Source: a virus (taxonomy: Duplodnaviria; Caudoviricetes). Taken from it: a stretch of DNA of 52,492 nucleotides. The notes under the pieces were generated by a model. It had not been told where the DNA came from and did no database searches. It worked only from the letters and a program-made list of their open reading frames with translations. The position numbers and the translations under genes were made by a program. This document shows, piece by piece, positions 1-52,492 of this stretch. The DNA lies in IMG/VR virus record IMGVR_UViG_3300042922_000373, positions 1 to 52,492 of that record; one strand, 5' to 3'. Every line of letters starts with the position of its first letter. The first letter of the stretch is position 1.

Positions 1-47
1 CCTTCGCCAGCGCTCGTGCGTGGTTCTGGATGTTCTTGTCGCGGCGC

Positions 48-242
48 TTAGCCAATGTACGTTCCTTTTCTGCCCTTGGGGAGCTTGAATGTTGCGTCGG
101 GGTGCTCGATCATGATGGCGATCAAGCGGTACTGCCACTCAGTGAGGGTGAGGCCGAGCTCTTCCTGTGCGAACACACAGATGGACTCAGCTTTCTCCTC
201 AGATTCTTTTGATACGTTAAGCGGTGGGAGACTGGATGCCAT
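48..242 (-). CDS. hypothetical protein
   Basis: ORF 48..299; ATG at 242 follows a purine-rich stretch and overlaps the helicase 3' end. Confidence 0.5.
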
Positions 243-1647
243 CGCGCTCTTCCCTTCGTTGTTCGGCGGTCTTCTTCTGTTCTTCGGTGAACGGGCCACC
301 AGGGCAGAACCATGGCCCCATTCCGTCGTCCCACTCGTGCGGGTCGTGCTTATCCAGGTCGATACAGATCTCCTGGAAGAGGAGCTTGGTGTTGGTCACC
401 TTCTCCTTAGGAATCTCAAACCCCATCGCGAACTTGGACTTGCCTTCGTTAAACGTTCGCTTTTGAGCCAGAGATTTAGCGATTGCTTGGTCGATCGCAG
501 AGTCACTCCGTAGAAGGTAGTACCAGAGATCAGTGTACGGGGTGTCGAGGCGGTCAATACGCCCTTGCGCCTGCTCGAAGATCTTGAACGAATACGTCTG
601 CGAGTAGAAGAGCTCCGTATCAGTGGTAATACAGTTCCAGCCTTCGGCCCCAGCCGTATACTGCACCAGATATACCCACCGGTCACCCTGTGGTACTGCT
701 TCGTGCTTGTGTCCATTCCACTCCCTTACCTCGATGTCTAGCGTGGATGCGATCGTCCGCAACATGTCCAACTCGTAGTTGAAGTTGTAGAAGACGATCA
801 GCTTCGGGTGCTCCTCGAGGGTCTTGAGGACTTGGCCCAGACGGCTGGTATCGCTGTTGACGATCTTCCGCATTACTATGAAGAGCTCACCCACGTCTCG
901 AAGGGGACGGTCCTCGTACACGTGCCATCGCTTCTTAACCGCGAGATCAAAGAGCTCAGTGTCGTGCGCGACGATGACGTTCTTGAGGTGACGGGTGGTG
1001 TGTCGGTTGTACGGCATCTCGACAAGGACTTGATGTCGAAGCCGCTTGAGGTGGTGCTCCTCCATGTAGTGCGAGACCTTGGGGAACTTGGTGTAGTTGC
1101 TGTACGCCACATGACGCCGCTTGAACTCGGTGATGTTCTTATAGAAGCCGTGAGCGATGAATACGGGTGCGTAATCCAACCACACGTCCCCGGGTGTCGC
1201 GCTGAGCAAGATCCACTCGTTGTTCTCTGCGATCTTGTGGAAGGCCTTAACCCAAGCGCCTGAGCCCACAAGACGTTGCTCATCGAATATGAAGAAGGCA
1301 TTCTCAATGGCAGCATAGTTGCCAATATTGTTCCACGAATCGACTGTAACGCGAATTCCTCCTGCTGAGAGAGCCGGGTCCCCGAATAGGCCAAATGGTG
1401 CAGCCTCTCCAAGCCAATCGAGATCGTCACGTTTCTTTGCCGTTGTGATGACGTATAGATCTCTAGGGCTCTCGACAGGCCCCCAATCGCCTCGACCATT
1501 AATCGGAACTTTTGCTCCGCAGACTTCAAGGAAGAAGTAAGCGAGGGCAGCGCGAGTCTTACCCGATCCAACTCCGCCTCTGAGTACACAGCCATTATGC
1601 ATCTCTCCTAGTGCTTTAAGTTGATGCGGTCCTAGTTCAACTGCCAC
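217..1647 (-). CDS. SF2 (SNF2/DEAD-like) DNA helicase
   Basis: GGVGSGKT Walker A, FIFDEQ Walker B, LSATP motif [11 protein letters not shown] motif VI. Confidence 0.9.
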
Positions 1648-1757
1648 GTGATCCTATTCTCCAATGTGCTCTAGGCATAAGCTGGGGACAGCCGGTGCAG
1701 TAGAACAGAACCACTGACGACAGTACTTGCTTGACCTTCCATTTGTGCGTGTGGCCG

Positions 1758-2120
1758 CTAGCGGCGAATCGCTTTCTTGATCGTGAGATTGGCGACGGTG
1801 CAGTCGCTCTGGTCTCCGTTGAGGAAATCGACCCCAACCCCAGGCTTCCAATTGAGGAAGAAGACTGATGCGACGAGCAGGTGCACGAACACGTCATATC
1901 GCTTTCCTTTCCGATAGAGGTAGACACGGTGGAAACCATCGGAATCCACACGGACTCGGAGGTCTTTCCCGCTCTTGACGTTTACTACTCGGCCGTAATT
2001 GCTGACAGCGTAGGTCCCGAGACCGTCGATGCCTTGCCAGTACTCGTCCATCACCGGCGGCTCTTCCGGGGGATTGGACATGTTGAGGGTGATGAATGAG
2101 ATGTGGCTTGGTTTGGCCAA
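1758..2120 (-). CDS. NUMOD4-HNH homing-endonuclease-like protein, degenerate active site
   Basis: WQGI..Y.VSNYGRV (NUMOD4); VHLLVA..F...VDFLNGD..D..VANL (HNH-like, catalytic His position is F). Confidence 0.75.
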   Translation of the reverse strand: MAKPSHISFITLNMSNPPEEPPVMDEYWQGIDGLGTYAVSNYGRVVNVKSGKDLRVRVDSDGFHRVYLYRKGKRYDVFVHLLVASVFFLNWKPGVGVDFLNGDQSDCTVANLTIKKAIRR

Positions 2121-2124
2121 AGTA

Positions 2125-2607
2125 CTACTCCTCTATGAACTCAAATGAATAGCCCATGTGGGATCTGCGTTCGCCACGCAGCACACGGTAGATACTGCTG
2201 TAATCCCCTCCGATATAGCGTGCCAAGTCCCTGACAGACTTGAACACTTGACCGGTCTGCTTGATGCGGACGGGCTTACCCCACGGTTCTTGCCGATCTC
2301 GGCGTATTGGTCGGTGGTCGTGAAGCCGTACCGACACATTAGTCACTCTGTTATCAGTTTGATCACCATTCACATTCTTAACAACAGCCCCATCTCGATA
2401 ATGGGGGTTGAAAGCTTGGGCTACAAGCCTGCGGATATAGAACTGTCGTACTCGGCCCCGGTGAGAAAGGGCGACTCGGAGATGTCCCTCGCTATTTGGA
2501 CTGGCTGCCAACTTCTTGCCGGTCTTGCGGTTAAGGACTTCCCCGTAATTACTCACAACGTAGTTCGGGTAGTCAGCAACTTCTACCCAGACTTCATCAA
2601 TGTCCAA
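2125..2607 (-). CDS. NUMOD4-HNH-NUMOD1 protein, degenerate active site
   Basis: WVEV.DYPNYVVSNYGEV; RRLVAQAF...VKNVNGDQTDNRVTN; C-terminal FKSVRDLARYIG...IYRVL HTH. Confidence 0.75.
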   Translation of the reverse strand: MDIDEVWVEVADYPNYVVSNYGEVLNRKTGKKLAASPNSEGHLRVALSHRGRVRQFYIRRLVAQAFNPHYRDGAVVKNVNGDQTDNRVTNVSVRLHDHRPIRRDRQEPWGKPVRIKQTGQVFKSVRDLARYIGGDYSSIYRVLRGERRSHMGYSFEFIEE

Positions 2608-2639
2608 CGATTTGCTCCAGGCGCTCTATTCAGTTGTGG

Positions 2640-3011
2640 TCAGTTGTACTTGATACCATCGGGCGACTCCGGAGGCCAATCGGGAATGAAGGGTTCGATG
2701 TAGAGAGTCTCTGGGATACTGTCGCCCCGCAACACGTGCTGCTCTCGATCTTCGAATGTCTTGATCTCGTCGCGCTCGAAGACATTGCGGACCTGCTTGA
2801 TCTCGAGATAGCCCTTGCGACTGTCGGCGATCACATCCCCTTGATCATCGTAACGAGGGCCGTCAGCATCGTAACAGTTCGCATGTTGGTACTGCGTGTC
2901 GCTGAGGAGCGGTTCGAAGCCGTCGCCTTCGCGGATGTCCCCCATGATGTAGTTCTTGACGACACGTTGCCCTTTCTTGACTTCGCGCCGGCAGTTGGTA
3001 CAAATGTCCAT
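2640..3011 (-). CDS. hypothetical protein with CxxC...HxxC motif
   Basis: ICTNC...YQHANC; purine-rich RBS upstream. Confidence 0.65.
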   Translation of the reverse strand: MDICTNCRREVKKGQRVVKNYIMGDIREGDGFEPLLSDTQYQHANCYDADGPRYDDQGDVIADSRKGYLEIKQVRNVFERDEIKTFEDREQHVLRGDSIPETLYIEPFIPDWPPESPDGIKYN

Positions 3012-3196
3012 TCTTCTTCTTTCTTGACGGGGATGTAGTTGAGGAGGTTGCGCAAATCCGATGTGCGCCCAGGCCCCAACTGAATAACAACAGCGCCATG
3101 TTGCATCTCTGCAGCACCGCCCTGCGGATCGATGACCATGCGCAGTCGCTCGCCATCGGTCTGGGCATAGAACCCATTGGAGGAGGTGAAGCTCAC
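2831..3196 (-). CDS. hypothetical protein
   Basis: GTGA start/stop overlap with the upstream gene; its 3' part overlaps the next gene by ~180 nt. Confidence 0.5.
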   Translation of the reverse strand: MSFTSSNGFYAQTDGERLRMVIDPQGGAAEMQHGAVVIQLGPGRTSDLRNLLNYIPVKKEEEWTFVPTAGAKSRKGNVSSRTTSWGTSAKATASNRSSATRSTNMRTVTMLTALVTMIKGM

Positions 3197-3423
3197 TTAA
3201 TCCCTCCGCTAACAGACACCACGATGATCATGAGCGCCATGTACCCCAGTGCCCACCATCCGGCCGCACTCATGTTGCCCGAGGCCCACGCAGTGAGAAC
3301 ACCGCCTACGATGCTCATGATGATGATCACCGACGCTGCCAGAAGCAGGAACTTCATCGGACTCATGACGAGGATGCTGTCCTCGAGCCGGTCATACCAC
3401 GTAGATATCTTCTTCAATACCAC
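3193..3423 (-). CDS. small membrane protein (2 TM)
   Basis: TTGAAAGGAG RBS, GTG at 3423; two hydrophobic stretches. Confidence 0.7.
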   Translation of the reverse strand: MVLKKISTWYDRLEDSILVMSPMKFLLLAASVIIIMSIVGGVLTAWASGNMSAAGWWALGYMALMIIVVSVSGGIK

Positions 3424-3443
3424 GGTTTCTCCTTTCAAGAGAG

Positions 3444-3514
3444 TGGAGGGGTCGCACCAACCCGGATGTCAAAGCGACTCGATTCATCCGTTTATGAGTA
3501 GTCAATACGACCCC
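3444..3514 (-). ncRNA. CCA-terminated stem-loop RNA (acceptor-stem mimic candidate)
   Basis: 15-bp stem GGGGTCGTATTGACT/GGTTGGTGCGACCCC with G-U wobbles, followed by TCCA; inner stem CGGATG/CATCCG. Confidence 0.5.
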
Positions 3515-3516
3515 AG

Positions 3517-3605
3517 TATCTCTAGTGGGATTTGAACCCACGACCTGCCCGCCTCGCTGCCCCAATGAGGACCATGGCTGCTCTGCCAAACTGAGCTATA
3601 GAGAT
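3517..3605 (-). tRNA. tRNA-like RNA with an expanded anticodon arm (pseudo-tRNA, possible CAT anticodon)
   Basis: Acceptor stem ATCTCTA/TAGAGAT, TA-GCTC-AGTTTGGCA-GAGC D arm, AGGTC variable loop, GTGGG-TTCAAAT-CCCAC T arm; anticodon region is 32 nt instead of 17; no encoded CCA. Confidence 0.7.
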
Positions 3606-3840
3606 GGCCAGCCAGGTAAGAGTCCCTCCCAATTACCTGACGAACGGGAGGACCGGAGTATAGTTGCCAGATCTGTTCACCCCCCGGCTACTAAGATAAG
3701 GCATATCACTCCGGCCGTCCCGGGTTTCCATATGGCGTCCTTACTACTACCCGGCTTAGTTGTCCGGGCCAATCGAGTTAGGTCGCCTAATTAGCGCTTA
3801 CATGATTCCTCCAAGTTCGCAGGCTAAATCTCTGACGTTT

Positions 3841-3893
3841 AAAAGAATGAGAATACGGGGTGAAGTCAAGTGTAAGACCTTAACTCCACCCCG
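3841..3893 (-). terminator. strong hairpin, possible intrinsic terminator or RNA domain
   Basis: CGGGGTGGAGTTAAG/CTTGACTTCACCCCG 15-bp stem followed by TATTCTCATTCTTTT. Confidence 0.55.
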
Positions 3894-4038
3894 CCGGATC
3901 TCTCGTTACCCCCGTCGGGATAAGCTGAATCCTACTAGCTCTTCCAACCAATAACCGGATCAGGGCCTAGTCGGAATCGTTGTCTTTGACACAGGGGCTT
4001 TGGATCTTGTCTATTTCAACAAGTGCATATGTCGCTAA

Positions 4039-4142
4039 CATCACGTAATGGTGTTTACTGGTGTGTTGTCTTTAAACGGCTCACGATTTCCGTCCCATTA
4101 CCGCTCTGAGCTTAAGATGCTGTTTAGCCTCGCTCAGACGAG
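4039..4142 (-). ncRNA. pistol self-cleaving ribozyme
   Basis: P1 CTCG/CGAG; pseudoknot TCTGAG/CTCAGA; TAAACAG linker; P2 CATC/GATG; TTAAG; GCG; P3 GTAATGG/CCATTAC; G^T cleavage site at 4044/4043. Confidence 0.9.
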
Positions 4143-4145
4143 TTG

Positions 4146-4394
4146 TTACTTGGTCTTGAAGACGGCCTTGAAGCCTTCCTCGGACCAGGCCGTGACACCG
4201 GACGGCTCCACCACGACCCAGTCACCCTTGCGGAGACGAGTCGAGGAACTGTCAGTGCTCACGGAGACCCAGTTCCCACCGTTGCGAGCGTTCTCGCCGG
4301 CGTCCTTGACGAACTGGACTACGGCCGCTCCGTTGGATCCGTCGAACTGGATCGCGGTTGCGGCGACGGGCTTGCGAGTGACCTGGATCGTCAT
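4146..4394 (-). CDS. hypothetical protein, 'KP..A.Q...GDW...F' paralog family
   Basis: RKPVAATAIQFDGSN...KGDWVV...EGFKAVF; ATGA coupling with the upstream gene. Confidence 0.75.
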   Translation of the reverse strand: MTIQVTRKPVAATAIQFDGSNGAAVVQFVKDAGENARNGGNWVSVSTDSSSTRLRKGDWVVVEPSGVTAWSEEGFKAVFKTK

Positions 4395-4744
4395 GCTGCC
4401 ACGTACTCCGCTGCGAATGCCTCCGCCTTGACCCGGACGAACTCCGCGCCTGCCTTCTCGCGGTGATCTTCGCCGGCTGCGAAGTCGATCTTGAGGATGG
4501 TGTCGCCGACGGTGGCCACTCGCCAGTCGCGCTTGCCCCAGTTCTCGCCGTAGTTGCGCTGGAGCAGACGGACACGAGCCGGCCGAGTGCGCTCCTGGAA
4601 GATGCGGACCCCGTGACCGTTGGCCGCTCCGCCATGCCGGTTGATCCAGGCGACGATCTCTTCGACGTTGTCCTCGGTGACGGTGATCGCTCGGACGATC
4701 TTGTGGCTGCCCTTGTCGCGGACTGCCTTGGTACGAATTGCCAT
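4391..4744 (-). CDS. hypothetical protein, same paralog family
   Basis: RAITVTEDNVEEIVAW...VGDTILK...EAFAAEY; AGGAG RBS. Confidence 0.75.
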   Translation of the reverse strand: MAIRTKAVRDKGSHKIVRAITVTEDNVEEIVAWINRHGGAANGHGVRIFQERTRPARVRLLQRNYGENWGKRDWRVATVGDTILKIDFAAGEDHREKAGAEFVRVKAEAFAAEYVAA

Positions 4745-4756
4745 ACTTTCTCCTTG

Positions 4757-5191
4757 TTAGATGGGTGCGACTTCTCGGAAGAGAATGCCGCCGTTGAGTA
4801 GCTCCGTGATTGCGTCGCTAACCTGGTCCGGAGCGAACCCCTGGGTAGCAAGAATGTCCCGAACTTTGTAGAGCGTGTTCTCCGTGTGGTACTCCGGAGT
4901 CGGCAGAACCTGGTACTTCTCGTTCCACTCCTCCACAGATATCACCATGACGCCGCCCTGACCCATGACGATCATCGGCGGAATGTCATCCGGAGAGACA
5001 GTGAACCGAGCGAGTCGAGTCGCTTGGTCCTCGGTTGCTCGGGTGAACGTGTACTCGGTGAACCCACGCATGTAGTTTGTCGTCTGGGTCACCTCAGTGG
5101 CACCCATCCACGCCGAGATACTGATCAGGTTGTTGGGATCGAAAACCCGTGCCTGGAAGGGATCCGGCTTGAGTATTGCGTTGAGCGTCAT
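4757..5191 (-). CDS. hypothetical protein, same paralog family (diverged)
   Basis: LKPDPFQARVFDPNNLISISAW...EEWNEKY; AGGAG RBS. Confidence 0.7.
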   Translation of the reverse strand: MTLNAILKPDPFQARVFDPNNLISISAWMGATEVTQTTNYMRGFTEYTFTRATEDQATRLARFTVSPDDIPPMIVMGQGGVMVISVEEWNEKYQVLPTPEYHTENTLYKVRDILATQGFAPDQVSDAITELLNGGILFREVAPI

Positions 5192-5200
5192 GCTTTCTCC

Positions 5201-5821
5201 TTATCTGTCGTAGACGGGCTGGATCTCACTGGCCATGCGAGCACGCTGTTCGGCCTTGAGGGCGTCTCCGTTGGGACCGTGGACAGTCTGCTCGGAGCGC
5301 TTGGTCGTAACCTGCTCTCCTCGCTTGATGTCCTCGACGTTCCAGTACGTCACGCCGGCGTCAGTCGACATGAAGCGGCTGTCCCGACGGTTCTGCCAGA
5401 TGGAGTTCTTGCCGTCCCACAGTTCCGGGGCGTGTTTCTGCCACTCCGAGGGGTCGTCGGTGATCGGCGTGAGCGTCTGGTGCGAGAGAAGCTTGTTGAC
5501 GAGCTCTCTCGTATACAGTGCCGAGCTTCCCGAGTGACCCATGGAAGCGAAGATGGTGATGATCTCGAGGATCTTGTTGTTGAAATCCGGGTGGATCTCG
5601 TTGTTGTCGCCGCCCAGTCGGGCGAGCTCCGCTTTGGCATGACGGAACAGGTTGCTGTCCGGCTCCGGGGGCTCCAGGCCAGCAAGCGTAGCCTGCTCAT
5701 CGCGGATCTGCTTGTTGGTGAAGGCGCTGCATTCGCAGGTGCTCATAACACACTGGCCTGCACCGTCGTGGGCATGGTTCCGACTCATGTGACCGCAATC
5801 ACAATATGGGTTGTTAGCCAT
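5201..5821 (-). CDS. hypothetical protein with N-terminal Cys/His motif
   Basis: CDCGH...H...C...CEC; MGHSGSSA...LTPITDDPSEW...WQNRR; GAGGA RBS. Confidence 0.75.
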   Translation of the reverse strand: MANNPYCDCGHMSRNHAHDGAGQCVMSTCECSAFTNKQIRDEQATLAGLEPPEPDSNLFRHAKAELARLGGDNNEIHPDFNNKILEIITIFASMGHSGSSALYTRELVNKLLSHQTLTPITDDPSEWQKHAPELWDGKNSIWQNRRDSRFMSTDAGVTYWNVEDIKRGEQVTTKRSEQTVHGPNGDALKAEQRARMASEIQPVYDR

Positions 5822-6038
5822 CTACTACTTCCTCGTATTTCTTGATGAACTTCTCGTTGCGCATGGGGTAGAACCGACCGCCGGCCTTGATGACCCACCA
5901 GTTGTATCCAGCGTTGATGAACCTGCTGTAGGTCCCCTCGAAGATGATGAGCATCTCGGAGTGGATGACTTTCGCGATGCCAGGCTGTCCCTCACACCAA
6001 GCAGCTACCTGCTCGAAGTTGGTTAGCTTGATCTGCAT
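5814..6038 (-). CDS. hypothetical protein, same paralog family (start uncertain)
   Basis: EAMQIKLTNFEQVAAW...WVIKAGGRFYPMRNEKFIKKYEEV; family similarity extends upstream of the ATG at 6038. Confidence 0.65.
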   Translation of the reverse strand: MQIKLTNFEQVAAWCEGQPGIAKVIHSEMLIIFEGTYSRFINAGYNWWVIKAGGRFYPMRNEKFIKKYEEVVDG

Positions 6039-6051
6039 CGCCTCGATCGGG

Positions 6052-6390
6052 TCAGTCGCCCTCGGTCGGAACCGGGTCGGTCCACTCTGAGGCGTCTGCG
6101 ACTGTCTCGGGCTGGGGGATGAGGTCGGGGGCATAAAGGCTGTTGTACTCCATTTCGTGCATGAGGGCGATGACCCCGCCGTCCCAGACGAGGTAGTCAC
6201 CAACGATCAGTTCCGCGATGAGAGTCTCGTCGACCTCGAGCTTGACGACGTCACCGGTGGGGGCCATGAGCAAGACACCCGTGACCTGAGGGATGTACTG
6301 ACGCATCCAGACGACAACGGCCTTGGCACTCTCGACGTTGTTGGTGAACTGAATCGCCTGCGGGGGAAGGGACACTTCTTGTTCGGTCAT
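6052..6390 (-). CDS. hypothetical protein, same paralog family
   Basis: QAIQFTNN..AVVVW...VGDYLVW...EYNSLY; GGAG RBS. Confidence 0.75.
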   Translation of the reverse strand: MTEQEVSLPPQAIQFTNNVESAKAVVVWMRQYIPQVTGVLLMAPTGDVVKLEVDETLIAELIVGDYLVWDGGVIALMHEMEYNSLYAPDLIPQPETVADASEWTDPVPTEGD

Positions 6391-6451
6391 TTTTCTCCAG
6401 AGGGAAGGGTGGGGGCAACCATGTCAGCTACCCCCACCGGTGTTGTGATGA

Positions 6452-6985
6452 TCAGGCGATGCGCGTGGTCCCGGCGAGCGGGATGTGTGCGTAGTCCTGC
6501 TCCAGGTCGTCCTCCTGGATGGTGATGTACACCTTCTTGAGGTAGGCCGCGAAGCCCTGGTTCCCGCCGAAGTCGTAGTACGACGCGTTGATGATCAGGT
6601 CGATCTTGACGATGTCGGACTGGTCCACGATGAACGCGGTGTCCCGGCTGAGCAGCGTCCGGACCTCGCCCGTCACCAGCTGGATCTGGGGCGCCTTGGA
6701 CTCGTACTCGAAGTTGACCTTGACGTCGAGGAACGGACGGGGGACGAAGTTCTCGACCTCCTCGACCGACGCTTCACGCCACGGCTTGGTCTCCTTGACG
6801 TTCCAGCCGGCGTCGGCCATGTCACGAGCGACGTCCTCGGGAAGCATGAGTCGGAACCCACGGCTGCTCTCGCCTGCCGGCTTGAAGCGCGTCGCACGAC
6901 CCTCGAAGTTGATGTACTGGAGCTCGGCGTTGCGGACGGTGACGTCGGCGGGGGTGTCGGGCTGGTTGGGGTTACGGGGTGCCAT
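6452..6985 (-). CDS. putative ssDNA-binding protein
   Basis: NFEG...F.L......GWNVK...DLIIN...AYLKK pattern, beta-rich with acidic C-terminal segment, in the replication module; AGGAG RBS. Confidence 0.5.
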   Translation of the reverse strand: MAPRNPNQPDTPADVTVRNAELQYINFEGRATRFKPAGESSRGFRLMLPEDVARDMADAGWNVKETKPWREASVEEVENFVPRPFLDVKVNFEYESKAPQIQLVTGEVRTLLSRDTAFIVDQSDIVKIDLIINASYYDFGGNQGFAAYLKKVYITIQEDDLEQDYAHIPLAGTTRIA

Positions 6986-7358
6986 CAGTTTTCTCCTTGT
7001 TGTTGATGTAGTTCCGCATGTCTGCGGCGAATACCTTTGCGGCATCCAGGTTGGGATCGGGCGTCATTTGGAACCCGATCGAGTGGTCGTTGATGATGTG
7101 AAAGCCCATCGCTTCGAACACGTCGCGGTCGATCCTCATCGAGATCCCGCCCTTGTTGTCTATGATGGTGCTCTCACCGATCTGATGCCATTCACCGTCA
7201 CGCATCTGCATGAGCGGTACGACATCCCCGACATTGGTGATTTCCGCACCCTCGGGTATTACGGGGAGGCAGTTCCCTCTAAGGGAACCATCGGCCTGGA
7301 CTACTTCTCCGCAATCCAGGCCGCGGTCCTCTGCTGGTCCGTGATTATGAACCGTCAT
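6972..7358 (-). CDS. hypothetical protein
   Basis: ORF coupled with its neighbours. Confidence 0.65.
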   Translation of the reverse strand: MTVHNHGPAEDRGLDCGEVVQADGSLRGNCLPVIPEGAEITNVGDVVPLMQMRDGEWHQIGESTIIDNKGGISMRIDRDVFEAMGFHIINDHSIGFQMTPDPNLDAAKVFAADMRNYINNKEKTDGTP

Positions 7359-7587
7359 TGCCTTCTTTCTCGAGATCCTCGGTAGAAGAGGCTGGGGCGG
7401 TGATGCCGATACCGGTCAGATCTGCGTGATGCAAGAACTTCCCGATGATGGCACCCTCGTCGGGTCCCAGAACGATCGTTGTCGGTTTGTGGCCCTCGTT
7501 GCTGACCACTCTGGCTTCGCCGACCCCGGGGCCCTCCTTGAGGTACACCGGCACGATCTTCACCGAAACCTGCTTCTTACCATGCAT
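7345..7587 (-). CDS. hypothetical protein
   Basis: AAAGGAG RBS upstream of ATG. Confidence 0.65.
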   Translation of the reverse strand: MHGKKQVSVKIVPVYLKEGPGVGEARVVSNEGHKPTTIVLGPDEGAIIGKFLHHADLTGIGITAPASSTEDLEKEGNDGS

Positions 7588-7602
7588 CTTGTCTCCTTTG
7601 TC

Positions 7603-8046
7603 TTAGGCTTTTGCCTCCTCCGTCTCCTTCGGAGCTTCGATCCGCTGCCGGGTTTCGGCGAAGGGGTCGGACGGGTCATTCTTGAAGTCCACCCAGAGCT
7701 CCGTGACCGGGGCCGAGGGGGTGTACTCGTTGATGAGGTCCTGGCCGAAACTCGGAAGCAGAACGCGCTCCAACACGCGATCCTTCTCCCGGAGCTTCTG
7801 TGCCCTCTTCGTGTAGCGGTGACCACGAGACCGCTCGCGCTGTGCTCTGCGCAAGTGTTCCGTCTCGTAACGGTTTGCGTTGAGTGCGACGCCGATCAGG
7901 TAGTCCTCCCCAGAGCTCTCTGCGATCCGATCCAGAAGGATCGTGCATTCCTCTCGGTAGTTCCGCCACTCGGCGAGGTACTCATCCGACTTCCTGTAGT
8001 GCTCCTCGGCACGAGCCTCGAGCGCGGGGATGTCCAGCTTGTTCAC
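7603..8046 (-). CDS. hypothetical protein
   Basis: GAGGA RBS, GTG start. Confidence 0.65.
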   Translation of the reverse strand: MNKLDIPALEARAEEHYRKSDEYLAEWRNYREECTILLDRIAESSGEDYLIGVALNANRYETEHLRRAQRERSRGHRYTKRAQKLREKDRVLERVLLPSFGQDLINEYTPSAPVTELWVDFKNDPSDPFAETRQRIEAPKETEEAKA

Positions 8047-8075
8047 TTATATAGTTCCTCTTGTTCGGGGATGGA

Positions 8076-11000
8076 TTAACTGGCGAACGCCTCGAAATCA
8101 CCGTACTGGCTGATCTTATCGATGGCCTTATCGACGAGCTTCTGGTAGTAGCTCTTGTCGACGTCTTTCTCCTTGCCGAGCTCCTTGATGGACTCCGACT
8201 CCAACCAATGGTAACCGGTGGTGCCCGTCACAGCAGCGAACTTGCCCGGTCCTGACTCCCGCATGAGGAGTCCACCACCCTTTACCACGGGAGTGAACAG
8301 ACCGGTCTTGCCGACGAACACCTTGGTGTCGTCATTACCCAGTGCCATCGGCGTGTCCTCGACACCCTCGAAGTCGAGCCAGAGGGGTGTGCGAGCACTC
8401 TTTGCCTCACACATATCCTTGAACTGGATCGCCTCCTTTGTGAAGAGCGTCTTCTTGACGAACGGGTGAGCGAACTGTGCCCCCGTTGCCGACCACGTTC
8501 CGATGAGCTTCGGCTTCGTGGCGTGCCAGCCGTACTTCGCGATGTAGACCGCGTCGTTGACCAAACACATCTTCTCGTAGGTGGCCTCGTGCACGAACTT
8601 GTACCCGAATGCGGCACCATATTCCATGACGAACTGGATGATCTCCGGAGATGCGTCCGGGATCTTGATGGAGTCCGTCTTGACATGCACTACCGGGAAT
8701 CCACGCGCCTCAACCTCGTACATCAGGTCGAGCATGAACAGCGCACCGATCTTGGCGACGATGTTGTCGATGTTGCGCGGGTCACGGAAGACATTGTCGA
8801 AGGATGCTGCCGTCAGACCGTAGACGATGTTGATCACGATCTTCAGAGCGTAGGAAAGCGCCTCAGCGATCTCCTCATCCGTCAGGAACTCGGCCAGCTT
8901 GCCGCCAAACATCTTCCGAGCATCGTCGAACCGCTTCTCCTTGATAGCCACACGAGCGGCCTTGAGGGTAGAGAAGTTCTCTGTGTACTCGCCGAACATG
9001 TCCATGATCTCGATCGACGTGGGATGCATCGACTCGATATCCAGCAGGACCACGTTCTCCCACATGCCTGGCTTGGCACGCACGAGTCCGCCTTCACCGA
9101 TTTCCTCGCCGCGGTATCGAGACACCATGGCTTTCTTCTCGGGGTCGTAGGCGTAGGTGTAGCCCTCGAACCTCTCAGAGAGATCCGGGATGTTGAACTG
9201 CGACTGCGGAGCACGGTTCGATCCGAAGATGATCCGAGCCGCGTGCTGCTGGGTACTCGAGTTGACCGAGAGTCCAGACAGTTCCGCAATGATCTGCCGT
9301 GCGATGAAGTCTCCCTTGAGGTGCAGGAAGACCACGTCCGTGGCGTTGGTATCGTCGATGCAGTACTCGACGACCTTCGCCCAGAGCTCCTTCGGAACCG
9401 GCTGGTCCCAGGGAAGTCCCAGTTCGTTGTGCTTGATCTCGAGCTCGATCTCCCACTTCTTCAGCGTCTGCTTCTTAGACGCGAAGTCGAAGATATCCGT
9501 GTACGAGAGGTTGTAGGCCTCACGGAACTTGGCATTGGGCGAGTTGTTGATCAGGGCCTGGCTGAGCTTGTAGAGCTCCTCGATCGTCCATCCGAGAGCG
9601 GCGGCGTAGATGATGTGGTTGTCGTAGCCACGGTTGTTGAAGCCGATGAGCTTGAGCGACAGAAGTGCTTCCACCTCTTGCGCCGACGGGTTGACCATCG
9701 CCGTCACCTGCTCCGACCCACTGTACTTCCAGCAGATCACGAACAGGTTGGGGAAGACCTCCACATCGAAAATAACCGGCTTCTCCTCATCGGGGAGGTT
9801 CGGCCGACCTTCTTCGTCACGGTCTTCGCTCTTGAACTTCATCGTCTGCATCAAGATGAGACACGCGTCCTTCTGGTGCGTGCTCTTCAGTGCAAACTGC
9901 ATGACCTTACCGCGCATATCCGTTACGTCATACTCGACACCCGAGTTGTAGGCCTCGAGGAGAACGTGGTGGATGAAGTCCATGTTCGGCTTGGTTGCGT
10001 CGTGCACTTCCTTACGCAGTGCTTTGGCGATGGTCCGGCGAAGGCTCTGCTCCGTGACTACTATGTTTGGATCGATCACTGTCTTCTCTTTGAGCTTCAG
10101 GCCACTGCTGATTGTGGCGACGGGTGTGTTGTTACAGCGGGAAAGTCTCCTTCTAAGGCTAGTGTCACCGGTGTAGACTTTAACCTCGACTCCAACATCA
10201 TGGAGACGGCTAAGCTCTTCAACGGCTCCGTCATAATTGTAATGGAGATGCACCCCATTACCGCTTTTACTGTACTCCGCGTAGGTTGGGGGCCAGTTTG
10301 CCGCGGCCTGTAGGGAACGCTCCAGGGATTTGTTTCCATCGTCATCCGTAATGTCAAAGTCAATGACGATGTGATTCGCCGGGACCTTGACGTAGTGCTC
10401 CTTCGCAGTGTCCAAGTCGGACAACACGGTGCTGACGACTTGATCGGGGCGGGGAGTGAACTCCTTACCCGTCACACGGTCGGTTCTTGGCGCAGACGAC
10501 CAGTACTTATTGGGCTGGCTCTCACCCAGCTTGTTGATCCTGGAATACTGCGCCGGAGCGGATGCGAACAGCTTGTCGAAGAGCGATTCCGTTTCGGTGA
10601 GCTCGAGAGTGAATCCGCCGGCGTTGACCTGCGTCACATTCTCGGGCACTGGCTTCTTGTACTTCGTCGCGTTGAAACCCGAGTACCAGTTACGGACTCT
10701 GGCGTCATTGACGACTGCTCGCTCCTCCCAGTTATCGAAGTAGTTCTTCAGTTCTTCACGGAACTTGTGGTAGGGCATGTCCCACTTGGTGCGGGTGAAG
10801 TCCAGCCACTCCTTCCAAAGCTCCCAAGCCTGCTTCAGGGTTGCCCCGTCCTGCTGCTCGAAAATATCGAAGTGGTACTCCACGTAGTTGAAGAACACGT
10901 CGGTCTGCATCATCATGTCGATGGGGACGTAGCTGTTGTAGTAGTCCTTCCCCATCTCCTGGAAGACCTGCAGACAGTGATGTGCGAGAGCTCCCAACTC

Positions 11001-11942
11001 GAAGCGGACCTGCTTGACCAGCTTCTCGTACTTACGGGCGGTGTGGAGATTACCCGTGGGTCGCACATCGAGAATACGTCGAACCAGACCCGACTTGGCA
11101 TCGGTGATACGAACCGGCTTGTTCGTACCTACGAAGGTCATAGCCACGGGCCTGATCTCGTACTGGCTCTTATGCTTCTCGTTGATGATGATCTTGTCGT
11201 GGGAGATCAGCTTGTTCAGCTTGCTGTTGTCGACGACCTTGCTCAGGTCACCATCCTGATCGATGGCAACGAGGCTGTTGTCCTTGAACTTAGCCAACGC
11301 GAACTGGTTGTTAGCGCTGACGATGTCCGCCACCTCGAAGGTCGTTGTGTAACCCTCGAAGAGGTCCTCGATAATATCGAGAATCGTCGACTTTCCCTCA
11401 CCAGGCTTACCGAAGAACACTAGGCCCTTGTGGATATACCTGGACTCGCCGGAGATGATCGCGCCGATTGCCCATTCGAACTTCGCCCGCTCCTCCGGGG
11501 AATACAGCAGGTCCACGAGTTCTTCGTAGGCGCTGATGTCCCCCGGAGCGAGAGAATATGGAAGCCGGTGAGTGGCCCGGTCCTCCTTCTTGACTTCCGT
11601 GTTGGCGAACACAACCTTTTGATCGAGATCCTCGGGTGTGTCAGGAAGTGTGGTGCAGAAGAGACGGAACTGCTGCCAGGTATTGCTACCGAAGCTACGC
11701 AGATACCGCCGGTTTACTTCTACGGCGAGGGTTTGCAACTGGTAGTCACGAATATCCTTGTCGATCAGTCGAGCTACGTCGAGCTCATTCGTCGACCACA
11801 GACCCTTCGCTTCGTCCCAAACTGCGTAGAACTTCCCTCCTCGGATCATCAGATCCTTTGATGTGTCGACCTGGTAGTCGGGGAATACGTCTAGTACGCC
11901 CTTCCTATGGCCTTCCTTCTCGCGAATCTGATAGAAATCCAC
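8076..11942 (-). CDS. helicase-primase-DNA polymerase fusion (D5-like SF3 helicase + AEP primase + 3'-5' exonuclease + family B-like polymerase)
   Basis: GKPGEGKST Walker A; IVIDFD and SKSGNGVHLHY (AEP); IFDVEV and GFNNRGYD (exonuclease); LLDIESMHP, KIVINIVYG, VKTDS (polymerase motifs); GGAGGGAGG RBS. Confidence 0.85.
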   Translation of the reverse strand: MDFYQIREKEGHRKGVLDVFPDYQVDTSKDLMIRGGKFYAVWDEAKGLWSTNELDVARLIDKDIRDYQLQTLAVEVNRRYLRSFGSNTWQQFRLFCTTLPDTPEDLDQKVVFANTEVKKEDRATHRLPYSLAPGDISAYEELVDLLYSPEERAKFEWAIGAIISGESRYIHKGLVFFGKPGEGKSTILDIIEDLFEGYTTTFEVADIVSANNQFALAKFKDNSLVAIDQDGDLSKVVDNSKLNKLISHDKIIINEKHKSQYEIRPVAMTFVGTNKPVRITDAKSGLVRRILDVRPTGNLHTARKYEKLVKQVRFELGALAHHCLQVFQEMGKDYYNSYVPIDMMMQTDVFFNYVEYHFDIFEQQDGATLKQAWELWKEWLDFTRTKWDMPYHKFREELKNYFDNWEERAVVNDARVRNWYSGFNATKYKKPVPENVTQVNAGGFTLELTETESLFDKLFASAPAQYSRINKLGESQPNKYWSSAPRTDRVTGKEFTPRPDQVVSTVLSDLDTAKEHYVKVPANHIVIDFDITDDDGNKSLERSLQAAANWPPTYAEYSKSGNGVHLHYNYDGAVEELSRLHDVGVEVKVYTGDTSLRRRLSRCNNTPVATISSGLKLKEKTVIDPNIVVTEQSLRRTIAKALRKEVHDATKPNMDFIHHVLLEAYNSGVEYDVTDMRGKVMQFALKSTHQKDACLILMQTMKFKSEDRDEEGRPNLPDEEKPVIFDVEVFPNLFVICWKYSGSEQVTAMVNPSAQEVEALLSLKLIGFNNRGYDNHIIYAAALGWTIEELYKLSQALINNSPNAKFREAYNLSYTDIFDFASKKQTLKKWEIELEIKHNELGLPWDQPVPKELWAKVVEYCIDDTNATDVVFLHLKGDFIARQIIAELSGLSVNSSTQQHAARIIFGSNRAPQSQFNIPDLSERFEGYTYAYDPEKKAMVSRYRGEEIGEGGLVRAKPGMWENVVLLDIESMHPTSIEIMDMFGEYTENFSTLKAARVAIKEKRFDDARKMFGGKLAEFLTDEEIAEALSYALKIVINIVYGLTAASFDNVFRDPRNIDNIVAKIGALFMLDLMYEVEARGFPVVHVKTDSIKIPDASPEIIQFVMEYGAAFGYKFVHEATYEKMCLVNDAVYIAKYGWHATKPKLIGTWSATGAQFAHPFVKKTLFTKEAIQFKDMCEAKSARTPLWLDFEGVEDTPMALGNDDTKVFVGKTGLFTPVVKGGGLLMRESGPGKFAAVTGTTGYHWLESESIKELGKEKDVDKSYYQKLVDKAIDKISQYGDFEAFAS

Positions 11943-11963
11943 TTAACCTCCCTCCTCGGGGTG

Positions 11964-12521
11964 TTACACTCTTGGGCCATTGTTGACACGCAGTCCCTCG
12001 AGCAAATATGCCTCTTTCTGATACCAAATCTCAACACGACGCTGGTCACGATCTGCATCCCGCAAGGGGAACAGACCACCAACACCGTCTGGACCGTACG
12101 CCCGATCAAGGACCCGTTCAATTACATCGTCGATATCGTCCGCGATTGTGGCGTTGTACACGTTGTCTGAGTAACGCTGTAGCTCCAGATTCTCCATGAG
12201 TTTCCAGAACCAGTCACCCGTCTCACCGTATGACTCGAACGCTAGGTGCGCTGACAGCGCGATAAGCATCTCGAGGAGGGAGCAATCCAGATCCATCCAC
12301 CCGGGATCGATTCCTTCATGCCCCCACCTCTCGACGAACTCATCGCGCAGGCAGATCCCGTCTTCGGCTCGGTTGACGTCACGACGGACGACCACCCGGA
12401 ACCTCTTGACGTACAACTGCCTTGCTAGCGACCAATAGTTACGACGGCGGTTCTTCTGATTGACCGAACCTATGAGGCTGTACAACCACTCGAAGTACCG
12501 GTCGTCAGCCGTACCGTCCAT
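11964..12521 (-). CDS. hypothetical protein
   Basis: YFEWL...D.NRAEDG..LR..F...LEMLIAL...GGLFPL...EIWYQ; AAGGAGG RBS. Confidence 0.75.
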   Translation of the reverse strand: MDGTADDRYFEWLYSLIGSVNQKNRRRNYWSLARQLYVKRFRVVVRRDVNRAEDGICLRDEFVERWGHEGIDPGWMDLDCSLLEMLIALSAHLAFESYGETGDWFWKLMENLELQRYSDNVYNATIADDIDDVIERVLDRAYGPDGVGGLFPLRDADRDQRRVEIWYQKEAYLLEGLRVNNGPRV

Positions 12522-13387
12522 TAACCCTCCTTGTTTGCCTTACGCTTGACGCGCCGCTGGCGCTCGAATCCATCATCTTCGTCGGGGTCCAGGTTCAGAC
12601 CACGGGATGCTGCGTACCCCTCCTCGATCCGAATGACCTCGAAGGCGAGTCCCAGCTTCTCGTTGCGGATGTAGACGATGTCCTCATCCTCGGACAGGTG
12701 CCCGAATCGCAGGTTCTCGAGCGTTCCGATGAGCTCCTCCGGGTGGAGAACGATCTCTTCCTTGCTGTTGAGAAGCGTGTTGTCACCGACGAACCACTTG
12801 ATTGTCGGCTGGTCGTACGCGTCGTACGGCTCATCCGGCGCAGCCCACTCGTGGATCGAGACGATGTACGGGCGCTTGGGATCCCGTGGCTCACCGTCCG
12901 GACCTTCCGGGATTGCCTGGTCAAAGAGCGAGTGCTCCTTTACCCGGGACTTCTTGCTGGTCTTCGCCTCGACGTGGATATCCACCGCGGTCTCGAGATC
13001 GACACCCTCATCCTCGGCGACACCGATGATGTGCTGTGCTCCCTCGTATCCCTGGTCGGCGATCCGCTTGGCGAGCTTACGGAGCTCCGCCTGACGTTCC
13101 TGCTCGGGCTTGTTGAACTCCGGGTTGAACTCGTCGAAGTCCTCACCCTCGTAGTCGTTGTTCGCCTGCAGATCGGTTTCGTCGATGTTGACCAGGTTCT
13201 CGGGGTCGGCGAGTTCGCCTTCCTTACGGACGATGCGGTAGTGCTCCTTGACGGAAGCCACCTGTTCGTCCGCGATTGCCTGCCAGTTCTTGCTCACCAC
13301 ACTCCGCGTGATGAAGAAGGTGACGACACTACCCACTAGTGCGCCACCCCCGAATGCTGCAAGCAGCTTCGGATCGATAAGGTTCAT
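12521..13387 (-). CDS. hypothetical protein with N-terminal membrane anchor
   Basis: AAAGGAG RBS; hydrophobic N-terminus; VYIRNEKL..FEV C-terminal domain. Confidence 0.75.
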   Translation of the reverse strand: MNLIDPKLLAAFGGGALVGSVVTFFITRSVVSKNWQAIADEQVASVKEHYRIVRKEGELADPENLVNIDETDLQANNDYEGEDFDEFNPEFNKPEQERQAELRKLAKRIADQGYEGAQHIIGVAEDEGVDLETAVDIHVEAKTSKKSRVKEHSLFDQAIPEGPDGEPRDPKRPYIVSIHEWAAPDEPYDAYDQPTIKWFVGDNTLLNSKEEIVLHPEELIGTLENLRFGHLSEDEDIVYIRNEKLGLAFEVIRIEEGYAASRGLNLDPDEDDGFERQRRVKRKANKEG

Positions 13388-13400
13388 CTGTTTCTCCTTT

Positions 13401-13655
13401 TTAGGACCGCGCCATTTCCTTGGGCGCGAACATGTTGTGCCATTTGAGTAGTTCGTTGTTCGGCCGAATCGAAGGCCATACCTCTGAGAATGCCCGAGCG
13501 TTGGCTTGCGCGTCCGGACGATTCAAGAGATATTCTCGTACCCGCTCCCGGGGGGTGCCCAGATCATCCGCTATGAACGATGTGGTCACCCCCTCAGAGA
13601 CAAGGAATTCGATGCGATCGATCTGTTCCTCAGTGAACTTGTGCGGCCTTCTCAC
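13401..13655 (-). CDS. helix-turn-helix DNA-binding protein
   Basis: FTEEQIDRI..LVSEGVTTSFIADDLGTPRERVREYL. Confidence 0.65.
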   Translation of the reverse strand: MRRPHKFTEEQIDRIEFLVSEGVTTSFIADDLGTPRERVREYLLNRPDAQANARAFSEVWPSIRPNNELLKWHNMFAPKEMARS

Positions 13656-13900
13656 GACCGCTGAGCACGCCGGTTCGTGCGCTTCGGGTTGGGCGACACG
13701 CGACCCTTGGGGCCCTCCGAGAGCGTCTCCCGAAGAGCCTTCAGGCCCTCGTTGTCCTTGAGTGGACGATCCGTCAGGTGCTCCGGACGCTTGCCGTAGA
13801 CCATCTTCTTCGAAGAGGAGACGGGTACGTCAGTCGTGATCGGAGCCGGCGTCAGTCGCTTGACGCTTGCTGCTACCTGGCTGGGGGATGGAGCGTTCAC
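13652..13900 (-). CDS. hypothetical protein
   Basis: ORF with GTGA coupling to the downstream gene. Confidence 0.55.
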   Translation of the reverse strand: MNAPSPSQVAASVKRLTPAPITTDVPVSSSKKMVYGKRPEHLTDRPLKDNEGLKALRETLSEGPKGRVSPNPKRTNRRAQRS

Positions 13901-13959
13901 TTTCTGTCTGCTTTCTCTTGGTGTTCTTGATCTTGTGGACGATCTTGCGCTGGCGGCTC

Positions 13960-14910
13960 TTAGCTGTCACCCTTGGTGATCCCCTCGAAGGAGGTCTGTC
14001 GCTGGCCGATACCGATGAAGTCCTGGATGAACCCATCGATGTTGAAGTCGAGGATGACGTGCGGCTCGTAGCCGTTGACGAAATCCCGTGCCGCGGGGCT
14101 CTCCAGGTCGAAGATGCCGAAGTCGACGTAGTCGTCTCCACCCGCACCGAGAACCCAGCCGGTCACAGCGCCATCCGGCGTCTCCGGGAGTCCCAGAGCG
14201 TCATAGACGTCGTTCAGTACGAGCCACCCCTTCGAGTGGAGGCGCTCCGTGGCGAACTTCTGCTGACCGAGCAGGAACGTCAGGTTGCCCTCACGCCAGT
14301 GCTTGTTGAAGTTCACGTTGCTCTCGTCGAAGATCTTCGCGTACTTCGAGTAGCGGTTCGGGTCGGACTTCTTGATGACCCGCTCCTCCCCCGTCTCGAA
14401 GTCGATGACCGTCTCCTCACGCAGACCGAGACGGTAGTCCCGATCCTTGTCAGCACCCTGGTCGTCGATGACGTTCTGGCGGTAGTTGTCGTACTGCGAC
14501 TTGATGACGTTGTACGCCGCGACAGCAGCCACGTTCCGCTTCTTGAGCGTCCAGGACGCACCCACGAGGCAGGCCAGCGAAGTGCCGAGCACCAGTCCAC
14601 CGGGGACGTAGAGCTTGAACACATCGACAGCGCGCTTGGTGTAGATGCGCGTCAGGTCGATCTTGTACTGCTCCTCGCTGTACTCCCCGAGCTTCTTGAG
14701 CTCCTTGGCGGCGTCGATCTCCTCCTCGTGCTTGTCGAGAACGGGCTCGAGCTTGAGCGTTGCACGGGCGATCATCACCGCAGCCGTGATCACGCCGGCG
14801 ACACCCACGACCGTGAGCACCTCCGGACTGTACTTCTTGCCCAGGAGGAGTGCCCTCCCGAACTTCTGACCTGCCACGAGCTTCGCGGCGTCCAGGTTGA
14901 ACAGAGTCAT
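13960..14910 (-). CDS. DUF6353-like membrane-anchored protein
   Basis: KKYSPEVLTVVGVAGVITAAVM..RATLK...LNDVYDALG...G...GW...LDFNIDG. Confidence 0.7.
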   Translation of the reverse strand: MTLFNLDAAKLVAGQKFGRALLLGKKYSPEVLTVVGVAGVITAAVMIARATLKLEPVLDKHEEEIDAAKELKKLGEYSEEQYKIDLTRIYTKRAVDVFKLYVPGGLVLGTSLACLVGASWTLKKRNVAAVAAYNVIKSQYDNYRQNVIDDQGADKDRDYRLGLREETVIDFETGEERVIKKSDPNRYSKYAKIFDESNVNFNKHWREGNLTFLLGQQKFATERLHSKGWLVLNDVYDALGLPETPDGAVTGWVLGAGGDDYVDFGIFDLESPAARDFVNGYEPHVILDFNIDGFIQDFIGIGQRQTSFEGITKGDS

Positions 14911-14913
14911 TTC

Positions 14914-15117
14914 TTAGTTCTCCTTGTTGATGCGATACACACAACGCATGGGGAATCCGTGGAACGGACCCTTGATCGTCTCTACTACTGTGTGGGTATC
15001 AGGGTTGATGTCTTTATGACAGCCTGCGCATTGTTGCATCGGCTTGGTGTTCTTCTCGAGGATCTTGTCGACCCGTTCGCGCCTTTGTTCTTGGGTCTCA
15101 CCCTCGATCCAGGCCAC
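14914..15117 (-). CDS. small CxxC...HGxPxxC zinc-finger-like protein
   Basis: CAGC...FHGFPMRC; AAGGAG RBS. Confidence 0.6.
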   Translation of the reverse strand: MAWIEGETQEQRRERVDKILEKNTKPMQQCAGCHKDINPDTHTVVETIKGPFHGFPMRCVYRINKEN

Positions 15118-15386
15118 TAGCGCTCCTTGATTCCTCGTTTGATGTCACGCGGAAATATCTCGAGGTGGTAACCCGCGAGATCCACAGCGACAGGAGGCAA
15201 GCCCTCGATCGCGATGGTGACCGTACGAGACTTGGCGACGTAACGGTACGACACCAGCTTTCCGACATACTTGAGAAGCGTGTCGGTCTTGATCGTGCCG
15301 TCACCCTTCTTCTCGAAGATCTGAACGGTCAGCACCTCGCCGATGTTATCCGGCTTGAGCATCAGTTGTGCGTTGTCGTCGGTCAT
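15117..15386 (-). CDS. hypothetical protein
   Basis: coupled ORF. Confidence 0.65.
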   Translation of the reverse strand: MTDDNAQLMLKPDNIGEVLTVQIFEKKGDGTIKTDTLLKYVGKLVSYRYVAKSRTVTIAIEGLPPVAVDLAGYHLEIFPRDIKRGIKER

Positions 15387-15610
15387 CCTTCCAGCTTCCT
15401 CCAGACGAAATAAGTGGACTTGCGGCGGTCGTCGTGCTTGATCTCGAACACACGGTCCGGATTCTCGCTGATGACCTTGTTGAGGATCGTCTGCAGTTCC
15501 GTGAATCCGTCGCTCGACATTGCATCGATATCGGAGTCTTTCAACTCCCGTGAACCACTGGGGTTGTCCCGAAGCTCCTGAGACAACCCCGCGTACAGCT
15601 TCTTCCCCAT
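15383..15610 (-). CDS. hypothetical protein
   Basis: AGGAG RBS. Confidence 0.65.
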   Translation of the reverse strand: MGKKLYAGLSQELRDNPSGSRELKDSDIDAMSSDGFTELQTILNKVISENPDRVFEIKHDDRRKSTYFVWRKLEG

Positions 15611-15618
15611 GATTTCTC

Positions 15619-16314
15619 CTAGTCGAGTCGAATGGTGGGCGGAAGATCCAGCAGGTACTGGTCGGAACGAAGGCGCTTCACCTCAGCGTCGCGCAGATCG
15701 TTCCAGCCCCAGCTACGACCCACGTAGTCACGGCCGTCGACGTCCGCTCCTACCATGTCGTACAGATCGGCAACGGTCACGTCACCGTACTCAGCGATGT
15801 GCTCCCGCAGAGCGTCGAGAGCTTCCTCGGCATCGCCACGGGTCTCGAGGATGACGTCCTCATACCCACGACTGCTCCGAGCCCGATCGCGAACCGTTCG
15901 ACGGTCATCACGGTCGTCATCGAAGTTCCGCCCTGAGTAGCGGTTCCTGTAGTTCGTCCGGTTGTTGACTCCGGAGAACGAGGACCCACCACTGTTGCGT
16001 CGCGCACCCTTCGACGGACCACTGCTGGTGCCGAAGATCGCGCGCTCGATGATCTCCTTGCCGGCGTCGACGATGAGGTCCTTGACTGTCGGCAGAATCA
16101 CGTCGAACAGGACGTACTCGCCCACCGTCTGTGCATCGTCGCCCTTGAAGGACTGCGCGATACGACGACCGAGAGGCACCCGTGTGGACACCTCACCCTT
16201 GATCACCTTCTTGGCTCGAGGCCGCTCGGGTTCCGCAGGCTGTCGACGAGCCGCGTCCTTCTGAGCGTGGCTGTTGCTGGGGTACCGCTTCTCGACTGGG
16301 TTTTCTTCGGGCAT
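15619..16314 (-). CDS. hypothetical protein
   Basis: YPSNSH...DVILP..KD...ETRGDAEE.L...YG.VTVADLYDMVG...GW..L; GAGGAG RBS. Confidence 0.75.
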   Translation of the reverse strand: MPEENPVEKRYPSNSHAQKDAARRQPAEPERPRAKKVIKGEVSTRVPLGRRIAQSFKGDDAQTVGEYVLFDVILPTVKDLIVDAGKEIIERAIFGTSSGPSKGARRNSGGSSFSGVNNRTNYRNRYSGRNFDDDRDDRRTVRDRARSSRGYEDVILETRGDAEEALDALREHIAEYGDVTVADLYDMVGADVDGRDYVGRSWGWNDLRDAEVKRLRSDQYLLDLPPTIRLD

Positions 16315-16451
16315 TACTCCTCTACTCCGAGCTTCTTGAGCTCTGCTGTGTGGTGTGCGACATCATCCCAGAAGCCCAACTGCTTGGCCATGGCCTTCAG
16401 CTGCTTCAGACGGATGATCTCGAAGGTGTTGTCGGTTGCGGTGTCAGCCAT
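16314..16451 (-). CDS. small hypothetical protein (45 aa, not in the ORF track)
   Basis: GGAG RBS; MADTATDNTFEIIRLKQLKAMAKQLGFW...; fills the gap with TAATG coupling. Confidence 0.6.
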   Translation of the reverse strand: MADTATDNTFEIIRLKQLKAMAKQLGFWDDVAHHTAELKKLGVEE

Positions 16452-16773
16452 TGGACTCCGCGGGCTCCTCGGTGGGCTCCTTCTCAGGCGTGCCCTTGTC
16501 CTCGGCCTCTGCTTCGGCCTCGATGCGCTCGATCTCTTCCTTCAGCTGCTTGCTGCTCGTGAAGATCTCATCGATGGCCTTCTCCGAGTAGTCCGAGGTG
16601 AACTGCCCGACGGCCCCCGAAAGGAAAACACCCGCGGTGCGGATGAAGACCCTCTGGATGAGCTTGGTGTTGTAGGGAGTGGTCGCGACGACGATGTTCC
16701 CCACGATCATGCCAGCACCGATGCCCGAAACGAATCCGGCGACGGCCTTGGTGATCTCGATCTTCTTACCCAT
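16444..16773 (-). CDS. membrane protein
   Basis: TCTTGAAAGGAG RBS; two hydrophobic Gly-rich segments. Confidence 0.7.
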   Translation of the reverse strand: MGKKIEITKAVAGFVSGIGAGMIVGNIVVATTPYNTKLIQRVFIRTAGVFLSGAVGQFTSDYSEKAIDEIFTSSKQLKEEIERIEAEAEAEDKGTPEKEPTEEPAESNG

Positions 16774-16818
16774 TGCATTCTCCTTTCAAGAGAAATATGA
16801 AAGCCTCGGTGAGGCCTT

Positions 16819-16845
16819 CTGTTATACCACGTGTGTTTACTGCGA
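16819..16845 (-). promoter_or_regulatory. 27-bp conserved promoter-like motif
   Basis: TCGCAGTAAACACACGTGGTATAACAG. Confidence 0.7.
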
Positions 16846-16892
16846 GACCGGGCCGGTAATGCATCCCCATCCACTACCGACCCGGCCGTCTG

Positions 16893-17657
16893 TCATCCCT
16901 GGCGAAGGTCGCGTCGGGACTCGAACGCCGGCGAAGCGATGGTCGCCTCGTCGTCACGCTCGATGATCTGAGGAGCGGTCTCCTCGTTGATGGTGACCTG
17001 GGGCTGAGCCTCGGTCGCCTGCTGGCTCGCCTTGAACGCCTGGAACGCTGCCCAATCGGGGTCGTCCTGGATCATGGGGGCGAGCGGATCTGCGGCTCCT
17101 ACCACAGCGATCACCTGTCCCTTCTCGACCTCGGTGCCGGCGGGGAGTGTGACGTCAGCGTGCAGAGGCTGGGGAACCTCCTGCTTGGCAGCTGCCGCGA
17201 TCTCACGAGCCGACTTCTGGTAGTCCTGGGGCTGACGCACGTTCGACGGTGCTTCTGCCGGCAGGTTGTCGGTCGTCTCCTTGAGCTTGTCCACCTTGAA
17301 GTCGATGACCTTGTTGATGAAGTCCGCGACACCCTGCTCGCCCTCACCGAGAAGCTCGAGGAAGAGCTCGGAGTAGGCGTCCGACGCGAGGAAGTCCGTG
17401 GTCTCCTCCGGCTCCTTCGTGAACTTGCCCGAGGGGAGACGCACACCGTACGCGTAGTGGATGATGCGCTTGAAGACGGGGATGATCGCCCGCGGGTTGG
17501 TCGACTCAGCGAGGCGCTCGAGGTCCTCCATGAGGTTGATCTCCAGCGCTTCCGCCTGGTTGAGGTTGAAGTAGAAGTCCTCGGTGCGGGTGACGGTGGT
17601 TGCGTCGCCGTTGCCGTCGAAGACGACCTTCTTGAACGTGATGGTCTTCTTGATCAT
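16893..17657 (-). CDS. hypothetical protein
   Basis: MIKKTITF...DFYFNL..AE...AYGVR...F.K...F..SDAYSELF; low-complexity C-terminus. Confidence 0.75.
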   Translation of the reverse strand: MIKKTITFKKVVFDGNGDATTVTRTEDFYFNLNQAEALEINLMEDLERLAESTNPRAIIPVFKRIIHYAYGVRLPSGKFTKEPEETTDFLASDAYSELFLELLGEGEQGVADFINKVIDFKVDKLKETTDNLPAEAPSNVRQPQDYQKSAREIAAAAKQEVPQPLHADVTLPAGTEVEKGQVIAVVGAADPLAPMIQDDPDWAAFQAFKASQQATEAQPQVTINEETAPQIIERDDEATIASPAFESRRDLRQG

Positions 17658-17672
17658 TGTGTTGTGTGTTCC

Positions 17673-17990
17673 TTACTCGGATGCGAGGTGATGGGCGGTC
17701 GTGAATTCGCTGTTGAACAGCAGGTGGTTGGCGTTCTTCTGGTAAATATCGACATAGGTCTCTGCGCGGTCACCGTTGTAGGTCACCTCGAAGTAGAAAC
17801 CAGACACTACGTCAGTGCTGACCAGCGCCTTCCAGTTCTGAAGGGTCTTGCAGAACCAGACGACGTAGAAGTCCTCAGCCGACACGGTTCCCTCGAAACC
17901 GAACGGCGGGTCTACTTCAATCGTGGAGAGCTCTCGGTTGGCGACCATAGCCGCTGCCTCAAGAGCCTTCTTCTGGAAGTTTTCGGGCAT
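17673..17990 (-). CDS. DUF6275-like protein
   Basis: YVVWFCKTLQNWKALVST...YFEVTYNGD..ETYVDIYQK. Confidence 0.7.
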   Translation of the reverse strand: MPENFQKKALEAAAMVANRELSTIEVDPPFGFEGTVSAEDFYVVWFCKTLQNWKALVSTDVVSGFYFEVTYNGDRAETYVDIYQKNANHLLFNSEFTTAHHLASE

Positions 17991-18003
17991 CTTTTCTCCT
18001 TAG

Positions 18004-18043
18004 AAAAAAGCAGAAGCCAATGTGGTTAGCATTGACTTCGCTT
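18004..18043 (-). terminator. intrinsic terminator with CTAACCA loop
   Basis: GAAGTCAATG-CTAACCA-CATTGGCTTC then GCTTTTTT. Confidence 0.7.
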
Positions 18044-18057
18044 CACTGCGACTTGGG

Positions 18058-18306
18058 TCAGTCGGTGACTGCGGGGGTCTCGTCGAGGGTGGCGTCCGGG
18101 AGCTCCGTGAGCACGTAGATCTCGCGGTCCTCGTCGTCGTTCTGGCGTGCGGCTGCGGCGATGGCAACGACGGTGATGATACCGAGCGCTGCTCCGCCCC
18201 AGACGAGCACCTTCTTGGCGACGGGGCCGAGCGAGAACTTCTTCGTGCTCTTGGGGGTCTCCTCGGTCGTGGTGGTGTCCTCGACGGGGGTGTCCTGAGC
18301 GGTCAT
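18058..18306 (-). CDS. small single-TM membrane protein
   Basis: TTGAAAGGAA RBS after the motif at 18336; VLVWGGAALGIITVVAIAAAA. Confidence 0.7.
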   Translation of the reverse strand: MTAQDTPVEDTTTTEETPKSTKKFSLGPVAKKVLVWGGAALGIITVVAIAAAARQNDDEDREIYVLTELPDATLDETPAVTD

Positions 18307-18335
18307 GATAGTTCCTTTCAAGTGGTGACAGTGGG

Positions 18336-18362
18336 TCATTATAGGCCCTGTATTTCTCGCGA
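18336..18362 (-). promoter_or_regulatory. 27-bp conserved promoter-like motif
   Basis: TCGCGAGAAATACAGGGCCTATAATGA. Confidence 0.8.
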
Positions 18363-18680
18363 GTCCTCGATGGCCGCGATTTGCTGGTTGTGCCGTGCGA
18401 TCTCCTCGGGACTACGATTTGCAAGCATGCGGTCGTATTCCTCGAGTTCTTCCGGGGTCTTGAGGCGGACCCTGGACATGTGATGGGCGGAATATGAGTT
18501 GGTCGCCTCGTCGAATTGGTGAATCACGTCACCCTTTTCGTACACGGCGAAACGAAGCCAATCCGCAAGGGATAGCCCCGTCTTTTCCCACTCTTCTCGA
18601 AGGAATGCCTCTTCCTTATTCACCAACTCTTGCTGGAACTCTCGCTGCTCTCTGAGAAGCTGCTCGACGTCGTAGGCCAA
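18339..18680 (-). CDS. hypothetical protein
   Basis: AAGGAG RBS, TTG start; its stop codon lies inside the promoter motif. Confidence 0.65.
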   Translation of the reverse strand: MAYDVEQLLREQREFQQELVNKEEAFLREEWEKTGLSLADWLRFAVYEKGDVIHQFDEATNSYSAHHMSRVRLKTPEELEEYDRMLANRSPEEIARHNQQIAAIEDSREIQGL

Positions 18681-18897
18681 TCTCAGTCTCCTTATACAGC
18701 ATGAACATGGACGTGACGAACTCGGATGAGTTGCCTTTGGCTTGGGTGAGGGCTCCCAGAGTCGCAGTGACGAAGACCGTCAGCTGTTCGTCCGAGAGCC
18801 CCTCGACCTCAATGCCGTGCTTCTTGAGTACCCGAGTCAGATCCCCCTCGAAAGTGGAATCATCGCCCTCCCAGGTATCGAATAACGCATCAGCCAC
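18616..18897 (-). CDS. hypothetical protein
   Basis: GTG start overlapping the end of the upstream small ORF. Confidence 0.55.
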   Translation of the reverse strand: MADALFDTWEGDDSTFEGDLTRVLKKHGIEVEGLSDEQLTVFVTATLGALTQAKGNSSEFVTSMFMLYKETEIGLRRRAASQRAARVPARVGE

Positions 18898-19030
18898 CTG
18901 GTGCACATTCAGCGTGGTAGACGTTCCCGGCGTGTAGCGCGACGTTATTGCCTCGGATTTCTCTCTGGCAGGTCTTGTCGTCGCACTCCATGTACTTCTC
19001 GCCGGAATCGCGGTCGTAGGTGACGCCCAT
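18890..19030 (-). CDS. small Cys/His zinc-finger-like protein (46 aa, not in the ORF track)
   Basis: MGVTYDRDSGEKYMECDDKTCQREI...YHAECAPGG; TGATG coupling. Confidence 0.55.
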   Translation of the reverse strand: MGVTYDRDSGEKYMECDDKTCQREIRGNNVALHAGNVYHAECAPGG

Positions 19031-19167
19031 CAGCGCTTTCCACCGCGCTTGGCCTTGCGCCGCTTAGCCACGGCCTTCTTGTGTCGAACCTCCTGTCGGG
19101 CCGCGAGATCCTTCTCACGACGCTCTCGTACTGCACGGAGGTATGACCACCCCGGAACTGGGATCAT
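19030..19167 (-). CDS. small basic protein (45 aa, not in the ORF track)
   Basis: AAGGA RBS; MIPVPGWSYLRAVRERREKDLAARQEVRHKKAVAKRRKAKRGGKR. Confidence 0.55.
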   Translation of the reverse strand: MIPVPGWSYLRAVRERREKDLAARQEVRHKKAVAKRRKAKRGGKR

Positions 19168-19454
19168 GTGTTCTTGTCCTTCTCGAATGGATAGCACGCA
19201 TAAGGATATCCGTGGTACACGAACACGGCGTCCTTATAGCGTTTGGGGATGAGTTGCTCGTAAGGTTCGATCTCCAACCCACATGCCGAGCAATATATGG
19301 GTATCAGCGCGATCGGGTAATCAGCGAAAGGAGTAGTAATCCTGTTTCGGAGGCTTCTGAAACGTAACCCCCATGACAGGACTCGCATCCCTCGCTGACG
19401 TGTAGAAGTAGGACACGTCGAGCTTGTGGTCGAGGTTCCAACCGAAGTCGTCAC
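19164..19454 (-). CDS. small CxxC...HGxPxxC protein (true start unclear, probably near 19320)
   Basis: CSAC...YHGYPYAC resembles ORF 14914..15117. Confidence 0.45.
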   Translation of the reverse strand: MTTSVGTSTTSSTCPTSTRQRGMRVLSWGLRFRSLRNRITTPFADYPIALIPIYCSACGLEIEPYEQLIPKRYKDAVFVYHGYPYACYPFEKDKNT

Positions 19455-20118
19455 CCATCGGCACGTTCCCCAGCCCGATCATGTCGTAGAACATGTTCAG
19501 GGAGGCGTAGTTGTTGTTGTTGATCTCGGCGTTGATCGCGTTGACGGCGGCGTCGACGATGTTCTGGTTGCCCCAGAAATATCGGTCTGTCCAGACATCG
19601 AGGCACTCGACCATCTTCTCGTCGAGACGCCGGGAGTCCGAGAGGAGATTGCGGTCATCCATCGGGTCGCGGTTTGCAACACGATCGCGGATGATCTCCT
19701 CTTCGATCTTGGCGTACTTCGAGTCACCCTGAAGCTCCCGAGTCTTGTCCCGCCACTCCGTCAAAGCCCTGTCGGAGAGGGTGTAAAGGCTCAGTAGAGC
19801 CGCCTTCTGCTTTGTGTTGATCGATTGTGCAGAGATGACACAGCCGATAGTGACCAAGCCGGCAGACAGGGGTGGTACGAAATGCAGCCAAGTCAGCTGG
19901 ACCTTCTCTTTGGCGGTGAGCGGAGTGCCCGGGTCGTTCGGATCGTTGACGTACCGCCGCTCCTCCTCGGCAAGGATGTCGTCATGGGCTCGGATTGCTG
20001 CCCTGGCCGACAGGATCCCGGTGAAGACCACCCCAGCCACCCCAGCGGCCGTGAGGATAGCCGACGAATTCTGAACGATCTTCTGGCTCAGAGTGGACGT
20101 GATGCTAGCGAATGTCAT
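19321..20118 (-). CDS. DUF6353-like protein (paralog of 13960..14910)
   Basis: NSSAILTAAGVAGVVFTGILSARA...ASLNMFYDMIGL...GDDFGWN. Confidence 0.7.
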   Translation of the reverse strand: MTFASITSTLSQKIVQNSSAILTAAGVAGVVFTGILSARAAIRAHDDILAEEERRYVNDPNDPGTPLTAKEKVQLTWLHFVPPLSAGLVTIGCVISAQSINTKQKAALLSLYTLSDRALTEWRDKTRELQGDSKYAKIEEEIIRDRVANRDPMDDRNLLSDSRRLDEKMVECLDVWTDRYFWGNQNIVDAAVNAINAEINNNNYASLNMFYDMIGLGNVPMGDDFGWNLDHKLDVSYFYTSARDASPVMGVTFQKPPKQDYYSFR

Positions 20119-20305
20119 CTTCTTCTTCCTTGTACTTGCGGAGGTATGCGTTGGTCAGGAGGATCAGGAAGAGGATAACGAACATCGCCCCCACAATAAT
20201 CCACCCGAAGGTATTGACGTTGACGTTGGCCTCAAGCCATCCGGCACCGAAAATAAGAACCCCGAGGACCACGAAGGTTCCGAGCCACCAGACGAGTGTC
20301 TTCAC
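20105..20305 (-). CDS. small membrane protein (2 TM)
   Basis: AAGGAGAGG RBS; two hydrophobic helices. Confidence 0.7.
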   Translation of the reverse strand: MKTLVWWLGTFVVLGVLIFGAGWLEANVNVNTFGWIIVGAMFVILFLILLTNAYLRKYKEEEDDIR

Positions 20306-20577
20306 GACAGCCTCTCCTTCAAGATGTTGTTCGTGTCGACAAACGTCGAGCCGGATACGTTGAGGGACTTGAGGGTGATCTCTTTCCCCGTGTCTTTCTG
20401 CACCAGCTTATGGTAGAAGAGCACATAACCCTCGTTCTCGACCAAGTGGCGAACCGCCGCCTTCTTGGTGACGAGTTCCGGACCGGAGAGATCCGTGAAG
20501 TCAAGGACGACGTGATCATCGTTGTCCTTGACCAGCGTGCGGAGCTCTTCGATGGCGACCTCGAACTTCGTAGCCAT
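20302..20577 (-). CDS. hypothetical protein
   Basis: ATG coupled (TGATG) to the upstream small ORF; MATKFEVAIEEL... Confidence 0.6.
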   Translation of the reverse strand: MATKFEVAIEELRTLVKDNDDHVVLDFTDLSGPELVTKKAAVRHLVENEGYVLFYHKLVQKDTGKEITLKSLNVSGSTFVDTNNILKERLS

Positions 20578-20708
20578 CAGTACGCCCACGCCATCGTCAT
20601 CTGGTAGCGATAGTTCCGGCGCTCCGAGAAAAGCGGGGAACCCTGCTTGGGCGGGAATCCGAAGTAGTAGGCAGCCTTCTTTGCTGCTCGGATCATCTTG
20701 TTCTTCAT
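20577..20708 (-). CDS. small hypothetical protein (43 aa, not in the ORF track)
   Basis: TCTTGAAAGGAG RBS; MKNKMIRAAKKAAYYFGFPPKQ... Confidence 0.6.
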   Translation of the reverse strand: MKNKMIRAAKKAAYYFGFPPKQGSPLFSERRNYRYQMTMAWAY

Positions 20709-20726
20709 GATGTTCTCCTTTCAAGA

Positions 20727-20827
20727 AAACAAAATTAGAAGGGCAAGTAGCGGTGCTACGTTGCGTCCAGTGGGGCTGCCACTCCGCGAGATGCGGGATG
20801 GACATCTATCTCTAGATCTCTTCTAAT
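20727..20827 (-). ncRNA. candidate multi-hairpin small RNA
   Basis: Outer stem ATTAGAAG/CTTCTAAT encloses ATCTA-GAGA-TAGAT, CCGC/GCGG, AGTGG/CCACT, GTCCA/TGGAC and GTAGC/GCTAC; ends in TTTTGTTTT. Confidence 0.55.
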
Positions 20828-20849
20828 ATAGGGTATGTAAAACTCGCGA
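20823..20849 (-). promoter_or_regulatory. 27-bp conserved promoter-like motif
   Basis: TCGCGAGTTTTACATACCCTATATTAG. Confidence 0.7.
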
Positions 20850-20851
20850 GG

Positions 20852-21169
20852 TCAGCTTCCGTACCGCTCAAGGCTGTATACCTGGACCGCCGCGACAAGA
20901 GCCTTGGCCATGGGATCACCGTCAGCTGCTTGGTTGACGATGTTGGTCCAGCGAATGCTTACGTGTCGGCGATCTGCCGCGAGACTCTCGATCCGGTCCT
21001 CGAGTGTGAAGGCCTCGACGTCGCGGTCGCTGGCCTGCACCCCACGAATATAGGCCGAACGAATGCCTTGCTCGATCATCGTGTCGACCGTACTGTCGTT
21101 CTTCGGGTAGTCACTGTAGGCCTTACGAACGACCTTGACCAGGTTCTCGACTATCTTCTTGTTGAGCAT
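20852..21169 (-). CDS. hypothetical protein
   Basis: AAAGGAG RBS. Confidence 0.7.
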   Translation of the reverse strand: MLNKKIVENLVKVVRKAYSDYPKNDSTVDTMIEQGIRSAYIRGVQASDRDVEAFTLEDRIESLAADRRHVSIRWTNIVNQAADGDPMAKALVAAVQVYSLERYGS

Positions 21170-21318
21170 CAGTTCTCCTTTATTCGGTCTCGCCAGTAGC
21201 GAATTGCGGTGTATACCTTCGAGGGGCTGTAGCCTGTCTTGATGGCTATCTGTCCACCAGTCAAGCCTCGCCTCTTAAGCTCGAAGATATTGAGTACATA
21301 GGCTGGAGGTGTCTCCAA
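21169..21318 (-). CDS. small HTH protein (49 aa, not in the ORF track)
   Basis: TTG start; IFELKRRGLTGGQIAIKTGYSPSKVYTAI; TGATG coupling. Confidence 0.5.
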   Translation of the reverse strand: METPPAYVLNIFELKRRGLTGGQIAIKTGYSPSKVYTAIRYWRDRIKEN

Positions 21319-21331
21319 TGGGCCTGTTTGC

Positions 21332-21523
21332 TTATTGGGCACTTGCGTTGGCGGTCCTTCTCGAGTCGTGTCCTTGCGGGAACGGGATGTTGCGGCGCCA
21401 GATAGCGGCTTCGTCGTAGAAGCCAGACACGGGTCGACCGATCACTGCGATGTCCCGGGGCTTGCGTCCACGACGACACGGCTGGTCGCCAACAGCACCA
21501 CAGGTGGGGCATGGCACTTTCAT
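21332..21523 (-). CDS. small zinc-finger protein
   Basis: TTGAAAGGAG RBS; VPCPTCGAVGDQPC...H. Confidence 0.65.
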   Translation of the reverse strand: MKVPCPTCGAVGDQPCRRGRKPRDIAVIGRPVSGFYDEAAIWRRNIPFPQGHDSRRTANASAQ

Positions 21524-21535
21524 GAGTCTCCTTTC

Positions 21536-21563
21536 AAAAATGGAAACCCGTGTTAGGGGTTCC
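21536..21563 (-). terminator. intrinsic terminator with CTAACAC loop
   Basis: GGAACCC-CTAACAC-GGGTTTCCATTTTT. Confidence 0.7.
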
Positions 21564-21577
21564 CACTTGACTAGTTG

Positions 21578-21691
21578 TTACTTGCGTCGCATTTCGCGTA
21601 CGAAGATTCCGATGAGCCAGAGTCCACTGGTGAGTGCCGTGAGAAGACAGTCTCCAATGAAACTCCAGAATCCATACTTTCCTCCGAACAT
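21578..21691 (-). CDS. micro membrane protein (37 aa, not in the ORF track)
   Basis: GAAAGGAA RBS; MFGGKYGFWSFIGDCLLTALTSGLWLIGIFVREMRRK. Confidence 0.7.
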   Translation of the reverse strand: MFGGKYGFWSFIGDCLLTALTSGLWLIGIFVREMRRK

Positions 21692-21717
21692 GAATGTTCC
21701 TTTCGTAAGTGGGGTGG

Positions 21718-21744
21718 TCATTATACCCCCTGTGAAAGTCGCGA
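21718..21744 (-). promoter_or_regulatory. 27-bp conserved promoter-like motif
   Basis: TCGCGACTTTCACAGGGGGTATAATGA. Confidence 0.8.
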
Positions 21745-21745
21745 C

Positions 21746-21777
21746 AAAATAAGAACCCGTGTTAGGGGTTCCTATTT
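21746..21777 (-). terminator. intrinsic terminator, exact 32-bp repeat of 22090..22121
   Basis: AAATAGGAACCC-CTAACAC-GGGTTCTTATTTT. Confidence 0.75.
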
Positions 21778-21784
21778 GAGTTGG

Positions 21785-22012
21785 TCACTCGTTGGGGTTG
21801 ATGAGCTTGTCAGCAGCGACTTCTCCAGCCACATTGGCGACGACGGCGAACACGATGACGGTGGGGATCGCGATGGCCAGCGTGATGAAGGTGGTCCGAA
21901 TCATTTCGGATACACGATCGAGCACGGGCTTCGCGGCCTCCTCCAAATCGGGGAGTTCGACGTTGACGTTGACGGTGTGGTTGAGGTCGATCGGCTTCTT
22001 GAACAGAGGCAT
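21785..22012 (-). CDS. small single-TM membrane protein
   Basis: TAAAGGAG RBS; TFITLAIAIPTVIVFAVVANV. Confidence 0.7.
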   Translation of the reverse strand: MPLFKKPIDLNHTVNVNVELPDLEEAAKPVLDRVSEMIRTTFITLAIAIPTVIVFAVVANVAGEVAADKLINPNE

Positions 22013-22040
22013 GATTTCTCCTTTAGTAGGGTGGTTGATC

Positions 22041-22067
22041 TCATTAAAGCCCATGTAAACTGCGCGA
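22041..22067 (-). promoter_or_regulatory. 27-bp conserved promoter-like motif
   Basis: TCGCGCAGTTTACATGGGCTTTAATGA. Confidence 0.75.
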
Positions 22068-22089
22068 CACCAAAACGATAGCCCATGCG

Positions 22090-22121
22090 AAAATAAGAAC
22101 CCGTGTTAGGGGTTCCTATTT
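22090..22121 (-). terminator. intrinsic terminator, exact 32-bp repeat of 21746..21777
   Basis: same sequence as 21746..21777. Confidence 0.75.
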
Positions 22122-22127
22122 TTGATG

Positions 22128-22391
22128 TCACTCGGTGGGGGTGGTTTCCTTGATGACGATCGTGTTGGCTTCCTTGGCTGCCTTGCGGTTCGCGCGGTGG
22201 GTCTTCACCTTGTCGGTGACTGCGCCCGCAACGACGATCAGGCCCATCGTTCCGAGTCCCACTGCGAGTGGGGCCAGGGTGGCGATGACGGCACTGACGA
22301 TCTGCTGCGGGACAGTCGCGGGTTCGGTGTAGTAGACGGTGATGTTCGCGTCGCACTCGGCGGCTTCGTTGCTGTCCATGAGTTCGTTCAT
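22128..22391 (-). CDS. small membrane protein
   Basis: AAGGAG RBS; hydrophobic central segment. Confidence 0.7.
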   Translation of the reverse strand: MNELMDSNEAAECDANITVYYTEPATVPQQIVSAVIATLAPLAVGLGTMGLIVVAGAVTDKVKTHRANRKAAKEANTIVIKETTPTE

Positions 22392-22418
22392 TTTAGTGTT
22401 CTCCTTAATAGAGGGTGG

Positions 22419-22445
22419 TCATTATACCCCCTGTAAAACTCGCGA
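22419..22445 (-). promoter_or_regulatory. 27-bp conserved promoter-like motif
   Basis: TCGCGAGTTTTACAGGGGGTATAATGA. Confidence 0.8.
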
Positions 22446-22455
22446 ATACATGGCC

Positions 22456-22480
22456 AAAAGATAAGCCTCCGTAGAGGCTC
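22456..22480 (-). terminator. intrinsic terminator with UACG tetraloop
   Basis: GAGCCTC-TACG-GAGGCTT ATCTTTT. Confidence 0.65.
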
Positions 22481-22486
22481 ACCTTG

Positions 22487-22639
22487 TTACTCCTGGGGAG
22501 CCTTGTCGTTCAGTTCTGCCTTGAGCGCCTCCCGCTCGGTCTTGATGGCGTCGCGCTTGGCTGCAACGTGGTTGCGGAGCTTCTGCGCGCCGTCCTTCAG
22601 GGACTTGCGGGCGACGAGGTCGAGGGCGAAAACAGACAT
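22487..22639 (-). CDS. small helical protein (50 aa, not in the ORF track)
   Basis: GAAAGGAA RBS; MSVFALDLVARKSLKDGAQKLRNHVAAKRDAIKTEREALKAELNDKAPQE. Confidence 0.7.
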   Translation of the reverse strand: MSVFALDLVARKSLKDGAQKLRNHVAAKRDAIKTEREALKAELNDKAPQE

Positions 22640-22660
22640 GGTTTTTCCTTTCGTAGGTGG

Positions 22661-22687
22661 TCATTATACCCCCTGTAAATCCTGCGA
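22661..22687 (-). promoter_or_regulatory. 27-bp conserved promoter-like motif
   Basis: TCGCAGGATTTACAGGGGGTATAATGA. Confidence 0.8.
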
Positions 22688-22709
22688 AAACGAAAGGCTC
22701 CGTAGAGCC
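22687..22709 (-). terminator. intrinsic terminator with UACG tetraloop
   Basis: GGCTC-TACG-GAGCC TTTCGTTTT. Confidence 0.65.
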
Positions 22710-22721
22710 GATCGCTTGCCT

Positions 22722-22823
22722 TTACTTCACGATGGCAGAGATGATGGTGTAAGCGTTCCAGATCCAGAGCGATGCTGCGAGTGCAGTACCGGTCCAGAAG
22801 ATGTAACGTTCGGTGATGTTCAT
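22722..22823 (-). CDS. micro membrane protein (33 aa, not in the ORF track)
   Basis: TAAAGGAG RBS; MNITERYIFWTGTALAASLWIWNAYTIISAIVK. Confidence 0.7.
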   Translation of the reverse strand: MNITERYIFWTGTALAASLWIWNAYTIISAIVK

Positions 22824-22846
22824 TTCGTTCTCCTTTAGTAGGGTGG

Positions 22847-22873
22847 TCATTATACCCCGTGTGATTTCTGCGA
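22847..22873 (-). promoter_or_regulatory. 27-bp conserved promoter-like motif
   Basis: TCGCAGAAATCACACGGGGTATAATGA. Confidence 0.8.
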
Positions 22874-22968
22874 AAAAAATAGGGGTTGTGAAACCAGCTT
22901 GATGGATGGTCCATCATGCCGATACCATTCCTGCTTGCGCGGTTCTGGTACCGGTTTCTTCGGTTTCA
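22873..22968 (-). ncRNA. candidate three-way-junction small RNA
   Basis: TGAAACC/GGTTTCA outer stem, CCGGTACCA/TGGTATCGG and TGATGG/CCATCA inner stems; ends in T7; no RBS-led ORF. Confidence 0.5.
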
Positions 22969-22992
22969 TTATAGGGCCCGTAGAATCTGCGA
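22966..22992 (-). promoter_or_regulatory. 27-bp conserved promoter-like motif
   Basis: TCGCAGATTCTACGGGCCCTATAATGA. Confidence 0.75.
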
Positions 22993-23001
22993 TTGGTTTT
23001 T

Positions 23002-23029
23002 GGAGAAATACCCCCCGGGCAATTTTTGG
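23002..23029. repeat. second copy of the cos-proximal AAAAATT-NN-CCGGGGGG motif
   Basis: CCAAAAATTGCCCGGGGGGTATTTCTCC (minus strand), compared with 47691..47720. Confidence 0.65.
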
Positions 23030-23089
23030 AAAAACAAAACACAAGCACGAACCGCGTGTAAGAGTTGGTGTTCTCCTACACGCGGTTCG
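23030..23089 (-). terminator. intrinsic terminator
   Basis: CGAACCGCGTGTA/TACACGCGGTTCG stem followed by a T-rich tract. Confidence 0.7.
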
Positions 23090-23113
23090 CGTTGAGTTGT
23101 CGTGAGTGGTTGG

Positions 23114-23413
23114 TTACTTCAGCAGTTTCCCGCCGAACAACGTCACAGCTTTCGACGTGAAGATCGCAGGGCCTTTGATCTCCAGGATGCCCATGGTCAG
23201 GATGCCGGCTACGTTTCCGATCGCGGGGATCCAGGCTTTGATGCCGGTGCGTTCCTTAGCATTGATTGCTTCGATTTCGCACAGCTTCTTGTACTGGTCC
23301 AGGCGAGCGTCGTATTCGGCGTCACTGGGGTCGAGGGCATGGAGAACTTCCAGCAGGTCGTTCTTCACATCTTGGTGTGTCGTGTGCTCGGTGGGCTTAA
23401 CAAGCTTCAGCAT
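23114..23413 (-). CDS. hypothetical protein
   Basis: TCTTGAAAGGAG RBS; hydrophobic C-terminus. Confidence 0.7.
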   Translation of the reverse strand: MLKLVKPTEHTTHQDVKNDLLEVLHALDPSDAEYDARLDQYKKLCEIEAINAKERTGIKAWIPAIGNVAGILTMGILEIKGPAIFTSKAVTLFGGKLLK

Positions 23414-23436
23414 ACGTTCTCCTTTCAAGAGTTATC

Positions 23437-23463
23437 TCATTATACCGTATGTGAAACCCGCGA
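23437..23463 (-). promoter_or_regulatory. 27-bp conserved promoter-like motif
   Basis: TCGCGGGTTTCACATACGGTATAATGA. Confidence 0.8.
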
Positions 23464-23465
23464 AG

Positions 23466-23912
23466 TTAGATCCCGGACAGACCGATGTTCTTCACTCGCA
23501 GTAGGACCTCGCTCTGGTTAGCGATCTCGCTGAGCTCCTTGTCGAGCGCCACGGTGAGAAGCCCGTCCTGCTCGTCGCCGGTACCCAGGATGAGATTGCC
23601 AGCATAGCGATCAGCATCCGCCTCAGCCTTCTCGATGGCATCCAGTTGCGCGACCACCGTCTGAACATTCGTCGCCCGCTTCTTGTTGACCTTGATGACG
23701 GTACCGAAGAGGATACCGATGATGCCGAGCGTCCCCACGATCTGCTCGCTGAAGGGCCAGCCCCACAGGATCGCGAGTCCCGCGTATGCCACGCCGATCG
23801 CCGGGAGGACGATCTCGACGTTGTTACGAAGGAACTCGTAGGTGGAATCGCTGATGAACGGCGTCTTGACCTCCGCGAGGTCCTTGCGCAGCAGTTCTTT
23901 GCTTTCAGTCAT
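23466..23912 (-). CDS. holin (Dp-1 holin-like)
   Basis: ISDSTYEFL....EIVLPAIGVAYAGLAILWGWP..EQIVGT; 2 TM; last gene of the tail module. Confidence 0.7.
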   Translation of the reverse strand: MTESKELLRKDLAEVKTPFISDSTYEFLRNNVEIVLPAIGVAYAGLAILWGWPFSEQIVGTLGIIGILFGTVIKVNKKRATNVQTVVAQLDAIEKAEADADRYAGNLILGTGDEQDGLLTVALDKELSEIANQSEVLLRVKNIGLSGI

Positions 23913-23937
23913 AACAGTTTACTCCTATTTTGAAGGT

Positions 23938-24690
23938 TTAGTTGGCCGGCTTCCAAACGCCGCCACTGAACACGTACGGACGTCCCATCCTCCACGCACC
24001 AGCGTTGAAGACATAGGGAACAGCGGTCTTCCAAGCACCGCCAGTGAAAACCCTGGCTCCAGCCAGAGTACGGACCGAGATAGCCGACGCTGCGCCCCAG
24101 CCATTGGCGTTGTGGGACTGGATGTAGACGTGGTACTCGGTGTAGGGCTTGAGAACGGGGCCGGCGATACCATCCTGAGGATCGGTGTAACCAGCAGGGC
24201 CATTATCAGTCCAGATGATGGGGTTTGAGCCGCTCGGGGTGATCTCATACCAAGTGGCACGGTCCTGATCGATGCTCGCACCGCCGTTACTTCCTCGGTT
24301 GTAGGAGATGCCTAGGCGGGTGGCAGTAGCCAGCGTGAGGGACAGGTTAGTCGGGGCAGAGGGCACCGTAGAGCGGTTGATGCGCTGCCAGAACTCGGTC
24401 GGCCCACCGAAACCCTCGGTACCGGTGTAGTCGATCTTAAACGCGATGTCCTGCGTGGTACCAATGTTGTACGAGGCTACGTGTCGCCACTCTCGGTTGG
24501 AGTAGTTGGCGACTCTACCGGCCCAGTTAGTACCGCCAACCCACGCGCCGATATACCGATCCCACCGAAAGCCCGGCGACCCAACGAAGGTTGCCGAGAG
24601 GCCTGCCTGGATGTGAAACTCCACACTAAGGCCCTGGTCTCGGATGAGCATGATACCGCCGTTACCGGTACCCTTTGTGTAGTCAGTCAT
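23938..24690 (-). CDS. minor tail protein with a fibronectin type III-like domain
   Basis: TVPSAPT...NGGASID...LKPYTEYHVYIQSHNANGWG; C-terminal GAW repeats. Confidence 0.7.
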   Translation of the reverse strand: MTDYTKGTGNGGIMLIRDQGLSVEFHIQAGLSATFVGSPGFRWDRYIGAWVGGTNWAGRVANYSNREWRHVASYNIGTTQDIAFKIDYTGTEGFGGPTEFWQRINRSTVPSAPTNLSLTLATATRLGISYNRGSNGGASIDQDRATWYEITPSGSNPIIWTDNGPAGYTDPQDGIAGPVLKPYTEYHVYIQSHNANGWGAASAISVRTLAGARVFTGGAWKTAVPYVFNAGAWRMGRPYVFSGGVWKPAN

Positions 24691-24699
24691 TCACACCCC

Positions 24700-24903
24700 C
24701 TAGATCTTGAAGAAGATCTCACCGTTGGTTCGTCCCGAAGTGCCCGGCACGGTCGTACCGTACTGAGAACGCTTCGCGATGAGATCTCGAGTGACGTTGA
24801 TCTCGTCACCACCGTACTTGACCTTGTGCTGCGTCGGGTCGATCACTGGCATGCCCGCAGCAGCGGCAGCAACACCAGCATTGCTGTAATCAGGTTCAGC
24901 CAT
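24700..24903 (-). CDS. small tail-associated protein
   Basis: TTGAAAGGAG RBS; position in the tail module. Confidence 0.6.
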   Translation of the reverse strand: MAEPDYSNAGVAAAAAGMPVIDPTQHKVKYGGDEINVTRDLIAKRSQYGTTVPGTSGRTNGEIFFKI

Positions 24904-24973
24904 GACTGTCTCCTTTCAAAGAATGTGGACTCAGCCAGGGGACCCCCGTATCTTGGAGGCCCCCCAGCGAGTA

Positions 24974-27121
24974 TTAGAGAAGTGTCGTCCGGAAGATGGT
25001 CCAAACGGTAGCTTCGCCGTCGAGAACATAACCAGAGTAGTAACAATCCAGCTGGTTTGCAGCCCCAGGGACAATCGTCGCACGAGCAAGAGCCGTGTGC
25101 GCGTATCCACCAGAAGTGCCAACACGAGGAATCGCTACCGTAGTACCTCTCGTGAATTCGAGGCCGTCGTCAGACGACATCATATACAGATCACCCTGTG
25201 AACCAGCGACGTCAACCACCGTGTCGTTGAGAATACCGACGTACTTAGCGCCGATCTTACGCACCTGGATACGCCACGCATCGCGGCCAACCGGGAGCTC
25301 AAGTGGAATCTCAACGGGAGTAGCCCACGTCAATGGTGTGGGGATAGGCCCACCGCTACGGGTGCGCATGATCTTATTCGGCGAACCGGCAGTGTCGACC
25401 GCGTACATCGTCCAGGCGCCGTCTTCGTAGATGAAGGACGGTGAGGCGAACCGCTTCGATCCGTCGGTCTGCCAGATGATCTGCTTGGCACTCCACGTGA
25501 CGCCGTCCGAAGACGTCGACATGTAGATAACCTCAGGCTGAACGTCGGCCACAGTGTAGCGACGCCAGAACAGATACATCGTGCTTCCCGCGTACACCAT
25601 ATCCACGCCCGAGTTGTACGACGTAACACCGGGGGCGTCGTCGATCGGGTTCGTAAGGCCAACCGGGACCTCCCAGAGGAAGCCGTCATGGCTGGCAACG
25701 ATGTTCGGATCCGAGTGCGTGTCGGAGGCGTTCGGATAGGGCGTGTGCGCCATCCAATAGCGGTAACCGTTCCAATCGTTGCCGGCACCGAAGTCGATGA
25801 GCGACGGATGGGCGGTTTCGCCGCCTTCTCCAGCTTCGGACAGGTGCGTCGGGACGGTGATCTTGACCCCTACAGCTGCTGTGTACAGCGCGGGATCCTT
25901 GTCGGTAGGCGGTTCCTCCGTCTCATCTGGCGGTCCCTCGACGACGGCAGTACCGTTCGGCGGAAGGTTGTACCAGGTGATATCGGGATCGACGTCGTAC
26001 CAATCGTCGTTCGGCGGGTATGCGTACCAAGAATATGGCGCAATGTACGACTCAAGAGCGAGTGTCGGGTAGGACTTCTCACCCTCGGCGTCGTCACTGA
26101 AGATCTGCTCGATGACACGCATGTTGTTACTAGAACCACGTCTGCGCATCTCGACGATGTCGCCGAGCCAGTAGTCGACCTGGTAGATATAGCCCGTTTC
26201 CGGGATCGATCCGTCCAGAGCCATCATCCGGCGATGCTTAGCAAGCTCCTCATTTCCGATCTTGGTCATGAGTTGCTCTTTGTTCTCGTCGTCCTCCTTG
26301 ATATTGGCTTTGACGAGGAGCACCCGGCGTTCGAATCCAGCAGCCTCGTGGGCCGTCGTGTCGCCGTAGACGGTAACCATGCCGAAATCGGAAGTGACCA
26401 CCGCCACGTTCTTGAAGTTCGCAGACGAGGTGAATTCGGACACATTGGACAGGTTCTCGAGCTCCGGGCTGAACACCACGGGAGTCCGATCGACCTGAGC
26501 AGCAGTACGGTTACTGCCACTGAAGATGTTGAAGTGGAGATTATGAGTCTCCGGGTTCAGAAGGAACGCAAACCCAAGACCATACTGCGCACAGAACTTC
26601 GTGAGGAACTCGTAGACCGACTGAATATCCTCCTCGATCGTGATGTTCGTGGCGGGTTCAGCGTTGGTCTGAGTCGGCAGCAGCGACATCGAGGTGCTGA
26701 TATCGGGGATTTTGTCCCCCGCGTCAAGCTTTCCGTCGATGCAGATGGTCTTGAATACGAGCCTGGCAATCGCTGCCGGGAGGCCTGTGAGTTCCCAACG
26801 GTCGTTTCCATTGAGATGCACAGGCCCCGCCGACATCACGCGATCTTCGAGGACAGCCTCCAAGGACCGGCCCGACACCTTAAGCATCTGCCGGCCCTCA
26901 GAGTCTTCCGAATCCTCTAGGGTCTCCACCACCATCACTCGTAGAGAGCCATTCTGGATGACCCATTTGCCCTCTACAAATATGGACCGGTTGAGGTCCG
27001 TGGGCTGGATAACCACTTCGAACTCACCCATCTCGGTGAGGCGCTCGTTCCAAACGAACGACTCGAACCGGTCAACGATGTGCTCGCGACGACGGAGATC
27101 GTCAAGAACGTAAATATCCAT
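24974..27121 (-). CDS. minor tail/baseplate hub protein (ReqiPepy6 gp37-like) with a C-terminal Asp-box beta-propeller
   Basis: N-terminal D.FESFVW.ER....GEFE...GRSLE..L..R and DYWLGDIV; C-terminal SHDGFLW, SSDGVTW, SDDGLEF. Confidence 0.75.
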   Translation of the reverse strand: MDIYVLDDLRRREHIVDRFESFVWNERLTEMGEFEVVIQPTDLNRSIFVEGKWVIQNGSLRVMVVETLEDSEDSEGRQMLKVSGRSLEAVLEDRVMSAGPVHLNGNDRWELTGLPAAIARLVFKTICIDGKLDAGDKIPDISTSMSLLPTQTNAEPATNITIEEDIQSVYEFLTKFCAQYGLGFAFLLNPETHNLHFNIFSGSNRTAAQVDRTPVVFSPELENLSNVSEFTSSANFKNVAVVTSDFGMVTVYGDTTAHEAAGFERRVLLVKANIKEDDENKEQLMTKIGNEELAKHRRMMALDGSIPETGYIYQVDYWLGDIVEMRRRGSSNNMRVIEQIFSDDAEGEKSYPTLALESYIAPYSWYAYPPNDDWYDVDPDITWYNLPPNGTAVVEGPPDETEEPPTDKDPALYTAAVGVKITVPTHLSEAGEGGETAHPSLIDFGAGNDWNGYRYWMAHTPYPNASDTHSDPNIVASHDGFLWEVPVGLTNPIDDAPGVTSYNSGVDMVYAGSTMYLFWRRYTVADVQPEVIYMSTSSDGVTWSAKQIIWQTDGSKRFASPSFIYEDGAWTMYAVDTAGSPNKIMRTRSGGPIPTPLTWATPVEIPLELPVGRDAWRIQVRKIGAKYVGILNDTVVDVAGSQGDLYMMSSDDGLEFTRGTTVAIPRVGTSGGYAHTALARATIVPGAANQLDCYYSGYVLDGEATVWTIFRTTLL

Positions 27122-27954
27122 CAGATCCCTCCGTACTTAGATGCGTACTCGATGATGTACGACTGCGCGCTCCCCGCCGCGACAACTCGAATGCGATTTA
27201 GGCCCGGGAGGAGGACGGGATAGTAAGCATACGGTGAGATGCCGTACAGAACCGAGAAACGACTCGATCCTCGATTGACCCATGCGCCCTTTGCCCCCGA
27301 GATCGTGCTGATCTCAAGAACGTCTCCGTTGAGGAGAGGCGCGTCAAAGTCCATCGTCTGTACTATCCCATCGTTACCCCGAACTCGAAGCTGAAGACCA
27401 CTGTTGTGATCCCGAGTCAGCGACATGAGGAACTTGAACCCCGTGTCCACCGTGCCTGAGTACAGCGGCTCGATGAAGTTCGTAGTTGTCGTGTCCACCG
27501 TGGTAGTGCCGATGAGGTATTGCGATTCGATGTACCGGAAGTCCGGGTCGAAGCAGTAGATGCCGATTGTGGCTTCAGGTTCTTGAACATCGCGGGGGGA
27601 ATCGAACGTCTCGACCTCCCCATCGACATTCACCACGAGACCGTTACGCATGTAGAAGCGAACCTCCACCTGCATCCCGGTCATAAAGAACCCATACAGC
27701 TGATTGCGGAGCGAGTCCACTGTTCGGCTGCTGTAGTTAGGTGCGAAGCCCAGCTTGATTCCAAGGTCCCTCGACTCCCGCCGACTGGACTGACGTTTTG
27801 TGCCAGCCAGCCGGGGGAACGAGGTTGTGACGATGTTCGACTTTGTTGGGTCGAGACCCGTCACCTTCTTGATGAGGAGACCATTGGTAGGCTGGTACAT
27901 CGTGAGGGTCAGCTTCGTTCCGTAGACCGTACGGATCTCAATCTTTTCGATCAT
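27121..27954 (-). CDS. distal tail (Dit-like) minor tail protein
   Basis: directly follows the tape measure gene; GLDP...C.DP.F...LLPGLNRI. Confidence 0.75.
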   Translation of the reverse strand: MIEKIEIRTVYGTKLTLTMYQPTNGLLIKKVTGLDPTKSNIVTTSFPRLAGTKRQSSRRESRDLGIKLGFAPNYSSRTVDSLRNQLYGFFMTGMQVEVRFYMRNGLVVNVDGEVETFDSPRDVQEPEATIGIYCFDPDFRYIESQYLIGTTTVDTTTTNFIEPLYSGTVDTGFKFLMSLTRDHNSGLQLRVRGNDGIVQTMDFDAPLLNGDVLEISTISGAKGAWVNRGSSRFSVLYGISPYAYYPVLLPGLNRIRVVAAGSAQSYIIEYASKYGGI

Positions 27955-30900
27955 GGTTTCTTAGCCAACTCCTCCTTAGCACGGGCGATCTGGTTGCGAG
28001 TCGAGCGGTTGAGCTCGGACGCCGAGAGCGCCTTGGGGGACGTGTTGTTCTGGATGAATGTCACCTGAGTGACGCGCTCCTGGAGATCCATCGGCTCATC
28101 ATCGTCATCATCGTCGGGTTCGATTGTTGCCTGCGCGGACTGCGCGAGCGCGAAGTTGTTGTCCAGGCGCAGCTTGGGCGCACCGAACATCGAGCCGAGA
28201 GTGCTAGCTCCCTGCTTGACTCCCGAGAGGTCGAGCACCGGACGGATAGTCGGTGCAACCTCCATGTCTCCCGTAATCGCATTCGCGACATTCGAGAGGG
28301 ACTTCTTCATCTGTTTGATGGAAGCCTCGGCGACGTACTTCGACGCGTTGGTAACTGTCTTCACGTTCCTGATCTGACCGTCAGCCAGACCCTGGTCCAT
28401 GAAGTCACCCACCTTGAAGTATTCACGTGAGGGAGAATGCACGCCAAGCGCAGCCTTAGAAGACGCGAGCGCCTGCAGAGCTACGGAGCGAGCAGCGGCC
28501 GAAACCAGATAACTCCCATTTTGAATACCATTGCGCATTCCTTGCGTAACAGCTGTACCGATCTGATAGCCAGCGTTGCCCGCCGGACCGACCTGATTCT
28601 GAACCTCGCGCACCAAGTTCTGACCAGCAGCACGCCCCATCGCAGTGGACGAAGCGGCCATGATCGGGACATAGGACGAGAAACCGACTACCATCTGGGC
28701 CGTACTCTGAAGAACCGTGGTAGACATCGTCTTGAATGACGTCGACACGAGTGTTGTAGACATCACAACCGGCGGCACCATAGCCGTGACAGCCGTCGAG
28801 AGGGTCTTCACCCCCGTGGCAGCAGTCGTAGCGGTGGTGTTCAGAGAGGTGAACGAGGAGGACGTAGCGTTGAGCCCGGAGGCCGCGGCAGATCCACTCG
28901 TTCCGACCTTTTGGATGTTGGTCCCCAGCTTACCCATGGTGGTGCCGAGCTCTTGCGTCTCTCCGGCCTTTGCGTTAGCCTTATCGATGGCCTTCATGAT
29001 CATGGCGAACGCCACAGTCACGAGACCGCCGAGCGGAACGAGCATCATGAGGGCGAGCCCCGTAAGGAGCGCACCAGCACCGAGCACGGCCAGACCCGCA
29101 CCCAGCACCAGCACCGCAGCGCCTAGAGCCAGGAAGGTCGGGGTGAGCATCAGCATCGCAGGGATGTGCTCCGTCAGTTTGGACATAGACTTGATCACTG
29201 CAGCCAGAGCTACAGCACCGATGAGTCCAACCGCGCCAACAAGAGCCAAACCAGCGCCCAGAGCAATGAGTCCGATGCCAAGAACCAGAATTCCCGCACC
29301 AGCAACCAGCGCACCAGCACCGAAGGCGATCAAGCCAACACCGAGAGCCAGCATCGCCGGAACTGCAGCAACCACCTTCGTAGCCGTATCCGCGAAGACC
29401 AGCAGTCCACCCGATACCGACATGAGAGCCGGGCCAAGCATCATGATAGCCAACGAGAATATGAGCACCGCACCAGACATCAGCACGAGTCCCACACCCA
29501 CCAGAGCAATTGCGGCAGCAAGCATCAGCATCTGCGGCATCACAGGCGTCAGCAGGAGTGCTGCCAAACCAATGATCGCAAACGCAGCGGCCATACCAAC
29601 CAGACCCTGGATAAGGTTGCCCAGAGGCATCGAACCCAGAATCAGAATTGCGCCGGACAGAATAAGCAGAGCACCGGCCACAACGATCATGGCACCGGCA
29701 CCGGTGATGGCCCCAGTCATCGCATTTGCAGCAACGACCAGGATTGCGAGAACCGCCGCCACGGCAATAAGCCCTTGGATGAGCGTAGCCATGTCTAGCG
29801 AGCCCAGAGCAGTGATCGGGATGACCAGCTGACCCACAGCCGCAGCCATAGCCATCAGGCCGACTGCCGCGATAGCCATCTTGGGGCCCAGCGCGGACAG
29901 GGCCTGTGCAGCAATCACGAGGATCGCCAGCACAATACCAATAGCCGCAATTCCCTGGATGAGGAACGGCATCGGGAGCAGACCCAGAGCGGTGAGTGGG
30001 AGCACGAGCATGTTGAGCGCCGCAGCCATGGCCATCAGGCCGACTGCCGACATCACCATCTGTGAGGCGAACTTGCTGATCAACACAGCTGCCCCGACTA
30101 GCGCGGCGAGCGTGATTGCTACAGCGATTCCACCCTGGATCAGGACATCGATCGGCATGTTACCGAATATGGCTACTGCGCCAGCCAGAGCCGTGATCGC
30201 GCCGGCCATTACGACCATTGCAAACGCCGACTTGAGGATAGCGCCCTCAAACTTCTCCATGATCTTTGCCGCGCCGACCAGAAGACCCATCGCCACTGTA
30301 ATGCCGATAAGCCCCTTGATGATGGTCTCGGGTGCCATCGAGCCGATCATACCCATAGCCACAGCCATGAGGATGATTGCGCCAGCCATGATGCCCAATG
30401 CGATAGCTGCCTTGATGAGCGCAGATGCGTTGAGGTTGTTCTTGATGGAGTCGCCGATGCTGGTGAAGCTGCCCTTAAGCGTGTCCGACCAGCTGCTCAT
30501 CTCGTTGCTCTTCGACATGATGCGCTCGACCACCACGAGGATGCCGAGGATCGCACCAGCGATGATTCCGAGAGTGATTGCTGCCTGCTGCATCTGACCG
30601 GGGTCGATCATCGACAGAACAAGAAGGCTCAGAGCGAGAATGCCGATGGCACCCGCGATCTTAAGAAGCGCTTCTGCCTTCAGGTCCATCGCCATGCCCT
30701 TGAGCACGCCAGTGAGACCCTCAAGCGCACCGGAGATACCATCCCCAATACTTCCTGCTGCGTCGAAGATGCTCGTGATGGACTTGAATGCGTTGCGCAC
30801 AGCCAAGACCACACCCACAAGCAGACCCGTGTTAAGAGCCGCGAGAACCGTGTCGAAGTCCGCGCCCTCGAAGAGCTCTGCGAAACCACCACCGAGCTCC

Positions 30901-32750
30901 GAGAACAGCTGACCGATAACCTGACCGACCTTCTTGAAGAAGCCCATCACTGCCTGAACGACCGCCAGAACACCACTCCAGTTCTTGGCGATACGATCGC
31001 CTACCGGACTGAACCTGGTCTCGAGGAAGTCGATGACGTTGGCGTACTTCTCCTTCAGATCTTCGCCGAGTTTCACCAGCGGCTTCATCGCGTTGGACCA
31101 CATGTCGCTGAACTTTGACGGATCGCCGTTCAGAAGCTCGTTGAGAGCCGTGCCCGCGAGCGAAAGTGCCTCGAGGACAGGTCCGACGATCTCCTTACGC
31201 ATAGCGATGAAACCGTCCACCATACCCGAGATGCTCAGGTCTACGCCTTTAACGCCGCCCATGAGGTTGGCAAGAAAGGTGATGAACGGAGTGGCGAGAC
31301 CGACGATCCCCTGAATGAACTGGAAACCAACCTTGATGTTGTCGAAGAATATCCGCAGTGCCCCGCCGGCAAGATCCGTGAAGAACTTGAGTCCGGTGAA
31401 GAGGAACTTGAAGGTGTTGTAGAGGTTCTTTGACCCCTGTTCTCCGATCTTCAGTCCAGCGGTGAAGTCCCGCAGGGCGAACGAGATCTTGGCCAGCGTG
31501 GTACCCCACGAAGGCGGGAAGACGTCCCGGAATGCTTGTCCGATCGGTGTGACGATCTGCATAACAGCGTCAAACGCGTTTCGAATGGCATCGATCATCG
31601 CCGTACGACCGCCGAGATCCTTCCAGATCTGCAGCTGGGCGTTACGCGCGTCGGTGGACGCCGAGATGATGGCGCCTACACGATCGCTGACCTCAGTGAA
31701 GAGAACCTTGGCCTCTTCGAAGTCACCCAGAATGATCTGCCAAGACTGTGCCCACCCAGAACTGACCGACTCCTTGAGAGAGCCCATAAGCTGGGAGAAC
31801 GTCTTGATCTTCGTGGCAGCATCGCTGGCATTGGTACCCAGCTTGATGATCTCGTCGGCCTGCTGCTCGGTATAGCCCATGCTGATGATCTGTTCTTTGG
31901 TGAGGTCACCAGTGAACTTGGCCAGGGTGTCGGTAAGCACCGCGGAGGTGATCCATCCGTCCTGGAGTGAGTCACGGAACGAGCCGTTCTTCGCGATGAT
32001 GTCATCAACGGCGATACCGTGGTTGCGAGCGGTCTCCTTGAGGGCGTCCTGGAAGACCTGACCACCCATGCCGGCGTTGACCACTGAGTTCCAGTCCATC
32101 AGGGAGACCTTTCCAGCGGAAAGTGCCTGTGAAAGCTGGTACATCGCGGTCGAAGCCTGCTGCGAGTTGGAACCCGACATGGCTGCGAGGTTTGCGATAC
32201 CCTTGATGGCTGCGGTCGACGTATCGAGGTCGACACCGGCTGCCGTGAAGGTACCGATGTTCTTCGCCATCTCGGAGAAGTTGTAGATCGTGTCGTCAGC
32301 GTACTTGTTGAGCGTCAGAAGCGCAGCGTTGACCTGGTCGATCGTCGTGCCCTTAGAGGCCGTGTTCGACAGAATGGTCTGGACTGCGTTGATCTGGGTC
32401 TCGTACTCGCCGAAGCCTTCCTTGGCGCTGGCGATGAGGTTTGTACCCAGGCTCTTCGCCGCGTTGATGGCGAAGTTGGTTACTGCCCCACCGAGGCTGA
32501 GAAGGATACCGGTGACAACAACACTCATACCCGAGAACCGGGACTGAATGGTGTCAGCGGCGAGTGCCAGACGCTCGAGTGAGATCTTGCTGGCCGCATC
32601 GGCGATGCTCTGCAGACCCCGTGTGGCGCCGTCGAGCTTAAGACCTTTTTCGAGGTCACCAAGCTGCTTGATGGTGTCCGATGAGGCCTTGGAGAACTGC
32701 GCGTTATCGAACTTCATAGAGACGACGCGCTCGTCAATGCTTGTGCTCAT
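27951..32750 (-). CDS. tape measure protein
   Basis: ~1600 aa, Ala/Gly/Leu-rich; IDERVVSMKFDN; LNKYADDTIYNFSEM; MYQLSQALSAGKV; GVHSPSR; GGAGG RBS before ATG 32750. Confidence 0.95.
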   Translation of the reverse strand: MSTSIDERVVSMKFDNAQFSKASSDTIKQLGDLEKGLKLDGATRGLQSIADAASKISLERLALAADTIQSRFSGMSVVVTGILLSLGGAVTNFAINAAKSLGTNLIASAKEGFGEYETQINAVQTILSNTASKGTTIDQVNAALLTLNKYADDTIYNFSEMAKNIGTFTAAGVDLDTSTAAIKGIANLAAMSGSNSQQASTAMYQLSQALSAGKVSLMDWNSVVNAGMGGQVFQDALKETARNHGIAVDDIIAKNGSFRDSLQDGWITSAVLTDTLAKFTGDLTKEQIISMGYTEQQADEIIKLGTNASDAATKIKTFSQLMGSLKESVSSGWAQSWQIILGDFEEAKVLFTEVSDRVGAIISASTDARNAQLQIWKDLGGRTAMIDAIRNAFDAVMQIVTPIGQAFRDVFPPSWGTTLAKISFALRDFTAGLKIGEQGSKNLYNTFKFLFTGLKFFTDLAGGALRIFFDNIKVGFQFIQGIVGLATPFITFLANLMGGVKGVDLSISGMVDGFIAMRKEIVGPVLEALSLAGTALNELLNGDPSKFSDMWSNAMKPLVKLGEDLKEKYANVIDFLETRFSPVGDRIAKNWSGVLAVVQAVMGFFKKVGQVIGQLFSELGGGFAELFEGADFDTVLAALNTGLLVGVVLAVRNAFKSITSIFDAAGSIGDGISGALEGLTGVLKGMAMDLKAEALLKIAGAIGILALSLLVLSMIDPGQMQQAAITLGIIAGAILGILVVVERIMSKSNEMSSWSDTLKGSFTSIGDSIKNNLNASALIKAAIALGIMAGAIILMAVAMGMIGSMAPETIIKGLIGITVAMGLLVGAAKIMEKFEGAILKSAFAMVVMAGAITALAGAVAIFGNMPIDVLIQGGIAVAITLAALVGAAVLISKFASQMVMSAVGLMAMAAALNMLVLPLTALGLLPMPFLIQGIAAIGIVLAILVIAAQALSALGPKMAIAAVGLMAMAAAVGQLVIPITALGSLDMATLIQGLIAVAAVLAILVVAANAMTGAITGAGAMIVVAGALLILSGAILILGSMPLGNLIQGLVGMAAAFAIIGLAALLLTPVMPQMLMLAAAIALVGVGLVLMSGAVLIFSLAIMMLGPALMSVSGGLLVFADTATKVVAAVPAMLALGVGLIAFGAGALVAGAGILVLGIGLIALGAGLALVGAVGLIGAVALAAVIKSMSKLTEHIPAMLMLTPTFLALGAAVLVLGAGLAVLGAGALLTGLALMMLVPLGGLVTVAFAMIMKAIDKANAKAGETQELGTTMGKLGTNIQKVGTSGSAAASGLNATSSSFTSLNTTATTAATGVKTLSTAVTAMVPPVVMSTTLVSTSFKTMSTTVLQSTAQMVVGFSSYVPIMAASSTAMGRAAGQNLVREVQNQVGPAGNAGYQIGTAVTQGMRNGIQNGSYLVSAAARSVALQALASSKAALGVHSPSREYFKVGDFMDQGLADGQIRNVKTVTNASKYVAEASIKQMKKSLSNVANAITGDMEVAPTIRPVLDLSGVKQGASTLGSMFGAPKLRLDNNFALAQSAQATIEPDDDDDDEPMDLQERVTQVTFIQNNTSPKALSASELNRSTRNQIARAKEELAKKP

Positions 32751-33127
32751 GCAGATTTCACCGCCTTCCATACGTCGTCTGCGATACGATCGAATACCGG
32801 CTGAATGGCCGGGTTAATAAAGTCTCTACCACTGACCCAACCGCCGGTGCCTGTGCCGTGGCCATACTGAAGGCCGATCACGACAAGGAATCCATTCTCG
32901 ACGTCATTGTTGGTCCAGTGAATTGACCACGACGTCTTGGAGCGTTGAACTTCATAGCCCCAAGACGCCGCAGCCAATCCGGAGTCGGACGGTGTCGCGC
33001 TCGCTAGCGCAGTAACTCCCTGCTTTCCATACTTGTCAAGTGCTCGGAAGATTTCCCCTGAGGACATCTTCATGAGTGACTTTTTGGTTCTGCGGAAGTC
33101 GCCGCTGCTGCTGAACGTGATACGCAT
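32747..33127 (-). CDS. HK97 gp10-like tail completion protein
   Basis: ATPSDSG..A.SW...LQYGHGT..GG.V.GRDFINPA. Confidence 0.7.
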   Translation of the reverse strand: MRITFSSSGDFRRTKKSLMKMSSGEIFRALDKYGKQGVTALASATPSDSGLAAASWGYEVQRSKTSWSIHWTNNDVENGFLVVIGLQYGHGTGTGGWVSGRDFINPAIQPVFDRIADDVWKAVKSA

Positions 33128-33146
33128 AGCTGACTCCTATTTTGAA

Positions 33147-33389
33147 CTAGATGGCGTCGAGATCTCCTCGAGGCCACAGCTGTCCTTCAGTTGGTGGGTG
33201 ATAGCTGGCGTCGATTGTGCCGACTGGCGCGAATGAAGTGATGGTTCCGAGATACGGCGCATCCGACGCCTGCGGGACAGACGTAAAGTCGCCATACGCA
33301 ACCATCAAAGTTACGGGGGCATAGTCCGTAACCTCTTCCAGCGTTGGAGGCGACTCTTCTACTGAAGTCAGATCTCCGTAATCAGCCAT
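33147..33389 (-). CDS. hypothetical virion-associated protein
   Basis: ORF in the tail module; internal YGD(L/F)TSV repeat. Confidence 0.55.
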   Translation of the reverse strand: MADYGDLTSVEESPPTLEEVTDYAPVTLMVAYGDFTSVPQASDAPYLGTITSFAPVGTIDASYHPPTEGQLWPRGDLDAI

Positions 33390-33391
33390 AC

Positions 33392-34342
33392 TTACACGTT
33401 TTCCATCATGATCGACCAGCCACTGGCGGCCTGCATCATGGTGCAGGTGACGCCGTCGACTTTAGCTGTGTCACCCCGAATGATACCAGTGGTAGGCGCG
33501 AGCCACACACCGATCAGATCGCCATAAGCAGCGCCCATAGCATTCGGATCCTGGGGTCGAATACGCAAACGGGCAGCCTTGTACCCACCAGGACCGACCG
33601 TAGAGCCCGAGGGGAAATTCGGCCAGCCAGCGGCTATCGGTAGGGCTCTTGACTGCGCATGCAGTTTGGCCGTGTTGTTGAGACCGGCATCGTAGTAGGG
33701 AGGGCAACGGGTCAGTCCGAAGGCCTGTGATCCGTAGTACGCTGTGCCATCCTGGTTAGCGGCGACCCCGCCGTTGAACGTCCCCGCCAGAAGTGGATAG
33801 AGCTTAGCTCCAGCCATTACTGCGTACTCCGGAGTCGGCGTATACAGACCTGCGTAGTACACATCCGTCACGTTGATCGTCGTGCAGAATGCCACTCGTG
33901 ACGGCGTGATGGACGCCCAGTAGCCAAAGGCCGCTGTGGTAAGAGCGAGCCCGAGGCCGTAGGCAATTCGCGGTGCCCAGTTCGTCTCGAGCGCGTGGTT
34001 GGCTGCACCAAACCGAGTGTGGTACACGCTTTCGGTCAGGGGGGCGGAACCAGGCGACGAGAACGGTCCTCGAATGCCCGTGTGAGCCGCTACTGAATAG
34101 TCTTCGAATGCCGAGATGGCGAAGTTGGCAGGGCCGCCTGTGGTCTGATACCCGATGTCGCAGTACCATTTGTACCCCAGAGGGTTACCGGCAGCCAACA
34201 TCTCGTAGACCTTGTGAGTGTTTGCTCCAATGATAACTGTGTCGACGAGTGTGAAACCGACCTCGAGCATCTTGGTGTGGAGAGCAGCGGCAAGAACCGC
34301 GCCCGGATTCAGGTCATTGACTGACCCAGAGATAAAAGCCAT
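33392..34342 (-). CDS. putative minor tail/fibre protein
   Basis: AAGGAG RBS; Gly/Ala/Thr/Tyr-rich. Confidence 0.6.
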   Translation of the reverse strand: MAFISGSVNDLNPGAVLAAALHTKMLEVGFTLVDTVIIGANTHKVYEMLAAGNPLGYKWYCDIGYQTTGGPANFAISAFEDYSVAAHTGIRGPFSSPGSAPLTESVYHTRFGAANHALETNWAPRIAYGLGLALTTAAFGYWASITPSRVAFCTTINVTDVYYAGLYTPTPEYAVMAGAKLYPLLAGTFNGGVAANQDGTAYYGSQAFGLTRCPPYYDAGLNNTAKLHAQSRALPIAAGWPNFPSGSTVGPGGYKAARLRIRPQDPNAMGAAYGDLIGVWLAPTTGIIRGDTAKVDGVTCTMMQAASGWSIMMENV

Positions 34343-34351
34343 AGCTTCTCC

Positions 34352-34810
34352 TTAGTCCAGTTGTCGTGAGACAATTGTGGCTGTGATGATCGCCGGTACG
34401 GTATCCACATTGTCTAGTGCGTAGTAGATGTGATCTTCGCCCGGGAGCGTAGCTCCGATTACCTGCGGTGAAAGTGGGAACAAGGCCGAATCGGTCGACA
34501 CAATGTCTAGAATCAACCCATGCGCCCCTTGAGGGTCGGTACCGGGAGTACGCATGAGGTCGGCGGCTCGTTTGTCTCCACTTACGTAAAGTCGTAGCCG
34601 CGCCTTGGCATGGGACATTGTCACCGAAATGAGTTGAAACTCCGAACCGATGATCATTGTTCCAAGATGGCGTGTTCCAGCCGAGATGGCCGAGGATGCC
34701 ATCACGACAGTCGTTGTTCGCTGAACTCGAAGCTCTTCTCGAAGTCTAGCGAGCACTGGGCCGGGCAAGTTGAATCCCTCATCAACGGCTACGGCTCTGT
34801 TAAATGGCAT
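34352..34810 (-). CDS. hypothetical virion-associated protein
   Basis: GGAGGAGG RBS; TAATG coupling. Confidence 0.6.
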   Translation of the reverse strand: MPFNRAVAVDEGFNLPGPVLARLREELRVQRTTTVVMASSAISAGTRHLGTMIIGSEFQLISVTMSHAKARLRLYVSGDKRAADLMRTPGTDPQGAHGLILDIVSTDSALFPLSPQVIGATLPGEDHIYYALDNVDTVPAIITATIVSRQLD

Positions 34811-35619
34811 TAAGCATCCTCCTCCAAGGTATAAAGACCAGCTGACTCTTCGCTGAGACGCGAATCGGCTGGAATATCGAACACGCCAGGTGTAACCGTC
34901 GGCGATAGGTCTGAAATCAACGAAAGATGCATCGGCCAGAGACCAGTAGTATCCGCCACCTCAAGCTCTAGGGCATTAGCATCCATGAAGTCTAGCCAAT
35001 CGGCGGGCAGGAATATCATGGGCTCACGCCCCTCGATGCCGTAGAGATAGTCTTCCACGATTCGTAGGGTGTCTGAATTCACTTTACGGGAATCCATAAC
35101 GAGATGGGCTGTTGGACGGTAACCGTCAAGCGGTGGCGGTGTCGTCGTGATGTCCCACGAAAAAGGCGCCAACTCGACGTTCGCATTCACTGTCTTGAAC
35201 GTTTTCGCTGACGGGGTGGCCAGACAGTTGAACAACATGTGGATCTTGTAGGCAAAATCGGTACCATGTGTGTCATTCCCGATCAGCGTGCGGTAAGTGA
35301 GATGGAATACCTCACGTTGCTGCTGACCGAGGAACAACCCGGAGGCGTGGTGCTCGTAATAGCCGTCGTACCGAGAGAACTCGTCGGGGTACATGAAGGC
35401 TTCGATCTTACCGGCGAACTCCTCAGGCATCATGTAGTCCAAATACTTCTGGCCGTCGTAGTAGTGCGGTGTGGGTTTCTGACCTGAACTGGTCTGGTCG
35501 ACGCTGGTCAAGCCATTCCAAGGGACCCCGGGAACACCGGAGGCCGGGTAAAGAACCCCACGATCGAGGCCGACCTCGAAGATCCGCTCGCCTGGGGCAT
35601 TCCATGTGACTCGGGTCAT
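34810..35619 (-). CDS. major tail protein paralog
   Basis: MTR..W...GE..FEVG.D.G.LY...PWNGL...EEF.G.IEAFMYPD.F, aligns with 36206..37084. Confidence 0.8.
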   Translation of the reverse strand: MTRVTWNAPGERIFEVGLDRGVLYPASGVPGVPWNGLTSVDQTSSGQKPTPHYYDGQKYLDYMMPEEFAGKIEAFMYPDEFSRYDGYYEHHASGLFLGQQQREVFHLTYRTLIGNDTHGTDFAYKIHMLFNCLATPSAKTFKTVNANVELAPFSWDITTTPPPLDGYRPTAHLVMDSRKVNSDTLRIVEDYLYGIEGREPMIFLPADWLDFMDANALELEVADTTGLWPMHLSLISDLSPTVTPGVFDIPADSRLSEESAGLYTLEEDA

Positions 35620-35627
35620 AGCCCCTC

Positions 35628-36179
35628 CTATCCGGAACTGTTCATTTGGGCTCGACGCTGAGCGTTAAGAGCACGCTGCTGAGCCATGGCGTCCTGACGA
35701 CCGACCTTCTTCTTCGGCGCGTTCTTCTGACTGATGACTTTCAGCTGGGTGAATAGACGGTTCAGATGCCAGTGTTGAAACTCCATCGGAACATTCATCT
35801 GGATCATCCAGTTAAAGAGAACTTCGGCGGTGACTATCTCACGACTGTTGCGCTGCGTCTGTCCTGGGATTTCTCGGAACCAGGTGGCAGTCTGCTTGGA
35901 GTCGATGTAGTCGTTAATCACCTTGAAAAGCTCTGTGTCGATACGCTCGAAGACATCCCGAGGGACGTTTGGTGTCAGACACATTGCTTGGAAGTAACCG
36001 ATGACTTCATCGGTGGACTTCTGGTCTTTCACGAGGAAGGGTTTCCCGAAGGATGCCTCCCATTTTGAAAGGGAGGACAGGGAATGCTCCAACTCGAGCT
36101 CGACAGCAGGCAGATCCGTAAAGGTACTGGTAGCTGGATCGAACGCGTCGACAGCCGGAACTGTGATTGTGATGGGCAT
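35628..36179 (-). CDS. tail assembly chaperone
   Basis: LEHSLSSLSKWE...KPFL...TAE.L..WM...WHLNRL; follows the major tail gene; GAAAGGAGG RBS. Confidence 0.65.
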   Translation of the reverse strand: MPITITVPAVDAFDPATSTFTDLPAVELELEHSLSSLSKWEASFGKPFLVKDQKSTDEVIGYFQAMCLTPNVPRDVFERIDTELFKVINDYIDSKQTATWFREIPGQTQRNSREIVTAEVLFNWMIQMNVPMEFQHWHLNRLFTQLKVISQKNAPKKKVGRQDAMAQQRALNAQRRAQMNSSG

Positions 36180-36205
36180 TCCCTGTCCTCCTTTCAGTGT
36201 GAGAC

Positions 36206-37084
36206 TTACGCCTCGTTGGGGTCGAACACCCACTCGTCGACGACGGGCTGGGCGAACTGGTAGCCGTTGGCCGGACGAGCCCGGACCATGACAGCCTCGG
36301 TGATCGGAGCCGACGGACCAGCGACGACGTCCTCGCCATCGATGGAGTAGACCACACCGACGGTGCCGGGGATCGTGATCACATCGGTGGCGGTGCTGAA
36401 CGTCGGGACACCGGGGGTGACCTCGCTGGACGTGCCGGCGAAGATCGAGTACACCTCGGCGGGGAGCGGGAGGCGCGGGTCCTCCGACTCGGTGCCGTAG
36501 AGGATGTTCTCCAGTTCGGCCAGCTTGGCGCTGTCGACCTTGGTCGAGTCGAACGTCAGCGTCGCGGTCGGCTTCAGACCGGGAACCTCGACCGGGACGG
36601 TCGTGAGCTCCCAGGACATCGTGCCGGCCTCGGGCGAGTCGTTGATCGTCTCGAAGGTCTTCTCCGACGGAGCCGCGTCGGCGCCGTACACGAGGTGGAT
36701 CTTGTAGCCGAAGTCGGTGCCCAGCGTGTCGTTGCCCTTGAGGGTGCGGTACGACAGGCCGAAGGAACGACGCGACTGCTGTCCGACGGTCACACCGGGG
36801 AAGATCTCCTTCTCACCGTTGCACTCTGCGAACGAGTCCGGGTACATGAAGGCTTCGATGGTTCCACCGAACTCCTCCGCCGACTTGATGTTCGCGTAGA
36901 CCGTGTTGTCCGCGTACTGCTTGTTCGCCTCGGCGCCCGAAGGCGTCTCGTTGATGGAGACGAGACCGTTCCACGGCTCGCCCTGGTCGTACTGGCCCTG
37001 GAGGTTCGGGAGGTAGAGCATGCCGTGGTCGACACCAACCTCGAACTCCTTCTCACCTACCTGGTCCCACTTTGCTCGAGTCAT
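36206..37084 (-). CDS. major tail protein
   Basis: WDQVGEKEFEVGVDHG.LY...YADN..Y....SAEEFGGTIEAF...GYKIHLVY...TINDSPEA; C-terminal Ig-like domain. Confidence 0.85.
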   Translation of the reverse strand: MTRAKWDQVGEKEFEVGVDHGMLYLPNLQGQYDQGEPWNGLVSINETPSGAEANKQYADNTVYANIKSAEEFGGTIEAFMYPDSFAECNGEKEIFPGVTVGQQSRRSFGLSYRTLKGNDTLGTDFGYKIHLVYGADAAPSEKTFETINDSPEAGTMSWELTTVPVEVPGLKPTATLTFDSTKVDSAKLAELENILYGTESEDPRLPLPAEVYSIFAGTSSEVTPGVPTFSTATDVITIPGTVGVVYSIDGEDVVAGPSAPITEAVMVRARPANGYQFAQPVVDEWVFDPNEA

Positions 37085-37096
37085 TGTATACTCCTC

Positions 37097-37402
37097 CTAG
37101 AAGTAAATTTCGAAGACTTGATGATTGAGTTGGTCGCCCCCGAAAGCACGATCGAATCTGCATTTCGGAAGCGAGTCGACAGCCTTAAAGATGGGGCTGT
37201 CGGGATCCTCATCCATGACCGTCAACAGATACCCGCTCTCCATGAGATACGGATTGTTGTTGGCATGGCGTTTGAACGTATCGCTCTTCTCGTATACGAT
37301 GCAAGGATACTCCATGATCTCCGTCCCCGGAGCCTGAAAGTAAACCTTCTTAACTCCCGGAATCGCCTTGAGGAGCGCTTGGAGTTGGAGCCTTGTTCCC
37401 AT
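37097..37402 (-). CDS. tail terminator protein
   Basis: VYFQAP....MEYPCIVY...ANN.PY...D.DPDS...D.LNH; GGGAGG RBS. Confidence 0.7.
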   Translation of the reverse strand: MGTRLQLQALLKAIPGVKKVYFQAPGTEIMEYPCIVYEKSDTFKRHANNNPYLMESGYLLTVMDEDPDSPIFKAVDSLPKCRFDRAFGGDQLNHQVFEIYF

Positions 37403-37730
37403 TGTATACACCTCCCAAACGCAAGAGGAGACGGGGTGCATCCGGAACTTCCTCGACAGAGTCGACAGTCCAGTACACCCCGTTCCACTTTACGTACAGA
37501 ATGGCGAAGAAGTTTTCGCTCAAATAGGGATCCGCGATGATGCTGATCGCCCTACTTACCGATAGATCGGGATTGACCTTGGATCCATCGTCCAAGCGGA
37601 GTGTGGAGCGCTGTACATCACCGAAATATTGCTTCTCAGTGATGACTTTCTTCCACACTCCGCTATCGGCAGGCGTCTCTACATCGTGGCCGTATCCGAC
37701 CGGTCCGTAGAACTTCTTGTTACCTGCCAT
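37350..37730 (-). CDS. head-to-tail stopper
   Basis: KFYG.VGY...GVW...ISIIADPY...I.YV.W.G..W.V...PRL.L.LGGVYNG. Confidence 0.65.
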   Translation of the reverse strand: MAGNKKFYGPVGYGHDVETPADSGVWKKVITEKQYFGDVQRSTLRLDDGSKVNPDLSVSRAISIIADPYLSENFFAILYVKWNGVYWTVDSVEEVPDAPRLLLRLGGVYNGNKAPTPSAPQGDSGS

Positions 37731-37744
37731 GAAGACGAATCAGG

Positions 37745-39895
37745 TCAGACCGTGAAGACCCACGCGGTCGTGGTGTTCGACGCGAGGTAGTAGCCGGGCT
37801 CTGCGTGAGCCGTGACCTCGGTCGGGCCATCGATGACGACGTCACCGGTCGCCTCGACACCGTCGACACGGTACTCCACGCCGGTCGAAACCGGGATGGT
37901 GATCGTGTCAGTCGCGCCGTCGAAGGACGGAGCCTGCGCCGTGGCCAGGGTACCCTGGTTGCGGGTGAGCACGAGCGCCGACTTCGGACGCGTGAGCGCA
38001 CCGGAGAGGCGGGTCTCCAGGAGGTACTTGTTCTGGTTGAAGTCCAGATCGAAGTCCTCGAAGAAGTTGAGCTCGCCGCCCTTGTTCGTGCCGAGCGAGT
38101 AGTCGATCAGGTTGACGACGATGCCCAGGACGGTCGGAGCCGCCTCGAGGACCTCGACAGCCACGATCTCCTTGACGCGGAGCTTGTCAGCCAGCTGACG
38201 CTCGGTGTCGTAGAGGAAGCGGCCCATCTTGTCCTTGAGCAGGAGCACGTCGGAGATGATCGCGTCGGTCGTGTACAGGGTCGGGGAGCCCGAGCCACGG
38301 TACTGCGAACGGAGACGGATCCACTCCTCCACGATGGTGTCCGGAGCGACGTTGGCGGGGAGCTCCTTCTTGACCACGTACAGGGCGTGGTCGTTGAGGA
38401 TGGAGCGGATGCCGATGCCGTCGATCTGACCCGCAGGGTCCTTGATCTTGTCGGTGTCACCCGTGGCCGGACGGCCGTCGCCGATGAGGATCGCGCGAGC
38501 GAGTTCCTCGTTGAGCATGAAGCGGATCTCCCACTTGATCCACGCGATGACGTCGAAGTCCGTGATGTCGATGATGTCATCGCGGTCGAGACGCTGCTTC
38601 TTGTAGATCGTGGTGGGGGACGTGGTGCGCTGCAGCAGCTGCAGGACCTCGTCCTTCTTCTCGTTGCCCTTGATGTAACCCTTGGCACGAGCCTCGTCGG
38701 CGGTGAGGTCGGCGACGATCGACTTGACCTTGGCCCACGGCTGACGCTTGACGGCGTCGAGGACCTTGGGGACCCACTCCGCCTGGCGAGCCAGCAGCTG
38801 GGGGCTGGAGTCGAGGTTCCGAGCTTCGGGGAAGAGGAGCTCGATGTTGTCGATGCCGTACGTGCCGGCGTGCTTGAGGATGGCGCCCTCGAGATCCTTC
38901 ATCTCGAATGCGTCTTCCATGATCTTCCGCATCCCGTCGTGCGAGATGAACGGCTTGGTTGCGACGGCGGTGCCGCCCTTGTTGGCTGCGTCTTCGAACG
39001 CGTTGTGATCGGTCACGTTGGAACCTCCAATGTTGTCGTGTGCGATGGATTCGTCGGTGCTGGTCGAGTCCGCATCGGCGGAATCGTCAGTGGTGTCACC
39101 GTCGGAGTTGGTGTCTTCGGCGTCGACAGTGGCGTCGGCGTCGGTGTCGGTCTCGTCGGCGTCCGCATCAGCGGAGTCCGCGTTGGTGTCGTCGGAGTCA
39201 GCGTCGGCATCGGCATCGGTGATGGACGAGTGCTCAACCGAGTCCTCGTCGTCCGTAGCAGCCTTACCCGCTTCCTTGCCCGCGATGAACGACTCGTTCA
39301 CCATGTGGGCGATGATGGCCTGATCCTTCGGGTCCAGACGATTGAAGCGGTCTTCGACCGTCTCGTCGCTGTCCGAATCGGCATCGGCATCCTCGTCCGC
39401 ATCGGTGCCGTCGTGAACGATGAACTCACCCGGGAACCGGATGAAGGCCTCGTCCATTTCGGTGACCGAATCGTCACTGTGACGGATGTAAACCTGCTCG
39501 ATCTCAGCGCCGTTGTTGGCACCACCGATCACGAGGCTGACTTCCTTCATGTCACCGTGGAAGATCTGGTTGCTGGTCCCCCGCTTGTCGAGCTCGTTTG
39601 CCCAGACAGACAGCATGCTGATGTCGCCGTTCTCCAGCTGCATCTTGGCTGCCTTGGCCTTGGTCGTCTGGTTGAAGAAACCATGGACGTAAGGCCCCTG
39701 AGCTCGGTGCTCGATGATGACGTGCCCAAGGACCTGTTCGGCGTCCTTGTGGTTGTGCATCCACACCAGGGGGATCTTCTTCTTGTCCTGATGTTCGAAT
39801 GCGCCGTGCTGGATGGTGTTACCGTCCAGACACACTACGCCATACTTGCTGGCCCAGCCGCTGAAATCAGGAGTTCGCGAATTGTCGTCTCCCAT
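37745..39895 (-). CDS. prohead protease-scaffold-major capsid protein fusion
   Basis: N-terminal DFSGWA...IPLVW.H.H..LG...LSVWA...EVSLV..GAN (HK97-type protease); acidic linker; HK97-fold capsid (LNEELARAILIGDG, DFDLDFNQ.KYLLETR). Confidence 0.9.
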   Translation of the reverse strand: MGDDNSRTPDFSGWASKYGVVCLDGNTIQHGAFEHQDKKKIPLVWMHNHKDAEQVLGHVIIEHRAQGPYVHGFFNQTTKAKAAKMQLENGDISMLSVWANELDKRGTSNQIFHGDMKEVSLVIGGANNGAEIEQVYIRHSDDSVTEMDEAFIRFPGEFIVHDGTDADEDADADSDSDETVEDRFNRLDPKDQAIIAHMVNESFIAGKEAGKAATDDEDSVEHSSITDADADADSDDTNADSADADADETDTDADATVDAEDTNSDGDTTDDSADADSTSTDESIAHDNIGGSNVTDHNAFEDAANKGGTAVATKPFISHDGMRKIMEDAFEMKDLEGAILKHAGTYGIDNIELLFPEARNLDSSPQLLARQAEWVPKVLDAVKRQPWAKVKSIVADLTADEARAKGYIKGNEKKDEVLQLLQRTTSPTTIYKKQRLDRDDIIDITDFDVIAWIKWEIRFMLNEELARAILIGDGRPATGDTDKIKDPAGQIDGIGIRSILNDHALYVVKKELPANVAPDTIVEEWIRLRSQYRGSGSPTLYTTDAIISDVLLLKDKMGRFLYDTERQLADKLRVKEIVAVEVLEAAPTVLGIVVNLIDYSLGTNKGGELNFFEDFDLDFNQNKYLLETRLSGALTRPKSALVLTRNQGTLATAQAPSFDGATDTITIPVSTGVEYRVDGVEATGDVVIDGPTEVTAHAEPGYYLASNTTTAWVFTV

Positions 39896-39912
39896 TTTGA
39901 AGCTCTCCTTCC

Positions 39913-40485
39913 TCATTTAACTTGGGAGCGAATCTTTTCATACTCGCTCTGGCTTTCGGTCTCGAACTTCTCGTCGATCTTCTGTCGAGTCTCAACGGAT
40001 TTGGTTCGAGTGTTCTTCAGGTCGCCACGTAGTTCCTCGGCAACCTTCCGCATCGCCGTTCTCACGGTATCGATAGCGAAGGCTACTTGCTTACGGCGCT
40101 GTGCTTCGAGAAGTGCGCGTCGACGAGGTGTGGCATTGGGCGGAATAGGAATTGCTTCCTGGAGTTCCGCTAGTCGGTTCCGGAGTTTCTCCTCGAGCTT
40201 GGCTTGAGCTTCTGCCGCTTTCGCACGGAGGTTCTCCAGAGTCTTGTCCGTGGTGGACTTCTCAGACTCCAGTTCCTTCTTGCGGGCTTCGCTCATGTTG
40301 CCCCGAGTGACCTGCCAGACCTCCTTCTGCTCGTCAGACATGTCCGACGTCGGTTGCTTCCCCTTGAGCTCACGTGTCCGGAGATAGTACTGGCGACGCT
40401 TTTCAGGGTCGTAGTACTGGGATGCGTAGTGCGCTAGGAATTCACCGAAGTGTTCCAGAAGGTCTTCGTCATTCGGCTGGGGCAT
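39913..40485 (-). CDS. putative head/internal protein with FLAHY tag
   Basis: between portal and capsid; LLEHFGEFLAHYASQYYDP.K..YY.RTRELKG; coiled coil. Confidence 0.7.
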   Translation of the reverse strand: MPQPNDEDLLEHFGEFLAHYASQYYDPEKRRQYYLRTRELKGKQPTSDMSDEQKEVWQVTRGNMSEARKKELESEKSTTDKTLENLRAKAAEAQAKLEEKLRNRLAELQEAIPIPPNATPRRRALLEAQRRKQVAFAIDTVRTAMRKVAEELRGDLKNTRTKSVETRQKIDEKFETESQSEYEKIRSQVK

Positions 40486-41827
40486 CGCTCTCACCCGTCC
40501 CAACTTCGGCCAGGATCTTGTCGAAGCTGGACTCCATGTTGGTGAGGAATTCGTCTACGACACCTTCTGCGGCACTCGCGTCAACGGGCGCAGCAGGAGC
40601 CGACGGATCAGCACCAGGTACCGGAGCAGGAATGTTCGAGTTGAGCAGCTTGTCGGCCTTCGGATCGCTCGACGGAGCCCAGCCAATGATGGCACGCATC
40701 TCATTGCGAGTTGCGATCTCATTGCGCGTGAGCTTGTCTGCGAGTTCAGGGAACGAACTGAGCGGCACGTACTTGAACGGGTCCCGGAAGAACTTGATCG
40801 ACTGTCCCTGAGAACGAGCCGTCTTTGTGAGGAACGACCGAATCATGGCTTCGACGACGGCAACCAGGATAGGCGCGATGGTGCGGTTGTGGTAGTTGAG
40901 CATCTGCTGCTCGTCTGCCGTACCATCGAAGACCGCCTGCGTGAGACCCAGCTGCGCGAAGAGCATGTTGGTCAGATACTCGATCTGCGCCATCATGTTG
41001 TTCTCTGCGGGCCGGTTCAGCTGTGTGATCTTCTCCTCGATACCGATGTAGCCGATACCGTACTTGGAGTCCTTCATCTGATTCTCGAGAGTCCGACGGC
41101 GGTCCTCGGCGTAGTCCTTACGCGTTTGTGACTTGACCGTATACGGCATCTGGATGATCAGATCGAGTTTGCCCGAACTAGACTGCTCGTCGATCGCGTC
41201 GAGAATGTTCAGCTTGTGAACGAGTCTCTGAAGCGTGGAGTTGCGACTGTTCATGATCGGATAGAGTGGGTTCTCCACAATACCGACAGCCTTCTTGTCG
41301 AACCAGAGTTCGTCGCGAAGTTGCTTTTCATGGTTCCAGACATTGACCTTCACGTGTTCCGACTTCCACTCCACGATTCGTCCAACACGCATGGTGCGGA
41401 CATCGAAGCCGGAGAATTCGGGATCGGTGGTTGTGTCAATCGGGCAGATCGCAATCACGCCTTCATCACACAGGGTCAGAGCGATGTCCTGACGGAACTG
41501 AGTCGCAGCTTGGTCGATGTTCGCTTCTACGGTCAGGCAGTCGTTGAGCAGACTCTTCCTCGTCGAGAGGAAATTGTCATTGCCGTCCACCATCACGTGT
41601 CGGATGGGCGTTGCTGCCACATCGATCGCGATTCGGGTGTAGATCGACGCAATCATCGACTTATCGGTTCCGTAGCTCAGCCGAGTTCGGTCGGGACGGG
41701 CACTGCCACTACCAGCACTGATCGACGGACCAGTGGGCTGATAGCTATCTCGTGTCGTCTCGTCCTTGGCGCGGAAAGCGTTCCACGCATGTGCTATTGA
41801 TTCACCTGCGCGGTCCAAAAAACCCAT
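40469..41827 (-). CDS. portal protein
   Basis: HAWNAF...IYTRIAIDVA...EANIDQ...ENPLY.IMN..NSTLQRL...KLDLIIQ...LTRNEI; follows terminase. Confidence 0.9.
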   Translation of the reverse strand: MGFLDRAGESIAHAWNAFRAKDETTRDSYQPTGPSISAGSGSARPDRTRLSYGTDKSMIASIYTRIAIDVAATPIRHVMVDGNDNFLSTRKSLLNDCLTVEANIDQAATQFRQDIALTLCDEGVIAICPIDTTTDPEFSGFDVRTMRVGRIVEWKSEHVKVNVWNHEKQLRDELWFDKKAVGIVENPLYPIMNSRNSTLQRLVHKLNILDAIDEQSSSGKLDLIIQMPYTVKSQTRKDYAEDRRRTLENQMKDSKYGIGYIGIEEKITQLNRPAENNMMAQIEYLTNMLFAQLGLTQAVFDGTADEQQMLNYHNRTIAPILVAVVEAMIRSFLTKTARSQGQSIKFFRDPFKYVPLSSFPELADKLTRNEIATRNEMRAIIGWAPSSDPKADKLLNSNIPAPVPGADPSAPAAPVDASAAEGVVDEFLTNMESSFDKILAEVGTGESDAPAE

Positions 41828-41854
41828 ATGTCACCTCCTTCCTAGTCATGACGC

Positions 41855-43591
41855 CTACTCAAAGGAGTCCTTGTGGGCTTTCCACGCGACATATGCGTCA
41901 AGCATAGCCGCGACATTGTCGATTTTGTCTTCTCGACGCTTCTTGTCGAGTTTGCGGTTACCGTTGTTGTCCTCGAGGATGATACAGTTACCCATCGCGA
42001 ACTGCATGAGCTTCTGATTGAATATGAGCATGCGCTCTTCGCTCAGTTTCTTTAGCTCACCCAGCGGAACGGACTCGGTGCGAGCGCCCTGAGGGACCTT
42101 CTCGACACCCCACTCACCATTCTCCTTCTCCCACCGCTCAACGAACTCTTTAGCACCCCAAGGGTCGTAGCCAAAGGCTTCAACCTCGAACTGCTTCTCG
42201 TCGATATAGTCGGAGATGTCTTCATAGACCTGCATCATGTCTAGGACGGTTCCGCCCATGACTTGCAGTGTGCCTTCGTCGATGAATTCCTGGTACTTCG
42301 CTCGCGGAGCTCCCTTGAGCTTGTGCAACGTCAATTCCGTGATGTAACTCCGAGTCACGACCGCAAAGCCGCCTCGAGGTGTCGGGAATATGAACGTGAA
42401 CGCACAGAAGTCGTCACCTTGCGAGAGGTCGGCACCCATAGCACACCGGGACTGCCAGACGCGAGGCATGTTCTTGTGCGGGATCGTTTCCTCGTAGGTG
42501 AAGAAGAATGTGTATCCTTCAACGGGAAGACCGAAACGCTTTGCCTTGATATCGTTCGCAGTGGCCGGGTTGGCCAACATTCGCTCGACATCTCGGTGAT
42601 ACGTGTCCCAAGGAACCGTCAATCCGAGGTTAGGCTGAGCTTTCGGCCACATCTCGGGTTCGTCGATCTCTTTAGCGTCGTCAAGCTTGTAGTGCCAGAT
42701 CGAAACGTGGGGCGCGTACTGTTCTCCGCGAAGAATTTGCGAGAGCTCCATCTTGATGGTGTCGCCGGCGCCATTTCGCACGGTTCCCTCGGAGCTAATC
42801 GCGACGATCAGGTATTCCTTACCGTCCTTATCGGCTCCCTGCTCGAGCGCACCAACCACATCCTCGCGGATATCACCTGACAACCATTCGTCGACAGTAG
42901 CGACCTTCGGACGAGATCCCTGAATCTTGTCGATTGACATGGGGCGGATTTCGAGCAGGGAGCCCGTCAAGAAGTTCTGAACGCCCTTCTTGGTACTCGC
43001 CAAGTTGGTCCGCTGCGCACGATTAGACGTAGCACGGATGGACCCCTCGGTGAGAAACTCGAACACCGGACCGCGATGTCGGTTGATCGCCGTCTGAATC
43101 GGCAGCATCACTTCTTCGGCCTGCTTCATGGTAGGCGCGGTGGTGATCTGCTGCGTCGTGTCGGTGTTGATGACCAGGAAGAAGGCCTGGATGAATGATG
43201 CGTACATCGACTTGGCCGCACCACGAGCAACAATCAGATATTGCTTAAGCGTGAGTCGACGGCGGACCTTCTTCTGAACCATACGACCGAGCTTCGGATC
43301 GAACTCCGGACGAACGTCGAAGTACCACCACCCGAAGATCTGCTCGGCCCACAGTTTGAATGTCGGCAGCAACTCAACGTCGCCACCATCCGTGAGGGTG
43401 AGCTCTGCCTCGCAGAACGCAATGAAGCCCTCGACGGCTTTGTTGTCGTAGAAGTAGTAAGGGTCGGCGATGAGACCATCAATACGGTTCATCTCCATCT
43501 CAATTTCCCGACTGATCGGAATGCGGCCGTCCCAGACATCTTTCCGGAACTGCTCGTAGTAAATCGGCGTAGCCGTATTGGAGAGTGCCAT
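41855..43591 (-). CDS. terminase large subunit
   Basis: LIVARGAAKS Walker A, TVDEW Walker B, GADLSQGDD, GYDPW, KIDNVAA nuclease motifs. Confidence 0.95.
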   Translation of the reverse strand: MALSNTATPIYYEQFRKDVWDGRIPISREIEMEMNRIDGLIADPYYFYDNKAVEGFIAFCEAELTLTDGGDVELLPTFKLWAEQIFGWWYFDVRPEFDPKLGRMVQKKVRRRLTLKQYLIVARGAAKSMYASFIQAFFLVINTDTTQQITTAPTMKQAEEVMLPIQTAINRHRGPVFEFLTEGSIRATSNRAQRTNLASTKKGVQNFLTGSLLEIRPMSIDKIQGSRPKVATVDEWLSGDIREDVVGALEQGADKDGKEYLIVAISSEGTVRNGAGDTIKMELSQILRGEQYAPHVSIWHYKLDDAKEIDEPEMWPKAQPNLGLTVPWDTYHRDVERMLANPATANDIKAKRFGLPVEGYTFFFTYEETIPHKNMPRVWQSRCAMGADLSQGDDFCAFTFIFPTPRGGFAVVTRSYITELTLHKLKGAPRAKYQEFIDEGTLQVMGGTVLDMMQVYEDISDYIDEKQFEVEAFGYDPWGAKEFVERWEKENGEWGVEKVPQGARTESVPLGELKKLSEERMLIFNQKLMQFAMGNCIILEDNNGNRKLDKKRREDKIDNVAAMLDAYVAWKAHKDSFE

Positions 43592-43795
43592 CGCCGACCC
43601 TTTCATCTACTCAGTTGTAGCCCAGCATTGCCGCAAGGCTATCGTCAACTACCTCAGCGGGCGGTGGTCCCGCCGTAACGCAGTTGGCGCATGGCCGTAC
43701 CGTACAGCTGCACGAACGCATGCTTCCCCCTTTTTGGTTTTCCCCACTGATGAGCCGCAGTGGTTGGACGGCAGATTAGGTCACCAACTTTCAGG

Positions 43796-44440
43796 TTAGG
43801 ACTTCTTCTCCTCAGACTTCTCAGCTGTCGCCTTCTTGGCATTGGCAGCGATGTCTTTGGCATTCGGAACGCCGGCCTTCTGCAGAACTGCTCCGATCGC
43901 GACACCAGTGTACTCGGTGACGTAGGCCTGAGCATTCTTCTTGAGGGCTTCGACGAGAATCTTCTTGGTCTCCGACTTGAACGTGGGCGTCTTCGGGGAA
44001 ACCAAGTTGGTGTACCTCTGCTCGAGCTCGAGACGCTTGATCACCGCGTTGAGTTCGTCGTTGGTCATCTCCTTGGCCGATGGCGGCTTCGGTTTGACGG
44101 GCTTCGGCTCCCGAGCGGGCTTGGGTCCTGCCCCACCCTTCGGTGCCGCGTCACCATCGGACTGACCGGGGTGATTCCCGGCGGTCTTGGCCTTGTCGAC
44201 GGAGACGGAGCCATCGCTGTTGCGGCGACGACCCCATTTCATCCCCATCACACCGTAGTGCGCGAGGAATTTGTCGGCGTCCTCGTAGAACTGGTCGCTC
44301 GGCTCGTCCGGAACGTTGAGTCCCATGTGGGCCAGGAACTCCTCGGCCGTCATGCTGTGCACGATGGTTTCCTGGATGTCCTGGATCGGGCGATCGACAA
44401 CGCCGAACTGGGCGAGGTCTGCGAAACTGATTGCGGTCAT
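43796..44440 (-). CDS. HYG-motif putative internal virion protein
   Basis: GGGAGGAGG RBS; FLAHMG and FLAHYGVMGMKWGRRR; MTNDEL...IKRLELEQRY. Confidence 0.75.
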   Translation of the reverse strand: MTAISFADLAQFGVVDRPIQDIQETIVHSMTAEEFLAHMGLNVPDEPSDQFYEDADKFLAHYGVMGMKWGRRRNSDGSVSVDKAKTAGNHPGQSDGDAAPKGGAGPKPAREPKPVKPKPPSAKEMTNDELNAVIKRLELEQRYTNLVSPKTPTFKSETKKILVEALKKNAQAYVTEYTGVAIGAVLQKAGVPNAKDIAANAKKATAEKSEEKKS

Positions 44441-44510
44441 ACTACCTCCTCCCATTATGAGATTGGTGTTACTTACTGAGTCTGTAGTGGCTAAAGTGGC
44501 AGAAGTGACT

Positions 44511-44891
44511 TTAACCAAGAGTGGGCGTAGAAGCTGCGGGCTGCCTGCTGTGGTCGCTAGCTTCCATCAGTCGCCAGGCGTCTTCCTTCAGCTTCTCTTG
44601 AGCAGCTGTGAGCCCGAACGAGTTGGAAGGAGGATCAAACTCCAGCTTCACGTAGCGTGCCACGTATGACTTAACGAGAAGAATGTTCTCGATCGAGCCG
44701 ATGAAGTCTGACCACTTCGGCTCTTTGTCTTCGATGCTGAACGCTGGCGTCGGCCCTACACCATACTGATGCAGCGTAGAGAAAGCCGAGTTGATCGCCA
44801 TGACGATGTCCTCATCAAAGGACGGGTCTTCCGGTCCGATACCACGGACTTTCTTGATCGAGTCAAGAATGCTCGCGTCGTTTACTGGCAT
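44511..44891 (-). CDS. head-to-tail adaptor-like protein
   Basis: SILDSIKK..G....FDEDI..AINSAFS.L.Q.GVGP...VK.YV...VKL.FDPP. Confidence 0.6.
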   Translation of the reverse strand: MPVNDASILDSIKKVRGIGPEDPSFDEDIVMAINSAFSTLHQYGVGPTPAFSIEDKEPKWSDFIGSIENILLVKSYVARYVKLEFDPPSNSFGLTAAQEKLKEDAWRLMEASDHSRQPAASTPTLG

Positions 44892-44909
44892 TTGATCCTC
44901 CTTCCTGTG

Positions 44910-45320
44910 TTACCACGGTCGTGTGTCGCCGGGCCTGCGTTCCACGAGACTCGGGAGACGGAGACGCGACTTGTCGCCATAGTGAATGGCATTGTGGGTT
45001 TCATGACTGACACTGATCAGCAGATCAGGATCGAGAATCTCGGGGTTGTGGTTCTCGACGTCCTCCATCGTGATCGGATTCATGTGATGAACCGAGATCT
45101 GATCGAAGATGTCGTAGCCTTCCACTCCAAGATCCAAACCACCATCGCGATCGATGACGTCACGTCGAACGTTACGCCACTCTCGGGATGCGTAGAACTG
45201 CTGATTGAGAAAGCGCTCTGACCCAAAGGTGTACCGTCCAACGACACTCTTGAGTGACAAGTACTCGAAGCGTTCGAGGAAGGAATCGAGTCTGCGAAGT
45301 TCAGTATACGTCTTCATCAT
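44910..45320 (-). CDS. HNH endonuclease (packaging-associated)
   Basis: FY.S.EW..VR..VI.RD...VHHMNP...THNAIHYG; next to terminase genes. Confidence 0.8.
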   Translation of the reverse strand: MMKTYTELRRLDSFLERFEYLSLKSVVGRYTFGSERFLNQQFYASREWRNVRRDVIDRDGGLDLGVEGYDIFDQISVHHMNPITMEDVENHNPEILDPDLLISVSHETHNAIHYGDKSRLRLPSLVERRPGDTRPW

Positions 45321-45624
45321 CCTCATCTTCCACCTCTTGTCCGCTATAACGGCGGAACGCACGTAGCACCGTATCAAGCTTTTCGTTAGATTGGGATGCG
45401 GCCTCCAATTGGGCGATCTTTGCGTCCTTTTCTCGCACTTCGGCACGCAAGCGATCACGCTCAAGTCTTGCTCGGCTCAGACCTTCCTTGGCATACAGCG
45501 TAACGATAGGTGCCGGAGCGGAACCTTCTCGTAGCTGACGCTCGGCGTAGTCCATAGCCAAGGCGATCATCTCTTCCTCCCGAGCTTCGGCAGTTCGGGC
45601 TGACGACTTGCGGGGTCTGCCCAA
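45301..45624 (-). CDS. putative terminase small subunit
   Basis: small helical protein upstream of HNH/terminase; AAGGAGG RBS; function inferred from position only. Confidence 0.45.
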   Translation of the reverse strand: MGRPRKSSARTAEAREEEMIALAMDYAERQLREGSAPAPIVTLYAKEGLSRARLERDRLRAEVREKDAKIAQLEAASQSNEKLDTVLRAFRRYSGQEVEDEDDEDVY

Positions 45625-45645
45625 AGATGATCACCTCCTTACGGA

Positions 45646-45981
45646 TCATTCTACTGTTTGCGGGACTGGGTTACCTGGAACACGATCGGGGATCTTCTCG
45701 AGCCGAGGCCGGTCGGGGATGACGCCCTTGAGACCGTTCTCGATCAGCAGAAGGCGGAGCTCGCTAACGTATTCGTCCAGTCGACGACGGTTGCGGCTCT
45801 CGGCCTCGGCTCGAGTAAATTCGTAATCTCTCTCACTGACAAGATCACGCTTACGCACTGATTCCTTAGCGGATACACCAGAGCGGAGTTTCAGTATGCC
45901 CGACACTATTTCTCGAATAAACCCACCGAGTCCTGCCGACCCCAAAATAGCGATGGCGAGGGCTGCGGGGTTGTCGAGCAT
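45646..45981 (-). CDS. membrane protein (holin/antiholin-like)
   Basis: N-terminal TM followed by coiled coil; downstream of endolysin. Confidence 0.6.
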   Translation of the reverse strand: MLDNPAALAIAILGSAGLGGFIREIVSGILKLRSGVSAKESVRKRDLVSERDYEFTRAEAESRNRRRLDEYVSELRLLLIENGLKGVIPDRPRLEKIPDRVPGNPVPQTVE

Positions 45982-45985
45982 GTAA

Positions 45986-46471
45986 TCACCCCCTAGGTGG
46001 CACGTTTGGAATGCGTCGCTGGAAAGCGTCCTCGATGCGGGATCTCCAGTCACGGCGCGTCGGATCGGATCCGAATAGCTGCAACTCGAGATAGCGTCGA
46101 GCAACCCCCAAACCAGCAACAAACACGAGACATGTCGCGACTGCTGCTGTAATTGACGAAAATGCGGTTACTCCGATGATGACGAAGTACATGATGATGC
46201 CGATGAATGCTGCTACATCGGCGGCGGGTTCGATGATCCAGATGGTGGTGATGCGACCGATAAGCCCCATCAGTCCCCCAACCAAGAGGAACGTAGCCCA
46301 CCAACCTATCATCCACTCGAATCCATTGAGCTCTTTCGTCACCGTGTCGGGCGTGAAGAACAGGGCAAAGATTCCGCCGACAAACACTACCAGATAGCAG
46401 ATGATGTCGATGAGGCGGATCAGGATTTCGATTACTCGGCGCTTGCGGTCTCCTACAGGATGTCTGTCCAT
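45986..46471 (-). CDS. 4-TM membrane protein (holin-like)
   Basis: four hydrophobic helices; first gene after endolysin. Confidence 0.65.
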   Translation of the reverse strand: MDRHPVGDRKRRVIEILIRLIDIICYLVVFVGGIFALFFTPDTVTKELNGFEWMIGWWATFLLVGGLMGLIGRITTIWIIEPAADVAAFIGIIMYFVIIGVTAFSSITAAVATCLVFVAGLGVARRYLELQLFGSDPTRRDWRSRIEDAFQRRIPNVPPRG

Positions 46472-46487
46472 TAGTTTATCTCCCGTT

Positions 46488-46624
46488 GACCCACGGGGTT
46501 CCCAGCGGGGCCCTCAGTTCTCTTCGCTCGACTCGCTGGGGACGAGGAGCTATCTTGAAAGGAGCAGGGGCGATGAATCCCTGAATTATGAGAACTGAGG
46601 ACCCGGCAGGGAACCCCGTGGATC
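46488..46624 (-). ncRNA. long hairpin RNA with an anti-RBS loop
   Basis: ~31-bp interrupted stem with G-U wobbles on the minus strand; loop contains CTCCTTTCAAGA. Confidence 0.55.
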
Positions 46625-46640
46625 GTCGTGGAACTCTGGG

Positions 46641-47630
46641 TTAGAGTGCCTTGTAGTTGGCAGCTTCGGCGCGAGCGGCTGCGGCCTTCATGTTGGGGCC
46701 CCAGTTGTCGTCGTTGTCGGCGTAGCCCCACTTGGAACGAAGCCAGGCAGCGAGCGACCCGCCGTAGTTCTGGTTGAGGAAGGCCTGAAGACCCGCCGCA
46801 GAACCGGCACCCCACCGGTTGTCCATCCAGGTCGACTGCGACATGCCACGACCGTAGCCGTAGAGGTGCGCGACCTTCTGGAGACCGTTGACGTACTGGA
46901 GATCGGCGAGGTCGTTGACCGTGGCCTTGTGGTAGGACGGGTTCGGCTTCGGCGTGGTCTGTGCGACCCACTCGTTGTAGCGGTTCGTGTGACCAGCCTG
47001 CGTGCCGGCACCCCAGTCGCCATCGATGAGTCCGCTGTACCACCCGCGACCCTGAAGGTACGTCTGGTAGCGCTTGATGGCGGCGATCGTTGCCGGGCCG
47101 AGGAGTCCATCGACGATGAGCTTCTCACCCTGAGCGGCGTTGAGGAAGTTCTGCTCGTTCGCGACGTTCTGGTCGAAGACGAAGTTGTCGTTGTCGTCCC
47201 CGATGTACGCCTCGTGGTTCAGCGTGTTGTGCGTACCGAACGTGTGAGCGTGAGTCGGGAACAGCGTCTGGTGCACGTGAGCACCGACACCCCATTCCTT
47301 GCCCCAGGCAGACGCACCGGTGTATGCGACGAGGTCGCCACGCTTGACCTTCTGGCCAGAGTTGACCAGGATCTTGGAGAGGTGGATCGACGAGGCCATC
47401 TGACCGTCGTTGAGCGCGATCGAGAGTCGGCGACCCTCTGCTCCGGCGGTCGTGTGGTCGACGAGCGTGACCGTACCGTCCTCGACGGCGTAGAGCGAGG
47501 TGCCGTAGGCGACCCCGTAGTCCACAGCCGGCTCAGTCGACGGCGGGTTGCGTCGCTTGTGATCTTCGAAGGAAGAACTGATGAAGCTTGACTTGGTTGG
47601 GCGAAGGTATCCGCCCTTTACGTCTGCCAT
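46641..47630 (-). CDS. endolysin (M23 peptidase + peptidoglycan-binding domains)
   Basis: AVDY..A.GT.LYAVEDG.V...HLS...V..GQKVKRG......GAS...GAHVH; VDGLLGPATI, IDGDWGAGT. Confidence 0.85.
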   Translation of the reverse strand: MADVKGGYLRPTKSSFISSSFEDHKRRNPPSTEPAVDYGVAYGTSLYAVEDGTVTLVDHTTAGAEGRRLSIALNDGQMASSIHLSKILVNSGQKVKRGDLVAYTGASAWGKEWGVGAHVHQTLFPTHAHTFGTHNTLNHEAYIGDDNDNFVFDQNVANEQNFLNAAQGEKLIVDGLLGPATIAAIKRYQTYLQGRGWYSGLIDGDWGAGTQAGHTNRYNEWVAQTTPKPNPSYHKATVNDLADLQYVNGLQKVAHLYGYGRGMSQSTWMDNRWGAGSAAGLQAFLNQNYGGSLAAWLRSKWGYADNDDNWGPNMKAAAARAEAANYKAL

Positions 47631-47690
47631 TTGGTTCCTTTCATAGGAGTTCAGAAGACTTTTGCCGAGGGGAAAACCGACTTGCTCTGT

Positions 47691-47720
47691 GGAAAATATC
47701 CCCCCGGAGAATTTTTTAGG
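47691..47720. repeat. cos-proximal AAAAATT-NN-CCGGGGGG motif
   Basis: CCTAAAAAATTCTCCGGGGGGATATTTTCC (minus strand). Confidence 0.65.
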
Positions 47721-47729
47721 AGGGCGGCG
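47721..47729 (-). other. probable cos site (9-nt 3' overhang CGCCGCCCT)
   Basis: in a non-coding gap flanked by G/C tracts; matches the CGCCG-type 9-nt overhangs recalled for related actinophage clusters; HNH-terminase module nearby. Confidence 0.7.
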
Positions 47730-47773
47730 ATACGGGGTGGGGGCCTATATTTCGAGACCCCCTCCCCACCCCC

Positions 47774-48037
47774 TTATGCAGACCCCAAGAGGCCTTGCAC
47801 AGTGGTTTCGTCGACCTTCAAGTAGATGCCGGCTTCATCGAATTCCAGAATTTCATCAATTCCTTGTTCGATCGCTTGCATCTGATCAGCTTCAGACAAT
47901 TCATCAGAAGACTTGACCACTCGTGCCAGGTAGGCAGTGGTGTGGTAGCCCTTGCTCTCGTCGTACTGAAACCATTCATCGAACCTTGTGAAAGGATCGT
48001 AAGGATTGTCCGCTGTGGTGAGCATGTGCCCTGCCAT
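47774..48037 (-). CDS. hypothetical protein
   Basis: MLTT.DNPYDPF..FDEW..YD...GY.T..YLAR; directly after the RNAP-like gene. Confidence 0.7.
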   Translation of the reverse strand: MAGHMLTTADNPYDPFTRFDEWFQYDESKGYHTTAYLARVVKSSDELSEADQMQAIEQGIDEILEFDEAGIYLKVDETTVQGLLGSA

Positions 48038-48064
48038 GGTAGCTGTACCCCGTGTCCTTTCTAC

Positions 48065-50890
48065 TTAGCCGTTGACATAGTCGTGGAGGGTACTGGTAGG
48101 TACGCCCAGCATGGCTGCCACATCAGCGTAGTCATAGCCCCTAGCTAGGAGGGACTTGGCTCGCGTTACCTTGGCGGGGGCGATGGCCTTGACCTCGCGT
48201 GGTGTGGCCAGCTGCTTGACCTGATCCAGGTCGGCGTTGTCCAAGATGCTCTTCAGCATGTTGTTAGTAACAGCGCCTGCCTGTACAGCACTCCATTCCT
48301 TATCAGTGATCTGAATGGCCGGCTTCTTGGCTCCCATGCGGGCACGGGCTTCATTCAGGGCGGCGGACTTAATCTTCTTGATGCCGTCCTTATCCAGATC
48401 CGGGTTTGCTTCGATCCTGGCCTTAACCAGGGTACCTGCTAGAATCTGGGCCTGCCGTTCACGAGGGGCGTTTCTCTGCGCGAGATCCAGCTTCTCAGCG
48501 AGACTCTTAACTTCAGGCGCATAGGCCTTGGCTGCAGAGGGGTTCCTCTTGATGGAGGGGGTCTCAATTGTCGACTTGCGAGCAGAGTCCCCTAGTGCCT
48601 TGAGCTTGTTGGCGTGATCTGCATAGACGTGCTCCATGAGAGTACCGCCATCACGAGACAGCAGTTCACGGGCGTCATTGGCTTCGAACATCTTGGTGGA
48701 CTTACCCTGTGACCAAGGCTTGTCTACAACTTCGCCATTCTTCTTGGTGATCTGCTCACCAGTGTACTCCCAGACGCGCTTCCCTGTAGCAGGGTCAATA
48801 CGCATCTTGCGGTCTGCAGGACGGGCCTCAGACTTAGCACGAGAAATGAGAGTTGCGGCACCACGAGTAGCGCCACCCTGATAGGTCTTCTTGAGCTCCG
48901 CAATACCGTTCTGTTTCGCAGACGTACGGAAATCAAGCGAATGCTTTTCAGCATCGATGACAACCATGGAATGACGCACTGCACGAGCGAGCTCCGAATT
49001 CGGCGCACCCTGAATGGTCATGTCTGTGATCAGATTGGAGATGTCACCCATCTTCAGCTGCTTAGCCTGCTTGTTAGGCGACTTGGGCTTGCCGGTTTTG
49101 GGGTCGATCGGGAAAACGGGCTTTCCGAGTTTGGCGTCCCACGTTCCACCGTCGATGGTCTTCATTCCGTCAAAAGGCGGATGTGCCCTCTGAGGATCGA
49201 ATCCCTTGAGCCCTTGCAGAGGAGGTGCAGACTTCACACGACCCTTGCCAGATTCAGGATTCGGAATGACCAGAACCGTGTCACCATCGAAGTCGGCACC
49301 TGAAAGGCGACCGGCAACATTGGCGTTGATTCCAACAGCGTCCTTTGCCTGTTTGATGAGGCGGTTCGCTTCACGGTTACGGTTGTTCACAACGAGTTCG
49401 GGAATCTCGAACGTACCACCATGCGGATGACGAATCAGAACGACTCGCTCACCGTTGTTGTAGTTCGGGGCGTAGATCTCGTTGTCCTTCAGACTGTTAA
49501 TCGGAAGGATGACATGGTTTGCAGTTCTCGGCAGACCAGCGGCCTTCAAGTGGTTTGCAGCGGAATCGATGCCATCAGCGTACGACTCCAGGAGCTTCTT
49601 CTTGATAACCGGGTTTGTCAGGGAGTTGATCTCGTCGAGTTCGGCCTTTTTGCGATCGTACGCAAGCGACAGCTGCTCGCGGGCCAGATCGGGCGACTGC
49701 TTTGACAGGAACTGAGACGAAAGCGACTTGGACCACTTGGACCAGCCACCTTCTTCACCAGAATAGGAGATGTCGTTTCCGTCATCATCCTTCTTCACAG
49801 ATCCGACGATGTTAAGCGGCGACTGATGCTGCTTTCCGTCTTTTCCGGGATAGTTGATCTGGCGAACGATCGATCCGAACGGAAGCTCGGTGTCTTCACC
49901 GGTATTCGCGTCCTTCTTGATCGGCTTCATAGCCTTGAGCTTGTCGCCCGTGTTCGTCTTGTTCGTGTTGAAGATCATGTCATAGCCGTCCGGCACATCG
50001 TCCGAATACATGGCCATGCCCTTGAGGTAGTGATCGTTTCCGACCTTGATACGCACCTGGGCGTACCGTGAGCTACCGAGGGACAGATCGTCGACTCCAC
50101 GACGAAGCTCGATGACACCGTCCTTCTGATCTCCGCCATCTTCCGCATAACGGACAGCCACTCGAGAGGGCTTTACCGCAACGGGAGGCTTGACGTCGAG
50201 ATAGGTACGGCCACCGTCTTCGCTGTAGGTCGCGATCGACTTGATCTTCTCAGGGTGGTTGATGACATCGGGGAACCGCGTTCCAGGAGGGGCGAGCACC
50301 TTGGTGGTGGTGTTCTTTCCCGTTCCCAGCTGGTTGACAGGCACATAGAAGACTTCGTAGCCCTCGTCCTTGAGCATGGCAACCGACACAGCGAGCTTTT
50401 CAGGGCTCACACCGAGGTGGTTACCCGTTCCCTTACCGATGTCGAGGAATCCGCCGGACTTCTCCATGTTGTCCTTCAGAGTTCCCGCGGTTGCCAACAG
50501 AATGGCTTCCTTGGTGTCCTCGGAGGGCTTCAGGAGTGCACGGATGGACGACTCGTTGCGACCCATGATCTCACCGATGGCGACGTTCGAGTTTCCGGCG
50601 TCCTTGAGTCGGACAGCGCGGGCTCGGTCTTCAGCATCGATGCGGGCCTTGGCGATCGTCTTTGCATTGCGGAGATCCGTAGTCGTGAACTTGACCTCGT
50701 CGGTCGAGAAAGCGCGTGCGATCTCAACAGGCGAGAAGCCCTTGTCTTCGAGGTCCTTGATGTGGGCGAGCATGTCCTTACCGCGCTGGTAGGGAGTCTC
50801 ACCCGAACCCCAAGGATAGCGTCCCGACTTGCGGAGGACGCCATAGTGAGCGAGAAACTCATCGTGGTCCACATCACTGTCGAAAATCAC
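48065..50890 (-). CDS. single-chain two-barrel (double-psi beta-barrel) RNA polymerase, YonO/QDE-1-like, with N- and C-terminal HTH
   Basis: QVRI...YLKGM; VLIRHPH; LSGADFDGD catalytic motif; MGDISN; SMVVIDAEKH; HTHs SNVAIGEIMGRNESSIRALL and YADVAAMLGVPTSTL. Confidence 0.8.
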   Translation of the reverse strand: MIFDSDVDHDEFLAHYGVLRKSGRYPWGSGETPYQRGKDMLAHIKDLEDKGFSPVEIARAFSTDEVKFTTTDLRNAKTIAKARIDAEDRARAVRLKDAGNSNVAIGEIMGRNESSIRALLKPSEDTKEAILLATAGTLKDNMEKSGGFLDIGKGTGNHLGVSPEKLAVSVAMLKDEGYEVFYVPVNQLGTGKNTTTKVLAPPGTRFPDVINHPEKIKSIATYSEDGGRTYLDVKPPVAVKPSRVAVRYAEDGGDQKDGVIELRRGVDDLSLGSSRYAQVRIKVGNDHYLKGMAMYSDDVPDGYDMIFNTNKTNTGDKLKAMKPIKKDANTGEDTELPFGSIVRQINYPGKDGKQHQSPLNIVGSVKKDDDGNDISYSGEEGGWSKWSKSLSSQFLSKQSPDLAREQLSLAYDRKKAELDEINSLTNPVIKKKLLESYADGIDSAANHLKAAGLPRTANHVILPINSLKDNEIYAPNYNNGERVVLIRHPHGGTFEIPELVVNNRNREANRLIKQAKDAVGINANVAGRLSGADFDGDTVLVIPNPESGKGRVKSAPPLQGLKGFDPQRAHPPFDGMKTIDGGTWDAKLGKPVFPIDPKTGKPKSPNKQAKQLKMGDISNLITDMTIQGAPNSELARAVRHSMVVIDAEKHSLDFRTSAKQNGIAELKKTYQGGATRGAATLISRAKSEARPADRKMRIDPATGKRVWEYTGEQITKKNGEVVDKPWSQGKSTKMFEANDARELLSRDGGTLMEHVYADHANKLKALGDSARKSTIETPSIKRNPSAAKAYAPEVKSLAEKLDLAQRNAPRERQAQILAGTLVKARIEANPDLDKDGIKKIKSAALNEARARMGAKKPAIQITDKEWSAVQAGAVTNNMLKSILDNADLDQVKQLATPREVKAIAPAKVTRAKSLLARGYDYADVAAMLGVPTSTLHDYVNG

Positions 50891-51480
50891 AGGGCATCCT
50901 CCAATCGGACCTGGTCGTAGATGGCGTCGGCGTTGATGGTCTTTTCCATGATCTCTTCGATCCGCCGGGGGTCAGGAATGAATTCCTTGTACGGTTCGTC
51001 GTTCTGGTAGATGCGCAGAACGATCAACATGTCGTACGGACTCTTCTTGTACTCGAGGCAGAAGTACGCAGCGTAAACTTCAAGCTGCGTGAATGCCGTA
51101 CGAGTGGTCCCGGTCTTCAAGTCGTGAATGCGAAGCACCCACAGCTTTTCACCGGTCTCCTGGATGACCTCTTCACGGTAACCGATGCAATCGGCCGTTC
51201 CAAAGGCATTGTAGGTGACGAAGAGGACGACTTCGGGACTCATGCGGAATCCAATGCCGTCGTTGACGTAACAGTTGAAGGACGAACGGTTCTTCGGTCG
51301 CTTCATACCCAGGACGATGTCCCGAGCAGCGAGGTCGTGCAGGTCAGTCCCACGCTGAGCCTGGAGGTTGTTGCGCATGGAAAGACGGAGCTTGTTGTTG
51401 TCATAGCCCAGCCAGTGGTGCTTCGACGCACTAAGCGGCGCGTGCCTTCCTTGCACTTCTGAATGTCTGTTGAATTGCAT
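50887..51480 (-). CDS. PD-(D/E)XK exonuclease (Cas4/DUF2800-like)
   Basis: HAPLSAS; RGTDLH; E..L....AFGTAD; IHDLKTG; QLEVYA. Confidence 0.75.
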   Translation of the reverse strand: MQFNRHSEVQGRHAPLSASKHHWLGYDNNKLRLSMRNNLQAQRGTDLHDLAARDIVLGMKRPKNRSSFNCYVNDGIGFRMSPEVVLFVTYNAFGTADCIGYREEVIQETGEKLWVLRIHDLKTGTTRTAFTQLEVYAAYFCLEYKKSPYDMLIVLRIYQNDEPYKEFIPDPRRIEEIMEKTINADAIYDQVRLEDAL

Positions 51481-51769
51481 CTAGAATCGCTTCCTTGTTC
51501 TCGGGGTAAATGAAAGCGCCAAACGACATGTCATCACACTTGTCGATGTAGTAGTCCTGGTTCGGTTGGTGGTCCGAGTTCCAGGCTGCTTTGACTTCCA
51601 GCATTACCCATTTGTTCTTGTACAACACGATGAGATCTGGGATCCCCGTCCGAAGCTGCGCATCGTTCTTCAAAATGATGCACTCTGGATAGAGGGCCTC
51701 AAGTTCCTTGATGAGCTCAGCTTGGAATGCGGATTCCAGCTTTTGCTCACGTTTGGTAACATTGGGCAT
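51431..51769 (-). CDS. VRR-NUC domain nuclease (Holliday junction resolvase-like)
   Basis: LESAFQ..L...GIPDLIVL....W.MLEVK.......PNQ. Confidence 0.8.
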   Translation of the reverse strand: MPNVTKREQKLESAFQAELIKELEALYPECIILKNDAQLRTGIPDLIVLYKNKWVMLEVKAAWNSDHQPNQDYYIDKCDDMSFGAFIYPENKEAILDAIQQTFRSARKARAA

Positions 51770-51827
51770 CAGATCAAGACTCCTGTAACAAAAACATAAC
51801 CGAGGTGGTAGGCATATCCTACTCCTT

Positions 51828-51854
51828 TCATTATAACCCATGTATCGAATGCGT
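51828..51854 (-). promoter_or_regulatory. 27-bp conserved promoter-like motif upstream of the nuclease-nuclease-RNAP operon
   Basis: ACGCATTCGATACATGGGTTATAATGA. Confidence 0.7.
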
Positions 51855-51893
51855 GGGCAAATGAAAAAACGGTGTTTTGGGCCTCGGTCAGAC

Positions 51894-51933
51894 AAAAAGT
51901 GAAAGCCCGTGTGGTTAGCACGAGCACTCACTT
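51894..51933 (-). terminator. intrinsic terminator with CTAACCA loop
   Basis: AAGTGA..GCTCGTG-CTAACCA-CACGGGC..TCACTTTTT. Confidence 0.7.
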
Positions 51934-51938
51934 ATCAG

Positions 51939-52094
51939 CTACAGCTGGCGGTGTACTGTGGGCCAGTAGTGCGGGATCGAGTTGATGAGGATCTGACGGA
52001 CGTGCTCCTCGGCACTCTCCGGGGTGTGGAAAGCTCCGGGAACGGCGTCCAGGTCAACCTCAACAACGAGAGTCACGCGCTGTCCATTAGGCAT
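51939..52094 (-). CDS. small hypothetical protein (51 aa, not in the ORF track)
   Basis: GAAAGGAAG RBS after the motif at 52116; MPNGQRVTLVVEVDLDAVPGAFHTPES... Confidence 0.7.
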   Translation of the reverse strand: MPNGQRVTLVVEVDLDAVPGAFHTPESAEEHVRQILINSIPHYWPTVHRQL

Positions 52095-52115
52095 GGTACT
52101 TCCTTTCGTAGGTGG

Positions 52116-52142
52116 TCATTATAGGCCTTGTAGACCCCGCGA
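52116..52142 (-). promoter_or_regulatory. 27-bp conserved promoter-like motif
   Basis: TCGCGGGGTCTACAAGGCCTATAATGA. Confidence 0.8.
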
Positions 52143-52149
52143 ACGGCTC

Positions 52150-52492
52150 GTGGCCAAATGTGGCGGTTTTTGGACAAGTAGTTTGTTTTGTAGAGAGATT
52201 AGTTTAGCTCTTAAATTTACCTACAAACTTGGCCACTTGGCCACGGGGGATCCTCAACTTCGGCAAATGTCCACACATACCCCCGTTTTGGGGCGTTTTG
52301 AGCCTACTTTAGTCACATTAGTCACACTTTTAACAGTTTTCACACACGCTCCCGTGGCCAAGTACGTACCCAAAGGTGGCCATTTGCCCACTTATTTGGG
52401 TTTTTTGTGGGCGTTACTGTCATAAAAGTGCAGTTTTTATGGCAGAAAGTGCCCACAATTTTTCGGACAACTTGGCCACTTGGCCACATGTG
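52150..52492. repeat. AT-rich region with TGGCCA/GTGGC/GCCCAC repeats (candidate replication origin)
   Basis: AACTTGGCCACTTGGCCAC twice (~52226 and ~52469), further GTGGCCA copies, T-tracts, TTAGTCACA tandem; no credible ORF. Confidence 0.55.

Follow-up and report, generated by a model that had tools for sequence, protein, structure and literature searches.

The enzyme that transcribes every cellular genome has its simplest relatives in the single-chain two-barrel polymerases, of which only a handful have been studied: QDE-1 and the RDRs, YonO, phi14:2 gp66, and P23-45 gp64 and gp96. YonO, encoded by the Bacillus prophage SPbeta, is a single-chain DNA-dependent RNA polymerase carrying R-x-P-H followed by DxDGD, whose promoter and any initiation factor are unknown (PMC5467207). 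Gp64 of Thermus phage P23-45 (gp62 of P74-26) is a non-virion, single-subunit two-barrel RNA polymerase (PDB 8F72, 8F5M; PMC10770324). Gp66 (PDB 6VR4) of phi14:2, a crAss-like phage, is a large virion-packaged RNA polymerase that the literature assigns to the same superfamily; a preprint on this protein holds no survey of families. Neurospora QDE-1 and plant RDR2 (PDB 2J7N, 7Y7P-T, 7W82) are eukaryotic RNAi polymerases, RNA-templated or dual, and QDE-1 is described as having both RNA- and DNA-templated activity (PMC9508822). The superfamily is also described as including the replicative DNA polymerase PolD (PMC7708050).

Far larger than any of these is the family PHROG 4291, which counts 2189 cluster representatives at 50% identity and appears in 250 GenBank phage records. 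It has mostly been given a wrong label, either HTH protein or 'RNA-dependent' enzyme. The family is found in phages of Arthrobacter, Gordonia, Streptomyces, Microbacterium, Curtobacterium and Rhodococcus and in 1706-like Lactococcus phages (P078), and most of the 250 sequenced phages were isolated on standard laboratory hosts such as the first three genera. An RdRP-like core, a DxDGD motif and HTHs at each terminus were already described for it by Koert et al. (bioRxiv 10.1101/842583). In the classification of Ruprich-Robert and Thuriaux (PMC2919709), YonO and the phage 1706 protein belong to two distinct YonO-like families that are distantly related. Our literature search, which did not extend to supplementary files, found no bench work or virion proteomics on PHROG 4291.

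A family member at the end of an uncultured soil phage genome

The window analysed here is the whole 52,492-nt stretch of an uncultured soil phage record (IMG/VR). The gene of interest and its predicted catalytic loop are located as follows.

48065..50890, minus strand: single-chain two-barrel RNA polymerase-like protein (P0001), an ORF and phrog_4291 member
49280..49294, minus strand: codons of D533-F-D535-G-D537, the predicted Mg-binding loop, with D533, D535, G536 and D537 invariant in 107/107 sequences

The first interval is exactly one minus-strand ORF encoding 941 aa, with its stop inside the range and a GTG start that shares 4 nt with the stop of the upstream exonuclease gene. The protein matches phrog_4291, 'RNA-dependent RNA polymerase', over almost its full length (E = 0, 1205.7 bits, residues 8-940 against profile positions 7-906 of 909). 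Identity to GenBank relatives is 36.7-57.4% among 40 listed of 250 and below 60% for all 250, and the nearest metagenomic relative reaches 76%. Among the same 40, 25 are labelled HTH DNA-binding, eight hypothetical, five RNA-dependent RNA polymerase, one DNA binding protein and one 'putative transcription factor D5'.

A sequence-only reading of this DNA had held that a domain scan could easily show only an HTH protein. This is correct for Pfam, where HTH_23 is the sole domain above its cut-off (32.4 bits against 24.6) and RdRP (PF05183) falls below it (12.7 bits against 23.8, E 0.049, residues 524-646), reaching E ≤ 0.01 in only 23/52 relatives (best 1.7e-6). PHROGs, by contrast, names the polymerase, so the enzyme is hidden from Pfam and not from every library. 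The polymerase reading is not new, as the family has already been predicted in print, and for the present window the result is ordinary: one further member, with the same motifs, HTHs at both termini, position at the right genome end and small gene after it, and nothing different in kind.

Catalytic motifs and predicted fold

The five motif strings named in the sequence-only reading are all present and in the order it gave: QVRIKVGNDHYLKGM at residues 278-292, IRHPH at 486-490, LSGADFDGD at 529-537, MGDISN at 614-619 and SMVVIDAEKH at 641-650. An alignment of 107 family members (44-77% identity to the query) shows Q278, R280, K290, G291, R487, P489, H490, D533, D535, G536 and D537 to be invariant, as are M614, G615, N619, D646, K649 and H650, which indicates that the strings did not arise by chance. 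The DxDGD motif and upstream R-x-P that identify the two-barrel superfamily are both present, with R487, P489, D533, D535 and D537 conserved in 107/107 sequences. These correspond to five of the eight superfamily-invariant residues given in PMC2919709, which lists for the beta-like barrel two lysines and one aspartate (Rpb2 K979, K987 and D837). In the first barrel here the 107 sequences show no variation at K290 and K322 and at least 90% conservation at D257, D304 and K311, and the Rpb2 equivalents may lie among these.

The structure model (pLDDT 87.7, pTM 0.79) was inspected for two double-psi barrels, and both are present around one predicted active-site cleft, with the DFDGD loop in the second barrel between helix 523-528 and strand 538-543. 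Sequence and model together thus place a beta-like and a beta-prime-like barrel in one chain, with DFDGD, R-x-P and K-G predicted to surround a single active site. The proposal of a single-chain RNA polymerase is in this respect partly supported, namely for a two-barrel polymerase fold in one chain. The structural relatives anticipated for it were recovered in part: QDE-1 and plant RDR2 are the best matches, at 11-18% identity, and phi14:2 gp66 does not appear among the matches listed from either search. QDE-1 and RDR2 differ in their flanking domains and lack terminal HTH modules.

Sequence searches against solved structures gave no such link. A phmmer search of PDB sequences returned one irrelevant match and no solved polymerase, and beyond HTH chains and designed repeats the family profile reached only P23-45 8h2n_A, at E 0.62. 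P23-45 gp64 has no similarity to the present protein detectable by HMMER, is shorter (~590 aa against 941 aa), and the term 'helix-turn-helix' is absent from PMC10770324. YonO likewise belongs to a separate family: its profile phrog_8308, which scores yonO itself at 1220 bits, matches residues 459-544 only (86 residues, E 3.5e-6, 26.7 bits) rather than the full length, and an hhalign comparison of the family with YonO as a single sequence returned nothing (probability 1%). The connection to known polymerases consequently rests on the predicted fold, the PHROG and YonO HMMs and the weak Pfam RdRP matches.

Domain layout of the 941-residue chain

50786..50866, minus strand: conserved low-confidence N-terminal peptide, residues 9-35 (EFLAHYG..R.SGRYPWGSG), from alignment and model
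50456..50785, minus strand: N-terminal helical region with HTH units, residues 36-145, from HTH_23, phrog_664 and model
50186..50449, minus strand: small alpha/beta domain, residues 148-235, from model secondary structure
48545..50185, minus strand: two-barrel catalytic core, residues 236-782
48068..48544, minus strand: C-terminal helical region ending in HTH units, residues 783-941, from model, Pfam and PHROGs

The N-terminal peptide is a candidate interaction or targeting tag, in which G17, S22, G23 and G28 are invariant and H15, R24, Y25, S29 and G30 at least 90% conserved in the 107 sequences; in the structure model residues 15-29 have pLDDT <50. Helices then span residues 35-145, with matches to HTH_23 (85-121, E 7.5e-8) and to the 'DNA binding protein' phrog_664 (36-120, E 3.9e-10). 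The domain that follows is modelled as strand 148-150, helices 155-159 and 163-175 and strands 179-186 and 193-200, a helix-helix-hairpin arrangement that looks winged-helix-like. The core comprises, in order, the beta-like barrel (Q278/R280/K290-G291), a connector and the beta-prime-like barrel (R487-x-P489), and also holds two long helices bearing G615..N619 and D646..K649.

At the C-terminus the model is helical over residues 784-940. The last stretch gives marginal Pfam matches to HTH_3 (915-941, E 0.076) and Sigma70_r4_2 (918-935, E 0.16) and a match to the 'HTH DNA binding protein' phrog_3855 (904-939), and HTH chains in the PDB are matched by the family profile at profile positions 847-889. 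Among 52 relatives, Sigma70_r4_2 is matched in 44 and Sigma70_r4 in 37 (E ≤ 0.01), with many unrelated HTH families matching the same stretches, and no match to sigma region 2 was seen in the polymerase or among the Pfam families listed for the 52. As HTH domains of this size are generic, a region 4 match is no proof of sigma-like function. Most likely, the HTH modules at both ends bind DNA and would help to place the polymerase on the phage genome.

Neighbouring genes and a promoter-like motif

50887..51480, minus strand: Cas4/RecB-like exonuclease gene upstream of the polymerase gene (phrog_3953, E 9.6e-60)
51431..51769, minus strand: VRR-Nuc-like endonuclease gene (phrog_93, E 1.9e-14, residues 57-157 of the long ORF)
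47774..48037, minus strand: small conserved gene, 87 aa, last of the physical genome (phrog_4303, E 2e-34)
52150..52487, no strand assigned: non-coding, with many TGGCCA / GTGGCCAAGT repeats, lying upstream of the polymerase operon

The VRR-Nuc gene probably starts at the ATG at 51769, and the longer ORF from 51931 is unlikely to be used. VRR-Nuc is annotated at the equivalent position in relatives, the exonuclease neighbour also occurs in phages Count, Pippin15, Circum and Scap1 (the gene at this place in Scap1 carrying the label 'DNA helicase'), and the order VRR-Nuc, Cas4 exonuclease, polymerase is kept in 4 actinophage relatives. A small gene follows the polymerase gene in 5/5 relatives examined, and the module as a whole, small protein included, is conserved in relatives. 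In Lactococcus P078 a lysin gene, rather than nucleases, precedes the polymerase gene. The non-coding stretch holds 6/11 GTGGCCAAGT matches, and 7/25 TGGCCA sites lie in the last 393 nt against 0.19 expected; similar repeats occupy the equivalent region in Pippin15, Count and Circum.

Within the window the pattern YACA-N5-TATAATGA occurs in 10 strand-specific copies against 0.08 expected. We add here that the polymerase gene lies behind two of them.

51828..51844, minus strand: promoter-like motif TACATGGGTTATAATGA, an exact YACA-N5-TATAATGA match directly upstream of VRR-Nuc/exonuclease/polymerase
52111..52145, minus strand: full 35-nt promoter-like copy, TCGCG-N4-TACA-N5-TATAATGACCACC (PWM score 43.1)
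18336..23453, minus strand: eight more YACA-N5-TATAATGA copies, exact pattern matches

The 35-nt copy precedes a 51-codon ORF (52094..51939) and then a terminator-like hairpin at 51905-51925. The eight others, at 18336, 21718, 22041, 22419, 22661, 22847, 22966 and 23437, lie at the head of the early/replication block, each a short distance upstream of a ribosome-binding site and a start codon. In relatives from two phyla the motif is on the coding strand, with forward/reverse counts of 12/0 in Count, 6/1 in Circum, 2/0 in Scap1 and 9/0 in Lactococcus P078 (control matches ≤1), and Count carries a near-identical TATAATGAAAGGAGTAGGATA string before its VRR-Nuc gene. Pippin15, the closest relative at the DNA level, has the polymerase gene and no match to the pattern. 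Read from the sequence context, the copies have no TTGACA-like sequence at the expected -35 position. Among 29 loci fetched with one long fused form (P0168), five have the exact motif, always on the gene's strand, and we draw nothing from this since many of these loci are short or duplicates.

Possible roles of the polymerase

We consider it probable that the product of the ORF is a single-chain two-barrel nucleotide polymerase of the QDE-1/YonO/P23-45 gp64 kind, most likely the phage's own transcriptase. It would then copy the double-stranded phage DNA into RNA rather than being RNA-dependent, a reading favoured because the assayed phage relatives (YonO, phi14:2 gp66 and P23-45 gp64) are DNA-templated transcriptases. 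What speaks against it is that the nearest solved structures, QDE-1 and RDR2, are RNA-dependent or dual, that RefSeq and PHROGs label the family RNA-dependent, and that the conserved nuclease neighbours would fit replication or recombination too. If that label were right, the enzyme would use phage or host RNA as template for double-stranded or antisense RNA, in line with QDE-1 and RDR2 as best structural matches, with RdRP being the only polymerase family touched by the Pfam search and with the dual activity of QDE-1. We regard this as very improbable, since homology is the label's only source, the assayed phage enzymes of the superfamily work on DNA templates, and the HTH modules at the two termini suggest double-stranded DNA. 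An enzyme of replication or recombination, making origin RNA (primer or R-loop) with its HTHs on the TGGCCA repeats and the VRR-Nuc and Cas4-like nucleases as partners, would account for the conserved actinophage module and the repeats just upstream, and PolD offers a replicative precedent. It is nevertheless improbable: the phage already encodes a primase-polymerase of 1288 aa (phrog_4210, E = 0, which also has primase matches), the P078 gene is not preceded by nucleases, the assayed relatives all transcribe, and the repeats might just as well be sites of regulation or signals for packaging close to the end of the genome. That the protein is only a transcription regulator, its polymerase-like middle an inactive scaffold, would agree with the commonest GenBank label and with HTH_23 as its one accepted Pfam domain; this is hardly credible, since every expected active-site residue is invariant in 107/107 sequences at 44-77% identity, which is not expected of a dead enzyme.

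A bolder version of the transcriptase reading has the protein packed in the head via its N-terminal peptide, injected, and reading YACA-N5-TATAATGA unaided, with the HTHs in place of sigma. Compared with a host -10 box the motif has far higher specificity; it also recurs on the coding strand across two phyla and lacks a TTGACA-like -35 element, and if the polymerase were its sole reader the protein would have to arrive with the virion, because its own gene stands behind two copies. The peptide is conserved though predicted disordered, and FLAHYG-like strings occur both here and in two head-module proteins, one of them with a strong DUF7211 match (E 9.6e-14). On the other side, the motif holds a perfect TATAAT and may thus be read by the host sigma-A RNA polymerase, and the Pippin15 genome has the gene and not the motif. 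DUF7211 reaches only E 0.054 on the polymerase (residues 8-18). For the 52 relatives it is not one of the 25 Pfam families with the most matches, a list whose rarest entry is matched by 6; our literature search found no paper on DUF7211 and no virion proteome naming a family member. Longer proteins containing the polymerase are rare (5 found), and we do not count them in favour of virion packaging. Two (DNA polymerase plus polymerase; polymerase plus tape measure) are clearly chimeric, each partner being interrupted within a domain, one joins half a portal to the polymerase core, and two have an N-terminal extension of ~1050 aa of unknown function. The fused forms P0168 and P0236 are one-member clusters from one contig each, and their closest IMG/VR relatives are ordinary stand-alone genes of 891-917 aa in the 3 of 11 loci whose ORFs were examined. 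Taken together, virion delivery with unaided promoter reading is possible but rather doubtful. The complete private system, in which the polymerase recognises the cross-phylum promoter through its fused HTHs, without sigma, and is delivered in the virion by the FLAHYG..GRYPWGSG peptide, we judge unlikely. If true, no smaller self-sufficient transcription machine of the cellular type would be known, and thousands of phages of Actinobacteria and Firmicutes would share it. The built-in DNA-binding modules and candidate promoter make promoter finding and opening by a minimal two-barrel enzyme, a question left open for YonO, directly testable.

The polymerase gene adjoins the cos junction

47694..47770, minus strand: cos junction, with the ends joined at about 47720/47721

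A further addition of this work is the placement of the polymerase gene at the far right end of the physical genome, adjoining a cos junction within the window. There the right end ...GGGGGTGGGGAGGGGGTCTCG..CCCCCACCCCGTATCGCCGCCCT is joined to the left end CCTAAAAAATTCTCCGGGGGGATATTT, and relatives align with the two sides of the cos point, 5 by their right ends and 2 by their left ends. If packaging proceeds as in lambda, the right end would enter the cell first and the polymerase would be an early product. We considered the hairpin that follows the small gene, together with AAAAATTnnCCGGGGGGnTATTT, as a terminator and late promoter ('Motif B') and rejected this: the site is the cos junction, as its two halves match the physical genome ends, right and left, of relatives. 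A second copy of 'Motif B' is found at 23005-23028.

A predicted two-barrel fold in a single-chain protein

The polymerase-like protein P0001 is encoded by one ORF, whose GTG start overlaps the upstream gene's stop codon by four bases. Five motif strings quoted in the sequence-only reading were all found in the protein, in the order proposed there.

48065..50890, minus strand: polymerase gene, one ORF with a GTG start, 941 aa
P0001 residues 278-292: motif string QVRIKVGNDHYLKGM
P0001 residues 486-490: motif string IRHPH
P0001 residues 529-537: motif string LSGADFDGD
P0001 residues 614-619: motif string MGDISN
P0001 residues 641-650: motif string SMVVIDAEKH

The structure was modelled with AlphaFold2 using an alignment of 107 family members, giving a mean pLDDT of 87.7 and a pTM of 0.79, with low-confidence stretches at residues 15-29, 222-235 and 367-372. 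The top structural match in the PDB, determined using Foldseek, was QDE-1 (7y7r_A, E 2.0e-9, probability 1.00), followed by P74-26 gp62 (8f5m_A, 2.8e-7), maize RDR2 (7w82, 2.2e-6) and P23-45 gp64 (8f72_B, 4.3e-6); largest subunits of multisubunit RNA polymerases were matched from E ~1e-3. A viral structure library gave matches to P23-45 protein A7XX94 as well as to phage proteins that bear the name RNA-dependent RNA polymerase. We see two strand clusters in the model, at residues 244-362 and 457-543. DFDGD lies in the loop that leads into the final strand of cluster two, and the G..N and D..K motifs are borne on two long helices (607-626 and 631-650). The two barrels proposed around DFDGD are present in the predicted structure, and the model supports a two-barrel reading of the protein.

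At the sequence level, the links to known polymerases are weak but consistent. The Pfam RdRP family matched residues 524-646 at E 0.049, which is under the cut-off; of 52 relatives, 23 matched it at E <= 0.01. PHROG 8308 matched residues 459-544 (E 3.5e-6); this is the YonO family, as its profile matches SPBc2 61395-63854 (1220 bits) within the annotated yonO gene. A direct search of PDB sequences gave no polymerase except P23-45 8h2n_A (E 0.62), and hhalign against the single YonO sequence gave no match.

A large and previously described family

Along its full length P0001 aligns with PHROG 4291 (E = 0, 1205.7 bits). Homologues were found by tblastn in 250 GenBank phage records, with at least 80% of the query covered in 249 of them. 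Grouped by phage name, the records comprise Arthrobacter (95), Gordonia (55), Streptomyces (54), Lactococcus (13), 'Siphovirus' (12), Curtobacterium (7), Microbacterium (4), Rhodococcus (4) and others. Identity was below 60% in all 250 records, with Microbacterium phage Count the closest at 57.4%. A word-index search returned at least 8000 protein matches, all at E <= 1e-5, and searching the 50%-identity representatives exhaustively retrieved 2189 proteins at E <= 0.001, of which 865 had E <= 1e-30. Residues Q278, R280, K290, G291, R487, P489, H490, D533, D535, G536, D537, M614, G615, N619, D646, K649 and H650 are invariant among the 107 aligned members, and judged from such alignments the polymerase motif match is more than chance.

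Some family members are longer. Five proteins of ~1045-1080 aa (P0034, P0057, P0078, P0089 and P0104) carry an extra Pfam PF13563 (2'-5' RNA ligase-like) domain, and P0130 and P0132 (1068 and 1062 aa) have an N-terminal extension of ~165 aa; a Pfam scan of P0130 (E <= 0.001) gave HTH families only. Rare forms of 1655-2020 aa also occur (P0168, P0236, P0273, P0274 and P0275), and the two of these five that were looked up are both singletons. One has the polymerase behind half a portal protein. In two others, ~1050 aa of phrog_8314, an extension to which we assign no role, precede the polymerase; these two lack the usual N-terminal 60-125 profile positions, and P0236 also lacks the last HTH. Two further forms are joined to DNA polymerase or tape measure and are probably assembly chimeras, because both are cut mid-domain.

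A preprint by Koert et al. (bioRxiv 10.1101/842583) already describes this family, both from a 'supercluster' of actinophages and from phages of Lactococcus and Faecalibacterium, reporting a PF05183 HHpred match, HTH domains at both ends, and DxDGD and crAss/YonO-type motifs, and concluding that the family 'could potentially have RNA polymerase activity'. Ruprich-Robert and Thuriaux (PMC2919709) name eight invariant residues of two-barrel enzymes and place a Lactococcus phage 1706 protein in one of five YonO-like families. The label in RefSeq and PHROGs is 'RNA-dependent RNA polymerase', and a 2026 paper still presents a Streptomyces phage with that label as a curiosity of RNA viruses (PMC13587820). 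The polymerase idea is therefore already published, and the window adds a new member to a known, uncharacterised family; no enzymology, transcriptomics or virion proteomics was found for any member in the literature, supplementary files aside. As many members infect standard laboratory hosts, the family is a good experimental target.

HTH modules at both ends

HTH modules at the ends of the protein, also part of the original proposal, were borne out by profile matches. HTH_23 is significant at residues 85-121, within a match to phrog_664 'DNA binding protein' (36-120), and the C-terminus gives weak HTH_3 and Sigma70_r4_2 matches (915-941) alongside phrog_3855 (904-939). Among 52 relatives, HTH_23 was found in 52, Sigma70_r4_2 in 44 and Sigma70_r4 in 37, plus many other HTH families, and the N-terminal as well as the C-terminal part of the family profile matches HTH chains in the PDB. 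From these matches we consider the modules to be real. No region 2-like element was seen among the domain matches; for this reason, and because small HTHs cross-match many families, a sigma-like action is only putative. A built-in sigma, making a self-contained enzyme, is a plausible predicted function.

The polymerase gene and the genome end

The 52,492-base IMG/VR record is classed as linear and 87% complete. Soil metagenome runs contain a near-complete copy of it, and none of the runs listed was an RNA data set. In a rough gene call, the minus strand carries essentially all of the genes. The polymerase is fourth in a run that comprises a small ORF, a VRR-Nuc-like endonuclease, a Cas4-like exonuclease, the polymerase and a small phrog_4303 protein. 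The genomes of Count, Pippin15, Circum and Scap1 carry this module too. Phage P078 of Lactococcus, a tblastn match that we take to be a 1706-like phage, has a lysin gene followed by the polymerase and small gene.

47694-47770, minus strand: cos junction, join at ~47720/47721, GGGGGTGGGGAGGGGGTCTCG..CCCCCACCCCGTATCGCCGCCCT then CCTAAAAAATTCTCCGGGGGGATATTT, ~50 bases downstream of the small gene
52150-52487: TGGCCA-rich non-coding stretch, GTGGCCAAGT in tandem pairs plus further TGGCCA sites, with 7 of 25 window sites in 393 nt

The right-end side of the junction, up to ...GTATCGCCGCCCT, can be aligned to the terminal bases of the Count, Circum, Scap1, Pippin15 and P078 genomes, and the left-end side (CCTAAAAAATTCTCCGGGGGGATATTT) to the start of the Circum and Count genomes; the record was therefore assembled across a cos junction. 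This puts the polymerase gene at the very right end of the physical genome, where it also lies in all relatives. In lambda, packaging starts at the terminase-proximal left end; if lambda-like packaging is assumed, the polymerase end would be first into the host. A G-run/C-run inverted repeat near the right end is kept in both host phyla. The left-end element occurs a second time (CAAAAATTGCCCGGGGGGTATTT) at 23005-23028 (minus strand), at the tail/early gene boundary just upstream of a copy of the promoter-like motif. Repeats similar to the 52150-52487 stretch lie upstream of the module in Pippin15, Count and Circum, and the stretch may serve as an origin or a regulatory array, or be bound by the HTH modules.

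A strand-specific promoter-like motif

The motif has the consensus TCGCR-N4-TYACA-N5-TATAATGACCACC, with a ribosome-binding site and ATG ~10-20 bases further on. Allowing at most one mismatch, YACA-N5-TATAATGA occurs 10 times in the window against 0.08 expected, always on the coding strand. Eight copies lie at 18.3-23.5 kb, heading small early genes and the replication block; the other two (52116-52132 and 51828-51844) precede the polymerase module, with a 51-codon ORF and a terminator-like hairpin between them. The structural-gene block of the window has none. Forward/reverse counts were 12/0 in Count, 6/1 in Circum, 2/0 in Scap1 and 9/0 in the low-GC genome of P078, and reversed-pattern controls in these relatives gave 0 to 1 matches. 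The motif is absent from Pippin15, and one Circum copy lies just before the module's endonuclease gene.

Three copies of a hairpin (GAACCC..GGGTTC, then a T-run on the minus strand), at 21537-21568, 21746-21777 and 22090-22121, sit between small early genes and alternate with the motif; they are probably intrinsic terminators delimiting short early transcription units.

Because a perfect TATAAT is part of the motif, the sigma-A polymerase of the host could use it, and the phage enzyme would then be made early; the segment conserved further upstream does not correspond to a -35 box. That the motif is kept in phages whose hosts span two phyla points instead to a reader encoded by the phage. Were the phage enzyme its sole reader, that enzyme would have to enter with the virion.

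Proposed function and alternatives

We infer that the protein is most likely the phage's own DNA-dependent RNA polymerase, because of its assayed phage relatives and because its HTH modules are suited to double-stranded DNA. YonO transcribes the SPbeta late operon (PMC5467207), and P23-45 gp64, a monomeric non-virion RNAP, has a promoter motif of its own (PMC10770324); both use DNA templates. RNA-dependent activity is possible, as QDE-1 does both. An alternative role in replication or recombination is suggested by the adjoining nuclease genes and by the upstream non-coding stretch, rich in repeats (the final 393 bases hold 7 of 25 TGGCCA sites) that have similar counterparts in three relatives, although the phage encodes its own primase-polymerase. 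An inactive scaffold is very unlikely, because the active-site residues are invariant.

That a self-contained DNA-dependent enzyme is also delivered in the virion seems rather unlikely to us. In favour of delivery, the first 35 residues of the polymerase show strong conservation although they are predicted to be disordered, and their EFLAHYG string recurs in two head-module proteins.

43796-44518, minus strand: head-module protein 1, 240 aa, before the large terminase; DUF7211 at residues 79-101 (E 9.6e-14)
39913-40503, minus strand: head-module protein 2, 196 aa, between the portal and protease-capsid genes

The form common to all three is (E/D)FLAH(Y/M)(G/A), with two copies in the 43796-44518 protein, and the string is a possible targeting or processing tag. 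Against delivery, Pippin15 has the polymerase gene but lacks the motif, DUF7211 matches P0001 only at E 0.054, and no proteomic evidence was found in the literature, where we also found no papers using the term DUF7211.

Scans of the window identified no distinct major capsid gene. The product of 37745-39916 (minus strand), 723 aa long, has a phrog_3270 'head maturation protease' match spanning residues 232-685; after this gene come two adjacent paralogous major-tail-like genes, 36206-37084 and 34810-35619 (phrog_2645).
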